This document shows, in pieces, positions 1 to 64,000 of a DNA stretch of 64,000 bases. The stretch lies in the NCBI GenBank assembly GCA_963847705.1, contig CAWKBC010000021.1, positions 292,527 through 356,526 of the forward strand, read 5' to 3'. The notes under the pieces are model-generated. The model was given only the letters and a program-made list of their open reading frames with translations. It was not told the origin of the DNA and searched no databases. Position 1 is the stretch's first letter, and every line of letters starts with the position of its first letter. This DNA comes from an uncultured Pseudomonadota bacterium (GTDB taxonomy: Bacteria > Myxococcota_A > Polyangia > Fen-1088). The position numbers were made by a program, and so were the translations under genes.

Positions 1-942
1 CATGGGATAGCGGATCCCGAGCATCTTCGGATCGAGATCGATCTGGACGCCGCGCGCCTTGCCTTCGCGGGGGAGAAATTCCGAATAGGGGAAGCTGGAG
101 CCGACCATGAGGAGGGTGTCGCAATCCATCATCAGATCCCAGCTCGGCTTGGTCCCGAGAAGCCCGATGGAGCCTGTCACGAAGGGCAGATCGTCGGGAA
201 CCACCGCCTTGCCGAGGAGAGCCTTGGCGATCCCGGCGCCCAGGAGATCGGCGACCTCCAGCACCTCGGCGGAGGCTTGCAGCGCGCCGGCGCCGACCAG
301 CATGGCCACCTTCTTTCCTTCGTTGAGGATGGCGGCGGCCTTTTGCAGATCGACGTCGGTGGGGACGACCCGCGGCGTGCTGTAGGCGTAACCGGAGTGC
401 ACGGTGCCGTGGGCGCGCGGCGGTTCCTCGACGGCATCGACGTCCTGGACATCGTTCGGCAGGATGATGCAGGTGACGGTCCGCTCCGCCTTGGCGATGC
501 GGAACGCGCGGTCGACGAGATGCCGTACCTGCGCCGGATCCGAGACCATGTGGACGTACTCGTGCGCGACGTCCTTGAAGAGCGAGATCAGATCGACCTC
601 CTGCTGGTAGGAGCCGCCGAGCGCCTTGCGCGACTGCTGCCCCACGATGGCGACCACCGGCTGATGGTCCATCTTTGCGTCGTAAAGACCGTTCAAGAGG
701 TGGATGGCGCCGGGGCCCGAGGTGGCCATGCAGACGCCGACCTCGCCGGTAAACTTGGCGTGCGCGCAGGCCATGAAGGCCGCCATCTCTTCATGGCTGG
801 TGCGCACCAGCTTGAAGCGCTCACCGGCGCGCTGCAGGGCGCCCATGAGACCGTTGATCCCATCGCCCGGAAAGCCGTAGATGCGCTTGACACCCCAGAG
901 CGACAACCGCTGCAACAAGAAATCGCTGACCGTCATCGACAT
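1..942 (-). CDS. Thiamine pyrophosphate-dependent enzyme (pyruvate oxidase/PoxB-like), 3' end runs off the window
   Basis: Manual translation from the ATG at 942 gives MSMTVSDFLLQRLSLWGVKRIYGFPGDGINGLMGAL...QVRTSHEEMAAFMACAHAKFTG-like...ATSGPGAIHLLNGLYDAK, the typical TPP-enzyme N-terminus. It is missing from the ORF track because no stop lies in the window. Confidence 0.9.
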   Translation of the reverse strand, partial: MSMTVSDFLLQRLSLWGVKRIYGFPGDGINGLMGALQRAGERFKLVRTSHEEMAAFMACAHAKFTGEVGVCMATSGPGAIHLLNGLYDAKMDHQPVVAIVGQQSRKALGGSYQQEVDLISLFKDVAHEYVHMVSDPAQVRHLVDRAFRIAKAERTVTCIILPNDVQDVDAVEEPPRAHGTVHSGYAYSTPRVVPTDVDLQKAAAILNEGKKVAMLVGAGALQASAEVLEVADLLGAGIAKALLGKAVVPDDLPFVTGSIGLLGTKPSWDLMMDCDTLLMVGSSFPYSEFLPREGKARGVQIDLDPKMLGIRYPM

Positions 943-1137
943 CCGCGCCCATCCTCCATGCGAGGCCCACCCGCCGAGGCGGATAATCCGCGGCGGCATC
1001 CGCAAGCTACTCACGAGATCGGCCGCGTCTACGGGAGCTCGACCCGATTCTCTCGACCCGATTCTGATGATGACAATGAGGGATGCGGAGTCAGCAAGAG
1101 ACCCTCCCCGACGCGATCTCAATGATAGATACCCACC

Positions 1138-2058
1138 ATGCCTGCCTCGTCAAAACGAGCGCTCGTGGGTGCCATGGCGGCCAACCTGGGGATCGCGGCC
1201 ACCAAGTTTCTCGTTGGGGGCATCACCAGCAGCACAGTGATGATCGCGGAGGGGATTCACTCTCTGGTCGATACGGGGAACTCGGCTCTGATGCTGTTGG
1301 GCGAACGGCGAAGCCGCTGCCCCGCCGACGAGGCCCATCCATTCGGCTATGGAATGGAGCTCTACTTCTGGAGCTTCGTGGTGGCGATGGTGGTCTTCGG
1401 CGGCGGCGGGGGACTCTCGATCTATGAGGGGATTCGCGCCCTTTTTCATCCACGGACCGTCACTAACCTCTGGCTCAACTACCTCGTCATCGGCGTGGCG
1501 GCCGCTTTCGAGGGAACCTCCCTCGCGATCGGGGTCCGCGAGTTCGCCGCCTACCGACGCGAAAAGCGCTTCGAGGGTTCGATGCTGTCGGTCATGCGGG
1601 CCAGCAAGAATCCCGCGATCTTCGTGACCGTCCTCGAGGATTCGGCGGCGCTCGTCGGATTGGCCATCGCCGCGGGGGGGCTCACGGTCGGCCGCTATTT
1701 CGGGCTGCCCGCCGCCGACGCCGTAGCATCGATCCTCATCGGCGTGGTGCTGATGGTCGAGGCCAGCCTTCTCGGCTTCGAATGCCGCGGGCTCATCATC
1801 GGCGAGGCGGCCCGGCCGGTCGTCATCGCTGAAATCCGTCGCGTCCTTGCGCAGCATCCCGAAATCGATCGCGTCGACGAGTTGCGTACCCTCCAACTGG
1901 GGCCGGAGTCAGTCATGCTCGTCCTGGGGATCTCAGCGGAGTCGGCGATGACCGGCGGCGAAGTTCAACGCGCCCGCGCGAGGCTGGCGGCGGACCTTCG
2001 CCAGGCGGTTCCCACAATCAAGTACGTTGTCTACGACCCCGAGCCCAATCGCCGATAG
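1138..2058 (+). CDS. Cation diffusion facilitator (CDF) family transporter
   Basis: AEGIHSLVD, HPFGYG and EDSAAL motifs with several TM helices. Confidence 0.9.
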   Translation: MPASSKRALVGAMAANLGIAATKFLVGGITSSTVMIAEGIHSLVDTGNSALMLLGERRSRCPADEAHPFGYGMELYFWSFVVAMVVFGGGGGLSIYEGIRALFHPRTVTNLWLNYLVIGVAAAFEGTSLAIGVREFAAYRREKRFEGSMLSVMRASKNPAIFVTVLEDSAALVGLAIAAGGLTVGRYFGLPAADAVASILIGVVLMVEASLLGFECRGLIIGEAARPVVIAEIRRVLAQHPEIDRVDELRTLQLGPESVMLVLGISAESAMTGGEVQRARARLAADLRQAVPTIKYVVYDPEPNRR

Positions 2059-2158
2059 CCGCACGGGATTCGGCCTCCGTCGGGTTGTGTGTCGAATGAG
2101 CATGGACATCTTGAGGGTATTCCTGATGGCGATTCACACCTCGGCAAAGGAGGACGGC

Positions 2159-3223
2159 GTGCGCAAGCGAAGGCTCGAGGGGAAAAGGGCGGTCGTGACT
2201 GGGGCCTCGAGCGGCGTCGGACGGGCAATCGTGCGCGCCTTTGGCGAGGAGGGCGCGAAGGTGGCTCTCCTCGCCAGAAACATCGACGGACTGGAAGCGG
2301 CTGCCCAGGAGGTTCGGGACTCGGGCTCGGAGGCGCTCGTCCTTCCGCTTGACGTGGCCGACGCCGAAGCGGTCGACGCCGCCGCCGATTGCGTCGTGAA
2401 GGAGTGGGGCGATATCGATATCTGGGTCAACGACGCCATGGTGTCGGTGTTCTCTCCGATTCGGGAGATGACCGCTCAGGAATTTCGCCGGGTCACGGAG
2501 GTGTGCTACCTCGGGTACGTCCATGGAACCCTGGCCGCTCTTCGGCACATGCGCCCGCGGAACAGCGGCCTGATCATCCAAATCGGTTCGGCGTTGGCCT
2601 ATCGGTCGATTCCGCTTCAGAGCGCCTATTGCGCGTCGAAGGCCGCGATCCGTGGGTTCACCGACTCCCTCCGCAGTGAGCTCATACACGACGACAGCAA
2701 GGTCGCCGTCACAATGCTTCAGCTTCCCGCCGTGAACACGCCGCAGTTCGACGTCGTGCGAAATCGCCTTCCAGAACATCCCCAGCCGGTGCCGCCGATC
2801 TACCAGCCCGAGGTGATCGCACAGGCCGCGGTGCACGCGGCGCTGCACCCGAAGCGTGAGGTTTGGATCGGTTGGAGCGCGACCAAGGCGATCATCGGGC
2901 AGCGCTTGATTCCGGGGTTCCTCGATCGTTACTTGGCAAAGCGGGCGTGGACGGCCCAGGAGACCGATCGGCTCCCGCCGGGACATCCCCTGAAGCACGA
3001 CAGAGACAACGTGGATCAGCCGATTCCGGGCGATCGCGGGGCTCACGGCGCGTTCGATTCCAGGGCACGGAGAATGAGCACGAAGATGTGGGCGCGCACC
3101 CACCTGGGCTGGGTCGCCGTCACCGGCAGCGTGCTGGTCGCCGCGCTGATCTGGTGGCGGAATGAGCGCAGATCTCCTTCGGCTCTCCGGTACTGGTCTT
3201 CAGTACGCTCGCCCGCGGCCTAG
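2159..3223 (+). CDS. SDR family oxidoreductase
   Basis: TGASSGVG Rossmann motif and YCASK catalytic motif. GTG start follows an AAGGAGG RBS. Confidence 0.9.
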   Translation: MRKRRLEGKRAVVTGASSGVGRAIVRAFGEEGAKVALLARNIDGLEAAAQEVRDSGSEALVLPLDVADAEAVDAAADCVVKEWGDIDIWVNDAMVSVFSPIREMTAQEFRRVTEVCYLGYVHGTLAALRHMRPRNSGLIIQIGSALAYRSIPLQSAYCASKAAIRGFTDSLRSELIHDDSKVAVTMLQLPAVNTPQFDVVRNRLPEHPQPVPPIYQPEVIAQAAVHAALHPKREVWIGWSATKAIIGQRLIPGFLDRYLAKRAWTAQETDRLPPGHPLKHDRDNVDQPIPGDRGAHGAFDSRARRMSTKMWARTHLGWVAVTGSVLVAALIWWRNERRSPSALRYWSSVRSPAA

Positions 3224-3703
3224 ACTAGACCGCTTTTAGATTGACCAGATCGACGGGGCATGATCAAACGTCGAGACTGGATCCGCGAACGCGTTCATCA
3301 GATCGTCCGCCCGCACTTATCTCGGGCGCTGGACCGCGAACAAGGCGAGGGCTCTGAGTGTAACCGTCCCGCAAATCGTTTCGGATGACCTCTACGAGAG
3401 GGATGACAAGGCGCTGATCAGCGCCGGACGTCGAGGTCAGCTTCGAAACTCCCACGAGTACCTCCTGCAGGGTATCTCTACCTGTGGCGTGTGTGGCGCT
3501 CGGATCGGATGCGCCTCGAGCGGTACCTGGACCTCGCAGAAGGGTAAGAAGCGGGTTTTCTATTACGTCTGTTCGAAACGACGGAGACCCCCGCAGCCCG
3601 GTCGCCCAGCTGTTTGACGACGAAGCGCCGAGAGATGCCGACCGAACGAAAGAGGAGAGGACCACGACGGCAATGCACGAATAGCTGGCCTCGGGCCGAG
3701 CGG

Positions 3704-3988
3704 TCAGTACTGCCGACCCGCGCCACCCGGTACGGCGAGGCCTGCATCGAAAGCCGCGGAAGCGGTGGCACGCCTCGGCAAATGGATCGTGAAGGTCGTT
3801 CCTTCCGAGGACGAAGAAGTCACCTCGACCGTGCCGCCGTGGGCCCGCACGATCTCGTTGACGATGAAGAGTCCAAGCCCAAGTCCACGCGAGTAGTCGC
3901 GTCGGTGGCGGGTACCGCGGAACGGATCGAAGAGGCTGGGGAGAAGTGAGTCAGGAATGACGCCCTGATTGTGCACCTGCAACGTCAC
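3704..3988 (-). pseudogene. Histidine kinase HATPase_c C-terminal fragment
   Basis: LFDPF, GLGLGLFIV and HGG...GTTFTIHLP (F and G2 boxes) are present, with no upstream H-box or sensor domain. Confidence 0.7.
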
Positions 3989-4663
3989 GGCGTACCCATC
4001 GCATACCTATGGGCTCGGACGATTCGACGCGCCCGCGCAGCGGGTTTGCCTCGGGGCGCCGGCCGGGAGCGCGGCCGTGCCGCCGACGCCAAGCGCAGGA
4101 GGAGTGCTGTCGAACGGGCGCTCACCAGCCAGGCCGCCGCGGCGGTCTGGTCGACGCGGAGCTACTCGGGCTCGGGAACGCTGGCAGAGAGGCTTCTAGG
4201 GTGCCTTGGAGCGGCCCCAGGTGTTACGCGCGTCGAGCGGGAGGGTTCCGAAGAAGGCTTCGTATCGAGCGAGCCAGGCGGTGGTCTCGCGGCCTGGATA
4301 GCCCTTTCGCGGGATGAGGCCGCAGAGAGAGGCTGACGTCTTATCGATGGCGCGAGCAGGCGATCGCGCTCGACCTTCGCCAGGATCGCAGCGGCCATCA
4401 CGGAAGGCTCGGATCCACGGCCTGAGACATTTCGACCGGTCGACGAGAGCGAGCTTGAAGCCCGTCGACCACATCGATACCGCAAGCAATTGGCGCGAGC
4501 GTCGCCGCATTCTCCTGAAGAGTGCGCGAGTCTACGATCGGCTCGACGAACTGATCGCGGGCGCGAAGGCGAACCAAATGTCGCTCGCCGTGTTCAAGCC
4601 TATCAGCTCCGATAGTGGCTGTCCCGACGCGATGCGCAGGCGAGGTCGGCGCGCGGGTACCGA

Positions 4664-5959
4664 CTAGCGAGACATCACGACGACATCGAGGACGCCTGTC
4701 TCACTACGCGTTCCCGCGAGCACCTCACGGAGCGGCCGGCGCGGCTTGCCCCTCCACCGGAAGTAACCGATGCCCGAAGCGTAGACGCGCACCGTCGGGT
4801 AGTCCCGAGCCAGGCAGGACCAGGGCATTCGCCAGATGTTCGGGGTGTCTGTACTGTGCGGGTGCTGCAGGACGATTGTCGGCTTGAAGCGGACCGTGGC
4901 CTTGGCCATCGCATCGCAGCGTCGTCGCCGAACGCCGTTCGGGCTCTGGTTCGCTCGAGCGCGAGCGCTGAACATATTGAGATCATGGCAGCCGAGGACG
5001 AGTACCTTCTCGTTCGCGATCTTGAGTAGGTGCGTCTCGACATCGGAGACCTGCACGAGAAGCGCCGCCTGATTGCCGGTCGGATAGGACTTCCCAGTCC
5101 ATCGAACGATCTCGCCGGAGTCGCAGTCGATTACGGCGACGAGCTCGGCGTGCTGGGCGTCGCTTATGAGGTCGACGCCGATCGTGAGGACGCGTGTCCG
5201 CACGTTGGCAGCAGCGAGCGCCTTCTTCGTCACGCAGGCACCGACCAGCGGCTTTGCGACGCGAATCAGAGCATTGAGATCGTCCGATGATGAATCCCAC
5301 GCGAGCCCACCAGACCATCGCGGCGGAAAGTCACCGACGATAAAGCCACCGGGCGTGATGGTGAACTTGGCCCGGCTCGAGATGGGCCAGTTCTCGAACG
5401 CCTCGAGCAGCATCTCCCCGGCGGTGCGTGGAGACGATGCGGGCTTTCCGTGAACAACGATTCGCACGACGGGCTGGAGACCTTCCACCACTCGCAGCGC
5501 CGACACCTTGGTCGGAGGCGGCGCGGCCGGCTTCGCGGTCGGAGGCAGTGTTGCGCGCGCCCTCGCTCCGATAGGTTTCGGCGCGGGCAGTCCTGGGCCG
5601 ACGATGGTGAAGCCTAGTGCCTGCAGCACGGCGTTCGTCTCCTGGCCGCCGGAGAACTCTTGTGGGCGAAGTTCTCGCCCCGTTGCGGCGGCGACGGCAA
5701 GCGAGACCACGTACTTAGGCGGGTAGCGTCGCCCGTCGACAACGAGCTGGAACTTCCTCGGCTCACGCCGGGACGCTGATCGAAACCGATCGAGGTCCGG
5801 CTGCTCGAGGAGAACGGTATCCGAGGCGTTCCCCTGCGAGTCGAGGTCGACCAGCAGGGTTCGCGATCCCTGTTCGGAAGCGAGAAACGCGAGGTGAGCG
5901 GAGACGGTTGTTTTACCGGTTCCCCCCTTGTGGATTCCGACTGTGCAGACTTTTCCCAT
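4664..5959 (-). CDS. Chimeric ORF: ParA N-terminus + YPPK (ScoMcrA-head-like) domain + carbon-nitrogen-hydrolase-like domain
   Basis: KGGTGKTT and LLVDLDSQGNAS (ParA Walker A/A'), then DGRRYPPKYVVSLA...FSGG...LGF, then GKSYP and VLVLGCHDL. Confidence 0.6.
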   Translation of the reverse strand: MGKVCTVGIHKGGTGKTTVSAHLAFLASEQGSRTLLVDLDSQGNASDTVLLEQPDLDRFRSASRREPRKFQLVVDGRRYPPKYVVSLAVAAATGRELRPQEFSGGQETNAVLQALGFTIVGPGLPAPKPIGARARATLPPTAKPAAPPPTKVSALRVVEGLQPVVRIVVHGKPASSPRTAGEMLLEAFENWPISSRAKFTITPGGFIVGDFPPRWSGGLAWDSSSDDLNALIRVAKPLVGACVTKKALAAANVRTRVLTIGVDLISDAQHAELVAVIDCDSGEIVRWTGKSYPTGNQAALLVQVSDVETHLLKIANEKVLVLGCHDLNMFSARARANQSPNGVRRRRCDAMAKATVRFKPTIVLQHPHSTDTPNIWRMPWSCLARDYPTVRVYASGIGYFRWRGKPRRPLREVLAGTRSETGVLDVVVMSR

Positions 5960-5968
5960 GATTTCTCC

Positions 5969-6560
5969 TTACCGCTCGAGGCGGTTCTCCCTTTTCGGCC
6001 GTAGCTCGCGATTGAGCTTCCTGAGGTAGTCGTTCCAGTCCTTCGGCACGGGTGAAACGTGTCGGCGCAGCTCGCGGCCGCCAGCGACGATGAGGTGCGC
6101 GTGAAGTTTCTCGCCTCCGTCATCAGCATCGGTGGCACTTACGAGGTCCGCGCCGGCCGGCATCTCGCCGATCGCGCGGCCAATGAGTCTGAGAGCCTCC
6201 GGACCGACACCACCGCCGGTGCTCAAGTAGCGGGTATGAGGGCGTGGAAAGATCTGGTGGTAGCTGAAAGCGTCGATTGCGCTTTCAACGATCACTAGTC
6301 GATCATCATCAGCACGCGCGGCGCTCATCCAGTAGGTCTTCTGGCCGCCGGTCGCAAAGCCGGTGAAGCCGTTGCTCTTGATCTCGAAGCCGATGACTCG
6401 GCCGGTAGCCGGATCGGTGTGCGGAAAAATGACGTTTCCGCGACCGTCCACCCGGTAGCTCGAGGCGAAGCGAGGATCGCGCTGGACGCCGACGTCGATT
6501 CCGCGCTTGGCGAGGTAACGGCTTCGGTCGATTCGGGCGTTCGCATAGGCAGCGGCGAGG
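5969..6560 (-). pseudogene. DUF3991/Toprim-domain (plasmid primase/relaxase-associated) protein, 5'-truncated
   Basis: YLAKRGI, GFEIK, LVIVESAIDAFSY, ATDADDGG and KDWNDYL. The N-terminal part of the track ORF is only antisense integrase sequence. Confidence 0.7.
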
Positions 6561-7085
6561 GTCGCCATCAAGGCAGGGCTACGGCAAGGCGAGCTGTTGG
6601 CGCTGCGCTGGGAGGACATCGATCTGGTGTCGGGGCTGCTCAGGGTTCGTCGGTCGGTCACCCGAGGTGTGGTGACGGTGCCGAAGAGCGGGAAGGGGAG
6701 GGACGTTCCACTTGGTGACGAAGCGATCGCGGCGCTGAAGGCAGAGAGACACCTTCGGGGACCTCTCGTGTTCTGCAACCTCGACGGGCGGATGTGGAAG
6801 AAGAACGAGTGCAAGCATCCGATCTGGCGAGCGTGCAAGAAGGCGGGTCTGCGGCAGGTGAGCTGGCACGTCCTTCGGCACACGTTCGCTTCGCACTTGG
6901 TGATGCGTGGGGCGGCGATGAAGGTTGTGCAGGAGCTGCTCGGGCACGCCACGATCGAGATGACGATGCGCTACGCGCATCTCAGTCCCGACGTGCCCCG
7001 GCAGGCGGTGAAGCTGCTCGATGGACTGGGCAGCTCTGTGGGGCCGTGGCGACAGGCTGGCGACAACGCCAGAGTTGGTACTTAA
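6561..7085 (+). pseudogene. Tyrosine integrase C-terminal fragment (oldest island)
   Basis: AGLRQGELLALRWED, HVLRHTFAS, LLGH and MTMRYAH. Homologous to the integrase at 32653-33744 but lacks the N-terminal half. Confidence 0.85.
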
Positions 7086-7099
7086 CTACTTAGAATTTA

Positions 7100-7122
7100 T
7101 GGTGGAGGCGCCGGGAGTCGAA
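7100..7122 (-). repeat. att-like copy of the tmRNA 3' end
   Basis: TGGTGGAGGCGCCGGGAGTCGAA; positions 7102-7122 match 33753-33773. Confidence 0.9.
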
Positions 7123-7176
7123 AACGTCCGTCAACCCCGACACTTCGGGGGCTTGCACAGACGCCCGCGCGCTTGC

Positions 7177-7247
7177 CGCAACCTTCGTGAGGTCTGGTCG
7201 GTTCGAGTTTGGGACGGTTGGATCTGTTTGGGCAGCGGGCGGGCAAG
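7177..7247. repeat. Island-end repeat, copy 1 (putative integrase arm sites)
   Basis: 58 bp (7177-7234) match 10181-10238 with one mismatch, followed by a TGGGCA-N-GGGCAA doublet that also occurs next to the integrase ends near 12851 and 33697. Confidence 0.85.
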
Positions 7248-7331
7248 GCGCTGGCGCTGCAGGAATCGGCGTGACGCGCACCGGGTGAACCGCGACGTTC
7301 AGCTTGGGAAAGCGAAAGGGCCGATTGTGGG

Positions 7332-8567
7332 TCAGGGGGCCTGGCGCGTCCAGATGTCCCCGACAGCTGGCGCCCCGTTGACGTCTGCGGGCACCGGGAA
7401 GCCGTCGGAGACCGCGACCAAATGAGCGCCGGTTGCGTCGGAGGCCAGGGCATCCCAATGCCACCCTTCCGCGGGTGTCCCTACGGTTTCATTGGTCCAG
7501 GTGAGCCCCATGTCAGCAGACCTCCAGAGGTCCCCGAAGGACGCGGCGACGAGATTGGCGCCGCCTGCGTCCGACGCCACGTGCTGCCAATACTGGCCCG
7601 ACGCGGCGGTTCCCTGGGTCCGGTTGATCCAGGTTGCGCCGGAGTCTTCCGAGACCCAGATGTCCCCGTAGCTGCCGCACAGGACGCCGTCCGGGGGCAG
7701 CGAGTTCTGCGAGACAGCAACGAGGCGCGTTCCGGTCGAATCCGACGCGACCTCCTGCCAGCCCAGTCCCGAGAGAGGCGTTCCCTGGGTCCGGTTGATC
7801 CAGGTCTGACCCGCGTCCCAAGAGGTCCAGATGTCGCCGTTGACGACAACGAGGTGGTCTCCGGTCGAGTCCGAGGTCAAGTTTCCCCAGATTTTGCCGG
7901 CAACGGAGGTCCCGGCCGTCTGATCGGTCCAGGTCAGGCCCGAATCTGTGGAGGCCCAGACGTCCCCCCCGGCGGTTACGAATAGCCGGGTGCCGGTCGC
8001 GTCCGAGGCGAGGCCGCGCGGCCACTCGACCGCGCCGACGGTTACGCGTTTCGTCCAGGTCATGCCCGCGTCGGCCGACGTCCAGAGATCGCCGCCCTCG
8101 CTCGTATCGGCTGGGCCGGTGACGGCCACCAGGTGACCTCCGATCGAGTCTGAAGCGACGGAGACCCACCGCTGACCGGATGCTTCGGTGCCTGCCGTCC
8201 GGTTCGTCCAGGTCATACCGGCGTCGGCGGATGTCCAGATGTTCCCGTCCGGCGCGAAAGCCGAGCGCGTCGTCACGGCGACCAGGTGGGTTCCGGTCGC
8301 GTCGGAGGCCACGCTCATCCAAGCGAGGTCCGCGGCGTTGGTGCCAGCCGTTTGATCGACCCACGGCCCGCCGCTCGCGCCCGCGGCTGAGGAGCCTCCC
8401 GCGTCCATCGAGGAACTCCCGCACTGGTCGAGCGGCGACCCACCCGTGCCGGTGCTGCCACCGTTGGCGACGGCGTCGCCGGTTCCCGGCGAACCGCCGT
8501 TCAGGCTGCTGCCACACGCCGCCAGTGCGAAAGCGCACGCGGCAGTCACCGAGAGGATGGACTGCAT
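7332..8567 (-). CDS. Lipoprotein with BNR/Asp-box (sialidase-like beta-propeller) repeats
   Basis: Lipobox LAAC, Gly-rich linker, repeated W-S-x-D-x-G-x-T-W and ASDATGTHLVA units. Confidence 0.8.
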   Translation of the reverse strand: MQSILSVTAACAFALAACGSSLNGGSPGTGDAVANGGSTGTGGSPLDQCGSSSMDAGGSSAAGASGGPWVDQTAGTNAADLAWMSVASDATGTHLVAVTTRSAFAPDGNIWTSADAGMTWTNRTAGTEASGQRWVSVASDSIGGHLVAVTGPADTSEGGDLWTSADAGMTWTKRVTVGAVEWPRGLASDATGTRLFVTAGGDVWASTDSGLTWTDQTAGTSVAGKIWGNLTSDSTGDHLVVVNGDIWTSWDAGQTWINRTQGTPLSGLGWQEVASDSTGTRLVAVSQNSLPPDGVLCGSYGDIWVSEDSGATWINRTQGTAASGQYWQHVASDAGGANLVAASFGDLWRSADMGLTWTNETVGTPAEGWHWDALASDATGAHLVAVSDGFPVPADVNGAPAVGDIWTRQAP

Positions 8568-8801
8568 GGAAGACCCCCAGCGATAGAATGTGGGATTCGC
8601 GAGCCCACCTTCATCGATGACACTCCTTGAGCTCGGCATCCCGGTCTCCACCGAGCCGCCGGGGTCGCCAGATTCGCCGTTCAGGGGTCTGCTCGCGTAC
8701 CCGTAGTCGCAGGACACGGCGAACTCGGGGGCCGGTCAGGCCCGGGGCAGCGGACGCGACCTATGGACGAGGACCCGCTCTATCTGGCAGCTCGCTCCGA
8801 A

Positions 8802-8848
8802 GGTGCGGGCACCGACGGGATTGAACCTGCGGCTTCCACTGTGTGAAT
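8802..8848 (-). pseudogene. 3' half of tRNA-Val(CAC), degenerate att-like remnant
   Basis: Reverse complement ATTCACACAGTGGAAGCCGCAGGTTCAATCCCGTCGGTGCCCGCACC has anticodon loop TTCACAC and T-loop GGTTCAATCC; no 5' half. Confidence 0.6.
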
Positions 8849-9205
8849 AGACGGAGATCAGGACAAGAAATTAGGAGTTACGAGTAGTTGAACGTCACTG
8901 GACAGCACCGGACGACACCCAGAAGCACCCGTTCTGGGCACTTTTCTAGGCATATTGGATTCGGGAACAGGCACCCCTATCGTCTCGATCGCTGGCCGAG
9001 GCACTACGACCGCAGGCGTGAGTCGGTCGCGCCATGGATTAACTCGAGGAAGCTCTGCGTGCGCTCGTGGCGGCAACCGCACGATCGCGCGACACTCGGG
9101 GGCGGCGGCCATGAAGATCCCGGAGAGACGTCAAGGACGGCCACAGTATTGGCAGCGGGAGTTTGAAATGGTTTCGCGCTACCCGCTGGCCTCCACGAGC
9201 GGGGC

Positions 9206-10090
9206 TTGAGGATGGTCACTCGCACACCGATTCGCTTTGGGGTTTTGCTGGCGCTCGTTTTCTGTGCCGGGCGGGCGCGGGCGCAGGATGCGCCGACCGT
9301 TTCCCTAGAGCCTACATGGCCGCCACACGAGGTGCCTCCGGCCGCTCCGCCGTCGACCTCTGGATATCCACCGCCGCCACCGATCTACAGCGCACCGACG
9401 CCCGCGAGCGTTTCGCCACAGCCCGCGTCGCCGCCCCCGGCTGCTCCGCCGGTGACCTCCGCATATCCACCGCCGCCCCCTGCTCATTATCCACCCCCGC
9501 CCGCGTACCGGCCGCCACCCGCCTATCCGCCACCGCTGGTGGTCTCCGCGCCTGCGCCGACGGACGGGTTTCACAGGGGGCTCTTCCTGCGCTTACATCT
9601 CGGTCTCGGCTACGGCTCGCTTACCGGGTCCGGCAGCTACTCCGGCACAACAACAATAGCGGGTTCCGGGGTCTCGGTCGGCGTCGCGTTGGGCGGCGGT
9701 GTGGCTGAGAACTTGGCGCTCTACGGGACCATCTTCGTTTCTTCTTTTGGGGACGCGAACAGCGGGTCCAATACCGGTACGGATGCCTCGCTTGGTGGCT
9801 ACGCCGCCGGCGTCGTTTATTACTTCATGCCAATCAACGTCTACGCATCTGGAGCAGTCGGCGTGGCGGGAATGGGCAAGTTCGACAGCCAGGGAAAACT
9901 GATCGACTCCTCGAATATTGGCCTTGGTTTCGATGGGATTGTCGGAAAGGAGTGGCGTGTTTCGCGTCACTGGGGCCTCGGCCTGGCTGCCGAGCTCGTC
10001 GGCGCGACCGGAATGAAGGACAAGGCCGACCCCAACGTCACCTGGAGAGGCGGCGCGTTCAACTTCCTCTCCTCGGCGACCTTCTACTGA
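9206..10090 (+). CDS. Secreted Pro-rich protein with C-terminal outer-membrane beta-barrel-like domain
   Basis: Signal peptide (ARAQ), YPPPP repeats, amphipathic strands (GKEWRVSRHWGLGLAAE) and an aromatic C-terminal residue. Confidence 0.7.
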   Translation: MRMVTRTPIRFGVLLALVFCAGRARAQDAPTVSLEPTWPPHEVPPAAPPSTSGYPPPPPIYSAPTPASVSPQPASPPPAAPPVTSAYPPPPPAHYPPPPAYRPPPAYPPPLVVSAPAPTDGFHRGLFLRLHLGLGYGSLTGSGSYSGTTTIAGSGVSVGVALGGGVAENLALYGTIFVSSFGDANSGSNTGTDASLGGYAAGVVYYFMPINVYASGAVGVAGMGKFDSQGKLIDSSNIGLGFDGIVGKEWRVSRHWGLGLAAELVGATGMKDKADPNVTWRGGAFNFLSSATFY

Positions 10091-10180
10091 ACGTCACAGC
10101 GATCGCGGCCAAGCAGCCACACTCCAGCGGCCGTTATCTTGCCCGTGCTCTCAAGATCCAAAGAATGGGACAGGGACGCA

Positions 10181-10250
10181 CGCAACCTTCGTGAGGTCTG
10201 GTCGGTTCGAGTTTGGGAGGGTTGGATCTGTTTGGGCAACTGGCGGGCAA
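10181..10250. repeat. Island-end repeat, copy 2
   Basis: Near-identical to 7177-7247. Confidence 0.85.
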
Positions 10251-10490
10251 GCGGTTCGCCGCTCAGACGTACGGGGGCGAGCCTTTGCCCGCCCAGAAAG
10301 ACGGACCTCCGACACCGCTTCCGTCGGGACGACTACCCCGATTATTGGGAGCGTTACCTGAATCGCCTTGGCATCGGAACGGCTGGGGGCGCCGTTCGCG
10401 GTGTCAGTTTTGAGCCGGCGCTTAGCTCGTCTAAGATTCCAAACAGCCGCGGATAGGTCTGATCGCGGTTGGTGGCCAAGCGGAGGGTTC

Positions 10491-11882
10491 ATGCGTCGGC
10501 TCTATTTCGTCGTCTCGTTCTTACTCCTGTCGTCAAATGGGTGCGGTTCGGCAGGCAGCGACACGACGGGGACTGGCGGCGCCGTCGGGAACGGCGGTGC
10601 GACGGGCGGGGTCGTTGGCGCGACGGGCGGGATCGGCGGCGGGGGCGGCGAAAGCGGTGGCGGTGCCGGTATCGGCGGGAACGGCACCGGCGGCACCGGC
10701 GGCACGAGCGGCGCCGCGGGGAGCAACGGCCCCGCCGGCACCAACGGCGGCGCCGGTACTGGTGGCGCTGCGGGCACGAACGGCGCCGCGGGTACCAATG
10801 GCGGGGCGGGGTCGAATGGAGCCGCCGGCACGAACGAGGCGGGGGGGGCCACGGGGAACGGCGGTACGGGTGTCGACGGCGGCGCGCTGCCGCTCGACGG
10901 CGGCGGATCGATCCAGGCCCTCCCGCTCTCGACAAACGACCTGGTGTTCGATTCGACCAGGGGCGTGCTCTACGCCACGAATAACGGCACCCCGGACGCG
11001 GGGAACAGTGTGCTCACCATTGACCCTGCCTCCGCGAAGGTCACGGCGACGTTGCCCATCGGGGGTCTCCCGACTGTCCTTGCCATTTCCGACGATGGGA
11101 GCGCTCTTTACGTCGGTGTCAGCACGCCCGGTGGGTCCTTCTCGCCGACCCCGCAGATCGACGGAGCCAACACGGTGTGCCGCATCGACCTTGCTTCGAC
11201 GACTGCCGGGCCTCTCGTCTCCCTGGGGAGCACCAACGTCACCGCCGGTCAGATCGCCGCCGTGCCCGGATCCTCGACACAGTTCATGGTGTCGCTCCGC
11301 CAGCCAGAGGTCACGCCCGAGTTTGCGGGTCTGGCGCTCTACGACAGCAGCACGCTGCTGGCGCATTGGAGTTACCCCTACACCACCGACAACATTACCT
11401 TCTCCGGTCCCTCGACCCTCTTCGGGTGCAGCAGCACCACGGAGCCCTCCGAGCTCGTTCAGTTCAGCGTCACCTCGGCCGCCATCACCCCGCGGATGAC
11501 GGTAAGCGGTTTGATCACCAACGGCGGCGCGCGAATTATCGCGAACGGCGGCTGGATCTTCGCCAGTGACGGACAGACGGTGAGCGTGGCAACCATGGGC
11601 TCCGTCGGCACCTACAACGACACCGCCGCCAAAGGGCCACTCATTTCCGTCGTCCCCGCTGCCGACGGAACAAACGTCTGGTTTCTGGGCGAGCCCAACA
11701 TGGGCGGACCGACCTTGCTCCAGTTCGACCGGACGACGTTTCAGCTGCTTCGGACCATTTCGCTCGCCCCGGGGTACATCGAAGGGAACCTCTATGGTTT
11801 GACCGGGCTAGTCCAGTGGTCCCCGACCGGTTTCGCCTTCCGTTCCTACTCGAACATCTTTCTAGTGACGGTGCCGAACTGA
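10491..11882 (+). CDS. Gly-rich lipoprotein with YncE-like beta-propeller
   Basis: Signal ending SNGC, GTNGAAG repeats, NDLVFDSTRGVLYA and LAISDDGSALYVG blades. Confidence 0.75.
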   Translation: MRRLYFVVSFLLLSSNGCGSAGSDTTGTGGAVGNGGATGGVVGATGGIGGGGGESGGGAGIGGNGTGGTGGTSGAAGSNGPAGTNGGAGTGGAAGTNGAAGTNGGAGSNGAAGTNEAGGATGNGGTGVDGGALPLDGGGSIQALPLSTNDLVFDSTRGVLYATNNGTPDAGNSVLTIDPASAKVTATLPIGGLPTVLAISDDGSALYVGVSTPGGSFSPTPQIDGANTVCRIDLASTTAGPLVSLGSTNVTAGQIAAVPGSSTQFMVSLRQPEVTPEFAGLALYDSSTLLAHWSYPYTTDNITFSGPSTLFGCSSTTEPSELVQFSVTSAAITPRMTVSGLITNGGARIIANGGWIFASDGQTVSVATMGSVGTYNDTAAKGPLISVVPAADGTNVWFLGEPNMGGPTLLQFDRTTFQLLRTISLAPGYIEGNLYGLTGLVQWSPTGFAFRSYSNIFLVTVPN

Positions 11883-12036
11883 ACGGTTCGGGCGGGCAGC
11901 GGCCCAGGAGGGCTTACGGCCATGGGAGCTTCACGAACCTACAGACTCAGATTCCCAAATGCGTGTGCCTGAACAGCTTCTCGGCACGACCCACCATCGC
12001 GTGAGTAGGACCGTAGAACCCCTGCCCTTCTGTTTT

Positions 12037-12080
12037 GTGGAGCTGAACGGGATCGAACCCTCGGCCTCCTGAGTGCGATT
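12037..12080 (-). pseudogene. 3' half of tRNA-Ala(CGC), att-like remnant
   Basis: Reverse complement AATCGCACTCAGGAGGCCGAGGGTTCGATCCCGTTCAGCTCCAC has anticodon CGC, T-arm GGGTTCGATCCC and an Ala-type AGCTCCA end; no 5' half. Confidence 0.8.
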
Positions 12081-12212
12081 TTGACCCTGTACGAGCCGGA
12101 GGGATGCCAGCAACAAAACGCCAGCAACCGAAGGGAGTCCCTTTTGGTCGGGAGAACACGAAGTCCTCCAAGCCGACGATCTCCAACGAAGGGACCGAGA
12201 AGGCGATCTGCG

Positions 12213-12686
12213 TTACTTAACGAAGAACCTCACAACGCCCGTCGGGCCCTCCTGCATGAAGATAAAGAGTGTCACGAGTGCGGTCAGCAGCGCGGCCCAG
12301 AGGCTGAAAGCTGCCACGAGCAGGCCGAGAAGACGAAGCTGGAGGCCGATCGCAGCTCGCCAGCCGACGGGGCGATCCCATTCGATGCTTCGACGGATGC
12401 GCACTTTGGCGCCCGTGCGCGCCTGAACCTGAGGGCTCAGGCGATAGATCCTGCGATAGAATCCGCTTGTCCAGTAGACGATATTCCATGCCGCCGCCAG
12501 CAGCCCGATGACGACCAAGGCGCTCGTTCGATAGGAATCGACAAGCGAACCGCGCGCCACGGGGCGGCCGGCTAACAGGAGCGCTGGCACGATGTATGCC
12601 GCGGCAAGTGCGTGCACGACGAGCAACCATCGGCGTTTCCGCGATGGATCGCTGGGGCTAGATGGCGCAGTGGAGGTCGAAGGCAC
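12213..12686 (-). CDS. Hypothetical membrane protein (about 3 TM)
   Basis: 157-aa ORF with three hydrophobic segments. Confidence 0.5.
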   Translation of the reverse strand: MPSTSTAPSSPSDPSRKRRWLLVVHALAAAYIVPALLLAGRPVARGSLVDSYRTSALVVIGLLAAAWNIVYWTSGFYRRIYRLSPQVQARTGAKVRIRRSIEWDRPVGWRAAIGLQLRLLGLLVAAFSLWAALLTALVTLFIFMQEGPTGVVRFFVK

Positions 12687-12723
12687 GCGCTGGAACCGGA
12701 ACGGGATGTCCCGATACTAACCT

Positions 12724-12890
12724 GTGGCGTGCCGCTGAAGGCAGTCCAGGATCTCATGGGACACGCCACGATCGAGATGACGATGCGCTACGCCCACCTC
12801 TCTCCGCACGTCCCGCGCGACGCCGTGAAGCTGCTCGATCACGGCGGCCGTTTGGGCAACGGGTGGGCAAAAACCGAAAACCGTACCTAA
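12724..12890 (+). pseudogene. Tyrosine integrase extreme C-terminal remnant (middle island)
   Basis: GVPLKAVQDLMGHATIEMTMRYAHLSP; the DNA is highly similar to about 33570-33725. Confidence 0.85.
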
Positions 12891-12904
12891 GTAGTTAGAA
12901 AAAG

Positions 12905-12927
12905 GGTGGAGGCGCCGGGAGTCGAAC
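12905..12927 (-). repeat. att-like copy of the tmRNA 3' end (distal boundary of the youngest island)
   Basis: GGTGGAGGCGCCGGGAGTCGAAC; positions 12906-12927 match 33753-33774. Confidence 0.9.
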
Positions 12928-13151
12928 TCGACGGCGTGAAGACCGAAAATATCAACGGGCACGCCGGTTTGCACAACAATCGCGCGGACCTGGAAAGTTT
13001 GGAGACAGTCCGGTTAGAGGCGCTTGGGAGCGGTTGGAACCGCCTCCGTCCGGTTCAAAATGGCTAGGACGTGGCCAGAAAAAGTCTCCTGCGCGGTCGT
13101 CCGGTTGATGTTGGGCGCAGTCGGCGGTGGCACATGGCGACCAGGCTCCGA

Positions 13152-13988
13152 CTAAACCCCCAGCCATCCGCGCATCATCTCGTGCATCGAATCGAGGTCG
13201 CAGTATTTCTTTACGAACGCGGCCAGCAGATCCTTTTCCTGCGGATCTTTCCTCAATGCCAGCAAGGACGCGCACTCGGCGATGATCGCACGCGCTTTCG
13301 GCCACGTCTGTTCTGACGGGAAATACGGCTTGTACCAGCGCGCTCCTTGCTTCGGTGGCAGATTGGTTGTCCATTCCGTATAGCCGGATGCGACCGCAAG
13401 GTCGAAGCGACGTCGTACAATATTTTCGACGTCCATGAGGACCCATTGCTCGATGCATTCGCGAAGCCGGTCTACCCGCCCTTGCTCGGCCAGCTCGGGT
13501 ACACGAAAATCGATGATGGGGTTCCCAAGGGTTACGTGTTCGGGCGGCGGTTGATCACACGTTACGGGTTCGTCTGGCACGAGACGAACCCGGTCGATCG
13601 TCCCGCCGTAGGCCGTGGCGTGGAGCAGCACTCGCGTGATGCTCCACGTCGAGTAGAGGCGAATGCGCGTTGTACCCTTGTCGACCAGGCAGATGAAGAG
13701 CGGGCTGGCTAACCCCTCGAGCCACGTGCGCACGTGCGGACCCTGATAGACGACTTCGGTCTCGCCTTCGCTCTTAACCTGCACCGAATATCCAGGCCCC
13801 ACGTGTAGTCGACCACCCACGGGACGCGAGGTGGCGCAGATCAAATCGATTCCCTGATCGTCTTCGACCTCGACGTCTGTCGCGGGACCAAACGCGGAAA
13901 GCGCAAACCGCGCGAGCGTCTCCGAACGAAACCCCTGGCGTGAATTGCGAGGAAGAACTCCGCCCGATTGCTTTTCGCCGTTCGGCAT
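13152..13988 (-). CDS. DUF4365-like PD-(D/E)xK nuclease-domain protein
   Basis: DDQGIDL...YSVQVKS motif (D-x-G-x-D...VQxK). Confidence 0.6.
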   Translation of the reverse strand: MPNGEKQSGGVLPRNSRQGFRSETLARFALSAFGPATDVEVEDDQGIDLICATSRPVGGRLHVGPGYSVQVKSEGETEVVYQGPHVRTWLEGLASPLFICLVDKGTTRIRLYSTWSITRVLLHATAYGGTIDRVRLVPDEPVTCDQPPPEHVTLGNPIIDFRVPELAEQGRVDRLRECIEQWVLMDVENIVRRRFDLAVASGYTEWTTNLPPKQGARWYKPYFPSEQTWPKARAIIAECASLLALRKDPQEKDLLAAFVKKYCDLDSMHEMMRGWLGV

Positions 13989-14115
13989 GGCCTCTCCGTG
14001 TTGATGGCATGCGAGCGTAACCGGGATAGCGTCCACGTCGAGTGTCACGGTCACAGTCCCCATTGATCATTGACGTCTACCGGAAGACCAACTAAGGGTA
14101 GTGCCGTGTAGGTAA

Positions 14116-14367
14116 ATGTATATAATCCCTAGGGAGGCAGTATGCGACGTTGGCGAGGCCAGGCGAATCGGTTTGCCGCTGCCATTCCCGTCTGGGGGCA
14201 TCCGCCGCTTCCGGACCGGCCGTAACGTCCAGTTCAACGCCAAGGCGTCCCAAGAGACCGTCGACGCCATCTACGGCGTGACCGAGGCGCATCCCGGGTG
14301 GGTTCTGGGCTACACGCTGGAGCGCGCCATCGCGGCCCTACAGCGCGAACTCGAGAGCGATACGTGA
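14116..14367 (+). CDS. Small plasmid stability/partitioning-determinant-like protein (probably partial)
   Basis: RTGRNVQFNAKA...GWVLGYTLERAIAAL resembles small plasmid stability proteins. Confidence 0.5.
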   Translation: MYIIPREAVCDVGEARRIGLPLPFPSGGIRRFRTGRNVQFNAKASQETVDAIYGVTEAHPGWVLGYTLERAIAALQRELESDT

Positions 14368-14394
14368 CAGGGAGGGCAGGGGACGCCTCTTGTT

Positions 14395-15060
14395 CTATTG
14401 GGAGACCTTGGCTTTCGCGGCAAGTTGTTCTGCTTCCGTGAAGCCACGACTCTTTTTCGGCGAGATCCGCTTCAGGATGAGTCGCCCGGTTGAATTGCGA
14501 TCCGTCCAGTAGTCGCCTTCCATGGCGTCCTGCCCGTTTACGCGCAGATGCATCCCACCGAAATGGATGGGGCTGCGGTCCCGGACATCCACTTTCGGGT
14601 CGTTGCGGTAGAGAACGGACACGGACTCTGCATCGTCCGTATCCCTGAGAATACTGGCGGCGATCGTCGCTGATTCGGATTCCACAGTGTACTGCCTCAA
14701 GTAGAGCGTTGACGCGGTTTGCGTCACGCTCACGAAGGAGGGGATCGGAGGCGGATTCTTCTGAGTCTTCGGGTCCACCCACTGCGATCGCAGCTCGCCG
14801 CGCCAGGTGCCCCGCAGATTCGGCCGACGGACCAGCCATGAGAAGGGAGGCCAGGCCCAGAGCCATTTGTCGAATAGCCAGACGAAGAGGCTGGCGGCGG
14901 TGACGGCCCCTCCGTATGGTGCCCATAGAGCGCGGGATTCAGGGACCAGCCCGCCCGCCTTCACGGTCGCGTCCACATGAACCGTGCCGCTGATGACTAG
15001 GATCAACACCCAGGTAAGGCCGCCGACGGCGAGGACTGTCTTGAGGACCGTGCCATTCAT
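14395..15060 (-). CDS. cap15: CBASS effector Cap15 (SMODS-associated 2TM beta-strand-rich)
   Basis: Two N-terminal TMs, FDKWLW...PNLRGTWRGELRS, QT...TVESES, YRNDP, HFG and GDYWTDR. Overlaps the CD-NTase stop (ATGA). Confidence 0.85.
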   Translation of the reverse strand: MNGTVLKTVLAVGGLTWVLILVISGTVHVDATVKAGGLVPESRALWAPYGGAVTAASLFVWLFDKWLWAWPPFSWLVRRPNLRGTWRGELRSQWVDPKTQKNPPPIPSFVSVTQTASTLYLRQYTVESESATIAASILRDTDDAESVSVLYRNDPKVDVRDRSPIHFGGMHLRVNGQDAMEGDYWTDRNSTGRLILKRISPKKSRGFTEAEQLAAKAKVSQ

Positions 15061-15998
15061 GGGAACAGGTGCCTCCAGGCCTCTAGCAGGAACTCATGGA
15101 CCGTCTCGACCGTCCATGACTGTCCGCTCCTGAAAAGCCATTTGCGATAGTTCACCTCAACCATCTTCTCCTTTGCGTCGCCGGTTGGTTTCGTCCGGTT
15201 CCACAGGTCCGAGATGACGCACCGGACATCTTCCACGTAACCGTCGGAGCCCTGTTTAAAACAGTCGTCCGGCGCGTTGTACACGAGGCATTCGATCAGG
15301 AATGACGGCATCTTCTCCGCAACTGCCTTCGCGGCCGAGGTGCCGTTTTCGACCATGTCGAATTTGACGTTCTTGATGATGCGGGTGACGCGCTTGAACC
15401 GGAATCCCGTGGCTTTGTTGCGCTTAACGCCTTGTTCGTAGTGGTCGATGTGGTAGTTGATGAAGCCCCCGCCGCTTGCGCCGATGCTCTTCACTCCTGT
15501 GGTGGTGGCCCAAGTGCCTCCGGGGGTGACCTCGCCGCTGTACTTCCGGTACTCGAAGAACGGCGTGACGTCCGCTTCAAGCCGGTAGGTGTTTTCGTGG
15601 ATGTTGAAAGCCTTGTCCCCCGGTGTCATCCCGGAGCCGAAGCGCGCCTCCAGCGCGTCATGGACGTCCTTTCTGAAGTCCGCGAAGGAGTAGGGGGCGG
15701 GCGTGGTTATGCCAAACCTGGCGGCCGTATCCCCGGACGGAACGTCGTAGAACATCGAGTCGTGGCACACCACCGCGACGTCAATGTCACTCTCGCCTCT
15801 GACGTTCGTGTTGTTGTGATAGGAACCCGTCGGGTAGACCTCTATGTTCCGCTCCGAGAGGCCGTCATAGTTGTCGATCGCCGCACGGATCACGGTCGCC
15901 GCGTTGTCGGCCATGGTCTCTTCACTGTCGCTGAAGGGCTTGCTCCAACGCTTGAAACGGTCGCCCCAGGTATCCACTGCAACGTCTACCGTCGACAT
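15057..15998 (-). CDS. cdnE: CBASS CD-NTase (CdnE-like cGAS/DncV nucleotidyltransferase)
   Basis: GSYHNNTNVRGESDIDVAV, GDKAFNI, ADVTP, INY and PSFLIECLVYN motifs. Confidence 0.88.
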   Translation of the reverse strand: MSTVDVAVDTWGDRFKRWSKPFSDSEETMADNAATVIRAAIDNYDGLSERNIEVYPTGSYHNNTNVRGESDIDVAVVCHDSMFYDVPSGDTAARFGITTPAPYSFADFRKDVHDALEARFGSGMTPGDKAFNIHENTYRLEADVTPFFEYRKYSGEVTPGGTWATTTGVKSIGASGGGFINYHIDHYEQGVKRNKATGFRFKRVTRIIKNVKFDMVENGTSAAKAVAEKMPSFLIECLVYNAPDDCFKQGSDGYVEDVRCVISDLWNRTKPTGDAKEKMVEVNYRKWLFRSGQSWTVETVHEFLLEAWRHLFP

Positions 15999-16096
15999 GC
16001 CATCTCCTCTAACTGCTTCTCTTTGACTCCCGCCTTTGCACGTTTACGCGCTTTGCGGGTGACTGACAATCTCGGTTCGCTCATCGGGCTGCCGGG

Positions 16097-16537
16097 TCAG
16101 TTGTGCGACGTTTGGCGGCCGAAGAGGAAGCCCAGCGACGCTGACAGCAACCCGAAGATCACCGTATCGAGCTTGTCGTTTACCCGCAGGTAGGTGCCGA
16201 GGCCCAGGATCAGCGCCATCATCACGTAGCGGGCGATCCGGTCGAGCATCTCGCGCTTGTGCGTCTGGCGCTTCTCTTCGGACAGCCGGTCCAGGGTGAC
16301 GCTCTTGGCGGATTTGATCAGATCGGTGACGGTCTTGACGACCTCGGTGCCGCGCTCCGAGTCCAACCAGCGAAAGATGTAGGCCTCGACCGGCGGAAAC
16401 GCCGACCGGAGGACCTTCGCGACCTCCTCCTCCTCGGCCTCGGGGTCGACGGAGACCTCCTTCCGGCGGAGGGACAGTTCGTCCGGGTCCTGGGCGGCTG
16501 GTGTTTCGGCGGCGGTTTTCGGAGGGGCGTCCGACAT
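16097..16537 (-). CDS. Hypothetical protein with C-terminal 2 TM hairpin
   Basis: Acidic/helical N-terminus followed by YVMMALILGLGTYL and VIFGLLSASLGFLFG. Confidence 0.65.
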   Translation of the reverse strand: MSDAPPKTAAETPAAQDPDELSLRRKEVSVDPEAEEEEVAKVLRSAFPPVEAYIFRWLDSERGTEVVKTVTDLIKSAKSVTLDRLSEEKRQTHKREMLDRIARYVMMALILGLGTYLRVNDKLDTVIFGLLSASLGFLFGRQTSHN

Positions 16538-16835
16538 GCGTGCTCCTGTTTCGAGGTTCGGGGAGCCACGCCAAACCAGCCGTCCAACCCCTGGATTGCG
16601 TAAGCGCAAGCACCCATCGCTGGCTGTCAAGAGTGTGACCGCCAAAAATATGGAAGTCCCCCGGTTGACGGAACGGGTGGAATCGTTCGGGCGGTAGCGG
16701 TCGGGTGCTTCTCACGAAGCACGTGTGCAGAATTGAGATCGCCAGCTCCTGCAGCGTTGTGCGCTACCTCCAGCAATGGCACAACGCACGGAGACAATCC
16801 TTGCAAATTTAATATCTCACGTTAGATTTGCAGAT

Positions 16836-18008
16836 ATGATTACGCGCCGTGCCATGAGGCTCGTCCAGGAGGCCCTGGACCGCCAGGCCGCCGTGGGCCT
16901 GATCGGGCCGCGGCAGGTCGGGAAAACCACGCTCGCCCGGACCCTGGGTGAAGCGGCGGGCGCGCTGTACCTGGACCTCGAAGCGCCCGAGGACCGCGCC
17001 AAGCTCGCCGAGCCGGCGCTCTTCCTGCGCAACTACGAGGACCGGCTGGTGATCCTAGACGAGATACACCGGGCACCCGAGCTGTTCATGACCCTGCGCG
17101 GCCTCATCGACGAAGGCCGCCGGAGCGGGCTCAGGCACGGCCGGTTCCTGGTGCTGGGCTCGGCCGCGATCGATCTCCTCCGCCAGTCCGGGGAGACGCT
17201 CGCGGGCCGCATCGCCTATATCGACATGGGGCCGTTCGACGTCCTCGAGGCCGGAACAACGGAGCCGGATCGCTCGGCCCTCTGGCTGCGCGGAGGGTTT
17301 CCGGACAGCTTCCTCGCCCGGACGGATGGGGAAAGCCTCGCTATCCGGAAGGACTTCATCCGCACCTATCTCGAACGCGACGTGCCGCAGTTCGGGCCGC
17401 GCCTGCCGGCCGAGACGCTCGGCCGGCTCTGGACGATGCTCGCTCACAACCAGGGAACCATGCTGAACGCGTCTCGCCTGGCCGCCGGTCTCGCCATCAG
17501 CTCACCGACGGTCACGCGCTACATCGATCTGCTCGTCGATCTCCTGCTGGTGCGCAGGCTGCAACCGTTCCACGCGAACACGGGCAAACGGCTCGTGAAG
17601 TCGCCGAAGGTCTATGTACGCGACAGCGGCCTTACCCACGCGCTCCTGAGCATCGAGGACCAGAACGAGCTCGCCGGGCACCCGGTCGTCGGGGCGAGCT
17701 GGGAGGGATTCGTGATCGAGAACCTCCTGGCCGTGGTGCCTACCCGCACAGAGGCGAGCTTCTACCGCTCGGCCGGGGGAGCGGAGATCGATCTCGTGCT
17801 CGACATCCCGAAGCAGGGCCGCTGGGCGATCGAGATCAAGCGCGGCCTGACGGCGCGGCCCGAGAAGGGCTTCCACCAAGCGTGCGAGGACATCAAGCCC
17901 GACCGGAGGTTCCTCGTCTACTCCGGCGCGGACCGGTATCCCGCGACGGCGGACACCGAGGTGATCGGGATCAAAGAGCTGGCGGAGACGCTGCTGGTTG
18001 CGACGTGA
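16836..18008 (+). CDS. AAA_14 ATPase with DUF4143 domain
   Basis: GPRQVGKTT, ILDEIH, LGS, GGFP, KSPKVYVRDSGL and EIDLV...IEIK. Confidence 0.9.
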   Translation: MITRRAMRLVQEALDRQAAVGLIGPRQVGKTTLARTLGEAAGALYLDLEAPEDRAKLAEPALFLRNYEDRLVILDEIHRAPELFMTLRGLIDEGRRSGLRHGRFLVLGSAAIDLLRQSGETLAGRIAYIDMGPFDVLEAGTTEPDRSALWLRGGFPDSFLARTDGESLAIRKDFIRTYLERDVPQFGPRLPAETLGRLWTMLAHNQGTMLNASRLAAGLAISSPTVTRYIDLLVDLLLVRRLQPFHANTGKRLVKSPKVYVRDSGLTHALLSIEDQNELAGHPVVGASWEGFVIENLLAVVPTRTEASFYRSAGGAEIDLVLDIPKQGRWAIEIKRGLTARPEKGFHQACEDIKPDRRFLVYSGADRYPATADTEVIGIKELAETLLVAT

Positions 18009-18123
18009 GGGGGAAGGGCCGGGGCAACTCCCGTCCCGCCGTCCTCTGCCCCGCCTTGACGCCGAGCTTGTTGCTCACCTACGATCTGGGAAGGGGGAAG
18101 CCGCTAACCAGAGTGGAGGCCGC

Positions 18124-18450
18124 ATGGGCCGATCCGAGGATGTCAGGCAGTGGCTGCGGAACAACGGGTATGACGATGTCGCCGGTCAGATCGACAAGCT
18201 CATGGACAAATGGGCGAGGGAAGGGAGCGCAACCCGGCGCGACTGGTGGCAGATTCTGGCAGGCGCCAATAACGGCGCACCACGCAGCGTCGACGGAATA
18301 GAGTTCCCGGTTCTACGCTCCGCCCAGGCCCGTCAGGGACTACCGGTCACCCCGAATGCCATCGCGCGCAACAAGCAGGAAACCGTCCCGCAGGTCTGGA
18401 CGACCGGCCGCTGGCCTGCCAAAAGCGGCAAGAAGAAAAAGAGCCGCTGA
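18124..18450 (+). CDS. Small Trp-rich hypothetical protein upstream of the methyltransferase
   Basis: ATG after GGAGG; WLRNNGYDDVA...TRRDWWQILAG...FPVLRSAQARQG. Confidence 0.7.
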   Translation: MGRSEDVRQWLRNNGYDDVAGQIDKLMDKWAREGSATRRDWWQILAGANNGAPRSVDGIEFPVLRSAQARQGLPVTPNAIARNKQETVPQVWTTGRWPAKSGKKKKSR

Positions 18451-19255
18451 TACGGCGGCCGCGGCGCGTCCCTTCCTGAAATGGGCCGGCGGGAAGCGGC
18501 AGCTTGTTCAGGAGCTGACGAAGCACGTTCCCGAAAGCTTCGGTACCTATTACGAGCCCTTCGTCGGCGGAGGCGCGCTATTCTTCCACCTTCAGCCCCG
18601 AAGCGCCGTCCTGTCGGACAGCAATGCCCGGCTGATTCGCACCTATAGCGGCATCCAGAACAACGTCGACGACGTCATCTCGATCCTCCGCACCTACCGC
18701 AACGAGAAAGCCTTCTATCTGAAGCTCCGGGAGATTCCGATCGACGAGCGGTCCGACGCCGAACTGGCCGCCTGGTTCATCTTCCTGAACAAGACGGGGT
18801 TCAACGGCCTCTACCGCGTGAACCGCCGGAACTTGTTCAACGTGCCTTTCGGCGACAATGCGCGCGCGCGGATCGTCGACGACCTCAATCTGAAAGCCTG
18901 TTCCGCCGCCCTCAAGGGCGTGCAGCTGCATTGTGAGGATTTCGAGGCCGCGCTCGCGCGGGCAGGGCAGGGCGACTTCGTCTACATCGACCCGCCCTAC
19001 GTGCCCCTCTCCGATACGGCCTACTTCACGTCGTACACGTCCAGCGGGTTCGGGCCCAAGGATCAGCTCCGGCTCCGCGACGCGGCCCTGTCCCTCAAGC
19101 GGCGCGGCGTGACGGTCGTTCTTTCCAACTCGTCCTCCCACCGGGTGTCTGAGCTCTACGGCGCCGGGTTTACCTGCATCCCCGTCTCGGCGTCGCGGCT
19201 CGTCAACAGCGACATAAAGGGCCGCGGGAAGGTCACCGAGTTTGTTATCGTCTGA
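18356..19255 (+). CDS. Dam-family (alpha class) DNA adenine methyltransferase, start uncertain
   Basis: PFLKWAGGK, YYEPFVGGGA, FNGLYRVN and DPPY. Confidence 0.9.
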   Translation: MPSRATSRKPSRRSGRPAAGLPKAARRKRAADTAAAARPFLKWAGGKRQLVQELTKHVPESFGTYYEPFVGGGALFFHLQPRSAVLSDSNARLIRTYSGIQNNVDDVISILRTYRNEKAFYLKLREIPIDERSDAELAAWFIFLNKTGFNGLYRVNRRNLFNVPFGDNARARIVDDLNLKACSAALKGVQLHCEDFEAALARAGQGDFVYIDPPYVPLSDTAYFTSYTSSGFGPKDQLRLRDAALSLKRRGVTVVLSNSSSHRVSELYGAGFTCIPVSASRLVNSDIKGRGKVTEFVIV

Positions 19256-19257
19256 CT

Positions 19258-19656
19258 ATGCCCGGAAGAGCTACCGCCGTTGCTAACGGCGATGACCTCG
19301 TGCAGAAGGTCGTCGCTCTCGCCGCGGAACTCAAACTGCAGGCGCGAACGCAAGTGCGGGTCGGACGCCGCATCTGGGGCGCCATCCGCAAAATCGACGT
19401 CGTCCTGACGGAGACGTCCACGCGCCGGACGATCGGCGTCGAATGCAAGTTCCAGAGCAGCCAGGGAACGGCCGAGGAGAAAATCCCCTCCACGATTCAG
19501 GATATCGCCGCCTGGCCCATCCCGGGCATCGTCGTCTTCTCCGGCGATGGTTTCAGCGCGAACATGAGCGCCTTCCTGATCTCGACGGGGAAAGCCGTCG
19601 AATTCGAGGATCTCCAGGCGTGGCTGTCGCTCTACTTCGGTATCCCCGGCGAGTAA
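19258..19656 (+). CDS. Small PD-(D/E)xK nuclease (putative restriction/nicking enzyme)
   Basis: KIDVVL...GVECKFQ...GTAEEKIP; starts 2 bp after the Dam stop. Confidence 0.7.
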   Translation: MPGRATAVANGDDLVQKVVALAAELKLQARTQVRVGRRIWGAIRKIDVVLTETSTRRTIGVECKFQSSQGTAEEKIPSTIQDIAAWPIPGIVVFSGDGFSANMSAFLISTGKAVEFEDLQAWLSLYFGIPGE

Positions 19657-19660
19657 AACG

Positions 19661-20389
19661 CTAGGAAATCACTGCGAGCGCGTACTGCTTCGCACCCGAT
19701 TCGCCCGGACCGGCGTCCGCCGCGGCGGGCTCCGCCATTCCGAGCCGCTGCCTCGAGAGGGAAAGGGCGTCCGGGGAGATGTCGTTCCCGGCGAACCGCC
19801 GGTCCAGCTTCAGTGCGGCGACCCCCGTGCTGCCCGAACCCATGAACGGATCGATCACCAGCTCTCCGGGCGCCGTGCTTTGCCCGATGAGCACTTCCGA
19901 CACGCGGACAGGCTTCTCCGCCGGATAGCCGTTTCTCACGCGCGGCACGTTGATCACGTCCGCCGTACCCAGGTTGTTGAGCCGCCGCTTCCCCTTCTCA
20001 AAGAAGAGGACCATTTCGTAGCGCGATCGGTAGTGATAGCCCATCCCGATATTCTGCTTATCCCAGATCAGCGGCTTCCAGAACTTGAATCCCGCCGCCT
20101 CCGCAACCGGCTTCGCAATGAACGCCGTCTCCGGGTCGGTAAAGAGATAGAAGTGCGCGTCCTTCTTGAGAACGCGAAAGACCTCGGCGAACAGCTCCGG
20201 AAACCGGCTGTTGGGAAAGATCTGGAACCACTGATTGCTGGAACCCTTGCTCTGCTTCAAGCGGGTCGTCGTTCCCACCGCCCGATGCTTCTCCAGCGAT
20301 TCATAGGGCGGGTCCGTGACGACCAGATCGATCGACCCCGCAGGCAACTCTTTCAGCCACGCCACAGCGTCCATCTGTCCGAGAAGCAT
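19661..20389 (-). CDS. Beta-class N4C/N6A DNA methyltransferase
   Basis: TDPPY near the N-terminus; YPAEKP and DPFMGSGST near the C-terminus. Confidence 0.9.
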   Translation of the reverse strand: MLLGQMDAVAWLKELPAGSIDLVVTDPPYESLEKHRAVGTTTRLKQSKGSSNQWFQIFPNSRFPELFAEVFRVLKKDAHFYLFTDPETAFIAKPVAEAAGFKFWKPLIWDKQNIGMGYHYRSRYEMVLFFEKGKRRLNNLGTADVINVPRVRNGYPAEKPVRVSEVLIGQSTAPGELVIDPFMGSGSTGVAALKLDRRFAGNDISPDALSLSRQRLGMAEPAAADAGPGESGAKQYALAVIS

Positions 20390-20646
20390 GGGCCTGACAG
20401 TACAGCTAAACATCTGAGCAGGTCAAGGTTTAGCGGCCGAGTGGCCCGGAGGGGAGTGTCTGGCGCAAGCGCCCGCAATTACTTTTGTTTTCCTGTCTGT
20501 CAGGAGAGAGCCGCCCTTGAGGCGGCGTCTGTCGGCCTGGGGCGCTCGCGAGGGGATGTGCGCCTCGAGTCGCCTCCCGTTCTATGGCTCGCTGAGTCCG
20601 TGCCGTTTTGATCCCCTGGCCGAAATGCGCGACAATTTGCGTCCAC

Positions 20647-21732
20647 ATGCCCCCGTTGAACAAAGGACCCAAGGAGTTCTTTGAATTCCTTCAGACGAAA
20701 AATGCCGGTGACGTCATTTCTGAAGGGGACATCCTTGCGGCGGTCACCAAGTGGAAGGCGAACAGCTTTCACACCTACAAGGGCAAGAACAAAATTGCGC
20801 CGTTTCTCGAAGAGCTTCCCGGCGACAAGTACCGCGTCATCAACGACGGGAAGATTCTGTCGGAGGCCCACTTCCACGAGGTGTTCACGCAGGTCAAGCC
20901 GGCGGTCGTCGTCCCCAAGGCGGGAAGCCAGCTGACGGGGAAGGCGGGCTCGTACGTCCTCGATTCGTTTATCGGAGCCGGTGCGGTCGGCTCGGTATGG
21001 CGCGGGCGACACGAAGCGACCGGCGGGCTGGTGGCCGTGAAGATCATGCTCCCCAAGGCCGATCTGCTTGAACCGTCCACGCTGAAGAACGTCAAGGAGC
21101 GATTCCGGCGCGAGGCGCTAAACGGCATCAAGCTGAAGCTGCCGTCCGTCATATCCCACCGGGACGTCGGGGAATGGCAGGACACGCCGTTCCTGGTCAT
21201 GGAACTCGCTTCGGGCTCCGTCGGAGCCGAGCTGAGAGCGGGCGGGGCTTTAGCGGCGAGCGCCGCCGCATCCGTTGTCTCCGATGCGGTCGACGGCCTG
21301 CTGGCGCTTCACAAGGACAAATGTATTCATCGGGACGTGAAGCCGGACAACATGCTTCGCGTCGGATCAAAAGTCGTCCTTGGTGACCTCGGCATCGTGA
21401 AGTGGAACGAGCTGAACCCCGCGTTCACCGGTGCGGGAACGATCACCAGGGCGTCGATACAATTGGGGTCGTGGTACTACATGGCTCCCGAGCAACGAAA
21501 AGCCCCGCATGAAGCCAAGTTTGCCAGCGATATGTACGCCCTTGGCATTTCGTGGATTGAGCTTCTAACCGGGAGTGCGCCCGATCCGTCGGAGGTGGGT
21601 GCGAACAAGTATCCCGATCCGAGCGCGGATCAGGATGTCTCGGCGATGATCCGCCGGATGCTGCAATATGATTTCAAGGACCGTCCGACGGCCGAAGACC
21701 TGCGAAAGTTTCTGGACAACCTCCCCGGCTAA
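20647..21732 (+). CDS. Hanks-type Ser/Thr protein kinase with an extra N-terminal domain
   Basis: GAGAVGSV, VAVK, HRDVKPDN, DLG, YMAPE and SDMYALG. Confidence 0.9.
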   Translation: MPPLNKGPKEFFEFLQTKNAGDVISEGDILAAVTKWKANSFHTYKGKNKIAPFLEELPGDKYRVINDGKILSEAHFHEVFTQVKPAVVVPKAGSQLTGKAGSYVLDSFIGAGAVGSVWRGRHEATGGLVAVKIMLPKADLLEPSTLKNVKERFRREALNGIKLKLPSVISHRDVGEWQDTPFLVMELASGSVGAELRAGGALAASAAASVVSDAVDGLLALHKDKCIHRDVKPDNMLRVGSKVVLGDLGIVKWNELNPAFTGAGTITRASIQLGSWYYMAPEQRKAPHEAKFASDMYALGISWIELLTGSAPDPSEVGANKYPDPSADQDVSAMIRRMLQYDFKDRPTAEDLRKFLDNLPG

Positions 21733-21744
21733 GTGCGGCCGATC

Positions 21745-22944
21745 TCACACGTCCTTCACGCCGACAGGCTCAAAATAGTCCGCCGATCCCAGAACGGACC
21801 CGTCGCGCAGCAGGCTGAGCGACCCCGTCCTTTCCGGCACGTTCACCGCCTCAATCTGCCGCGCGGAGGCGAGGCCGCCACGTGCAACCCCCATGACGGC
21901 CGTGAACACGGCCTCCTCGACGCCGAAAAAGAGGGGAGGGCGCGTGAGGAAGAACGGCGATGCACGCCGGATGTACCTCCACATATGGCGCAGCTCGTGC
22001 TCATCATGGTCGAAGAACGGCCACCAGGGTCCCCAGGGCACGGCGAACCAATCCGGGATGATGCCGCCGACGAACCGCCTTCCTTTGAGCGGGCCGGAGA
22101 CGCACTCCCAAAGACCGCGTGTGGCGCGCAACTCGTAGGGCCGCAGATGCCGGATCGCCTCGGCGACATCGCGCAGTTGGAGCCGGTCGAAGACGGGCGC
22201 GTAGTGACCGGCAACCATCGAGAGCCCGATGTCCCGCGGATAACCGCCCTCGCCAGGGGGAGCACCCCTTGTCACGGGGTCCTCGACGAGCAGCTGTGAT
22301 CGCACTCGGGGCGTCTCCTCGGTCGCCCAGCGCGCCGCGCTCACGTACCCTTTGACCTCAAGGGCGTGGCCCTGCGGGTCAATCAGCTGGACGCGCGCTA
22401 CTTGCGCCCTGAATTCGTCGAACTCCTTCGTGCGGAACGACACGGGGCTGTAGCGGCCCTTCGCCTCGAGCAGGTTTACATCGCGGTCATGCTTGCCGCA
22501 GACATAGTCCGGCGAGTCGCCGGCTTCGTGCTTCCGCCATGTGCTCCCGTCGGGGTTTCCCCGCTCGAGCACATCCTTGAACGGGCAGAAATACGTGAAC
22601 CCGAAGTGGGTGTCTAAAAACCAGCGGGCGAATGCCTTGCCGAGTTCGTTCGAGACGTTGCGTTTGGACTCCGTGTCCGCGCCGATTCCCGCGCCAAGGA
22701 AGCGCCAGTCGGGGCCGGCGGTCAGACGGCGCTCGTACTCGTAGATGCCGTCATCGAGCCCGTCGTCGCCGTATTTCACGAGGTAGTAGTGGTGGAAGAG
22801 GGCTTTCACGGCGACGGATAGCGCTTTGACCGGCTCCTTCGTCGCGGGATCGGTGAGCGTCGCCGGGAGGGCGGGGAACTTGTTGAGGGCGAGCGCTATC
22901 GTGCGCGCTGTCGTAGTCGTCATTCCCTGTGCTCCCCCCGCCAT
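21745..22944 (-). CDS. Hypothetical protein with a putative PD-(D/E)xK nuclease core
   Basis: SNELGKAF...SPDYV...LLEAKG fits the E...PD...ExK pattern. Confidence 0.6.
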   Translation of the reverse strand: MAGGAQGMTTTTARTIALALNKFPALPATLTDPATKEPVKALSVAVKALFHHYYLVKYGDDGLDDGIYEYERRLTAGPDWRFLGAGIGADTESKRNVSNELGKAFARWFLDTHFGFTYFCPFKDVLERGNPDGSTWRKHEAGDSPDYVCGKHDRDVNLLEAKGRYSPVSFRTKEFDEFRAQVARVQLIDPQGHALEVKGYVSAARWATEETPRVRSQLLVEDPVTRGAPPGEGGYPRDIGLSMVAGHYAPVFDRLQLRDVAEAIRHLRPYELRATRGLWECVSGPLKGRRFVGGIIPDWFAVPWGPWWPFFDHDEHELRHMWRYIRRASPFFLTRPPLFFGVEEAVFTAVMGVARGGLASARQIEAVNVPERTGSLSLLRDGSVLGSADYFEPVGVKDV

Positions 22945-22963
22945 GCCCGCCCCCCGCCTCCGT

Positions 22964-24064
22964 TCAGATGACCTTCATCGGATTCGCCGCGAACTTCTGG
23001 AACGAGAGCTTGGTGTACTCCACGTCCTGGCCGAGAAACCGCTTGTATCGCGCCTCTTCGGCCTCGGCGTCCTTGCGCTTCTTCCCTTTGAAGTGATTGA
23101 CCACCGTGACCTTCAGGGGGCTGTCGCGGTTCGTCTGGGCGCGCTTGAGCAGGTACTTGATGTGGATGTCGGCGTCGGGGAACGAGTACCCGCAGAAGAC
23201 GATGTGGCTGACCTTGCGCAGCGCGATGTCCGCGCGGTTCCAGATCGCGCTCAGAAAGGCGTTGCTCATGTCCTTGTAGAAGGTCGGCGGCACGATAAGC
23301 GGCACGTAGACGCTCTGGCAGACCCCGCATACCTTGTCCCTGAAGCTGGAGATGGAGAGGCGTGTGACGACGCCTTTCTCGTTCGGCGTGAGTTGCAGCT
23401 CGTTGCAGGTCGGGCAGAACAGCCAGTTCAGCGAGCCATGGGGCTTGAAGAGTTTCACGCTGCGGTCGAGGGCCGGCCGGGTCCAGTCGCCCGGCCAATC
23501 GAAGTTGCGGAAGTCCACGCCGTAATCGAGTTCGGTGCCGTGGGTAAGCTCTTCGCTCAGGGAGTTGTCGATCAGGATGTCGTAGTTCGTCGAGACGAAT
23601 ACGGTGCTGCGGAGCCGGTTGGCTTTGCGCAGCGCCTCTACGAGGTTGTCATGGAGGCCCGTTCCCTTTTGCAGCTTGAGGTCGAGCACCTTGGCGACGA
23701 GAAACACCAGGTGTTGCGCGATGAACCGCAGGCGTCCGCTCTTCGCGGTCTGGTTACCGCTGTCAAAGTGCCGGAAGCCTTCCTTCCGAAGCATCGCGAG
23801 ATCGGTGAGGCCAAGCACCTCCTCGAAGGTCGGGAAGATGACGTCCGCGAGGCTTCGCCGCCGGACGTTGATCTGGAACATCTCCAGAAAGAACTTCGCC
23901 AGCTCCTCGTTCATCGGCTCCGTGCTCTTCTTGAAGAGGTCCGACGAGAAATAGTCCCTGAAGAGGGTGTCCTGGACAGGAGCGCCCTCCGCGCGCGACG
24001 CTCCGGCGCCCAGGAAGATCGCCGTGTCCACGTCGGGTGGATGCGCCTTCGGGGCGGCAACCAT
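22964..24064 (-). CDS. SIR2-like (sirtuin/NADase) protein with Zn finger
   Basis: FLGAGAS, STNYD, KPHGSLNW, CPTC...CGVC, IVPPT and GYSFPDAD. ATG overlaps the recombinase stop. Confidence 0.88.
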   Translation of the reverse strand: MVAAPKAHPPDVDTAIFLGAGASRAEGAPVQDTLFRDYFSSDLFKKSTEPMNEELAKFFLEMFQINVRRRSLADVIFPTFEEVLGLTDLAMLRKEGFRHFDSGNQTAKSGRLRFIAQHLVFLVAKVLDLKLQKGTGLHDNLVEALRKANRLRSTVFVSTNYDILIDNSLSEELTHGTELDYGVDFRNFDWPGDWTRPALDRSVKLFKPHGSLNWLFCPTCNELQLTPNEKGVVTRLSISSFRDKVCGVCQSVYVPLIVPPTFYKDMSNAFLSAIWNRADIALRKVSHIVFCGYSFPDADIHIKYLLKRAQTNRDSPLKVTVVNHFKGKKRKDAEAEEARYKRFLGQDVEYTKLSFQKFAANPMKVI

Positions 24065-25071
24065 CACAGCTGTACCCTCTCGACCTCGGCTTGCGCGATC
24101 TTTCGATCCGCACGGACATAGAGCCGGGTAGTGCGGGCGTCGGCATGCCCGGCCAGTGCCTGGGCGTCCTCGAGCCGGCCTTTGTTCTCCTGGTGGATCG
24201 TGATGCCCGTCGCCCGGAATGAGTGATTGCAAGTGGAGGAGGGGAGTCCCGCGTCCTTGCAGCGGCGCTTGACCACCTCCCACACCTTGCCGCCGGCTAT
24301 CGGCCTGCCCGAGAGCGCGGGCTTGCGGCCGGGAGCGCTCTGGAACAGCGGCACCTTCGCTCGCGGCTCGAAGCCCGCCGCTGCGACGTATGCTCGCAGA
24401 TAGTCGCGCGTGACGTGATGGCAGGGGATGCGGCGCTCCTTGCCGCCTTTTTCGTGCAGCACAAGCGTTGCGGTCGCGCTTTCGTCCTCGAAGTCCCTTA
24501 CTGTCATCTTGCAGAGCGCCCCCACGCGCACGAACCCGAACAACATGACCGCGAACATGGCCCGGTCGCGCAGCGCCAGAATATCTCCGGTCTCGGCGGC
24601 TGTGTCGAGCAGCGCGAACAGCGCCCGTGCCTCGTCGCGCTCGAGCACGGGCGTCTTGCCTTCGGTCACGACGAGCCGCTCGGTACGGACGGACAGGGCA
24701 GGGTTGTGCGGCAGGACGCCGCGTTCCGTGAGAAAGTCCAGCCAATGGCGGATCGCCGAGGCCGTGAGCTTCACGCTCGCGGTCGAGACGTCCAGGCCCG
24801 CGAGATAGACGCTTACCGTCGGCGCGTCGAGCCGTTCGAGGCTGACGCCCTCACGCTCACACCAGGCACAGAACGCGAAGACGGCGCGGCCGTAGGCGCG
24901 GCGCGTGTGCGCGTTCGGAATCCGCGCCGTGAAGAATTCGAGGGTAGTGCGCGCCGCGCGCTCCCCGGAGCGGGCGATCATCGCCGGCAGGACCATCGAG
25001 ACGACGGCTGCGCCGTGTACGGTGACCGTTAGGCTCATCGACGGGGCAGGGGAGTGGGCTTCGCCATTCAT
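24064..25071 (-). CDS. XerC/D-like tyrosine recombinase (plasmid-resolvase type)
   Basis: RDRAM...FVRVG, EKGGK, HSFRATG and AGHADARTTRLY. Confidence 0.9.
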   Translation of the reverse strand: MNGEAHSPAPSMSLTVTVHGAAVVSMVLPAMIARSGERAARTTLEFFTARIPNAHTRRAYGRAVFAFCAWCEREGVSLERLDAPTVSVYLAGLDVSTASVKLTASAIRHWLDFLTERGVLPHNPALSVRTERLVVTEGKTPVLERDEARALFALLDTAAETGDILALRDRAMFAVMLFGFVRVGALCKMTVRDFEDESATATLVLHEKGGKERRIPCHHVTRDYLRAYVAAAGFEPRAKVPLFQSAPGRKPALSGRPIAGGKVWEVVKRRCKDAGLPSSTCNHSFRATGITIHQENKGRLEDAQALAGHADARTTRLYVRADRKIAQAEVERVQL

Positions 25072-25138
25072 GGCTGCTCATTCTCCGTTACGTGCTGTGC
25101 GTTACCGGCTTCGACCTTAACGATCTGAGGGTGGTTCG

Positions 25139-25468
25139 TCAAACAGCCTTTGAGGCTTGGCCGTGACGTTTCACGAACTGCTCAAAGGCCGCCAATACCG
25201 CGTCGGCATCCTCCGAAAGGATGTGCGCCGGCTGCGAAACATCGACGCGCTTGCCGATCTCGCGCGAGTATTGCATCGCGATCGAGCAGGCGCGCACCGG
25301 CACAGAGCGATCGCTGCCCCACTGAAAAATGCCAGCGAGGAAGAGGTAATGGACGCCCTGCGCCTCGCCGTGCGTCGAAGGCACCGCCTCCCACGCCTCG
25401 ACGAAGCGATAAACGTTGCCCGGCTTGTCCTTCTGCAGCTCGAGATCGATCGTCCTGTGCGATGCCAT
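25139..25468 (-). CDS. Hypothetical protein
   Basis: 109-aa ORF starting 2 bp after the upstream gene on the same strand. Confidence 0.55.
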   Translation of the reverse strand: MASHRTIDLELQKDKPGNVYRFVEAWEAVPSTHGEAQGVHYLFLAGIFQWGSDRSVPVRACSIAMQYSREIGKRVDVSQPAHILSEDADAVLAAFEQFVKRHGQASKAV

Positions 25469-25470
25469 AA

Positions 25471-25680
25471 TCAGCCGAGATTGTCGGACTCGGTCTTGTC
25501 CGGATTTGAGACGGGGGTCTTAACGCCGTTGATGACCCTGACGTGGTAGTCGGGGTACTTCCCCTGCCCGATCGCCTGGACGAATTCCGCGCGGCTCATG
25601 GATCGCCGCCGGTCGGGATCGAAGAATCGCTGGTTCCGGCCGCTATCCGTCTCTTCCGTCACGCGCACTCTCCGCGACAT
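25471..25680 (-). CDS. Small DUF3892-like protein
   Basis: GRNQRF...SRAEFVQAI...YHVRVINGVKTPVSNPD...DNLG; strong RBS (AGGAGAAAGG). Confidence 0.7.
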   Translation of the reverse strand: MSRRVRVTEETDSGRNQRFFDPDRRRSMSRAEFVQAIGQGKYPDYHVRVINGVKTPVSNPDKTESDNLG

Positions 25681-25691
25681 CACCTTTCTCC

Positions 25692-26660
25692 TTATCCTGC
25701 CGCGCCCTGCTTGGCGGGCTCCTGGTGGTGCGTTTCGACGAGGAAGGTCGCGAGCGTTGCCGCCGCGCCGACGGCCAGCCGTGCGTGCCGACCGTCCAGC
25801 ACACGGGAAGACGGCTGCTTTCCGTGCCCTGTTCCGTAGAGATTGCGCAGCTCGGCAAGCCTGCCGGCGATGCTGCCGAGATTGTTCAGCACGATGCGCA
25901 TCGCCTCCGCCCCCTTCGCGGAGGCATGGACGTCCTCCGGAGCCAGCTTCAGCTGCTTCATGGCGGCCTTTACAAGCGCCGGGAGATCGAGCCCGTCGTC
26001 GCAGGCTCCGGCGCGCGCGACGAGGATTGCCTTACAGACCGTCTCGACCAGCTCTTTGGCTGTACCGATAGCCAGCTCCGGGTCGTCCTGCACCGCCGCA
26101 TGCATCCGCGTGATCTGCTGGTTGACGTACTCGGCTCCGAGCGGCTCGACGGCGGCCCTCACGGTCGTGACGGCGTGATCGGCGCCCAGCACGAGCCGCC
26201 GGCCCGCGTAAGCCGGGCGTCCCGAGATCAACGTGGCGGGATAAAGCTCCCAGCCGTCGGCCGCGAGGTGGCGGTTGAAGGTTTCGGCCAGGGTGCGGAC
26301 CTCGTCGGTGTCGGGACGCACGGCGGGGTGGAGCGTCTCCGCCAGGAACCGGAGCAGCTCCTCGTCGGAGCACCACATCAGGTTGAAGCGGCTGTCCGTG
26401 AAGACCCAGTCCGGCTCCCCATCGTCGTTGTTGACCCGGTGCTGCCAGATGTCGGCGGCGGCGCTCTTGAACCGGTGATCGTGCGAAGGCATCGCCTTGA
26501 GGTCGTAGAGGCGCGCGAGAAAATCGGGTTCCTGCATGCGGCCGGACCAGGACGTCCTCGACACGGTGATCGCGTCGAAGATGTTCCTGCGCGTGACCTC
26601 GGTGATCACGCTCGGCGTCTGGAGGCTTTCCAAGGCCATCGGGATCGGCATCGGGCCCAC
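25692..26660 (-). CDS. Abortive-infection protein (AbiJ N-terminal domain + Abi_C/HEPN)
   Basis: TRRNIFD, FLARLYDL, DIWQHRVNNDD, LHPAVR, AKELVETVCK and LRNLYGTGHG (HEPN-like R...H motif). Confidence 0.85.
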   Translation of the reverse strand: MGPMPIPMALESLQTPSVITEVTRRNIFDAITVSRTSWSGRMQEPDFLARLYDLKAMPSHDHRFKSAAADIWQHRVNNDDGEPDWVFTDSRFNLMWCSDEELLRFLAETLHPAVRPDTDEVRTLAETFNRHLAADGWELYPATLISGRPAYAGRRLVLGADHAVTTVRAAVEPLGAEYVNQQITRMHAAVQDDPELAIGTAKELVETVCKAILVARAGACDDGLDLPALVKAAMKQLKLAPEDVHASAKGAEAMRIVLNNLGSIAGRLAELRNLYGTGHGKQPSSRVLDGRHARLAVGAAATLATFLVETHHQEPAKQGAAG

Positions 26661-26812
26661 TCACCCCTCCCCCCGTGTTCGCGGGAGATAACGTCTTTTA
26701 TCTCTCGCGAAACTAGCCGGAGAGGGGGCACGGGTCAAGTGTTCAGTGGTCCCGGATCGGGACAGCGGATCCCTATGAGCATGCGTGGCGGTTCGCTGAC
26801 CCGGGACTTGGA

Positions 26813-27292
26813 CTAGTCATCCTTCAGTGGACAGAGTGCAAGCCAGTGAACGTTAACCCAGCCAAGATTTGGCCCGTCGGTCTGTACGTACAGAGGAAAA
26901 TTGAATTTGGTCGTTCCACCTCCGTCTGTATTTGCGTCAACCACGGCACTCACATGAACGCCCGGCTTCGCGCCCGGCATCGGCGTTTGACGGAAATCAA
27001 CGCCTGATATTGCCGTTTGAATAACTGGATGATCGCAATCAACCGCTGGTTTAAGCGTAACGGTGTGGACTGCCTGCTGCCAGCCCGGTGACCGAGTCGA
27101 GGGAACCCACGCGGTTTTCGGATACGGGTCAAAATCTTCGTACCCCGCCTGCGCGATGTAGTACCCGGCATGGGTCATCTTCAGAAGCTTGGTAGTCGCT
27201 ACAACACCACCGGCACCGCCGACCAAGGCAGACAGTAGAATCGGCAGGACGGTCTTTAAGAGTGACTGCCACCACTTTTCGTCCTCACCCAT
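26813..27292 (-). CDS. Membrane-anchored protein with H-type-lectin-like C-terminal domain
   Basis: N-terminal TM; PVIQTAISGVDF...VNVHWLAL resembles the H-lectin consensus. Confidence 0.5.
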   Translation of the reverse strand: MGEDEKWWQSLLKTVLPILLSALVGGAGGVVATTKLLKMTHAGYYIAQAGYEDFDPYPKTAWVPSTRSPGWQQAVHTVTLKPAVDCDHPVIQTAISGVDFRQTPMPGAKPGVHVSAVVDANTDGGGTTKFNFPLYVQTDGPNLGWVNVHWLALCPLKDD

Positions 27293-27412
27293 GTATACGC
27301 TCCTGATGTTGGCCGTTGTTGCCGAGCTGTAGAATCAGCTCTTACTGGTCCCTCTGAATCTTGTCTTCGCGAGGGTGGTCGATCCTCCCGGAATCCCCCG
27401 CCAGCGCCATTC

Positions 27413-27655
27413 CTACGTCTTAGCGTCGTGGTCGGCAAAGACGATCAACCGCCAGCGAATCGCGCCGTGCCGAGGCTCATGTTGGCGGTGGTTCTGCGGC
27501 GGCAGGGGCTTTTTCTCTTCCGAGACCAGTTCGTGGCCGCAGCCCTCGCATCGGTAGATGCCTGAGTAGGGCGTGGCCGTCCCTGGCGCATGCAGAGTGT
27601 CGAAGGCGTCACTCGTCTTGTTGACGAGATATTGAGCGTGCTTGTACCAGGCCAT
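27413..27655 (-). CDS. Small Zn-ribbon protein (YjzC / 'protein L'-like)
   Basis: PG...PYSGIYRCEGCGHE...PLPPQNHRQH...IRWRLIV. Confidence 0.75.
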   Translation of the reverse strand: MAWYKHAQYLVNKTSDAFDTLHAPGTATPYSGIYRCEGCGHELVSEEKKPLPPQNHRQHEPRHGAIRWRLIVFADHDAKT

Positions 27656-27669
27656 TGGCGTCGCTTTCG

Positions 27670-27950
27670 TCAGCCCGGGCAGTCCGGCAACGCGAGGAGA
27701 TTGTCCTTGCCGGTGCTGTCGGGCCTCGTGCGGATGTACGACGCTCGGCCGGGGGTACGTCCACGACCGTCACCACTGCCCTCTGGCCGCCTCCGTCCGT
27801 GTAGAACTCATACTCGCCGGAGCGGATGCACCGAATCACTTGTTCTACGGTGTACCGCGACGGGTATCCATTCACCCCGATGGATGTGATGTGCTCGTGA
27901 CTGCTGGAGCGATTGGGCTTCGTGATGCAGGTGACACGCAGTCCGATCAT
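27670..27950 (-). CDS. DUF3892 domain protein (one frameshift in a homopolymer near 27752)
   Basis: RVTCITK...HEHITSIG...EFYT, continuing in the shifted frame as SYIRTRPDSTGKDNLLALPDC. Confidence 0.75.
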
Positions 27951-28128
27951 GCTGTTCCCTCTTTCGCTTTGGAGAATGTCCGGCCGGCGGTTGTCGCAGC
28001 CGGACCCATTGGGGCTCCTGCCAGAAATGCGCGGAAAGCGTAAAGCCCCGTACTCAAACGCCGCGCAGACCAAAACTTCCGCGTGAAAAGCGAACGGACA
28101 TGTGACGGCGCGTCAGTCGTCGTGAGAC

Positions 28129-28455
28129 TTGAGCGAGGTTCGTGCCTACCTCGGATTGGTCCCACGCGCGCCCAGCTCCGGAGAGAAGGCACTGCGCGGG
28201 CGCATCACAGAACAAGGGAGCGGCCGCATGCTTCGCCTGCTCGTCCAATCTGCATGGGCCGTCCTGCGCTTGAGACCGACGCCGGAGGCTGAAATTCTCA
28301 AGAGCTGCACCACGAACGTGGCCAGCCGGCGCGGGCGATACGTGGCCATCGTGGCGCTCGCTAGGAGGTTGGCCGGGATTCTATTTGCCGTCTGGCGTGG
28401 CAGCACTTCCTACAGAGTGCCCGGTCCTCTGGGCGGTAGGGAGGTGACCACCTAG
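28129..28455 (+). mobile_element. IS110-family transposase C-terminal remnant
   Basis: AYLGLVP...SSG...GRIT.QG...LRLLVQSAW...AIVALARRLAGILFAVW; no N-terminal DEDD domain. Confidence 0.8.
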
Positions 28456-29452
28456 ATTTTTCGCGACTGCTCCCGGCATCGTCTCCGGGGCATGGGCGAG
28501 CGGCAGCCGACGCCGGCCGCACGACGGTGCAGGGTTTAGTAGGCGAGCACGATAACTTGCGTGGCGCAGTCCCGAGGCCGCGGGATACTGATGGTGCCGC
28601 CCACCAAAGTCGGATCCCATCCTGCGCGAGGTACCCACGTGCCTCACTCGTAGCGCGAAACCATGGGTGACCTGTTTCTTCGCGCGCTGGTGTTCAGCTG
28701 CTTCCCCGCTGCCTCCTGACGATCCCTCGACTGCTCGCGGATCTGCTTCCGACGCGCCACCCTTCTGCGTCCCAGAAGGCAGTTTCGGTTTGACAAACGG
28801 TGGCCGCTACAACCATGCAAGATAAAGGGTCGGAGTTCACGCTGCCCTAAGCGGGCGCGTTCACTCGGAAAAGTATAGAGGCAGACCCTTCGAGCTGGCG
28901 CTCACGTGCGCCGAACATCTTGTTCCGATTGGGGAATCGCGGGAGGCAGCTGCGAATTCGGCGGTTTTTCGAAGGCGACCCGGCGGCCCGCCCGAGCGGG
29001 CACGAGGGCAACGGCGGAGCGTCTCGCTGCGAGAACCGCATGAGCCGGTGACGGCTCCCCGAGAAGGTTTCCACCGGCCGGCGAGCGCACCCAGTCGCTC
29101 GGCGCCCCGTGAAATCGAGAGGAAGGAGGTCGGAGTGTTCGGCTTCGGTCCGACAACTCCGGCCTGGAGGTCAAAAATTTCGCGGTTGGCCGAGAACCCC
29201 CGGTGAGGAGCGGAAAAAAGATCGGGTGCGGATGACGAAAGTAGGTCCCTTTTTCGGGCCTCCTCTCGACAACTCCGGCGTGTAGCGAGGAGAGAGCCAC
29301 CAGATGAATCCCAGTTCCATTCGCAGGCCGGTTGCCGAGAAGGGTGATGCAGGGACCGAAAACGCTCACTGCGTCAGAAGAAAGCTGGTCGCTTTTGCCG
29401 CCCAGTTGCCGAGAACGTCGCCGAAATCACGACCACCAGCAGGAGCATAACG

Positions 29453-29917
29453 ATGCGCCACAGAATCCGAGAGCAGTCCTACGTCGACCCCGAGCTGCTG
29501 AAGCAGGTCCGGGCCTATGAAGCCGCGATGGGGTGCACGCACAGCGCGTTCACCACGGAGGCGTATGAGCGCCTCCTCGCCACCGAACGCGGTGCTGCCG
29601 ACGTTATCGGAGCGCGCCTCGATGCCCTGGCCCAACGGCTTGAACGGCACCAGAACACCCTCGAGCTGTTCGCGATGGCGTTCGCGCACTACACGGAGCT
29701 GTGGTGTCGTTTTCTGCCAACGCAGCCCCCGACGCCGGAGTCGCTGCAGCGGGCGGAGAAGCTGTACAGCCAGCTATTGCGCGGTGCCGCGAGGAAGTTC
29801 AGCGCCGGCCGCAGGTTTAGCGGCGAGGTCTTCCCGCCAACGGGCGATCGCGTGCCACCTCGGCCTGGTTCGGGGCCGGTGGGCGGTACTGACAGTGGGA
29901 AAGAGCCAGGCCGATGA
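29453..29917 (+). CDS. CopG/RHH-like relaxosome accessory protein
   Basis: N-terminal beta-helix-helix pattern and coiled coil RLDALAQRLER; ATGA overlap with the relaxase. Confidence 0.6.
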   Translation: MRHRIREQSYVDPELLKQVRAYEAAMGCTHSAFTTEAYERLLATERGAADVIGARLDALAQRLERHQNTLELFAMAFAHYTELWCRFLPTQPPTPESLQRAEKLYSQLLRGAARKFSAGRRFSGEVFPPTGDRVPPRPGSGPVGGTDSGKEPGR

Positions 29918-31671
29918 GCGCCTGGAATCTTGGGGATCCAGAGGAGCCATTTCGGCCCCGCATCGGTCGGCGCCGACGTAACCCGGATAGTGTGCCTTCG
30001 CCCGGGGGTGGATTTCGGCGCCTCGCGCGAAAGGCCGCCCGTCCGGCCCGCGTGGCGGTTCATACCCCGGCAGAAAGTAGTCGGCGATGCGTGATCAAGA
30101 GCAGGTATGCGACGCTTGGAAAGCAGGGCCTGGCGGGGATGAGGCGCCACCTCGCGTACCTGGAACGCGACGGCGTCGAACGAGACGGCTCGCCGGGACG
30201 TCTCTACGGAGCGGACGATGGCTTCGATCGGGATTCCTTTCGTGCCCCTCTGGCCGGTGAGCAGCGGCAATTTCGATTCATCGTTTCCCCCGAAGACGGA
30301 GATGAGCTCGACCTGAAAGAATTCGCGCGCCGGTTGATGACCCAGGTCGAGAAGGACCTCGGGCGGCGTCTCATCTGGGCCGCCGTCAATCATCACAATA
30401 CCGATAACCCCCACGTCCATATCGACGTCCGAGGCGTCGACGTCGATGGTGACGACTTCCGAATCGACTCCGCCTACATCAAGCATCAGATGCGTTGGCG
30501 GGCGCAGGAAATTGTCACCCGCGAGCTCGGCCCCAGAACGGAACTCGAATATTCCTGGGCGCGCGAGGCGGAAATTGGAGCCGAGCGCGTCACCATGGTC
30601 GACCGATTTCTGACCGAGCATGTTCAGCCTGACGGCACGGTGACCCTGAAGAAGTTGCTCGCCCGACCGGGACCGGAGGGTCGGAATTGCGTGGCACGGC
30701 TTCAGACCCTCACCGATCTCAAGCTGGCGATCGAAGAGCGACCCGGGGTGTGGCGGCTGGCCGGCGGATGGAAGGAGTCGCTTGTCCGCCTGGGCGAGCA
30801 GAACGACCGCATCGAGCGGCTGTATCCCATCGTCGGCGACAGGGCAGCCGAATATCAGTTCGTCGATCCGAAGCTGCCCCTGTCCAATTTCGGAGCCGTC
30901 GTGGTCGGCAAGGGCCTCCATGACGAGCTGTCCGGCGAGATGTTCATCGCCGTGCAGGCCACCACCGGCCAGGGCTGTTACATCCCGCTTCGGCCCGAGG
31001 TCGCGGAGACCTTGCACCGGGGCGACAAGATCAGAGTGGCCTTCAAGGCCGAAAATTGGCTGAAGCCCGCCGACAAGGCCATCGCTCAGGTCGCCAAAGA
31101 AAATGGCGGCGTATATGCCCCGCGGGAGCATCAGCGGGAGCTTGAAACCAAGCAGGACGCGAAGGTCGGCGCGGACGCCCTGTCGCCGGCCAACCTCATA
31201 GAGGGAAATATCCGTCGACTGGAACGCCTCGGGGCGTATGGGTTGGTCAGCCAACTGCCGGACGGACGATGGCGGGTCCCGTCCGACCTGATCGCCCAGT
31301 TGGAGTCGAGGGAACGGACGCATCCTCGCTCCCGCCTTCAGATCGACAAGTTCTCGCCGGCTCAGAAGGAGCCTGCCGCGCCTCCCATCACCGACCTTGA
31401 AAAGGAACGAGTGACGATCGGCGAGGGGGCCGCCCAACGGCTCGGGCTGGTCTTCGTGGCCAATCCTCAGCGTTTCAGGGGACAGCTGGTTCCAGCACCG
31501 GCGGGTTCGTCCGGAACCGAGTACGTCCAGGTTGTCGACTATCGGCACCGCCAGCTCGCGCTCGTTCCGAAACCCAAGGAGGCCGAGCGGCTGCGGGGAA
31601 AGGTCGTGACCATCACGCGTGATCCCGCTGGCCGTCTTTCGATTCAAAGCGGTCAGGAGATTTCCCGCTGA
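29914..31671 (+). CDS. MOBP relaxase (VirD2/RlxS-like, DUF3363)
   Basis: RHLAYLERDGV, FRFIVSPEDG, HHNTDNPHVHI (HUH motif) and KGLHDEL. Confidence 0.9.
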   Translation: MSAWNLGDPEEPFRPRIGRRRRNPDSVPSPGGGFRRLARKAARPARVAVHTPAESSRRCVIKSRYATLGKQGLAGMRRHLAYLERDGVERDGSPGRLYGADDGFDRDSFRAPLAGEQRQFRFIVSPEDGDELDLKEFARRLMTQVEKDLGRRLIWAAVNHHNTDNPHVHIDVRGVDVDGDDFRIDSAYIKHQMRWRAQEIVTRELGPRTELEYSWAREAEIGAERVTMVDRFLTEHVQPDGTVTLKKLLARPGPEGRNCVARLQTLTDLKLAIEERPGVWRLAGGWKESLVRLGEQNDRIERLYPIVGDRAAEYQFVDPKLPLSNFGAVVVGKGLHDELSGEMFIAVQATTGQGCYIPLRPEVAETLHRGDKIRVAFKAENWLKPADKAIAQVAKENGGVYAPREHQRELETKQDAKVGADALSPANLIEGNIRRLERLGAYGLVSQLPDGRWRVPSDLIAQLESRERTHPRSRLQIDKFSPAQKEPAAPPITDLEKERVTIGEGAAQRLGLVFVANPQRFRGQLVPAPAGSSGTEYVQVVDYRHRQLALVPKPKEAERLRGKVVTITRDPAGRLSIQSGQEISR

Positions 31672-31719
31672 GCCGTGTCGAGAGCACGGACCGGCACCCA
31701 CCAAGAAAGGAACGCATCC

Positions 31720-32142
31720 ATGGAAAACACGAAGAAGAAAGCAGGCAGACCGAAGTCCGAGCGGCCTACCGGGCCTCTGGTCCTCGAAGGGGTTCAAAAA
31801 CGAGAAACGATCCTCACCGAGGTTTCCGCGGATACAGCGCAGGAGCTGAGTGCGTACGCCGTGTGGGTCAGGGAGTCGGCTTCCGCGAAGCTGACTCCCG
31901 CCGAGGCCATGTCCAAGACGATCGACTTCGCGCTCCGCGAAATCTTCTCCCGCGACAAGTGCTGGCAGGAGCACAAGCGAACGGGCGGTCGGGCAGTAGG
32001 GACGGAAGAGACGGCAGCGCCTGCGCCCGTCGCTACTCCCACCGCGTCCTCTTCGCCGGGCTCCCGCGTCGCAACTGCACCCTCCACCCTCCCACCGCCA
32101 AGCGGGCGTGACAGTCGGGGTGTATCGCAGACCGGTAGCTAA
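31720..32142 (+). CDS. Hypothetical (possible DNA-binding) protein
   Basis: ATG after GAAAGGA; KKKAGRPKS AT-hook-like motif. Confidence 0.6.
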   Translation: MENTKKKAGRPKSERPTGPLVLEGVQKRETILTEVSADTAQELSAYAVWVRESASAKLTPAEAMSKTIDFALREIFSRDKCWQEHKRTGGRAVGTEETAAPAPVATPTASSSPGSRVATAPSTLPPPSGRDSRGVSQTGS

Positions 32143-32354
32143 GGACATTCATCACCTGGAATTCGAACGTGACTCTGGACGAGCAATTCCGAGAGTTGAT
32201 CCGGGACGCCATGCGCAAGGAGCTCCGCGCGCTTGGCGTCCCGGACGCTGCCTTATCGGTGGCTGTCGATTCGTGTTGCCTAAGTGGCGGCCGACTGGGC
32301 GAGCACGTTTAGGAGCACCAACGGCACCCCAGCTTCGCGAGGAGATGTAGCGCC

Positions 32355-32648
32355 ATGAACCGGTCCAACCAATTCGTCGACGAGGATGCCCCAACCCTGG
32401 AGTTCGAGGTGCCGGTCAGCGCGGGGCGCGCAGAACCGCAGTCCGGGGGCGATGACGCCGCTCGCAGAGACGTCGTCACCGCCGACGAGGCGGCGGCGAT
32501 CCTGGGGGTGAGCCGCTGGTCGCTCTACGCAGCTGCGAACCGCCACGAGGTACCCCATCGCCGACTCGGTCGCCGGATGCTGTTCTCCCGGCGCGCGCTC
32601 TTGCTATGGTTGGAGGGTGCAAGCCCTCGAGGTGTCGGCAAGGAGTGA
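32355..32648 (+). CDS. Excisionase-like HTH protein
   Basis: VTADEAAAILGVSRWSLY...PHRRLGRRMLF, directly upstream of the integrase. Confidence 0.85.
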   Translation: MNRSNQFVDEDAPTLEFEVPVSAGRAEPQSGGDDAARRDVVTADEAAAILGVSRWSLYAAANRHEVPHRRLGRRMLFSRRALLLWLEGASPRGVGKE

Positions 32649-32652
32649 AGCA

Positions 32653-33744
32653 ATGCCGGCACGACGAGACAGCGATCAGTGGAGGTACCGCAAGTGGGTG
32701 GGCCTCCGAGACGGGCGGCGGGTGCGAATCTCGGGCACCCCTGCGATCAACACCAGACAAGCGGCCGAGGCTGCAGAGCGCGCTCATATCGAACGTCTCT
32801 GGAACCCGCCAGCTGCCGAGAAGAAGGAGACCGAGATACCGAGATTCTGTGAGTTCGCGGGTCAGTTCCTGGCCGTGGCGGCGATGCAGAACAAGCCCAG
32901 CACTCAGCAGGACAAGGCGTCGATCCTCAAGCACCACCTGACCCCAAGCTTCGGCAAGAAGCGCCTCACCGACATCACCTATGCCTCGATTCAGGACTAT
33001 GCGGCGGGCAAGGCGATGAAGCTGTCGAAGAAGACGGTGAACAATCACCTCACCGTCCTACGGCGGCTGCTGGTCGTAGCCAAGAAGCGAGGGCTCATCC
33101 AAGCGGTGCCGGAGATCGAATGGCTGAAGGCGCCCGATCCGGAGTTCGACTTCCTCGATTTCGAGGAAGCCGAGCGCCTGCTCGGCGGCGGCGGAGGAAG
33201 GGGAGTGGAGGACGATGATCCTGGTCGCGCTACGGACTGGGATGAGGCAGGGGGAGATCCTGGCGCTGCGCTGGGAGGACGTGGACCTGGTCAAGGGGCA
33301 GCTCTCGGTCAGGCGCTCCGTCACGCGCGAGATCATCACCACGCCGAAGAGTGGGAAGTCGCGAGACATCCCGCTCGGAGACGAGGTGCTGGCGGCGCTC
33401 AAGGCGCATCGTCACCTGCGTGGGCAGTTGGTGTTCTGCACCGACTACGGGCGGATGCTGAAGAAGAACGAGGTCAAGCATCCGCTCTGGAGGGCGACCC
33501 GGAAGGCCGGTCTCCGCCGCATCGGGTGGCACACGCTGAGGCACACGTTCGCATCACATCTCGCGATGCGTGGCGTGCCGCTGAAGGCGGTCCAGGAGCT
33601 CTGGGACACGCCACGATGGAAATGACGATGCGCTACGCCCACCTCTCTCCGCACGTCCCCCGCGACGCCGTGAAGCTGCTCGATCACGGCGGCCGTTTGG
33701 GCAACGGGTGGGCAAAAACCGAAAAGTCAGTCCTAAATAGTTAA
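32653..33744 (+). CDS. Tyrosine integrase (two compensating frameshifts near 33185 and 33600)
   Basis: N-terminal SAM-like region; RTGMRQGE and HTLRHTFAS lie in the alternate frame; LGH...MTMRYAH; adjacent to the ssrA 3' end. Confidence 0.9.
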   Translation: MPARRDSDQWRYRKWVGLRDGRRVRISGTPAINTRQAAEAAERAHIERLWNPPAAEKKETEIPRFCEFAGQFLAVAAMQNKPSTQQDKASILKHHLTPSFGKKRLTDITYASIQDYAAGKAMKLSKKTVNNHLTVLRRLLVVAKKRGLIQAVPEIEWLKAPDPEFDFLDFEEAERLLGGGGGRGVEDDDPGRATDWDEAGGDPGAALGGRGPGQGAALGQALRHARDHHHAEEWEVARHPARRRGAGGAQGASSPAWAVGVLHRLRADAEEERGQASALEGDPEGRSPPHRVAHAEAHVRITSRDAWRAAEGGPGALGHATMEMTMRYAHLSPHVPRDAVKLLDHGGRLGNGWAKTEKSVLNS

Positions 33745-33751
33745 GAATTGT

Positions 33752-34108
33752 TGTGGAGGCGCCGGGAGTCGAACCCGGGTCCGGAAGTGCTCCGCTCAAG
33801 CCGCTACGTGCGTGTCCGGCGATTTGGTTTTCGTCTTCGAGGTAGCCCACCGGCGAGGCGTCTCGGAGCTTATCCTTCTGATTGTCGACGCCGTGCCCGA
33901 AGGCGTTGCACGGCAACCTAGCCCGCTAAATGGCCGATCCCCAGGGCCGCGGGCGGCTCCCTGGTTCACGGTCCCGTCCGCTGTTTAGGCGGCGAGAGCG
34001 AACGCGTTGTCGTTCGCTGTTGTTTTTTTTGCCCGTTTTTACGAGGCCTCGGGCGCCTCGGCACGCGACCTGAACTTTGCTTCCCCCCGTCGAAACCGTT
34101 TCGCCCCC
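33752..34108 (-). ncRNA. ssrA: tmRNA
   Basis: 5' GGGGGCGAAACGGTTTCGACGGG, 3' GGGTTCGACTCCCGGCGCCTCCA; tag ORF 34017-33985 encodes ANDNAFALAA-stop. Confidence 0.97.
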
Positions 34109-34160
34109 GAATATTTCGGGACTGCTTGCAGTATAGCGGAACCCCCGGTAAGAGGGGGCC

Positions 34161-35333
34161 ATGACCTCCGCCGGCGTGGGTGTGGCCGTCCATCTGGACG
34201 GATTTACGGCGGCTGGGTTGGCGGCTCATCGCGCGCTCACGGCGGCTGGGCCGGACGCCGCGGTCGAGATCGCCATGGTCTTCGCGGGGACGCGGCACGA
34301 CGACGACGAGTACAGCGGCGTGCTCTCGGCCGTTCGCCGCACCATCCCCGGCGCAGTGATCCTCGGCTGTTCGGCGACGGGCGTCCTCACCGGCGCCGAA
34401 GAGGTCGAGAACGCCACGGCGGTCGCCGTCCTCGTGCTCGGCGGGCAGCCGCTGCCGACGCCCATCTATCTTCCCGGCGTGCGCGGCGAGCCACGCGTGG
34501 CGGGGGCCCGGCTCGGGCGCGAGGTGCTGCGCGTGCTCGGCGGAAGCGGGGCTGGCGCGGCGGTCGCGGTGCTCGTCGATCCGGCGGAGCTGGACGCGGC
34601 CGACTTCGTGGCCGGGATCGCCGACGTGGCGCCCGATCTGCTCATCACCGGCGCGGGCGCCTCGGGCGGCGAGTCGGGCTGCCGCGTCTTCTGGAAGGAT
34701 GCCGCGCAGGCGGACGCCTGTGTCGCGCTGGTCTTCCCGCCCGAGCTGCACCCGAGCATGGGGATGACCCAGGGGTGCCAGGCGGTCGGCGATCCGCAGA
34801 CGATCACCGCGGCGGAGGGGAATCTGATCCTGGAGATCGACGGGCGGCCGGCGGTCGAGGCGCTGGAGAAGACGCTCTCCAACCCGAACAACCCGGGGCT
34901 GCGCCAGATGACCAAGCACCTGCTCGCCGGCATCAGCGAGCTGGGGGCCGGCGGTCGCTCGGACTACGTCGTGCGTCCGTTCGCGATCGCCGACAGCGAT
35001 CGCCCGGCGCTGGCCGTCGCCGAGCCGGTGCGCGCGGGGCAGACGATCTGCTTCACGGTGCGCGACGCGATCGGCGCGCGCGAAGACATGAAGGCGATGC
35101 TCGACGAGCAGGCAGTGGCGCGCGACACGTCGGCGCCGCGCTTCGGCTTCTACTTCAACTGCGCCGGGCGCGGCAGCGCGCTCTACGGCCAGGCCGGGCT
35201 CGATCCGGAGCTGATCCAGCGCCGCTTCGGAGCGCTGCCGGTGGCCGGCATCGAAAGCTCCTTCGAAATCGCCCCCACTTGCGGACGCCCGCGCATCCAC
35301 ATGTTCACGGGCGTCCTCCTGCTCGCCGGCTAA
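34161..35333 (+). CDS. FIST signal-transduction domain protein
   Basis: GCSATGVL, QGCQAVG, NLILEIDGRPA and FNCAGRG. Confidence 0.9.
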   Translation: MTSAGVGVAVHLDGFTAAGLAAHRALTAAGPDAAVEIAMVFAGTRHDDDEYSGVLSAVRRTIPGAVILGCSATGVLTGAEEVENATAVAVLVLGGQPLPTPIYLPGVRGEPRVAGARLGREVLRVLGGSGAGAAVAVLVDPAELDAADFVAGIADVAPDLLITGAGASGGESGCRVFWKDAAQADACVALVFPPELHPSMGMTQGCQAVGDPQTITAAEGNLILEIDGRPAVEALEKTLSNPNNPGLRQMTKHLLAGISELGAGGRSDYVVRPFAIADSDRPALAVAEPVRAGQTICFTVRDAIGAREDMKAMLDEQAVARDTSAPRFGFYFNCAGRGSALYGQAGLDPELIQRRFGALPVAGIESSFEIAPTCGRPRIHMFTGVLLLAG

Positions 35334-35352
35334 CGCCGGCTGGTCGCACCGC

Positions 35353-35568
35353 TTACTTTTCTTCCCACCAAAAGACGGTGATGGCGAGACAGTGGAAGGC
35401 CTCGTCCGACGACTGGGTCACAATCGTGTCGACGACCTGACAATGCTGGTGCTCGCGGATCCAAGCCGTCACCTTCTCACCCAGGTTTTCCCGCTCCTGC
35501 GCCATCGTCGCGGAGAAGACCTTCACACCATTAAAGCGAGTCGTCGTGTGATTTTGATGTTGTGGCAT
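35353..35568 (-). CDS. Small conserved hypothetical protein
   Basis: FNGVKVFSAT...VTQSSDEAFHCLAITVF; resembles a myxobacterial small-protein family (from memory). Confidence 0.7.
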   Translation of the reverse strand: MPQHQNHTTTRFNGVKVFSATMAQERENLGEKVTAWIREHQHCQVVDTIVTQSSDEAFHCLAITVFWWEEK

Positions 35569-35636
35569 CGGTTCGTTTCGTCCCTTCGCAGCATCGTATA
35601 GCAGCGATTCGATACGTACGGCAACAGCCGAAATTC

Positions 35637-36389
35637 TTACTTACCGTCGGAGGGCTCGGATGAGGTGGCCGCCGAGCTCGCCTGCGAGCCGGTCAGCGCG
35701 GGACGTTCGGGTGCCGGCCCCAGACCCATCTTCGACTTCAGCTCGGCCAGCGCCAGATCGGACCCGGTGCCGCCCTCCAACTTCTTGAATTTCTGCTGCA
35801 AAGTATCGCCCGCCAGCTCTCCGCCCAGCTCGGTCGACGCCTCGGATTCGGCCTCGATCTGCTCGACCTTCTGGTTCATCCGCTCGAAGGTGTCGAAGGC
35901 GTTGTTGTCGGAGATGCCGCGCATCGTGTCCTGAATCGCCTTCTGGGCCTCGGCACGCTTCTGGCGCGCGATCAGGATGTTCTTCTTGCGCTTCGCCTCC
36001 TCGATCTTGTCGTTCAGCGTGCGCAGCTGGTCCTTCAGCTTCTCGACCGCGTCCTTTTGCAGCTGCCACTGCTTGCCGAACTCGGCCTGCATGGTGTCGT
36101 GCTCGCCTTTGCGGGCCAGCGCCTCCTTGGCCAGGCCGTCGTCGCTGGCGCGCACGGCCAGCATCGCCTTGCGCTCCCACTCGGCCGACAGATCGACCTG
36201 CTCGTCCCACTGCTTCTTGAGGCGTTTCTCGTCGGCGATCGAGGTGGCGACCTGCTTCTTCGCCTCGACCAGCTGGTTTTGCATCTCGACGACGATCTGA
36301 TTCAGCATCTTCTGCGGGTCTTCCGCCTTGCTGATCAGGTCGTTCAGGTTGGACTTGATGAGGGTGCCGAGCCTGGAAAAGATTCCCAT
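35637..36389 (-). CDS. pspA: PspA/IM30 family protein
   Basis: MGIFSRL...AEDPQKML followed by a long coiled coil. Confidence 0.92.
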   Translation of the reverse strand: MGIFSRLGTLIKSNLNDLISKAEDPQKMLNQIVVEMQNQLVEAKKQVATSIADEKRLKKQWDEQVDLSAEWERKAMLAVRASDDGLAKEALARKGEHDTMQAEFGKQWQLQKDAVEKLKDQLRTLNDKIEEAKRKKNILIARQKRAEAQKAIQDTMRGISDNNAFDTFERMNQKVEQIEAESEASTELGGELAGDTLQQKFKKLEGGTGSDLALAELKSKMGLGPAPERPALTGSQASSAATSSEPSDGK

Positions 36390-36400
36390 GGGTTGATGTC

Positions 36401-36805
36401 CTAGACGCGGGCGGCGGCGCCGCCGTTCGAAGGGGTGGCGAAGTGGGCGAGGCTGGGTTGGTGTTTGGCGACGGCCATCGACATGTCATCGATCACCGCC
36501 TGCATTTCATTGAGGTCGAGGTTCTCCAGCTCCAGCGCATGGACGATGACCACCGCCTCCCCCTCCAGCCCGAAGGCCCCATGCACCATCTCGGTGGTGT
36601 TCAACGACAGAAGCGTCCGGTAGAGCTCCTCCTTGCCGGTTCGCGGCAGGTCCATCACCTTGAGGCGGAAAGCCAGCACAGGCCCGGCCAGCGAAACAGC
36701 CAGCGGGGGCCCGTCGGTCTTGACCAGCCAGAAGCCTGGATGGACGGTTTCGTGCGCCACCCCTATCCGCAGCAGATATGACTCGACGTCCTCGGCGCTT
36801 TTCAT
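36401..36805 (-). CDS. CesT/YbjN-like chaperone-fold protein
   Basis: LYRTLLSLN...HGAFGLE...LENLDLNE. Confidence 0.75.
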   Translation of the reverse strand: MKSAEDVESYLLRIGVAHETVHPGFWLVKTDGPPLAVSLAGPVLAFRLKVMDLPRTGKEELYRTLLSLNTTEMVHGAFGLEGEAVVIVHALELENLDLNEMQAVIDDMSMAVAKHQPSLAHFATPSNGGAAARV

Positions 36806-36894
36806 GCCCCGAAGGTTAGTCGATTCCCCGCGGTTAGTCGATCCGTGGGCCATCGACAATTGCCCCTGGTTGTGGTACCGGAAAACGCGGCCGG

Positions 36895-37629
36895 ATGATC
36901 GATCCCAGCAAGCTCCCTCGCCATCTGGCGATCATCATGGACGGCAATGGCCGATGGGCGCAGGAGCATGGTCTGCCGCGTGTCGAAGGGCACCGCGAGG
37001 GGGCCAAGGCGGTGCGGGCGGTCGTTCGCGCCGCCCGCGAGACCGGGTTGCGCGCTTTGACGCTGTACGCCTTCTCGGCGCAGAACTGGCAGCGGCCACT
37101 GGAAGAGATCGCCACGCTGATGCAGCTCTTGCGCGACTACGTGATCGACGAGCGCGCCGAGATCATGGACAACGACATCCGCCTGGTCGCCATCGGGGAG
37201 CTGGACCGGCTGCCGGGGTACGCGCGGGAGCCGCTCGACGCCCTGATGCGGGACTCGGCCGGCAACCGGGGCATGACGCTCTGCCTGGCCCTATCATACG
37301 GCGGGCGCGAGTCGATCGTGGCGGCGGCGCGGGCGCTGGGGGAATCGGTCGCCAGCGGGGAGATCACCGCCGAGGAGATCACCGAGGAGAAGCTGACGGC
37401 GTCGCTGCAGACCGGTGGGCTGCCGCAGCTGGATCTGCTGGTCCGGACATCGGGAGAGGAACGGCTCTCGAACTTCCTGCTCTGGGAGGCGGCCTACGCC
37501 GAGCTCTACTTCACCGAGACCTTCTGGCCGGCGTTCGGCAAGACCGAGCTCTACCAGGCGCTCGAGTCGTTCCGCGGGCGTGAGCGCCGGTTCGGGCGCA
37601 CGCGCGAGCAAATCCGCAGCGCGGGCTGA
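36895..37629 (+). CDS. uppS: Undecaprenyl diphosphate synthase
   Basis: HLAIIMDGNGRWA, YAFSAQNW and RTSGEERLSNFLLW. Confidence 0.95.
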   Translation: MIDPSKLPRHLAIIMDGNGRWAQEHGLPRVEGHREGAKAVRAVVRAARETGLRALTLYAFSAQNWQRPLEEIATLMQLLRDYVIDERAEIMDNDIRLVAIGELDRLPGYAREPLDALMRDSAGNRGMTLCLALSYGGRESIVAAARALGESVASGEITAEEITEEKLTASLQTGGLPQLDLLVRTSGEERLSNFLLWEAAYAELYFTETFWPAFGKTELYQALESFRGRERRFGRTREQIRSAG

Positions 37630-37637
37630 CGCCCCCC

Positions 37638-38441
37638 ATGTCGAACCTGGCGCTGCGGGCGCTATCGGCGCTGGTGCTGCTGCCGGTCGTCGGCGCGCTG
37701 ATCCTCTGGCAACAGCCGCTCGGATTCGGGGCCCTGGTGCTGCTGGTCTCCGGGCTGGCGCTGCACGAGTGCGCGGCGATCATGCTGGCCGGCGCGCCGC
37801 CGAAGTTCCGGGGGGCCGTGGTGGCGCTCGGCGTCGCCTTCACCGCGGCACTCTACCTGGCGCCTGGCTACGGGCTGGTCGCCACGCTGGGGGCGCTCAT
37901 CGCAACCGCGGCGCTGACGCTCCTCGAGCCCGGCGAAATCCCGGCCGCCGGCGCCCGGCTGGGCGCCGCGACGTTCAGCGTGCTCTACGTCGGCGGTCTG
38001 GCAGCCCCGCTGGCGCTGCTACAACGCGACGCCGCCCACGGGCGCGCCTGGGTGCTCTTGGCGATCGGCGTCACGTTCGGGAACGACACCGGCGCCTACT
38101 TCGGTGGCCGGGGCTTCGGCCGTCACAAGCTCTACCCCAAGGTTTCGCCCGCCAAGACGGTCGAAGGGGCCGTCGGTGGCCTGGTGGCGTCGCTGCTGAT
38201 CATGTTCGTCGTGCGGGCGACGGTCGCCCCTTGGTTGACGGTCGGCGACTGCCTGGCCGTCGGTCTGCCGGCCGCCGTCCTCGGTCCGATCGGCGATCTG
38301 GTGGAATCGCTCATGAAGCGGGCGGCGGGGGTAAAGGACTCCGGCCACCTCATTCCGGGGCACGGCGGCATGCTCGACCGGATCGACGCCCTCCTCTTCG
38401 TGGGCGCCTGGATCTACGTCTACGCCGTCCACCTGAAGTAA
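37638..38441 (+). CDS. cdsA: Phosphatidate cytidylyltransferase
   Basis: SPAKTVEG, GDLVESLMKR...KDSG and PGHGGMLDRID. Confidence 0.95.
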   Translation: MSNLALRALSALVLLPVVGALILWQQPLGFGALVLLVSGLALHECAAIMLAGAPPKFRGAVVALGVAFTAALYLAPGYGLVATLGALIATAALTLLEPGEIPAAGARLGAATFSVLYVGGLAAPLALLQRDAAHGRAWVLLAIGVTFGNDTGAYFGGRGFGRHKLYPKVSPAKTVEGAVGGLVASLLIMFVVRATVAPWLTVGDCLAVGLPAAVLGPIGDLVESLMKRAAGVKDSGHLIPGHGGMLDRIDALLFVGAWIYVYAVHLK

Positions 38442-38470
38442 CGCATGGGGGAATCGCGTGGGGGAGAACG

Positions 38471-38661
38471 AGCTCTGCTCGTTCGAGCCCGTCGCGGGAG
38501 GTTGCAGGAACCCTCCCAGGGTTCCTGTCCTAACGACAGCTCTGCTCGCTCGAGCTCGTGGCGGGAGGTCTCAGGAACCCTCCCAGGGTTCCTGCCCTAA
38601 CGACAGCTCTGCTCGCTCGAGCTCGTGGCGGGAGGTCTCAGGAACCCTCCCAGGGTTCCTG
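38471..38661. repeat. Three tandem 67-bp REP-like palindromic units
   Basis: Units start at 38471, 38538 and 38605, each containing the hairpin CAGGAACCCTCCCAGGGTTCCTG. Confidence 0.9.
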
Positions 38662-38713
38662 AAATAACTGACCCCCGCGCGGGGTTGATTCCGGCGGGGG
38701 TCGTAGGCGGAAC

Positions 38714-38921
38714 GGGGACCAAGCTAGGGTAGGGCTACCAGAAGGCTACTAAGCGAAAGCGAGGCTAGCGGCCATATAAGGAGCGGCGCCGGGCTGAGCT
38801 ACCGATAAACCCCGGAACCGTCAGGCTAGGTCACACCGGCCAAGAGGCTTTCGAGACCGGTGTGAAGGGAGGAGGGAGCGCCGACCGAGCCCGAAGATCT
38901 CGGCCGCTGCTTCCGGTCCCC
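38714..38921 (+). ncRNA. Candidate structured RNA / rne-rng leader
   Basis: Complementary ends GGGGACC/GGTCCCC with several nested stems; no family recognised. Confidence 0.4.
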
Positions 38922-39100
38922 CACATGAGCAAGGGGTGTGCCTGTCCACGCAAATGTGGCTAGTTCGTTGATTTGGTTTCAGTTGCGTGTTAGAGCCTCA
39001 AGCCGCCCCTCGAAGTTTTCGCGATGAACCCTGACATTTGCGTCAGCCTGTGCCCCCCAAGCACACGCGCTTCGTCCCCTAGCCTGAAGCCTCCCCGCGT

Positions 39101-40907
39101 ATGGCCTCCGACACGCTGATCGTTATCAACGCGGATGGACCCGAGACTCGGGTCGCGCTCGTGGAGGGCGGGTATCTCGGCGAGCTGTACATCGAGCGGA
39201 AGCGCGAGCGTGGGATCGCGGGCAACATCTACAAGGGTCGGGTCGAGCGCGTGCTCCCCGGGATGCAGGCCGCCTTCGTCAACATCGGCCTCGAGAAGAG
39301 CGCCTACCTCCACGTCTCGGACGTCCGGGGCACCCCCGACGACCTCAAGCGTCTGTTCGCCGGGGGACGCCTCGTCCTCCTCGCACGGCGAGGAGGACGA
39401 AGACGCGGCGGACGCGGCGCGGGTCGGCAGCGGCGCGCGCATCGAAGACCTGCTGAAGGAAGGGCAGGAGATCGTCGTCCAGGTCACCAAGGAGCCGATC
39501 AGCACCAAGGGGGCCCGCACCACCCGCTACGTCTCGTTGCCGGGGCGCCATCTGGTGTTCATGCCGACGGTCGACCACGTGGGGATCTCGCGGCGCATCA
39601 GCTCGGACAAGGAACGGCGCCGGCTGCGCGAGATCGTCGACTCGATGCGCCCGCCCGGGTCGGGCTTCATCGTGCGGACCGTGGCCGACGGGATCTCCGA
39701 GCGCGAGCTCAAGTCGGACATGGAGTTCCTCATCAAGCTGTGGAACGAAGTGGTCCGCCGCGCCGAGGGGAGCCGCTGTCCGGCGCTCATCTACAACGAC
39801 CTCGATCTCCTGCTGCGGACGGTGCGTGACCTCTTCACCGCCGACGTGGAGAAGCTGATCATCGACTCGCGCGCCGAGTACGATCGGGTCAAGAAGTTCA
39901 TCGCCGCGCTGATGCCCGACTTCACCGGGCTCATCGAGCTCTACGAGGGGAACGACCCGATCTTCGACGGCTTCGGCATCGAGATCGAGATCGACCGGGC
40001 GCTCGAGCGCAAGGTCTGGCTCAAGTCGGGCGGGTACCTCATCGTCGACGAGATGGAGGCGCTGACCGCCATCGACGTCAACACCGGGCGCTTCGTCGGC
40101 AAGTCGAGCCTGGAAGACACCATCACCAAGACCAACATGGAGGCCGCCCGCGAGGTGGCCGAGCAGCTCCGCATCCGCTCGATCGGCGGCATGATCGTCG
40201 TCGACTTCATCGACATGGATTGGCCGCACAACCGGGAGAAGGTCACCCGGTCGTTCAACGAGTACCTGCGCAAGGACCGCTCGAAGGCGGCGGTGACGCG
40301 CATCTCGGAGCTCGGGCTCATCGAGATGACGCGCAAGCGGACCCGCGAGTCGCTGCTGCACACGCTGACCGAACCCTGCACCTCCTGCGAGGGGAAGGGC
40401 TACACCAAGTCGCGCAAGACGGTGACCTACGAGCTCTTCCGCGAGCTGCGGCGCCAGGGCGATCTGGTCGAAGGGGACACCGTCCTGGTCGAGGTACACC
40501 CCGACGTGGCGCAGGTCCTGGGTGCGGCCGATCGGCCCTTCCTCGAAGAGATGGAGAAGCGGCTCCAGAAGCGGATCGTGGTCAAGGCGCGTGGCTCGTT
40601 CCACGTCGAGGACTTCGAGATCCGCTCCCCCAACGACAAGGCGCCCATCGAGAAGTCGGAGATCGCGGGCGCGGCGCGGGAAGACAGCAAGGACGGGCCG
40701 CGCGAGGGGAAGCGCCGGCGCAAGCGGCGGCGGCACCTCGGTCCGCCCGCCGAGGTCGAGGCGGCGCTGGCCGAGGACGAGGAGAACGCCATCGATCCGG
40801 AGTCGATGGCCGCGCTGGGCGACGATGACGCGCAAGACGGATCGCAAGAGCGAGAGTCCACTCCGCCGCCCTCCGCCCCCGACCGATCGGGGGAGCCGCA
40901 ACATTGA
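39101..40907 (+). CDS. Rne/Rng family ribonuclease (frameshift near 39365)
   Basis: GNIYKGRVERVLPGMQAAFV in the first frame; QVTKEPISTKGAR, IDVNTG and GGMIVVDFIDM in the second. Confidence 0.92.
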
Positions 40908-40990
40908 GGCGAGCGGAGCGCGGCTTTGCCGCGCGCAGCGAGGGGGACCGGGGGGTGCGAGCGGCAGCGAGCCACCCCCCGTGAGATAGA

Positions 40991-41479
40991 ATGGTCCGGA
41001 TCTGCTTCGTCTGCCTGGGGAACATCTGCCGGTCACCGACGGCAGAGGCGGTGATGCGCCACCTGGTGAAGCAGGCCGGCCTTGGCGACCGGATCGCCAT
41101 CGACAGCGCCGGGACAGGCGACTGGCACGTGGGGCACGCCCGCGATCGCCGCAGCCGGGCGGTCGGGGAGGCGCGCGGGATTCCGCTCTCGGGCGAGGCG
41201 CGCCAGTTCGTGCCGGAGGACTTCGACGACTTCGACCACGTGCTGGCGATGGACCGCGCCAACCGGGATGAGCTCTTGAAGCTGGCCCGCAACGGGCGCG
41301 ATCGGGCCAAGGTGGCGCTGCTGCGCTCATTCGATCCGGGCGCGCCGCCCGAGGCCGAGGTCCCCGACCCCTACTACGGCGGCCCGGGCGGGTTCGACGA
41401 GGTGTTCGACATCTGCGAGCGGGCCTGCCGCGGGCTGCTCGACCAGCTGAGGCGCGAGTCCGGCGCGCCGCGGAAGTAG
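40991..41479 (+). CDS. Low molecular weight protein-tyrosine phosphatase
   Basis: VCLGNICRS and DPYY. Confidence 0.95.
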   Translation: MVRICFVCLGNICRSPTAEAVMRHLVKQAGLGDRIAIDSAGTGDWHVGHARDRRSRAVGEARGIPLSGEARQFVPEDFDDFDHVLAMDRANRDELLKLARNGRDRAKVALLRSFDPGAPPEAEVPDPYYGGPGGFDEVFDICERACRGLLDQLRRESGAPRK

Positions 41480-41496
41480 CAGGGGAGGGGCCGGTC

Positions 41497-42363
41497 ATGG
41501 ACGCGCAGCTGAAAGCGGCGTTGGGCTCGGCGCTGGGGAGCGAGATCGGGTCGGCGCGCGGCATCGCCGGGGGCGACATCAACCGCGCCTACGAGGTCGC
41601 GCTGGCTGACGGCCGCCGCCTCTTCGTCAAGACGAATGACCGCTCGCCAAAGGGGATGTTCGCCGCCGAGGCGCGGGGCCTGGGCTGGCTCGCTGAGGCG
41701 GGCGCGCTGCGGGTCCCCAAGGTGGTGGCGGTGGCGGCACCGGAAGCGCAGCAGCAGTTCCTGGTCCTGGAGCTGGTGGCGACCGGGACGCCGGCGCGAG
41801 ACTTCGACGAGAGGTTGGGGCGAGGGCTGGCCGCGCTGCACGGCCACGGCGCGCCTGGCTTCGGCCTCGATCACGACAACTTCATCGGCTGGCTGCCGCA
41901 GGCAAATGGGGCGTCGCGGACCTGGGCGGAGTTCTATCGCGCGCGCCGGCTTGAGGCGCAGCTGCGCCGGGCCGCCGACGAAGGGCGCGCGTCGTCACGG
42001 ATGCGGCAGGGCTTCGATCGGCTGTTCCGGGTGCTCGACGAGCTCTGCGGCCCCGCCGAGCCGCCCGCGCGCCTGCACGGCGATCTGTGGGGGGGCAACC
42101 TGCTTTGCGACGCTCGCGGGGGGCCCTGCCTCATCGATCCGGCCGTCTACGGCGGTCACCGGGAGATCGATCTGGCGATGATGCGTCTCTTCGGTGGGTT
42201 CGGCGCGCGGGTCTTCGACGCCTACCAGGAGGCCTGGCCGCTCGCGGACGGGCACCGCGAGCGGGTGTCGCTCTACCAGCTCTACCCGCTCATGGTTCAT
42301 GTCAATCTGTTCGGCGGCAGCTACGTCGGCTCGGTCGAGGCGGCCCTCGACCGAATGATCTAG
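41497..42363 (+). CDS. Fructosamine kinase family protein
   Basis: GGDIN, LHGDLWGGN and IDPAVYGGHREIDLAM. Confidence 0.92.
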   Translation: MDAQLKAALGSALGSEIGSARGIAGGDINRAYEVALADGRRLFVKTNDRSPKGMFAAEARGLGWLAEAGALRVPKVVAVAAPEAQQQFLVLELVATGTPARDFDERLGRGLAALHGHGAPGFGLDHDNFIGWLPQANGASRTWAEFYRARRLEAQLRRAADEGRASSRMRQGFDRLFRVLDELCGPAEPPARLHGDLWGGNLLCDARGGPCLIDPAVYGGHREIDLAMMRLFGGFGARVFDAYQEAWPLADGHRERVSLYQLYPLMVHVNLFGGSYVGSVEAALDRMI

Positions 42364-42365
42364 CC

Positions 42366-42422
42366 GGGACCCTGGCAGGGTCCCGGGCCCCCCCGCGACG
42401 GGATCCGTCGAGCTGAGCTCGC
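42366..42422. repeat. Single REP-like unit
   Basis: GGGACCCTGGCAGGGTCCCGGGCCCCCCCGCGACG...GAGCTC, same family as 62522-62744. Confidence 0.75.
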
Positions 42423-42480
42423 CGGCTCCCACGCGGTCGAAGCAGCCCTCGAGAGGCTGTGTTAGGTTCGCGGCGCTGTG

Positions 42481-43464
42481 ATGGAATATCGGACATTGGG
42501 TCGGACGGACTGGCAGGTCTCGACGGTGAGCTTTGGTGCCTGGGCCATCGGCGGCACCTGGGGCGCGGTCAAGGAGGACGAGTCGATGGCCGCGCTGCAC
42601 CGCGCGCTCGACCGCGGCGTGAACTTCTTCGACACGGCGGACGTCTACGGCGACGGGCTCTCCGAGCGGCTGCTGGCCCGGCTGCGCCGCGAGCGCAAGG
42701 ACCCCTTCTACGTCGCCACCAAGGCCGGCCGCCGGCTCCCCAAGCAGACGGTCGAGGGCTACAGCCGGGAGAACCTGACCGCCTTCGTCGAGCGGAGCCT
42801 CGAGAACCTGGAGGTCGAGGCCATCGATCTGCTGCAGCTCCACTGCCCGCCGACCGATCTCTATTACCACCCCGAGGCCTTCGGGATCCTCGACGACCTG
42901 GTGCAGGCCGGCAAGCTGCGCTTTTACGGCGTCAGCGTCTAGCGGGTCGAAGAGGCGCTCAAGGCGATCGAGTATCCGGGGGTGCAGTCGGTGCAGATCA
43001 TCTACAACGCCTTCCGCCAGCGGCCGGCGGAGCTGTTCTTCGCCCAAGCCCGCCGGCGCAAGGTGGGGGTCCTGGCGCGCCTGCCGCTGTCGTCGGGGAT
43101 GCTGGCCGGGAAAATGACCCGCGCGAGCAAGTTCGCGGCCGAGGATCACCGCAACTTCAACCGCGACGGCGCGGCCTTCGATCGCGGCGAGACCTTCTCG
43201 GGCGTTCCGTTCGAGGTGGGCCTGGAGGCGGTCGAAGAGCTGCGCGCGCTCGTTCCCGCGGGGGCGACGTTGGCCACCTTTGCGCTGCGCTGGATCCTGA
43301 TGAGCGAGGCCGTGACCTGCGTGATTCCGGGCGGCAAGCGCCCGTCGCAGGTCGACGAGAACTGCTCGGCGGCAGCGCTGTCGCCGCTGTCCGACGACAC
43401 GATGGCCCGCGTTCAGGAGGTCTACGACCGCCGCATCCGCCCCTACGTCCACCCCTACTGGTAG
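42481..43464 (+). CDS. Aldo/keto reductase with an in-frame TAG at 42940-42942
   Basis: FFDTADVYG, IDLLQLH and GVSV*RVEEAL; the reading frame continues past the stop. Confidence 0.85.
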
Positions 43465-43541
43465 CCCGAGCTCCAGCCGATCCCGGCCCGGTCCCCTCTC
43501 CCCGCAGAGCGGGGAGAGGGGACCGGACGGACCGGAGCGGA

Positions 43542-44368
43542 CTACCCGCGGCGTGCTGCTGCGAAAAGTGGGGGCAGAGGCGGCTTCTCGCCGAGGGCCA
43601 GCTCGACGGCGCGCGCGGCCTGGTGGACGAGCATGCCGAGGCCGTCGGCGTAACGTCGGTGCGGGCGAGGATCGCCTCGGCGAGCGGGGTGACGGCGCCG
43701 TAGGCCATCTCGAGGACGCGCGGACGAGGGGCGGAGCGCGTCAGGCCGGCGCGTGCGTCGTCCGGGGCCCAGGCTGCGGCGGGGACGGCGGAGACCAGGA
43801 CGTCGGCCGTGGCGAGCGCGATTCGCAGAGCGTCGGCCGTCCAGACAGCGGCGTCGAACTGCAGCCGTTTGGGGGCCGTCAGCCGGTTGCAGAGCGCGAC
43901 CGCGGCCTCAGCTCGGCGGGCAAGGATGAGGACGGTCGCGTCGGCGCGCACGAGGGCCTCGGCGGCGCCCGCGGCCGCGCCGCCCGCGCCGATCATGACG
44001 ATCGTCTTCCCGGCGACGGCGACGCCGAGATCGGTGAGCGCGGCGATCAGGCCGGCGCCGTCCGTGTTCTCGGCCTGGATCGGCGCCACGGGCGTCGGGA
44101 GCAGGAGAGTGTTGGCGGCGCCGGAGGCACGGACTTCCGGTCCCTGAGCGTCGGCGAGCTGGGCCGCGGCCTCCTTGTGAGGAATCGTCACGTTGAGGTA
44201 GCGGTGGCCAGCGGCGCGGAGCTGCTGGACGAGCGCCGGGAAGCCGGCGGCGTCGACGCTGTGGGCGCTGTAGGCCCCATCGACGCCCAGCGCCTCGTAA
44301 GCGGCGTTGTGGATGGCGGGCGAGCGGCTCTTGCTGACGTTCGCCCCCAGCACGGCGGCGCGGATCAT
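43542..44368 (-). CDS. aroE: Shikimate dehydrogenase (frameshifted near the 3' end)
   Basis: SRSPAIHN, NVTIPHK, NTDG and GAGGAA; GLGMLVHQA in the shifted frame. Confidence 0.88.
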
Positions 44369-45870
44369 CGTGGGGCCTTCTTCTCTGGGCTCTCTGTCGG
44401 CGCGTCGACGGTGGCGTCGAAGCCGCCGTCGCGCAGGCGGACGTGGACCCGCTCGCCGGGGGCCACGTCGGCGGCGGTGGTGATGAGGCGGCCGTCGGCG
44501 CGCTGGGTCAGGCTGAAGCCCCGTTCGAGAACCCGCACCGGCGAGAGCGCCTGCAGCTTTCCGCCTGCGCCCTCGATGGCGTGCGGCGGCGCGCGACGAG
44601 GGCGGGGCGGATCGTGGCCTCCAGCCGGTGGCGCACGGCCGCCAGCGCGGCGCGCTGTTCGAGGATGCGGCGCTGCGGATGCGCGCGGTGAAGGCGATTG
44701 TCGACGGCGCTGAGCTCGGCCCGGGCGGCGGTCAGACGCCGGGCCAGGACGCGCCGTCCCGCGCTCGATCGACTCGTCGAGCCGTTGCCGCCGCTCGTCG
44801 AGCAGCCGGCGCGGATCGCCGAGGCGCCCGCGCAGCCGCTCGACCCCGTGGCGGGCGGCGCGCACCGATTCGGCCAGCGCCCGGCCGCCGCGCCGCTGGA
44901 GGAGTGCCAGCTCGGCGCGCAGATCCTCCTCGACCGGGATCGCCAGCTCGGCGGCGGCGGAGGGCGTGGGCGCCCGCAGGTCGGCCACGAAGTCGGCGAT
45001 GGTGAAGTCGGTCTCGTGGCCGACGGCCGAGATCACCGGAACGCGGCAGGCGACGATGGCGCGCGCCACCGGCTCCTCGTTGAAGGCCCAGAGATCCTCC
45101 AGCGAGCCACCCCCGCGCGCGACGATGATGAGGTCGACGTCGTCGACCGCCGCCAGCCGCCGCAGCGCCGCGGCGATCGCCAGCGCGGCCCCCTCACCCT
45201 GAACGGGGCAGGGGGAGACCAGGATCGGCACCGGAAACCGCCGATGGGCGATCCGGATGATGTCGCGCACCACGGCGCCCTGCGGTGACGTCACGACGCC
45301 CAGGCGCCGCGGCAGAAACGGCAGCGGCCGCTTGCGCGCCTGGTCGAAAAGACCCTCCGCCTCCAGACGCTGCTTGAGCTGCTCGAACGCCAGCGCCAGC
45401 ACGCCGGCCCCCGTCGGCTCGATGTCGGTCACCGACATCTGAAACCGGCCGCGCGCCTCGTAGAGCGTCAGGCGCCCCCGGCAGCGGACCGCCATCCCCT
45501 CTTCCAGGCTGAACTTCAGCCGCGCCGCCTCGCGCGAGAAGAGCACGCAGTCGAGCTGCGCCTCGTCGTCCTTGAGGCAGAAGTAGAGGTGCCCCGGCCC
45601 CGAGCGCTTCAGCCCGGAGACCTCACCTTCGACGCGCACCTCGGCGAACCGGCTCTCCAGCGTCAGGCGTGCCGCGCGCAGGATCTCGGTGACCGAGTAG
45701 ATGCGCGGCGCCGCGACGGCGGGTGGTGTGGGCGGCGGCGCGATCGTCGCTGGCCCCGTGATCGACGGGCCCGCGGCGCCCGACGACGGGGGCTGCGGGG
45801 CTGCCACCGGCCTACCCAGCAGCGAGAGCTGCTCGGCCTCGGCAGGCTCGGGGGTCGGCTTGCGGATCAT
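44365..45870 (-). CDS. xseA: Exodeoxyribonuclease VII large subunit (frameshifted)
   Basis: VEGEVS, GHLYFCLKD, RGGGSLEDLWAFNEE, SAVGHETD and PTPSAAAE. Confidence 0.92.
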   Translation of the reverse strand: MIRKPTPEPAEAEQLSLLGRPVAAPQPPSSGAAGPSITGPATIAPPPTPPAVAAPRIYSVTEILRAARLTLESRFAEVRVEGEVSGLKRSGPGHLYFCLKDDEAQLDCVLFSREAARLKFSLEEGMAVRCRGRLTLYEARGRFQMSVTDIEPTGAGVLALAFEQLKQRLEAEGLFDQARKRPLPFLPRRLGVVTSPQGAVVRDIIRIAHRRFPVPILVSPCPVQGEGAALAIAAALRRLAAVDDVDLIIVARGGGSLEDLWAFNEEPVARAIVACRVPVISAVGHETDFTIADFVADLRAPTPSAAAELAIPVEEDLRAELALLQRRGGRALAESVRAARHGVERLRGRLGDPRRLLDERRQRLDESIERGTARPGPASDRRPGRAQRRRQSPSPRASAAPHPRTARRAGGRAPPAGGHDPPRPRRAPPHAIEGAGGKLQALSPVRVLERGFSLTQRADGRLITTAADVAPGERVHVRLRDGGFDATVDAPTESPEKKAPR

Positions 45871-46466
45871 TTCGCCGCGCGTGCGGCGGCCCGCTCGTAG
45901 TCGGCGGCGCTCGCGCGCACGACCTCGAGATCGTGGTAGGCGCGGCTCTTGTCGTCCTCGGCCCCCTTGGCCAGGCCGGAGAATCCCCAGCCGCCGTTGT
46001 CGCCGCGCGCGAGCGGCACCCGCCCGCCACCGTCGAGCACCGCCATGGCTTGCCCGTCGGCCGGTCCCGCTTCGATGCGCGGGATCCCCTGCGCCAGCGG
46101 CGTCAGCGTCGGCAGCAGGCCGGGCGCGGTGTCGCTGCGGAAGAGCTCCTTCGCCGACGGCGCGGTGGCCGCGTGCTCGAACCGCCCCTTCTCCCGATCG
46201 CGCAGGGGGCCTTCTGGGTAGTTGCTGAGCACGATGTCGTAGGCCTCGCGGTGGTACTTCTGGATCGTCATCGAATCCCACCGCGTCTGCTGGTCGAGCG
46301 CCTCGAAGAGCGCCGCGCCGTCGCCGGCCTGGACCGCGGTGGCGAACCGCTGGAAGGCCTCCTCGGGCGTCTTCAATCTGTGCTGGCAGCCCGCGCCGGC
46401 CATCGGCAGCGCCACCAACGCCAACGCGACGAGCACGCGCGATCGGACCCGCACCACCCCCCGCAC
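45867..46466 (-). CDS. Hypothetical lipoprotein
   Basis: Signal ending GAGC; stop overlaps the xseA start. Confidence 0.65.
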   Translation of the reverse strand: MRGVVRVRSRVLVALALVALPMAGAGCQHRLKTPEEAFQRFATAVQAGDGAALFEALDQQTRWDSMTIQKYHREAYDIVLSNYPEGPLRDREKGRFEHAATAPSAKELFRSDTAPGLLPTLTPLAQGIPRIEAGPADGQAMAVLDGGGRVPLARGDNGGWGFSGLAKGAEDDKSRAYHDLEVVRASAADYERAAARAAK

Positions 46467-46555
46467 ATAGCGGAAACCCCCGCGCAGAGCAAGTCCGGGC
46501 AAGGGTTCCCGGTAGTCCCCAGAACCTGTGCTAGGCTGCGCGCGACGCCCGAAAC

Positions 46556-47821
46556 ATGACCGATACGGCCGAGACCAACCGAGCCGCCGGCGACGCGGCA
46601 GGCGTCGTGGACGAGTTCGCGCACATCCCACATTCGCGTGGCCGCCATCCGGTGGTCGCCGTGGCGGGCGCGCTGCTGGCGTTCTTCCTCGTCTTTCACA
46701 TCCGCCACGACCTGCGCTATGCGCTCTCGTCGGGGGAGCCGCTCGACCTCGGCCGCGCCAGCGCCGTCTTCGGCCACAGCCAGGCGGTGAACGGCCTGGA
46801 GAACCGCTACGTGCGCGTGGCTGGGCTCCCCGATCGGGAGAGCGCGCTGCAGATCGACACCAAGGGGTCCTGGGTCTTCAGCCAGCTCTTCCGGCTGCTG
46901 GGGACCGGCGACCGGCTGTTTCTGCACCGCCGGGAGAATCCGCTGCCGGCGGCGCTGGCCGAGGCGGATGTTTTCGAGGGGCGGCTCATGCGCGTCGACG
47001 ACCTGTCGTTCGCCACCTCGATCCGCAGCTATTTCTCCACCCACGTCGCCGCCACGCACTACTTCGCGACCGATGCCCTGGCGCGCGCGCTCGCGGGCCG
47101 TCACCCCGGGGCGCCGCTGTCGCTCGTCGATACGAGCGGCGACACGGTGGCGCTGGACGAGCGCGAGACGATCGCCGTCGACGTGGCCGAGCCCGATCAG
47201 GTGCGGATCGGGCTGCCGCGCGACAAGTTCGTCACCGAGGACGCCGCGCGCGCCGCGCTCACCTCGCAGGGCGGCGAGGTCGTGCGGTCGCTCGGCGCGA
47301 TCAAGGCGAAGGCGTCGGTGGCCGCCCCCGAGGCGGGCCCGCTGTCGTCGACGCCCGAGCCGCCCCAGCGCTGGACGTTCGTGGTGAGGTTCCCGCCGGC
47401 TTCTGTGCAGGCGGCGCTCGACGCCATCGGGAATCTCGCGCAGGACGTGGAGATCCGCGACGCGCGCCAGACGGTCGAGGTCAAGCTCGAGGATGTCGCG
47501 CCCTCCGGCGCCGGCGGCGGCCTGGTCATCCGGCCCGGCCAGGGGACGCCGCGAACGCTGGCGCCGGCGGAGATCGCCGCCATCCACACCATGGCGCCCG
47601 TGGTGATTCCGGACGACGCCTACCTGCTGGTCGAGGGGGACCGCCCGCGCGAGCACGCGCCGACCGTCCTCATCGCGGTCATCCTCGTCATGTTCGGGGC
47701 CGTCAACCTGGTCGGCCTCTTCCGCGAGCTGACGACACACTCGGGGACCCTGGGAGGGTCGCCGCCCCCCCCGGCGACGGACTTCGCCCGGCGAAGCCGA
47801 GCTCCGTCCACGCGCCCGTAG
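46556..47821 (+). CDS. Hypothetical membrane protein
   Basis: N- and C-terminal TM segments around a large soluble domain; codon usage looks coding-like. Confidence 0.7.
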   Translation: MTDTAETNRAAGDAAGVVDEFAHIPHSRGRHPVVAVAGALLAFFLVFHIRHDLRYALSSGEPLDLGRASAVFGHSQAVNGLENRYVRVAGLPDRESALQIDTKGSWVFSQLFRLLGTGDRLFLHRRENPLPAALAEADVFEGRLMRVDDLSFATSIRSYFSTHVAATHYFATDALARALAGRHPGAPLSLVDTSGDTVALDERETIAVDVAEPDQVRIGLPRDKFVTEDAARAALTSQGGEVVRSLGAIKAKASVAAPEAGPLSSTPEPPQRWTFVVRFPPASVQAALDAIGNLAQDVEIRDARQTVEVKLEDVAPSGAGGGLVIRPGQGTPRTLAPAEIAAIHTMAPVVIPDDAYLLVEGDRPREHAPTVLIAVILVMFGAVNLVGLFRELTTHSGTLGGSPPPPATDFARRSRAPSTRP

Positions 47822-47829
47822 CCTTCCAG

Positions 47830-49314
47830 ATGACTCTTCGAATCTACGACACCCGCGCAGGGAAGAAGGTCCCGTTCGAGCCGCTGACGCCGGGGCGGGT
47901 CGGGATGTACTCCTGCGGCATCACCGTTTACGACCTCTGCCACGTCGGGCACGCGCGCATGCTGGTGGCGTTCGACGTCATCGCCCGCCACCTGCGCGCG
48001 TCGGGGTACGAGGTCAACTACGTCCGCAACATCACGGACGTCGACGACAAGATCATCCGCAAGGGGGAGGCCGAGAAGCGCTCGGCCGCCGAGGTGGCCC
48101 GCGAGTTCACCGAGAAGATGAACGAGGACATGCGCGCGCTCGGCGTGCTGCGGGCCGATCACGAGCCGCTCGCCACCGAGCACATCGGCGAGGTCCTCGA
48201 GATCATCGAACGGCTCGAGAAGAACCACCTCGCCTACGCCGCGGGCGGCGACGTCTATTTCTCGGTGCCGGGTTTCGCGCCCTATGGCCGGCTCTCCGGC
48301 CAGCACATCGACGACCTGCGCTCCGGCGCTCGAATCGAGGTGGACGAGCACAAGAAGAGCCCGCTCGATTTCGCGCTCTGGAAGGGGGCCAAGCCGGGGG
48401 AGCCGTTCTGGCAGAGCCCCTGGGGCGACGGACGGCCCGGCTGGCACATCGAGTGCTCGGGGATGGCGCACCGCTACCTGGGTGAGCCGTTCGACATTCA
48501 TGGCGGCGGCGCCGATCTCATCTTCCCGCACCACGAAAACGAGATCGCCCAATCCGAAGGGGCGTTCGGCGAGGGTCAGTTCGCGCGCCACTGGATCCAC
48601 TCGGGCATGGTGAACTTCGGCGGCGAGAAGATGTCGAAGTCGCTCGGCAACTTCGTGACCATCCGCAAGGTCGCCGCGACCTACGACCTCGAGGCGCTGC
48701 GCCTGCACCTCATCGGCGTCCACTACCGCAGCCCGGTGGCCTTCACCATCGCCCACGACGAAAAAGGGCACGACCGCTATCCGGAGATCGACGAGGCCGA
48801 GGCGCGCCTCGCCTACTACTACCGGACGCTGGATCGGCTGGCGGCGGCGCCGGGCGAGGACGACGGCGGCCCGGTCGTCGCGCCGGCCGACGAGACGATC
48901 TCCTCTTTCAACGAGGCGATGGACGACGACTTCAACACCGCGGCGGCCATCGGCCACCTGTCGGAGGCGTTCCTGCTGGCCAACAAGCTGCTCGACGAAC
49001 CGGGGGCGGCGGCCAAGGACGTGCGTCGCCGGACGCTGGCCCGCCTGCGCAAGGACCTGGCCGCCTGTGGCGCGACGCTGGGGATCTTCCAGCGCCCCCC
49101 GGCCGCCTTCCTCGACGGCTACCGGCTGCGGCTGTGCGGGCGGCGCGGGATCGATCCGGCCGCCGTCGAGGCACGCATCGCCGAGCGCTCAGCGGCCCGC
49201 AAAGCCAAGGATTTCACCCGGGGCGACGAGATCCGGCGCACGCTCCAGGAGAGCGGCGTCGAGCTCATGGACACGCCGGCCGGCACCACCTGGCGCGTCA
49301 CCGAACCGCGTTAG
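47830..49314 (+). CDS. cysS: Cysteine--tRNA ligase
   Basis: CGITVYDLCHVGHAR, GRPGWHIEC and KMSKS. Confidence 0.97.
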   Translation: MTLRIYDTRAGKKVPFEPLTPGRVGMYSCGITVYDLCHVGHARMLVAFDVIARHLRASGYEVNYVRNITDVDDKIIRKGEAEKRSAAEVAREFTEKMNEDMRALGVLRADHEPLATEHIGEVLEIIERLEKNHLAYAAGGDVYFSVPGFAPYGRLSGQHIDDLRSGARIEVDEHKKSPLDFALWKGAKPGEPFWQSPWGDGRPGWHIECSGMAHRYLGEPFDIHGGGADLIFPHHENEIAQSEGAFGEGQFARHWIHSGMVNFGGEKMSKSLGNFVTIRKVAATYDLEALRLHLIGVHYRSPVAFTIAHDEKGHDRYPEIDEAEARLAYYYRTLDRLAAAPGEDDGGPVVAPADETISSFNEAMDDDFNTAAAIGHLSEAFLLANKLLDEPGAAAKDVRRRTLARLRKDLAACGATLGIFQRPPAAFLDGYRLRLCGRRGIDPAAVEARIAERSAARKAKDFTRGDEIRRTLQESGVELMDTPAGTTWRVTEPR

Positions 49315-49391
49315 AAGGACGTGCCGCCCCTGGGCGCGCGGGATCGCCCGATGGTCGCCGGGGCTCGAAGCGCCCGGAACCAGGAGCCCGG

Positions 49392-49739
49392 CTAGAGGGT
49401 CTCGGCTTCGTCCGGGCCGTCATCGTCGTCGTCATCGCCGACGTTGACGCCGTTCGTGCCCGCCCGGGCATTGACCCGCTCGCGCAGCTCCTTGCCGACC
49501 TTGAAGAAGGCGAGTCGCTTCGGGCGGACGCGCACCGCCTCGCCGGTCCGCGGGTTACGCCCCTGATATTCCTTGTAAGCGCGGATAGAGAAACTTCCGA
49601 AGCCGCGAATCTCAATCCCCTCGCCGCGGCAGAGCGCGTCGACCATCGAGTCGAACATCTGGCAGATCAGCAGCTCGGCGCGGCCATGCGGGAGCTTGGC
49701 GCGCTCGGCGATGAGATCGATGAGATCCGCTTTGGTCAT
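49392..49739 (-). CDS. ihfB: Integration host factor beta / HU-family protein
   Basis: MTKADLI...IEIRGFGSF...GRNPRTGE...FKVGKELRERVN. Confidence 0.85.
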   Translation of the reverse strand: MTKADLIDLIAERAKLPHGRAELLICQMFDSMVDALCRGEGIEIRGFGSFSIRAYKEYQGRNPRTGEAVRVRPKRLAFFKVGKELRERVNARAGTNGVNVGDDDDDDGPDEAETL

Positions 49740-49821
49740 CGGCCCGGTGCGAGCACTGTACCCGGAAAGTCCCGAGGAAGTCAAAGGTTACAACCAGTTA
49801 CGGGATGAGTCGAGGATGTCG

Positions 49822-51144
49822 TCATCCCAGGATCGCCGCGCCCCCGAGATATGGCCGCAGCGCGGCCGGGACGTCGATGCGCCCGTCGGCGCGCTGATAG
49901 GTCTCGAGGACGCCGATCAAGGTTCGGGGAAGCGCCAGGCCGGAGCCGTTCAGGGTGTGGAGAAAGCGGGCCTTCTCCTTGCCGTCCTTCTTCCCTTCTT
50001 GCTTCCCCTCTTGCTTCCCGTCTTGTCCGGCCGCCGGGGCGCCCTTGAACCGGATGTGGGTGCGGCGGGACTGGAAGTCGCCGAAGTTGGAGCAGGAGCT
50101 GACCTCCAGCCATTCGTTACAGCCCGGCGCCCACAGCTCGAGATCGAACTTGGCCATCGCCGAGAAAGACAGGTCGCCGGTGCACATCTGCACGACACGA
50201 TAGGGGATTTCCAGGACCTTGAGGACGTCCTCCGCGTCGGAGAGCAGGGCGGAGAGCTCATTCATGGAAGTATCGGGGTGGACGAACTTCACCAGCTCCA
50301 CCTTGTCGAATTGATGGCCGCGCTTGATGCCGCGGGTGTCCCGCCCGGCGGCCATCTGTTCGCGCCGGAAGCAGGCGGTGAAGGCGACGTGGCGGATGGG
50401 CAGCTTGGCGCCGTCGAGGATCTCGTCGCGGTAGAGGTTGGTCACCGGCACCTCGGCGGTGGGGATGAACCAGAAGTCCTCCTCGGCGTCGCGATAGAGG
50501 TTCTCGCCGAACTTGGGGAGGTTGCCGGTCCCGACCAGGCACTCGCGCCGCACCATGTACGGCGGGTAAATCTCGACGTAGCCGTGCTTCTCCGTGTGCA
50601 GATCGAGCATGAAGGTGATGAGCGCGCGCTGAAGCCGGGCGCCCCAGGACTTGAGGACGTAGAAGCGCGACCCGGAGATCTTGGTCCCCCGCTCGAAGTC
50701 GATGATGTCGAGCGCGGTCCCCAGATCCCAGTGCGGCTTGGGGGCGAAATCGTACGTCCGCTTCGTGCCTTCCTCGCGAAGGATCTTGTTCTCCGTCTCG
50801 TCCTTGCCGACCGGCACCGAGGGGTGCGGCAGGTTGGGGAGCTCGAGGAGCAGCTCCTCCAGTTTCGCCTCCGCCGCGGCGAGCTCGGCGGCCTTGCTCT
50901 CGATGTCCTTCTTTACCGCCGAGCTCTCGGCGACCGCCCGTTCGCGGTCCGGTCCGGCGGGGACGCGCCCGATCTCCTTGGACATTTTATTTTGCGCCGC
51001 CTGCAGCGTCTGCGACTCGTTCTTGAGGTCGCGCACGCGCGCGTCGGCGGCGATCACGCCATCGAGGTCGATCGGCGCGCCCAGCTTGGCATAGGCCAGG
51101 CGGACGTCGTCGGGGGTCTCACGCAGCAAACGAATGTCGATCAC
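49822..51144 (-). CDS. serS: Serine--tRNA ligase
   Basis: PTAEVP, HQFDKVEL, EVSSCSN and HTLNGSGLA. Confidence 0.97.
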   Translation of the reverse strand: MIDIRLLRETPDDVRLAYAKLGAPIDLDGVIAADARVRDLKNESQTLQAAQNKMSKEIGRVPAGPDRERAVAESSAVKKDIESKAAELAAAEAKLEELLLELPNLPHPSVPVGKDETENKILREEGTKRTYDFAPKPHWDLGTALDIIDFERGTKISGSRFYVLKSWGARLQRALITFMLDLHTEKHGYVEIYPPYMVRRECLVGTGNLPKFGENLYRDAEEDFWFIPTAEVPVTNLYRDEILDGAKLPIRHVAFTACFRREQMAAGRDTRGIKRGHQFDKVELVKFVHPDTSMNELSALLSDAEDVLKVLEIPYRVVQMCTGDLSFSAMAKFDLELWAPGCNEWLEVSSCSNFGDFQSRRTHIRFKGAPAAGQDGKQEGKQEGKKDGKEKARFLHTLNGSGLALPRTLIGVLETYQRADGRIDVPAALRPYLGGAAILG

Positions 51145-51413
51145 GGCGGGGGAGCATAAGCGACCGGCCGCGCGCGGCAAAGCCCCGGCCCCCTGACCTC
51201 TAGCGCCAGGCCCGGACCAGCGACGCCGACGCCCTGCAGGCCGACCGCGCGGTCCTCGGCCGGCGCCAGCCTCACCGGGCTCACCAGGGCGCCGCCGGTG
51301 CAACAGGCTTGGGCCGCCGCCGGCGTGGCCGGTTACGTCTCGGCGATGACGCGGCCGTGCGTGAGCGGCGGGGCTTCACCGGCGGCGGGCGTTGGGCTAT
51401 CTAGCAGTCTGAG

Positions 51414-52172
51414 ATGACCGTCGGACAGATCGCCATCCTCACCGCCCTCATGGTGGCGACCGGCGCGCTCGGGGCAATCACCGGGGGCAACTCGCTCATC
51501 AACGTGCCGCTCATGATCATGGTCGGCATGTCGCCGCGGCAGGCGGTCGCCACCAACATGTTCGCGGTCATCTTCATGACCGTGTCGGCGACGGCGCGCT
51601 TCGCCCGCGCGCGCATGTTGCGCGCGAAGCTGCTGCTGCCCCTCGGCGTCATCACCGTGGCCACCTCCGCCTACGGGGCGCGGCTGGCCGTGAAGCTCCC
51701 CGAGACGGTGGTCAAGCTGGTGGTCGGCATCTCGATGGCGGTGCTGGTGGTCTTCATCGCCCTTTACCGCAAGAACGACGCGCCGGTCGCTCCCACCCCG
51801 GCGCGTCGGTGGTGGGGATACGTCGGGACCACGTTGCTCGGCGTCTATGGCGGCTTCTTCTCGGGCGGTTACACCACGCTGATGACCGTGCTCTGCACCG
51901 TCTGCTTCGGGCTCACGATGATGGAGTCGGTCGCCGTCACCAAGCCGATCAACCTGCTCTCCTGCGTGGCGGCCTCGGTCGTCTTCTTCGCAGGCGGGCT
52001 CATCGACCTGCGGATCGGCGTCCCGCTGGCGGCGGCAAACCTGGTCGGCGGCTGGCTCGGCGCGCACGCCGCGCTCAAGGGGGGCGATCGCTTCGTCCGA
52101 CGGCTCTTCCTTGGCACCGTGGCGGCGCTGGCGCTGAAGCTGCTGGTCTGGGACCTGATCCTGCGCCGCTAG
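51414..52172 (+). CDS. TauE/SafE (TSUP) family transporter
   Basis: GGNSLINVP, AVATN and GVYGGFFSGG; multiple TMs. Confidence 0.85.
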   Translation: MTVGQIAILTALMVATGALGAITGGNSLINVPLMIMVGMSPRQAVATNMFAVIFMTVSATARFARARMLRAKLLLPLGVITVATSAYGARLAVKLPETVVKLVVGISMAVLVVFIALYRKNDAPVAPTPARRWWGYVGTTLLGVYGGFFSGGYTTLMTVLCTVCFGLTMMESVAVTKPINLLSCVAASVVFFAGGLIDLRIGVPLAAANLVGGWLGAHAALKGGDRFVRRLFLGTVAALALKLLVWDLILRR

Positions 52173-52261
52173 TCAGGAGGGCGTTGCCGCAAGGCAATGG
52201 TGAGCGAAGCGAACCACGGACATTGGGACATTGGTCCGATGACGTGCCGCCCGAAGGCGGC

Positions 52262-52975
52262 CTAACCTCGGCGGCGGAGCAGCGCGGGGAGCAGGGCCGC
52301 GCCGGCGGCGGCCGCCAGGATGGTCCCGCCGACGTGGCCGAGGACGACGTGCGCGGTGCCGGCGAACGGGCAGATGAAGTGGAGGACGAAGCCGCCCATG
52401 GCCCCCCCGGCGGCGCCCAGCGCCAGGCCGATGCGGGCCCGGCCCATCGGCACGAGACGGCGGAGCGCGAACAGACCGACCACCAGGAAGGGGACCGCGA
52501 TCTCCAGGACGAAGCTCCCGCAGTGGACGCACGACTGCATGAGCGTGAGGTGCGCGTCCTCGGGCCGAAGGCTGACGCCCGGCACCTGCACGCTGGCGGC
52601 GAGGGCAAACGCGAACAGCCCGCCGAGCGCAAGGCCTCCGACGCGGGAGGCCCGGCCGGGCGCCGGGAGCACGTCGCCCCGACGGGGGACCAGCGCCGCG
52701 GTGAGCGACAGGATGAACGCCGCTCCCCAGAGCGCGGCGGCGGCGATCACCCAGCCGAGCGGCAACGCGCCGAGGTCGGGCCGGTAGACGTGGAGGGTGA
52801 GCACCAGCGCGGGCCAGACGAGCCCCACCAGGGCCACGGCCGCCAGGGCGCCGAACCGCGTGCGGGTGCGGACCGGCTTCATCCCCTGGATGGCGTCGAG
52901 CAGAGCGTGCGACGGCGCGGGCGCCTGGATCTGTCCCGGCGGCAGCGCGCGCCCGTCGAAGTCCTTGACCGTCAC
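52262..52975 (-). CDS. NrsF/DUF1109-family anti-sigma membrane protein
   Basis: Multiple TMs, LHFICP...H motif, coupled to the ECF sigma gene. Confidence 0.75.
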   Translation of the reverse strand: MTVKDFDGRALPPGQIQAPAPSHALLDAIQGMKPVRTRTRFGALAAVALVGLVWPALVLTLHVYRPDLGALPLGWVIAAAALWGAAFILSLTAALVPRRGDVLPAPGRASRVGGLALGGLFAFALAASVQVPGVSLRPEDAHLTLMQSCVHCGSFVLEIAVPFLVVGLFALRRLVPMGRARIGLALGAAGGAMGGFVLHFICPFAGTAHVVLGHVGGTILAAAAGAALLPALLRRRG

Positions 52976-53583
52976 GAGGGCTCCTTTTCTGGCAGGGGCG
53001 CGGCGGCATCCTTGCCGAGCATCCCGCGCAGCGTCACGTACGCCCGATGCGCGCGTTGCTTGATCGCGCCCTGCGTGGTGCCGGCGATCATCGCCGCCTC
53101 GGCGGTCGAGCGGCCGTGGACCTTGGTCAAGAGCAGCGCCTCGCGCTGGTTCTCGGGGAGCTGGTGGAGCGCGGCGAGCGCGCCGGCGGTCGCGGCGGCG
53201 TCGGGGCGCGCGGCCTCGTCTTGACCGGTCTCGACCGGCACGCCGGTGAGGTCGGCGGCCGGCTCGGCCTGCAACGTGCCGTCCTTGGTGAGCTGCACGC
53301 GGTTTCGCTTTCGCTTGCGGACCTCGTCGAGGAAGGTCCGGTGGGCGATGGTGTACATCCAGGGGATCGGGTTGGCACCCAGGACGTAGGTCGACCGCGC
53401 CTCGTGAACCTTGAGGAAGGTGACCTGCAAGATGTCCTCGGCGGCGGCCTTGTCACGTAGGAGGCCGAACAGGTAGGCGAGCAGGCGGGGCGCGAGCAGC
53501 GCGTAGAGGCGGTGAAACGCCGCGGCTTCGCCGCGGCAGTACCGCCCCATGATCTCGGCGGCCTCCGCCGCCTCAGGATCCAC
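52972..53583 (-). CDS. ECF RNA polymerase sigma factor (start approximate)
   Basis: AEDILQVTFLKV, WMYTIAHR, LPENQRE and IKQRAHRA. Confidence 0.9.
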   Translation of the reverse strand: MDPEAAEAAEIMGRYCRGEAAAFHRLYALLAPRLLAYLFGLLRDKAAAEDILQVTFLKVHEARSTYVLGANPIPWMYTIAHRTFLDEVRKRKRNRVQLTKDGTLQAEPAADLTGVPVETGQDEAARPDAAATAGALAALHQLPENQREALLLTKVHGRSTAEAAMIAGTTQGAIKQRAHRAYVTLRGMLGKDAAAPLPEKEPS

Positions 53584-53738
53584 GGCCACGCTCCACGGGA
53601 CCAATAGATAGACCGTCGCCGCGCGGGCCACAACCGGCAGGCGCGGTGCGCGCAAATTTCCAGGCGGCGGCCTTCGAGCCGGGCGAAACGAATGCAAGGC
53701 CGCGAGCATGGCGTTCGGTTCCCGTGCGAACGTCCCGG

Positions 53739-54236
53739 TTACGGGGTCTGGGGAACGGTGGCCGCGGAGGGGAGGGCGCCACCGTTCCGTTTCCGCCGCT
53801 TTCCGATCAGACCGTCGAGCGAAACGGGCCCGGCGCCGGCCAGCGCCAGCCAGATGAAGAAGACGAGGTAGCTCCACTCCTCGAAGCCGACCAGCGCGGT
53901 GAGGCCGGTGATGTCGCCGCGCTTGGCGGTGAGGATGGCGATCACCATGGTGAACCCGAGCGGCAGCGCCACCAGGCGCGTGCCGAGGCCGAGCAGGATC
54001 GCCAATCCGCCGAAGAACTCCGTGGCGGCGGTGAGCCGCGCGTTGAACCCCGGCGCCGGGATGTGCAGGGAGGCGAAGAAATCGGTCACGTCGGGGAGGG
54101 AGTGCAGCTTCCCCCAGCCGGTCCCCATGAACACCAGCCCCACCGTCAGGCGCGCCAGAGTGGGGCCCAGAAATGAAATCCGGTCCGCGGTGCGGCGCAG
54201 CCGGTCGAGCGTCATGGTCACGAAATTCAGCAGCAT
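53739..54236 (-). CDS. DoxX family membrane protein
   Basis: GWGKL, EFFGGLAILLGLGTR and GAGPVSLD. Confidence 0.9.
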   Translation of the reverse strand: MLLNFVTMTLDRLRRTADRISFLGPTLARLTVGLVFMGTGWGKLHSLPDVTDFFASLHIPAPGFNARLTAATEFFGGLAILLGLGTRLVALPLGFTMVIAILTAKRGDITGLTALVGFEEWSYLVFFIWLALAGAGPVSLDGLIGKRRKRNGGALPSAATVPQTP

Positions 54237-54308
54237 GATGATCCCTCCTGCCGGTCCTACGCCGCCCGCCAGGATGGGTTACGGCCTCGAGCCGGCTATC
54301 CTTTCCCC

Positions 54309-54713
54309 GTGCAGCTTCGGACCAAGCGCTGGAGTGACCCGGTCGAGCCCGGCGACGGCTTCCGGCTCCTGATTTGCCGGATTCGGCCGCGCGGGGTCTC
54401 GAAGCAGACGGAGACCTGGAGCGACTGGTGGCCCGATCTCGGCCCCAGCCGCGCGCTGCTCGACGCGTTTCATGGCAAGCAGGGGCCGCCGATCTCCTGG
54501 GAGGCGTACGCTGCGCGTTACCTGGACGAGATGGGCGGCGCGCAACAACTCTGGCGCATCCGCGATCTGGCGCGGCGTACCGCGGCCGGTGAGGCGATCA
54601 CCTTGCTCTGCTCGTCCGCTTGTCGGGATCCGGCGCGCTGCCACCGGACGCTGTTGGCACGGCTCATCGAGGGGGGCGCCGGCGGCCGCCCGGCCCGCAG
54701 TCGCGATGATTAG
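54309..54713 (+). CDS. DUF488/YeaO family protein
   Basis: DGFRLLI...PRGVSK...LGPSRALL...ITLLCS...CHR. Confidence 0.85.
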   Translation: MQLRTKRWSDPVEPGDGFRLLICRIRPRGVSKQTETWSDWWPDLGPSRALLDAFHGKQGPPISWEAYAARYLDEMGGAQQLWRIRDLARRTAAGEAITLLCSSACRDPARCHRTLLARLIEGGAGGRPARSRDD

Positions 54714-54722
54714 TTTTCCAGC

Positions 54723-55115
54723 ATGAAGAACGTAACAGCCGCATTGTGTCTGGGGGTGTTGGTTGGCGTGGCTCCAGCGGCCGTGTTCGCGGACGACAAC
54801 CAGCCTGAGATACTCAACAGCTCGGCTGGGGCGGTTTCGGGCGCCAATCGCCTGGGGGGGCCGACGATCACCGCTCCCCCTCACGCCTGGACGCCGACCG
54901 GGCAGGATGCGCAGCAGCTCAGCATCACCGACATCAGGAAGGAGCACCCGCGCAATCCACACATCGTCGGTCCGCCTGTGCCGCGCAACATGACGCTGCC
55001 CGTACCGCAGGCCCAGCCGCAGGGCGCAAAGTCGGCTCCAGCGGTCGAGCCGCCCGCGAGCGAGCCGCCGAAGGCGCAGGAGCCGCCGCTGCAGTCCACC
55101 GACACCGACGAATAA
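54723..55115 (+). CDS. Hypothetical secreted protein
   Basis: Signal peptide followed by a Pro-rich tail. Confidence 0.6.
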   Translation: MKNVTAALCLGVLVGVAPAAVFADDNQPEILNSSAGAVSGANRLGGPTITAPPHAWTPTGQDAQQLSITDIRKEHPRNPHIVGPPVPRNMTLPVPQAQPQGAKSAPAVEPPASEPPKAQEPPLQSTDTDE

Positions 55116-55123
55116 GCTGACCC

Positions 55124-55954
55124 GTGAATGAGCCCACGGTCCAGGTAAGATCGGGGGCGATGGAGCCCCTTGCGGCGAACGACCTGGTCCACGTCTTTCA
55201 CGCCACAGCGTTCGTCGAAAACCTTTCGTTGAAGGACCTGGCGGTGGTCTACCCGGAGGCCCGCCGCCGTCCCCACGAGCTCTTCTATCGGGTCGACGGC
55301 GGGGCGGTCTTCGTCTATCCGTTTGGCGCCATCGTGTTCCGCGACCTGTCGCCGACCGTGCGCGAGCGCGAGCTCGAGCGGCTGCGGCGCGCCCGACCCG
55401 GCCTGACCAAGGCGACGGTGATCGAGGAGCTGAACGTCCGGGAGGATCCGGGGCGTTCGCCCGACGTCGCCGACGGGCTGCTCACGCTTGACGAGCTGAC
55501 GCCGGCGCGTGCCAGCGTGGTGGCGCTGACCGTCGCGCAGAGCGCGGCGATGGAGTACTACGAGCGAATCGTCGAGGAGATGTTCGCGCGCACCGACCTG
55601 CTGGTGCAGCGGATGGAGGGGCACGGCACGGTCTCGCTGCGGACGCGGCCGCTGCACAAGTTCATCGGCGCCGCGATCTCCACGCGCAACGAGGTCCTCA
55701 CCATCCTGCACCTCCTCGACAAGCCCGACGAGGCCTGGGACGACCCGGGGATGAACCTCATCTACGACGAGCTGCGCGCCGAGTTCGATCTGGTCGACCG
55801 CTATCAGGCGCTGGAGCTGAAGCTGCGCAGCGTCCAGGAGACGCTGGAGCTGGTGCTGGACGTGGCGCGCGATCGGCGCCTGGTCCTGCTGGAGGAGGCG
55901 GTGGTCGTCTTGATCCTGCTGGAGATCGTCCTGACCTTCTTCCACCTGCGCTGA
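55124..55954 (+). CDS. RMD1/DUF155 family protein
   Basis: FGAIVF, AQSAAMEYYE, LLDKPDEAWD and LEEAVVVLILLEI. Confidence 0.85.
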   Translation: MNEPTVQVRSGAMEPLAANDLVHVFHATAFVENLSLKDLAVVYPEARRRPHELFYRVDGGAVFVYPFGAIVFRDLSPTVRERELERLRRARPGLTKATVIEELNVREDPGRSPDVADGLLTLDELTPARASVVALTVAQSAAMEYYERIVEEMFARTDLLVQRMEGHGTVSLRTRPLHKFIGAAISTRNEVLTILHLLDKPDEAWDDPGMNLIYDELRAEFDLVDRYQALELKLRSVQETLELVLDVARDRRLVLLEEAVVVLILLEIVLTFFHLR

Positions 55955-56009
55955 TCGGTTTTGCCGGAGGGCGCCTCGAACGGCGAACGAGGTCGTCCCG
56001 GCGAGGATC

Positions 56010-57478
56010 TCAACCCGGCTGGGCGACGGCAGCCGCTCTCCCAGCGCAGCGAGCATCTTGCGCACGAGCGTGGAGTCCGAGTCGCGATCGCGTTCGTCCG
56101 CCCCGCTCACGTGCGTCGCCCGCCCGTTCAGCTTGTTGCCGAGAAAGAAATCGCCCGCGGTGGGGGGTGCCAGCGTGTAGAGCGCCTGCGAGACCGATGG
56201 AATGGCGAAGTCGTGCGCGAACGGCGGCAGGGCGATTCCAGCGGCGCCGTCCTCGACCCCTGTCTGGTAGAGCGCCGCGAGCTTCTTGTGCAGCTCGCCG
56301 TGCGGGACGTCGGCGGCCGCTTCGTCCATGGCGATGCGCGCGTAGGAATCCTCGACCGTTGTGAACCAGCGTCTGGCCACGAAGTGGCGCACCAGCCAGC
56401 GCACCAGGCAGTTTCGTCCTTCGAGGACCAGATCGTCGAGCGACGTGTCGGCGCCGACGATCGCGCCATGAAAGGTCCGCGAAAGCGGCACCGCCGTCAG
56501 CCGCCCCAGGATCGTGCGCGGATCGTCCAGCCCCGCCGGATCGAGATCGTCGAACGCGGTGAGGACTCTTTTCCAGAGGCCGGTGAGCCATTTGCGCGCC
56601 GTTCGCAGGAGGTCGTACCGCCGGGTCGTTGGGGGAGCGTCTCGGATCGCGGCGTCGAGAACGTCGCAGATCGCCCCGACGCCGAAGCGCCAGATCGGCG
56701 ATCCCGGGGGCGCACGCCCGTCGACCAGCGCCTCGATCGCCGCGCGGGTTTGCGGATCGGCGCCGCCGACGATCGGGAAGCCGGCGAGGCCCACCAGGAT
56801 CCCCAGCAGGCCGGCGCTCACGTTGTCGGCATTGGCGGTGTCGGCCAGCGGCGAGCCGTGGTTGGGCGACTGGACCAGCACCACGCCGGCGATCGCGCGC
56901 TGGTTGGGGTCGAAGAGCTGCTCGTCCATCCAGGCCAGAAAGCGCGCCACCAGACCTCCCTGGCTGTAGCCGACGAGGACGGCCTGCCGGTTGAGGGCGC
57001 GTGCCTCGGTGGCCACGATCTCGTAGAGCCCGGCGTGGGGGGCTGCCCGTCGCGGCTGGTGAACATCCCGACGTGCGCGAGCGCGTCGCGCAGCCTGAAC
57101 GGTTCCCAGTAGACGCCGCCAGGCGGCCCGTCCCCGTCGGGGCGGCAGGGAAGTACTTGGCGAAGTCGGTGCGGAGCTGGTCGAAGCGACGGCGCCCTCG
57201 GCGTCATCCGGTCGCCGAGCCGGCCAGGAACCGTCCGGATCGCCGATGCACTTCACCGCGAGCGGCACGAAGTACTCGTCGCAAAGGTCTGTCCTCGTGC
57301 ATGAGGACACCGGTGCCGTGGGTCGCCTCCCAGCCGGCGTCTTGTCGAACCGCGCGCGACTGCCGAGCTGCACGTCGTGCCTCGACGCCCACAACCCGCG
57401 CGCCGCCAGCGCGCGCGCCAACCGATTCCGATCCCAACCGGCCACGCGATTGAGACACCAGAGCGTGTACTGTCCCAC
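56010..57478 (-). CDS. Alpha/beta hydrolase (lipase-like), frameshifted, ends approximate
   Basis: LVGYSQGGLVAR nucleophile elbow and SPNHGSPLAD. Confidence 0.7.
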
Positions 57479-57542
57479 CGCCGTCTCGCCTCCGCGCCGC
57501 ATCGTGCAGCGAGCACCGGGCGACGTCCAGAAAAACGCCCGC

Positions 57543-59750
57543 CTAGTAATCTGGGCCGTCGGGGCGACCTTGGTGTTGAGCGTCAGCGGGATTTCGTAGG
57601 GCGTGGGGCCGTAGAGAAAGCGGTACTTGGCGTAGAGGCTGGTGACGCGCTTGACGTACTCGCGCGTCTGCGCGAACGCGACCAGCTCGACGAACTCGTC
57701 GGTGGGGTGGCTGCCGTGCTGCGGGCACCAGCGCGCCATCGCGCGCGGCCCGGCGTTGTAGGCGCCGGCCGCCAGCGGCACCTCGCCGCCGAACTTCTTG
57801 AAGAGCGAGCCGATGTAGAGCGCGCCGAGGCGGATGTTGACCTCCGGGTCGTAGAGCTGGTCGGGGAAGAACGGCTCGCCGGCCTTGGCGGCGACGCGCG
57901 CGCTCGTGGGTGGGATCATCTGCAGGAGGCCGCGCGCGTCGGCGTACGAGACGTCGTGCGGATCGAACCCCGACTCCTTGCGCATGATCGCGTAGAGGTA
58001 GAGGTCGGGGTTGCCGGCCGGCGGGCCGTAGCGCTCGACCAGCGGCGCGTAGGCGCGCGGGAAGGCCGCCTCCCAGAAGACGCGCACGCCCTCGTCGGCG
58101 TGCGGATCGGCCGCCAGCGCCCCGCGTCGTGCGACTCGACGAAGTGATAAGCGCGGTGAAAGTCGCCGGCCTGCCGGTAGAGATCCAGCAGCCAGGGTGC
58201 GGCCTTCTCGCCCCCCGCGCGCTGCAGAGATCCCCTTCTCGTCGCGCTCGATCTCGTCGCCCGCCTCGACGTCCATCCCGGCCTCGGCCAGCTCCTCGGC
58301 GCGCGCGACGACCGGATCGTGCGCCGCCTGGGGGGGGGCGACCACGGCGGTCTTCTTGGCGGGAACACCAGCGGCTCCTCCTGGCCGGCCTCCTTGAGCC
58401 GCGCCCGCGCCAGCAGGCCATAGAACGACAGCGGCGCGCGGCGGGCCAGGGCGCGGTAGCCCTCGAGCGCCTCGGCTTTGCCGGGGCCGCGCCGTTCTTG
58501 CTGTCCTTGGCACCGTCCTTGGGGCCGAGCTTGTCGCGAAAGCGCGCGCGCCAATAGGCGACGCGGTCGCCCCGCTCGGCGTCGGTGATGCCGGTCGCCG
58601 GGATGCGCGCGTAGCGCTCGAGCCCGGCGGTCGCCTCGGCGGCGTCGCCGAGCAGGAAGTGCGCGAAGGCCAGGCACCAGGCGGCGTCGTCGGCGAAGGC
58701 GCTGCCGCCGAAGTGGTCGAGCGTGGCCTGCAGCGCCGGCAGGCTCTCCTTGAAGCGGCCGCGGTTGTACTCGAGCCAGCCCGACAGGTACTGCGCCTCG
58801 GCGGCGAAGCGCGAGTGCGGGAACTGGGCGACCACCTTGCGGTAGCCGGCGATCGCCTCGTCGTCTCGATCGACGCGCGAGAGCGCCCGGGCGCCGTGGA
58901 ACGCCGCCGAGGCCGCCTTGTCGCCCGTCAGATGCGGGACCGTCGCCAGCAGCAGCTCGCCCGCCTTGGCGTAGTCGCGCCGCATGTGGAACTTGGTCAT
59001 CCCGATCTGGTAGTCGCGCTCGGCCGCTTGCTCCGGCGGCAGCGTGGCCGGCAGCCGGTCGAGCTCGACCAGCGCCTCGTCCCAGTGGCGGTCCTTGGTC
59101 AGCGACTCGGCGCGCTTCAGACGATCGGGGACCGAGAGATTGTCGGTCGCCGCGGGGGCGGGTGGCGTGGCCTCTCTGGTCGAGGGGACCGCCTTCGAGC
59201 CCGCCGCGGCCGCGGCCGGCGACCCGCCTCGGCGCAGCGCCTCGTCGCCGAGCGGATGCGCCGGGAAGTCGCGCGCGATGGCCAGGAGCTGCTTCTTGGC
59301 GCCGGCGGGATCGCGCGCCGCCGCCGCCTCGGCGATCCGAAAGCGCGCCAGCGCGACATCGCCCGTCGTCGGCGTGGCCTTCTTGACCAGCGCCGCGTAG
59401 GCCTTGGCCGCCGCCGCCCGATCGCCCTCCATCCAGAGGCAATCGGCGATCCGAAACGGCGCCATCGCCGAGGGCCGGCCGCCATGCGCGCGTGCCGCCC
59501 GCTCGAACGCGGCGCGCGCGGCGGGGTAGTCGCCGTCGTAGAACTCGCTCTCGCCCAGGAGGAACGCCGCCCAGTCCTCGTTGCGCAGCTTCTCGCCGAG
59601 CGCCGCCTGAAGTGCCTTCGCGGCCTCGTGGTATTCGCCGGCGCGATACGCCGCGAATCCGCGGGCCAGGCTCGAGGTCGGCTTGGCCGGCGCCGCCGTT
59701 CCGTGCGCCGCCCAGAGCGCGATCGTCAGAGCGAGGCGCAACACGGTCAT
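57543..59750 (-). CDS. TPR-containing soluble lytic transglycosylase (frameshifted)
   Basis: TPR-like helices; AIMRKESGF, ARGLLQMIP, AYNAG and TREYVKRV. Confidence 0.88.
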   Translation of the reverse strand: MTVLRLALTIALWAAHGTAAPAKPTSSLARGFAAYRAGEYHEAAKALQAALGEKLRNEDWAAFLLGESEFYDGDYPAARAAFERAARAHGGRPSAMAPFRIADCLWMEGDRAAAAKAYAALVKKATPTTGDVALARFRIAEAAAARDPAGAKKQLLAIARDFPAHPLGDEALRRGGSPAAAAAGSKAVPSTREATPPAPAATDNLSVPDRLKRAESLTKDRHWDEALVELDRLPATLPPEQAAERDYQIGMTKFHMRRDYAKAGELLLATVPHLTGDKAASAAFHGARALSRVDRDDEAIAGYRKVVAQFPHSRFAAEAQYLSGWLEYNRGRFKESLPALQATLDHFGGSAFADDAAWCLAFAHFLLGDAAEATAGLERYARIPATGITDAERGDRVAYWRARFRDKLGPKDGAKDSKNGAAPAKPRRSRATAPWPAARRCRSMACWRGRGSRRPARRSRWCSRQEDRRGRPPPGGARSGRRARRGAGRGRDGRRGGRRDRARREGDLCSARGARRPHPGCWISTGRPATFTALITSSSRTTRGAGGRSARRRGRARLLGGGLPARLRAAGRALRPAGRQPRPLPLRDHAQGVGVRSARRLVRRRARPPADDPTHERARRRQGRRAVLPRPALRPGGQHPPRRALHRLALQEVRRRGAAGGRRLQRRAARDGALVPAARQPPHRRVRRAGRVRADARVRQARHQPLRQVPLSLRPHALRNPADAQHQGRPDGPDY

Positions 59751-59858
59751 CTTACTCTCGACGCGCGCTCGACCTTCGACCGACTTGCGCGACGACATGC
59801 CCGGCGCCCGCAACCGCCGCCCCTTCCAACCCGATGAACGTGGTACAAGGAGAGCGCG

Positions 59859-60335
59859 ATGGGAAGCGTCAACAAGGTCATCTTGATCGGAAATCTGGGG
59901 GCGGATCCGGAGCTGAAGTACACGCCCTCCCAACGGCCGCTGTGCAACCTGCGCATCGCCACCACCGAGGTCTACAAGGACAAGGCGGGCGAGCGGCAGG
60001 AGAAGACCGAGTGGCACCGGGTGACGGTCTGGGGTGACCAGGCTGAGAATTGCAATAAGTACCTCGCCAAGGGACGCTCGGTCTATGTCGAGGGGCGGTT
60101 GCAGACGCGCACCTACGACAAGGACGGCCAGAAGCACTACGCCACCGACATGGTCGCCGACAGGGTGGTGTTCCTGGGCGGCGGCGGCGGCGGCGAAGGC
60201 CGGGGCGGAGGCGGCGAAGGCCGCGGAAGATCAGGCGGTTTCTCGGGGCGCGGCGACTCGGGTCCGTCCGAGGATCCGGGCGACTCCGGGCCGGGCGGCG
60301 CTCCGCCCGCCTCCGACGACGATATCCCGTTCTGA
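59859..60335 (+). CDS. ssb: Single-stranded DNA-binding protein
   Basis: [21 protein letters not shown] and C-terminal DDDIPF. Confidence 0.97.
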
Positions 60336-60487
60336 GCGGTGAGGCGCGGATAGGGCGAATCCTCCCGCTGACACCCACCGTTGCGCCGGTCCGGGCTCGG
60401 ACCAGCGCGAACCTCGGGCCGCGGTTGGGCCGACGTCGTATTCCTCCAGCCGAGCTATCGAAGTGCCGATAACGCCGATAGAATCGC

Positions 60488-61421
60488 ATGCTGGTGGTTC
60501 GTCGGCTTGTTGCGCTCGCGGCCCTCATGGCGCCGCTTTTGGTTCCGGCGCTGGTCGGCGGGAGCGACGCACCCCGGGCTGTACGCGCCAGGTCGAAAGC
60601 GCCCGTCGCCGCGCCCTTCGGAACCTTCGCGACTGAGCTGCCGTCACGGAGGAACGCTGGCGTTCGAATCGCCGGGGCACGGCCCGCACGTGGCGTTTCA
60701 CGCGGCAACCGAGTCGCGCAAGCTGCTGCTGTCGTTTGACGACGGGCCCGATCTCCGCGGCACGCCGCTCATTCTGGACGAGCTCGACCGGCGCGGGCTG
60801 AAGGCGATCTTCTTCGTCACCGGCTGGCGGCTCAAGGGGGAGCGGCCTGAGGACATCGCGCGCCGCGATCTGGTCCGCAAGATCGCCGCCCACGGGCACC
60901 TGGTCGCAAACCACACCATGGGCCACCACGATCTCTGCCAGAACCCGGCGGAGCAGGCCGAGGAGATCGACGCCAACGGCGAGCTCATCACCGAGACGAC
61001 CGGCGTGCGTCCCTTTCTGTTCCGGTCGCCGTACGGCGCCTTCTGCCACAGCCTGGAGGCGGCGCTGAACGCGCGCGGGCTGGTCGACGTCGGATGGAAC
61101 CTCGATCCGCAAGACTGGAAGACCGAGCGCGACGAGGAGGCGGTGTTCAGCTACCTCACCAGCAAGCTCGGCGGCCTCAAGGGGCGGGGAATCCTGCTGA
61201 TGCACGACACACACCTCGCCTCGGTGCACGCGCTCCCCCGCCTGCTCGACTGGCTGGCGCGGCAGAACGCGCGCGACGTGCGTGAGGGGCGCGAGCCGAT
61301 CCGGATCGTCGACTACCGCGAGATCGTGCCGGCGCGCGAGGTCGCGGCCGGCGGTCTGCCCGAGCTGGTTGGCGCCTTGGTCGCCGACGCGGCAGGATCG
61401 GTCGGGCACCACCTGCGCTGA
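60488..61421 (+). CDS. Polysaccharide deacetylase (NodB domain), frameshift in the N-terminal part
   Basis: LSFDDGP, ANHTMGH, FRSPYG and ILLMHD. Confidence 0.85.
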
Positions 61422-61469
61422 CCGGCCCGCGTGGCCGCCCCTTCCGACGAGAGCCGAGAGCCGACAGCC

Positions 61470-62528
61470 ATGTTCCTCCTTCGCGACATCGCGCCCGCCG
61501 ATCTCGACGGCCTCCAGAAGGCGGCGGTCCACCTCGATTCGGTGAACCTCCCCGACGATCGACCGGCGCTGGCGGAGATCATCGAGCGCTCGCGCGCCTC
61601 GTTCGCCGGCGAGCTGCCGGTGGCCGATCGCTGCTTCGTCTTCGTCGCGGCCCAGCTGGGGGACGGCGCACGGCGTCGAGCGGGGCGAGGTGGTGGGGAC
61701 GTCGATGATCTTCGCCCAGCACGGCAGCCGCCGCGCGCCGCACGTCTTCTTCGACGTGCTCGAGGAGGAGCGCTACAGCGACACGCTCGACCGCCACCTC
61801 GCTCACCGGGTGCTGCGCATCGGCTACAACTACAAGGGGCTGACCGAGATCGGCGGCCTGGTGCTGCGGCCGGAGTTTCGCCGCCACCCGGAGCGCCTCG
61901 GGCGCTCGCTGGCCTTCGTGCGCTTCCTCTACCTGGCCCGCCACCGCCACCTGTTTCGCGACGAGGTGCTCTCCGAGCTGATGCCGCCGCTCGAGCCCGA
62001 CGGGACCAGCCTCCTCTGGGAGTCGCTCGGGCGGCGGTTCACCGGCCTCACCTATCAGGAGGCCGATCGGCTGTCGCAGACGAACAAGGAGTTCATCCGC
62101 GCGCTGTTCCCCCAGGATCCGATCTACGCGACGCTGCTGCCGCCGCACGTCCAGGCGCTCATCGGCGAGGTGGGGCCCGAGACGAAGGGGGTCGAGAAGC
62201 TGCTGCGGGAGGTGGGGTTCGCCTACGCGCACCGGATCGACCCCTTCGACGGCGGCCCGCACTTTCACGCCAAGACCGACGACATCACGCTGGTCAAGGC
62301 GGCGCGGGTGGCGCGGGTGGCCGACGCCGCGCACGCCCCGATCGACGCCGGCGGCCGCCGGCAGGCCTTCCTGGTGGCGCGCGAGCGGCCGGTCGGCCCC
62401 GCTTCGTCGCCGCGCGCGTCGAGCTGCCGTCGCTGGCCGACGACGAGCGGATCGCGCTGCCGGACGACGTCCGCCGCGCGCTGGAGGTGACCGCCGGTGA
62501 CGAGGTGGCGGTGCTCCGCATCGCTTGA
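61470..62528 (+). CDS. astA: Arginine N-succinyltransferase family (frameshifted)
   Basis: NLPDD, TEIGGLVLRPEFR, SELMPP and IDPFDGGP. Confidence 0.8.
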   Translation: MFLLRDIAPADLDGLQKAAVHLDSVNLPDDRPALAEIIERSRASFAGELPVADRCFVFVAAQLGDGARRRAGRGGGDVDDLRPARQPPRAARLLRRARGGALQRHARPPPRSPGAAHRLQLQGADRDRRPGAAAGVSPPPGAPRALAGLRALPLPGPPPPPVSRRGALRADAAARARRDQPPLGVARAAVHRPHLSGGRSAVADEQGVHPRAVPPGSDLRDAAAAARPGAHRRGGARDEGGREAAAGGGVRLRAPDRPLRRRPALSRQDRRHHAGQGGAGGAGGRRRARPDRRRRPPAGLPGGARAAGRPRFVAARVELPSLADDERIALPDDVRRALEVTAGDEVAVLRIA

Positions 62529-62744
62529 TTGGGGCCCTGAGAGGGTCCGGGCCCCCCGCGCCGAGGTCGGCCGACCAGAGCTCGTCCGCCCTCACGCTTG
62601 ATTCGGGACCCTGAGAGGGTCCCGGGCCCCCCGCGACGAGGTCGGCCGAGCAGAGCTCGTCCGCCCGCATCGCTTGATTCGGGACCCTGAGAGGGTCCCG
62701 GGCCCCCCGCGACGAGGTCGGCCGAGCAGAGCTCGTCCGCCCTC
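62522..62744. repeat. Three tandem 73-76-bp REP-like palindromic units
   Basis: CGCTTGATT(C)GGGACCCTGAGAGGGTCCCGGGCCCCCCGCGACGAGGTCGGCCGAGCAGAGCTCGTCCGCCC-type units at 62522, 62595 and 62671. Confidence 0.9.
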
Positions 62745-62820
62745 AGGCGATATCACCATCAGTTCGCGACCCGTGGAGTTGCGCCCACGCGCGGCGATTG
62801 TCTGTTAGGGTCAGGGCGCC

Positions 62821-64000
<1,180 letters not shown>

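What the first reader, a model, noticed from the sequence alone, without database searches (positions are those of the whole stretch)
21745..25071. Recombinase-coupled SIR2 + PD-(D/E)xK nuclease pair: candidate undescribed defence system
Seen: the XerC-like recombinase stop overlaps the SIR2 start (ATGA at 24064), and a roughly 399-aa protein with an E...PD...EAK pattern follows about 20 bp later on the same strand. Known: SIR2 NADases act as effectors with ThsB, HerA, pAgo or STAND partners; none of these is present here. Inference: a two-gene NADase + nuclease module that I cannot match to a named system, carried as an operon with its own resolvase.
Basis: partly seen in the sequence, partly recalled or inferred. 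Interest (0 to 1): 0.7.

Follow-up and report, generated by a model that had tools for sequence, protein, structure and literature searches.

The report
Shuffled defence genes, not a pair
The sirtuin and nuclease genes are real neighbours here but almost never occur together elsewhere, so they are likely separate anti-phage parts collected on a mobile island; in relatives the sirtuin often follows a methyl-DNA-cutting enzyme instead, and often lies beside sites that the neighbouring recombinase is predicted to act on.

Summary
The three genes are real and intact: a tyrosine recombinase, a SIR2 protein and an unclassified PD-(D/E)xK protein, inside a 21-kb tmRNA-integrated defence island. The proposed SIR2+nuclease system is not supported. 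No SIR2 lies within 6 kb in 32 of 32 nuclease loci; 1 of those 32 genomes has this SIR2 family at all (another contig); 1 of 80 SIR2 loci has the nuclease, in reverse order with a gene between; a same-genus element keeps recombinase-SIR2 without it. The recombinase link is partly right. One SIR2 branch sits at the recombinase's 3' end, and a palindromic dif-like site that precedes 10 of 16 genes of this recombinase family also lies near SIR2 in 13 of 80 loci (shuffles 0-1). The recurrent partner of this SIR2 family is a BisI/Eco15I-type methyl-directed endonuclease directly upstream (27 of 80 loci), missing from this genome. Best reading: independent defence cargo, SIR2 a likely NAD+-depleting effector, the nuclease a likely solo DNase. 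The scan met this SIR2 family before as a solo integron cassette (e1-1255998).

The parts
24064..25071 (-). Plasmid-type Xer-like tyrosine recombinase (335 aa), catalytic R182 K208 H283 R286 H309 Y318 present
   Evidence: (XerC/XerD models far below cut-off); 133 plasmid records with 40-45% top matches
22964..24064 (-). SIR2_2 protein (366 aa), GAGAS19-23, N160, H209, two CxxC (217/220, 246/249); start overlaps the recombinase stop
   Evidence: closest solved fold is the SIR2 subunit of SIR2-HerA
21745..22923 (-). Unclassified PD-(D/E)xK-type protein (392 aa from Met8; first ATG at 22944), nuclease-like core about 90-230 and SH3/KOW-like barrel 276-398
26679..26710 (.). Palindromic dif-like site, 13-bp arms (12 of 13 complementary) around a 6-bp spacer; the only such site in the 6.1-Mb genome; predicted target of the recombinase
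25692..26660 (-). AbiJ_NTD3 + Abi_C gene, first cargo after the site
25139..25468 (-). 109-aa ORF of no known family between AbiJ-like gene and recombinase
12906..33773 (.). Island between two copies of the tmRNA 3' end (12906-12926, 33753-33773), GC 0.632 against 0.691 for the genome; carries integrase, relaxase and defence genes
14395..15998 (-). CBASS: CD-NTase and Cap15-type effector (same island, separate system)
18356..21732 (+). D12 adenine methylase, PDDEXK_11 nuclease, second methylase-like ORF (motif recalled, no profile hit) and Ser/Thr kinase; convergent on the nuclease gene
33753..34108 (-). tmRNA gene, the integration site

Best explanation
The recombinase, SIR2 and nuclease genes are three intact genes that sit together only in this island and are likely independent defence cargo, not one system. 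Shown: each has separate neighbours elsewhere; a palindromic dif-like site heads the gene string; one SIR2 branch starts at the recombinase's 3' end; most other members follow a BisI-type endonuclease or stand alone. Inferred: the recombinase is a multimer-resolution enzyme acting as a homotetramer on that site; an ancestor lost the BisI gene and hooked SIR2 onto the recombinase transcript, using its last codons as ribosome-binding site; SIR2 would oligomerise on a phage cue and cut NAD+ to abort infection; the nuclease was added later and would cut invading or host DNA by itself, its SH3/KOW-like barrel serving as sensor.
For: Nuclease side: 0 of 32 loci (up to 6 kb flanks; 27 with 1.5 kb or more on both sides) hit the SIR2 profile, which finds the window copy; a generic sirtuin motif finds 0 of 35 rows (34 distinct loci) against 59 of 80 control loci; 1 of 32 genomes has the SIR2 family, solo on a 73-kb contig other than the 34.5-kb nuclease contig; the 3 other nuclease genomes among 401 have no SIR2 match at 1e-30. 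SIR2 side: 1 of 80 loci (59 with 600 nt or more downstream) has the nuclease; same-genus L133 has recombinase (72%) and SIR2 (75.6%) with the same TGATG junction and a convergent methylase after it, and its genome has no nuclease match (79% complete). BisI-type gene or its 3' part just upstream in 27 of 80 loci, 18 of 62 clusters at 95% identity. Defence setting: CBASS, RM, AbiJ in the island; DruE, DrmAB, pAgo/TIR, Upx beside nuclease homologues. SIR2 fold closest to SIR2-HerA (E 8e-12, TM 0.53) ahead of CobB-like Sir2Tm (E 1e-6); N and H at the places that DSR2 needs (passages of 10.1101/2021.12.14.472415; equivalence inferred from motif). Sites: 20 in 13 of 80 SIR2 loci against 1, 0, 0 in three shuffles and 1 weak site in 35 nuclease rows; upstream of 10 of 16 recombinase genes.
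Against: No activity was measured for any gene. The closest nuclease homologues (57-68%) could not be placed on contigs; the loci seen are mostly 32-38% identical, one 51%. The 40-bp same-strand gap fits co-transcription. The SIR2 keeps a zinc-ribbon like deacylase sirtuins. Fold support for the nuclease is modest (best Z 5.1, no Foldseek hit at E 0.001). Only 2 of 14 site-bearing SIR2 loci hold a recombinase of this family (a third a distant integrase). The tree is the quick one, with SH-aLRT 82 for the recombinase-linked branch.
Confidence: 0.7

Rival explanations
1. One reading: SIR2 and the 392-aa nuclease form one two-gene defence system (newly assembled in this lineage, the nuclease perhaps replacing BisI as the DNA-cutting partner that triggers or is guarded by SIR2).
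For: Same strand, 40-bp gap, both intact; junction seen in run X1; the usual partner is also a PD-(D/E)xK-type nuclease; both families in L083.
Against: 0 of 32, 1 of 80 and 1 of 32 counts above; L133 keeps recombinase-SIR2 without it; in L083 the nuclease follows DruE and BisI lies between it and SIR2.
Confidence: 0.08
2. The SIR2 is the orphaned half of a BisI-SIR2 system: the endonuclease would sense 5mC/5hmC phage DNA and switch on (or be guarded by) the NADase, so the window copy would be silent without it.
For: BisI-type gene within about 3-18 nt upstream in the 15 loci measured, 27 of 80 loci in all, spread over the tree (12 label changes), catalytic E/D/QxK kept (motif as in PMC11347163); no BisI match in the window's genome (85% complete).
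Against: 53 of 80 loci lack it and several keep only its 3' end (L053, L095, L059); SIR2 stays intact without it in the whole recombinase-linked branch and solo in G642; none of the 40 listed (of 100) plasmid records with a BisI match is among the 5 with a SIR2 match; identity correlation between partners is weak (Spearman 0.33, pairs not independent).
Confidence: 0.25
3. The recombinase is an integron-like integrase whose attachment site is its own 3' end; cargo genes would integrate there as circles, leaving displaced 3' copies.
For: Diverged 3'-end copies lie downstream of 3 of 16 recombinase genes (L088, L137, L139) and on both sides of SIR2 in L088 and L035.
Against: Copy lengths vary from about 49 to 145 nt, so no fixed crossover; L035 is the L133 element with the recombinase deleted between the site region and the last 110 nt; 0 of 6 plasmid loci and the window have a copy; a better core site exists upstream; BisI genes leave the same kind of 3' remnant before SIR2.
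Confidence: 0.12
4. The SIR2 is an ordinary protein deacylase or regulator, not a defence effector.
For: Four invariant cysteines as in classical sirtuins; CobB-like structures also match; solo copy among housekeeping-like genes in G642.
Against: Best sequence and fold matches are defence SIR2 subunits; patchy occurrence (1 of 401 phylum genomes); neighbours rich in RM, TIR, AbiV, CBASS, Schlafen genes.
Confidence: 0.1

Closest known systems
SIR2 subunit of SIR2-HerA (Nezha; PDB 8SUB, 8W9L)
   Same: Similar size, SIR2_2 domain alone, closest fold (E 8e-12, TM 0.53) and only PDB sequence match (E 4e-6).
   Different: No HerA in the island or as a recurrent neighbour; extra zinc-ribbon; 14-18% identity.
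sole-Sir2 (bioRxiv 10.1101/2024.12.27.630466, passages read)
   Same: Single-gene SIR2 that cuts NAD+ and protects against T2 and T4: precedent for a solo effector.
   Different: About 440 aa with a C-terminal Sir2 domain and an extra N-terminal part; here the Rossmann motif starts at residue 19. Sequences not compared.
PD-(D/E)xK nucleases (LHK-Exo, Hjc, Hachiman HamA)
   Same: Catalytic motif and core topology over about 100-140 residues (Z 3.5-5.1).
   Different: No profile hit in Pfam, PADLOC, NCBIfam, PHROGs or PDB sequences; added SH3/KOW-like barrel; no fixed partner.
BisI family (Eco15I, NhoI; PMC11347163, PMC8281217)
   Same: The usual upstream partner of this SIR2 family matches Eco15I at E 9e-35 and NhoI at 4e-20.
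   Different: Not encoded in the window; neither paper's main text contains 'Sir2' (supplements not seen).
Acinetobacter dif modules (PMC6449649) and the Tn6022 XerC-like/dif-like system (PMC11014353)
   Same: Two arms around a 6-bp spacer with ATAA/TTAT inner ends; genes bracketed by sites (4 SIR2 loci have sites on both sides); element-encoded recombinase next to its site.
   Different: Arms here are near-perfect inverted repeats, which points to one self-encoded enzyme rather than XerC plus XerD; the window has one site only; recombination untested.

Membership tests
Conserved SIR2 + 392-aa nuclease system (proposed) | The two genes recur side by side in unrelated genomes | tested here: not met
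   0 of 32 nuclease loci, 1 of 80 SIR2 loci (other order), 1 of 32 genomes (other contig)
SIR2-HerA (Nezha) | SIR2_2 subunit fold | tested here: met
SIR2-HerA (Nezha) | Adjacent HerA ATPase | tested here: not met
   none among island ORFs; no such recurrent neighbour cluster
Thoeris | ThsA with SLOG domain and adjacent TIR ThsB | tested here: not met
   ThsA models only E 0.002-0.005 over 27-32 residues; no TIR gene beside it
SIR2-APAZ / short pAgo | APAZ domain and adjacent pAgo | tested here: not met
   Aga_SIR2 match limited to residues 156-217; no pAgo in the island
DSR1/DSR2 | Large C-terminal sensor after SIR2 (DSR2 about 943 aa) | tested here: not met
   366 aa in all, homologues about 355-385 aa (search limited to 201-641 aa)
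sole-Sir2 | About 440 aa, Sir2 domain C-terminal | tested here: not met
   GAGAS at 19-23; direct sequence comparison not done
Defence SIR2 NADases | Infection-triggered NAD+ cleavage | not testable with these tools
   motifs N160 and H209 invariant in 66 of 66; activity needs an experiment
PD-(D/E)xK nuclease superfamily | Conserved (E)..PD..(D/E)xK residues | tested here: met
   D146, E160, K162 in 155 of 155; P145 in 153
PD-(D/E)xK nuclease superfamily | Restriction-endonuclease-like core fold | tested here: inconclusive
   best rows for residues 90-230 are such nucleases but Z only 3.5-5.1; Foldseek E 0.24 or worse
Tyrosine recombinases | R-K-H-R-H-Y catalytic set and SAM-like N-domain | tested here: met
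Chromosomal XerC/XerD | Equivalog score above cut-off | tested here: not met
   99.7 against 335 and 92.8 against 330 bits
Integron integrase | IntI model above cut-off | tested here: not met
   29 against 265 bits; attC sites were not searched
dif modules | Core site of two arms around a 6-bp spacer | tested here: met
   definition from PMC6449649 passage
dif modules | Cargo bracketed by two sites | tested here: inconclusive
   met in L034, L038, L060, L079; not in the window, which has one site
dif modules | Asymmetric XerC/XerD half-sites used by host enzymes | tested here: not met
   arms 10-13 of 13 complementary; which enzyme acts is untested
BisI family (partner in relatives only) | Homology to Eco15I/NhoI with QxK motif | tested here: met

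The most novel reading that the evidence does not exclude
This SIR2 family is the effector of an undescribed BisI-SIR2 system that couples cutting of 5mC/5hmC phage DNA to NAD+ depletion, and it travels in dif-module-like cassettes shuffled by a self-encoded Xer-like recombinase on palindromic sites: a defence-cassette exchange platform in soil bacteria outside Acinetobacter. The window shows the recombinase, its site and a captured SIR2.
Probability: 0.3. Interest if true: 0.7.

Novelty: new variant of a known kind. Interest (0 to 1): 0.42.

Why it matters
The proposed pair should not be cloned as a system on the strength of adjacency. Three better-founded leads come out instead: an unnamed, well-folded PD-(D/E)xK family (266 representatives at 50% identity) that sits solo among defence genes; a large compact SIR2 family whose commonest partner is a methyl-directed endonuclease, which would link modification-dependent restriction to abortive NAD+ loss; and a recombinase/palindromic-site pair that may explain how such genes are stacked on mobilisable islands and plasmids. 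Each is testable with two or three constructs.

Tried and rejected
No hit for the nuclease in Pfam, PADLOC 2023, NCBIfam, PHROGs or PDB sequences; Atlas look-alikes were all unnamed; Foldseek gave nothing at E 0.001. DefenseFinder was not available. Complex prediction (SIR2 with BisI from L033) was not available, queue full; SIR2 with the window nuclease was not submitted. The careful tree did not finish. Viral scan with the recombinase found no relative; the site pattern gave 2 viral-collection loci, one with a broken recombinase of this family after it. The promoter scan did not score the TTGACC box upstream of the site, so no promoter is claimed. No RNA holder listed. Rest of metagenome contig L036 not held. 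My first lead, an attachment site inside the recombinase's 3' end, was demoted after L133 showed L035 to be a deletion derivative. Paper searches for a BisI-SIR2 link, a solo zinc-ribbon SIR2 and this recombinase/site pair listed no paper describing them; only open-access text is covered and supplements were not seen. Scan notes held nothing on the nuclease, the recombinase, BisI-SIR2 or the site.
Full report
Observation. The three ORFs are present on the minus strand at 25071-24064, 24064-22964 and 22944-21745. The recombinase stop and SIR2 start overlap as GTGATG, not ATGA, and the third gene probably starts at Met8 (22923), 40 bp after SIR2. Pfam gives Phage_integrase plus SAM-like domain, SIR2_2, and nothing for the third. 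One exact contig of run X1 bridges the SIR2/nuclease junction.

Setting. The genes lie in a 21-kb island between copies of the tmRNA 3' end at 12906 and 33753, with a third copy at 7102 marking a further island. GC is 0.632 against 0.691 for the genome. The island carries an integrase, a relaxase, CBASS, an adenine methylase with a PDDEXK_11 nuclease, a kinase and an AbiJ-like gene. It is an ordinary mobilisable defence island, where unrelated systems stack.

The nuclease. 71 homologues were found among the 7,994 candidates scored and 266 representatives at 50% identity; none of the 71 has a Pfam domain. D146, E160, K162 and Q181 are invariant in 155 of 155 aligned rows. The model is confident (pLDDT 90). 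Foldseek gives no match at E 0.001, with lambda exonuclease among the weak rows; the wide search puts LHK-Exo (Z 5.1, rmsd 4.0, 109 aligned), a phage exonuclease, Hjc and HamA on residues 90-230 and SH3/KOW barrels on 276-398. The motif call is therefore good and the fold call modest. Neighbours vary: DruE in 3 loci, DrmAB in 2, TIR-pAgo in 2, Upx in 1, among 28 proteins scanned, and housekeeping genes elsewhere; no neighbour family recurs in more than a few loci.

The SIR2. The family is large (1,393 hits, the best 120 at 64-83%). GAGAS, N160, H209 and four cysteines are invariant in 66 of 66. The model (pLDDT 76, zinc region poor) matches the SIR2 subunit of SIR2-HerA best, then classical sirtuins. 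Passages of Garb et al. (10.1101/2021.12.14.472415) show that N133 and H171 are needed in DSR2; that N160 and H209 correspond is my inference from the motifs. A solo Sir2 effector of other architecture is described in 10.1101/2024.12.27.630466 (passages). PMC11514479 (passages) treats only SIR2-HerA.

Test of the pair. Of 32 nuclease loci none hits the SIR2 profile, which finds the window copy; 27 have at least 1.5 kb on both sides, and a generic sirtuin motif also finds none in 35 rows, one of which repeats L001 (control 59 of 80). Of the 32 whole genomes 1 has the family, solo on another contig. Among 401 phylum genomes, 4 have the nuclease and only the window's own has the SIR2 at 1e-30. 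Of the best 80 of 420 SIR2 loci, 1 (L083) has the nuclease, upstream, after DruE and separated by a BisI gene. The nearest placed relative, L133 from the same genus, has recombinase and SIR2 at 74.5% DNA identity over 2.1 kb and then a convergent methylase; its 79%-complete genome has no nuclease match. Against this: the closest nuclease homologues were not placed, and P0055 may share a contig with L036 (equal lengths; not checkable).

The real partner. A 160-aa gene lies directly upstream of SIR2 in 21 of 80 loci by gene calling and 27 of 80 by tblastn, partial copies included (26 of the 65 with 500 nt upstream); that is 18 of 62 clusters at 95% identity. It matches PADLOC's methyl-directed type II model at 1e-56 to 1e-62 and Eco15I and NhoI, and keeps E40, D60 and QxK (motif as in PMC11347163, passages). 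It is spread across the SIR2 tree and absent from the branch with the window and from the window's genome. Both partners also occur alone, so the link may be co-mobility rather than coupling. The main texts of PMC8281217 and PMC11347163 do not contain 'Sir2' (word searches; supplements not seen).

The recombinase. It has a full catalytic set, scores far below XerC, XerD and IntI cut-offs and belongs to a family on 133 plasmid records. The 6 plasmid regions read show changing cargo, often RM or TA genes, and no SIR2. SIR2 starts at a recombinase 3' end in the window, L133, L035 and L088, which form one branch in the quick tree (SH-aLRT 82): one ancestral junction is the simplest reading. Aligning upstream regions exposed a palindrome with a 6-bp spacer. 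Such a site lies upstream of 10 of 16 recombinase genes and once in the whole genome, at 26679-26710. It also occurs 20 times in 13 of 80 SIR2 loci (three shuffles: 1, 0, 0; nuclease rows: 1 weak site), 33-40 nt after SIR2 in 5 loci and on both sides in 4; the L033 and L079 sites nearly equal the one before the recombinase of plasmid locus L126. This resembles Acinetobacter dif modules (PMC6449649, passages) and the Tn6022 XerC-like system (PMC11014353, passages), but the symmetric arms suggest a single self-encoded enzyme. That this recombinase acts on the site is inferred from position only.

Mechanism. Shown: intact genes, independent distributions, the site, the BisI link, the branch-specific junction. 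Inferred: resolvase action at the site, NAD+ cleavage by SIR2 on infection, DNA cleavage by the nuclease, and the order of capture (BisI lost, SIR2 joined to the recombinase transcript, nuclease appended).

Verdict. The finding as framed is refuted by co-occurrence; the parts are new variants of known kinds. Interest 0.42, carried by the BisI-SIR2 and site-module leads, which the listed paper searches did not find described. An earlier scan note (e1-1255998) reports the same SIR2 family as a solo integron cassette; it agrees with a mobile, partner-optional gene and was not checked at its own locus.

Noticed in passing
window 7102, 12906, 33753: Three copies of the tmRNA 3' end mark tandem islands; each is preceded by an integrase or only its 3' fragment (12612-12890), and the 32617-33744 integrase appears split across frames.
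   Followed up: partly
window 13152-14063 (-): 303-aa ORF after the CBASS genes with a D...QVK pattern, possibly another PD-(D/E)xK protein; no hit in four libraries.
   Followed up: partly
window 20608-21732 (+): Ser/Thr kinase with an uncharacterised N-terminal 110 residues directly after an RM-like cluster.
   Followed up: no
window 33308-33846: ARAGORN calls a second, permuted tmRNA overlapping the integrase; probably a by-product of the true tmRNA end.
   Followed up: no
L088 5917-5965, 7106-7192; L035 4372-4487, 5670-5796; L137 9636-9756; L139 2977-3081; L062 285-426: Diverged 49-145-nt copies of the recombinase's 3' end, often right before the next cargo gene; deletion remnants or displaced copies.
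   Followed up: partly
L015, L027, L083 (DruE); L022, L023 (DrmAB): The nuclease family follows a DUF1998-type helicase gene on the same strand in 5 loci, a possible accessory role for Druantia or DISARM.
   Followed up: partly
L056, L061, L062, L094, L040: A second recurrent SIR2 neighbour, a 310-318-aa protein with no Pfam or PADLOC hit in the two copies scanned, upstream in 4 loci and downstream in 1.
   Followed up: no
L051, L054: HTH plus CapP-like peptidase pair directly upstream of SIR2, a regulator pair typical of immune operons.
   Followed up: no
L133 1377-7265: Same-genus element pairs a 1584-aa helicase-like protein with a DNA methylase, convergent on SIR2.
   Followed up: no
window 38471-38671: Three tandem 67-nt repeats with internal inverted repeats outside the island.
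   Followed up: no
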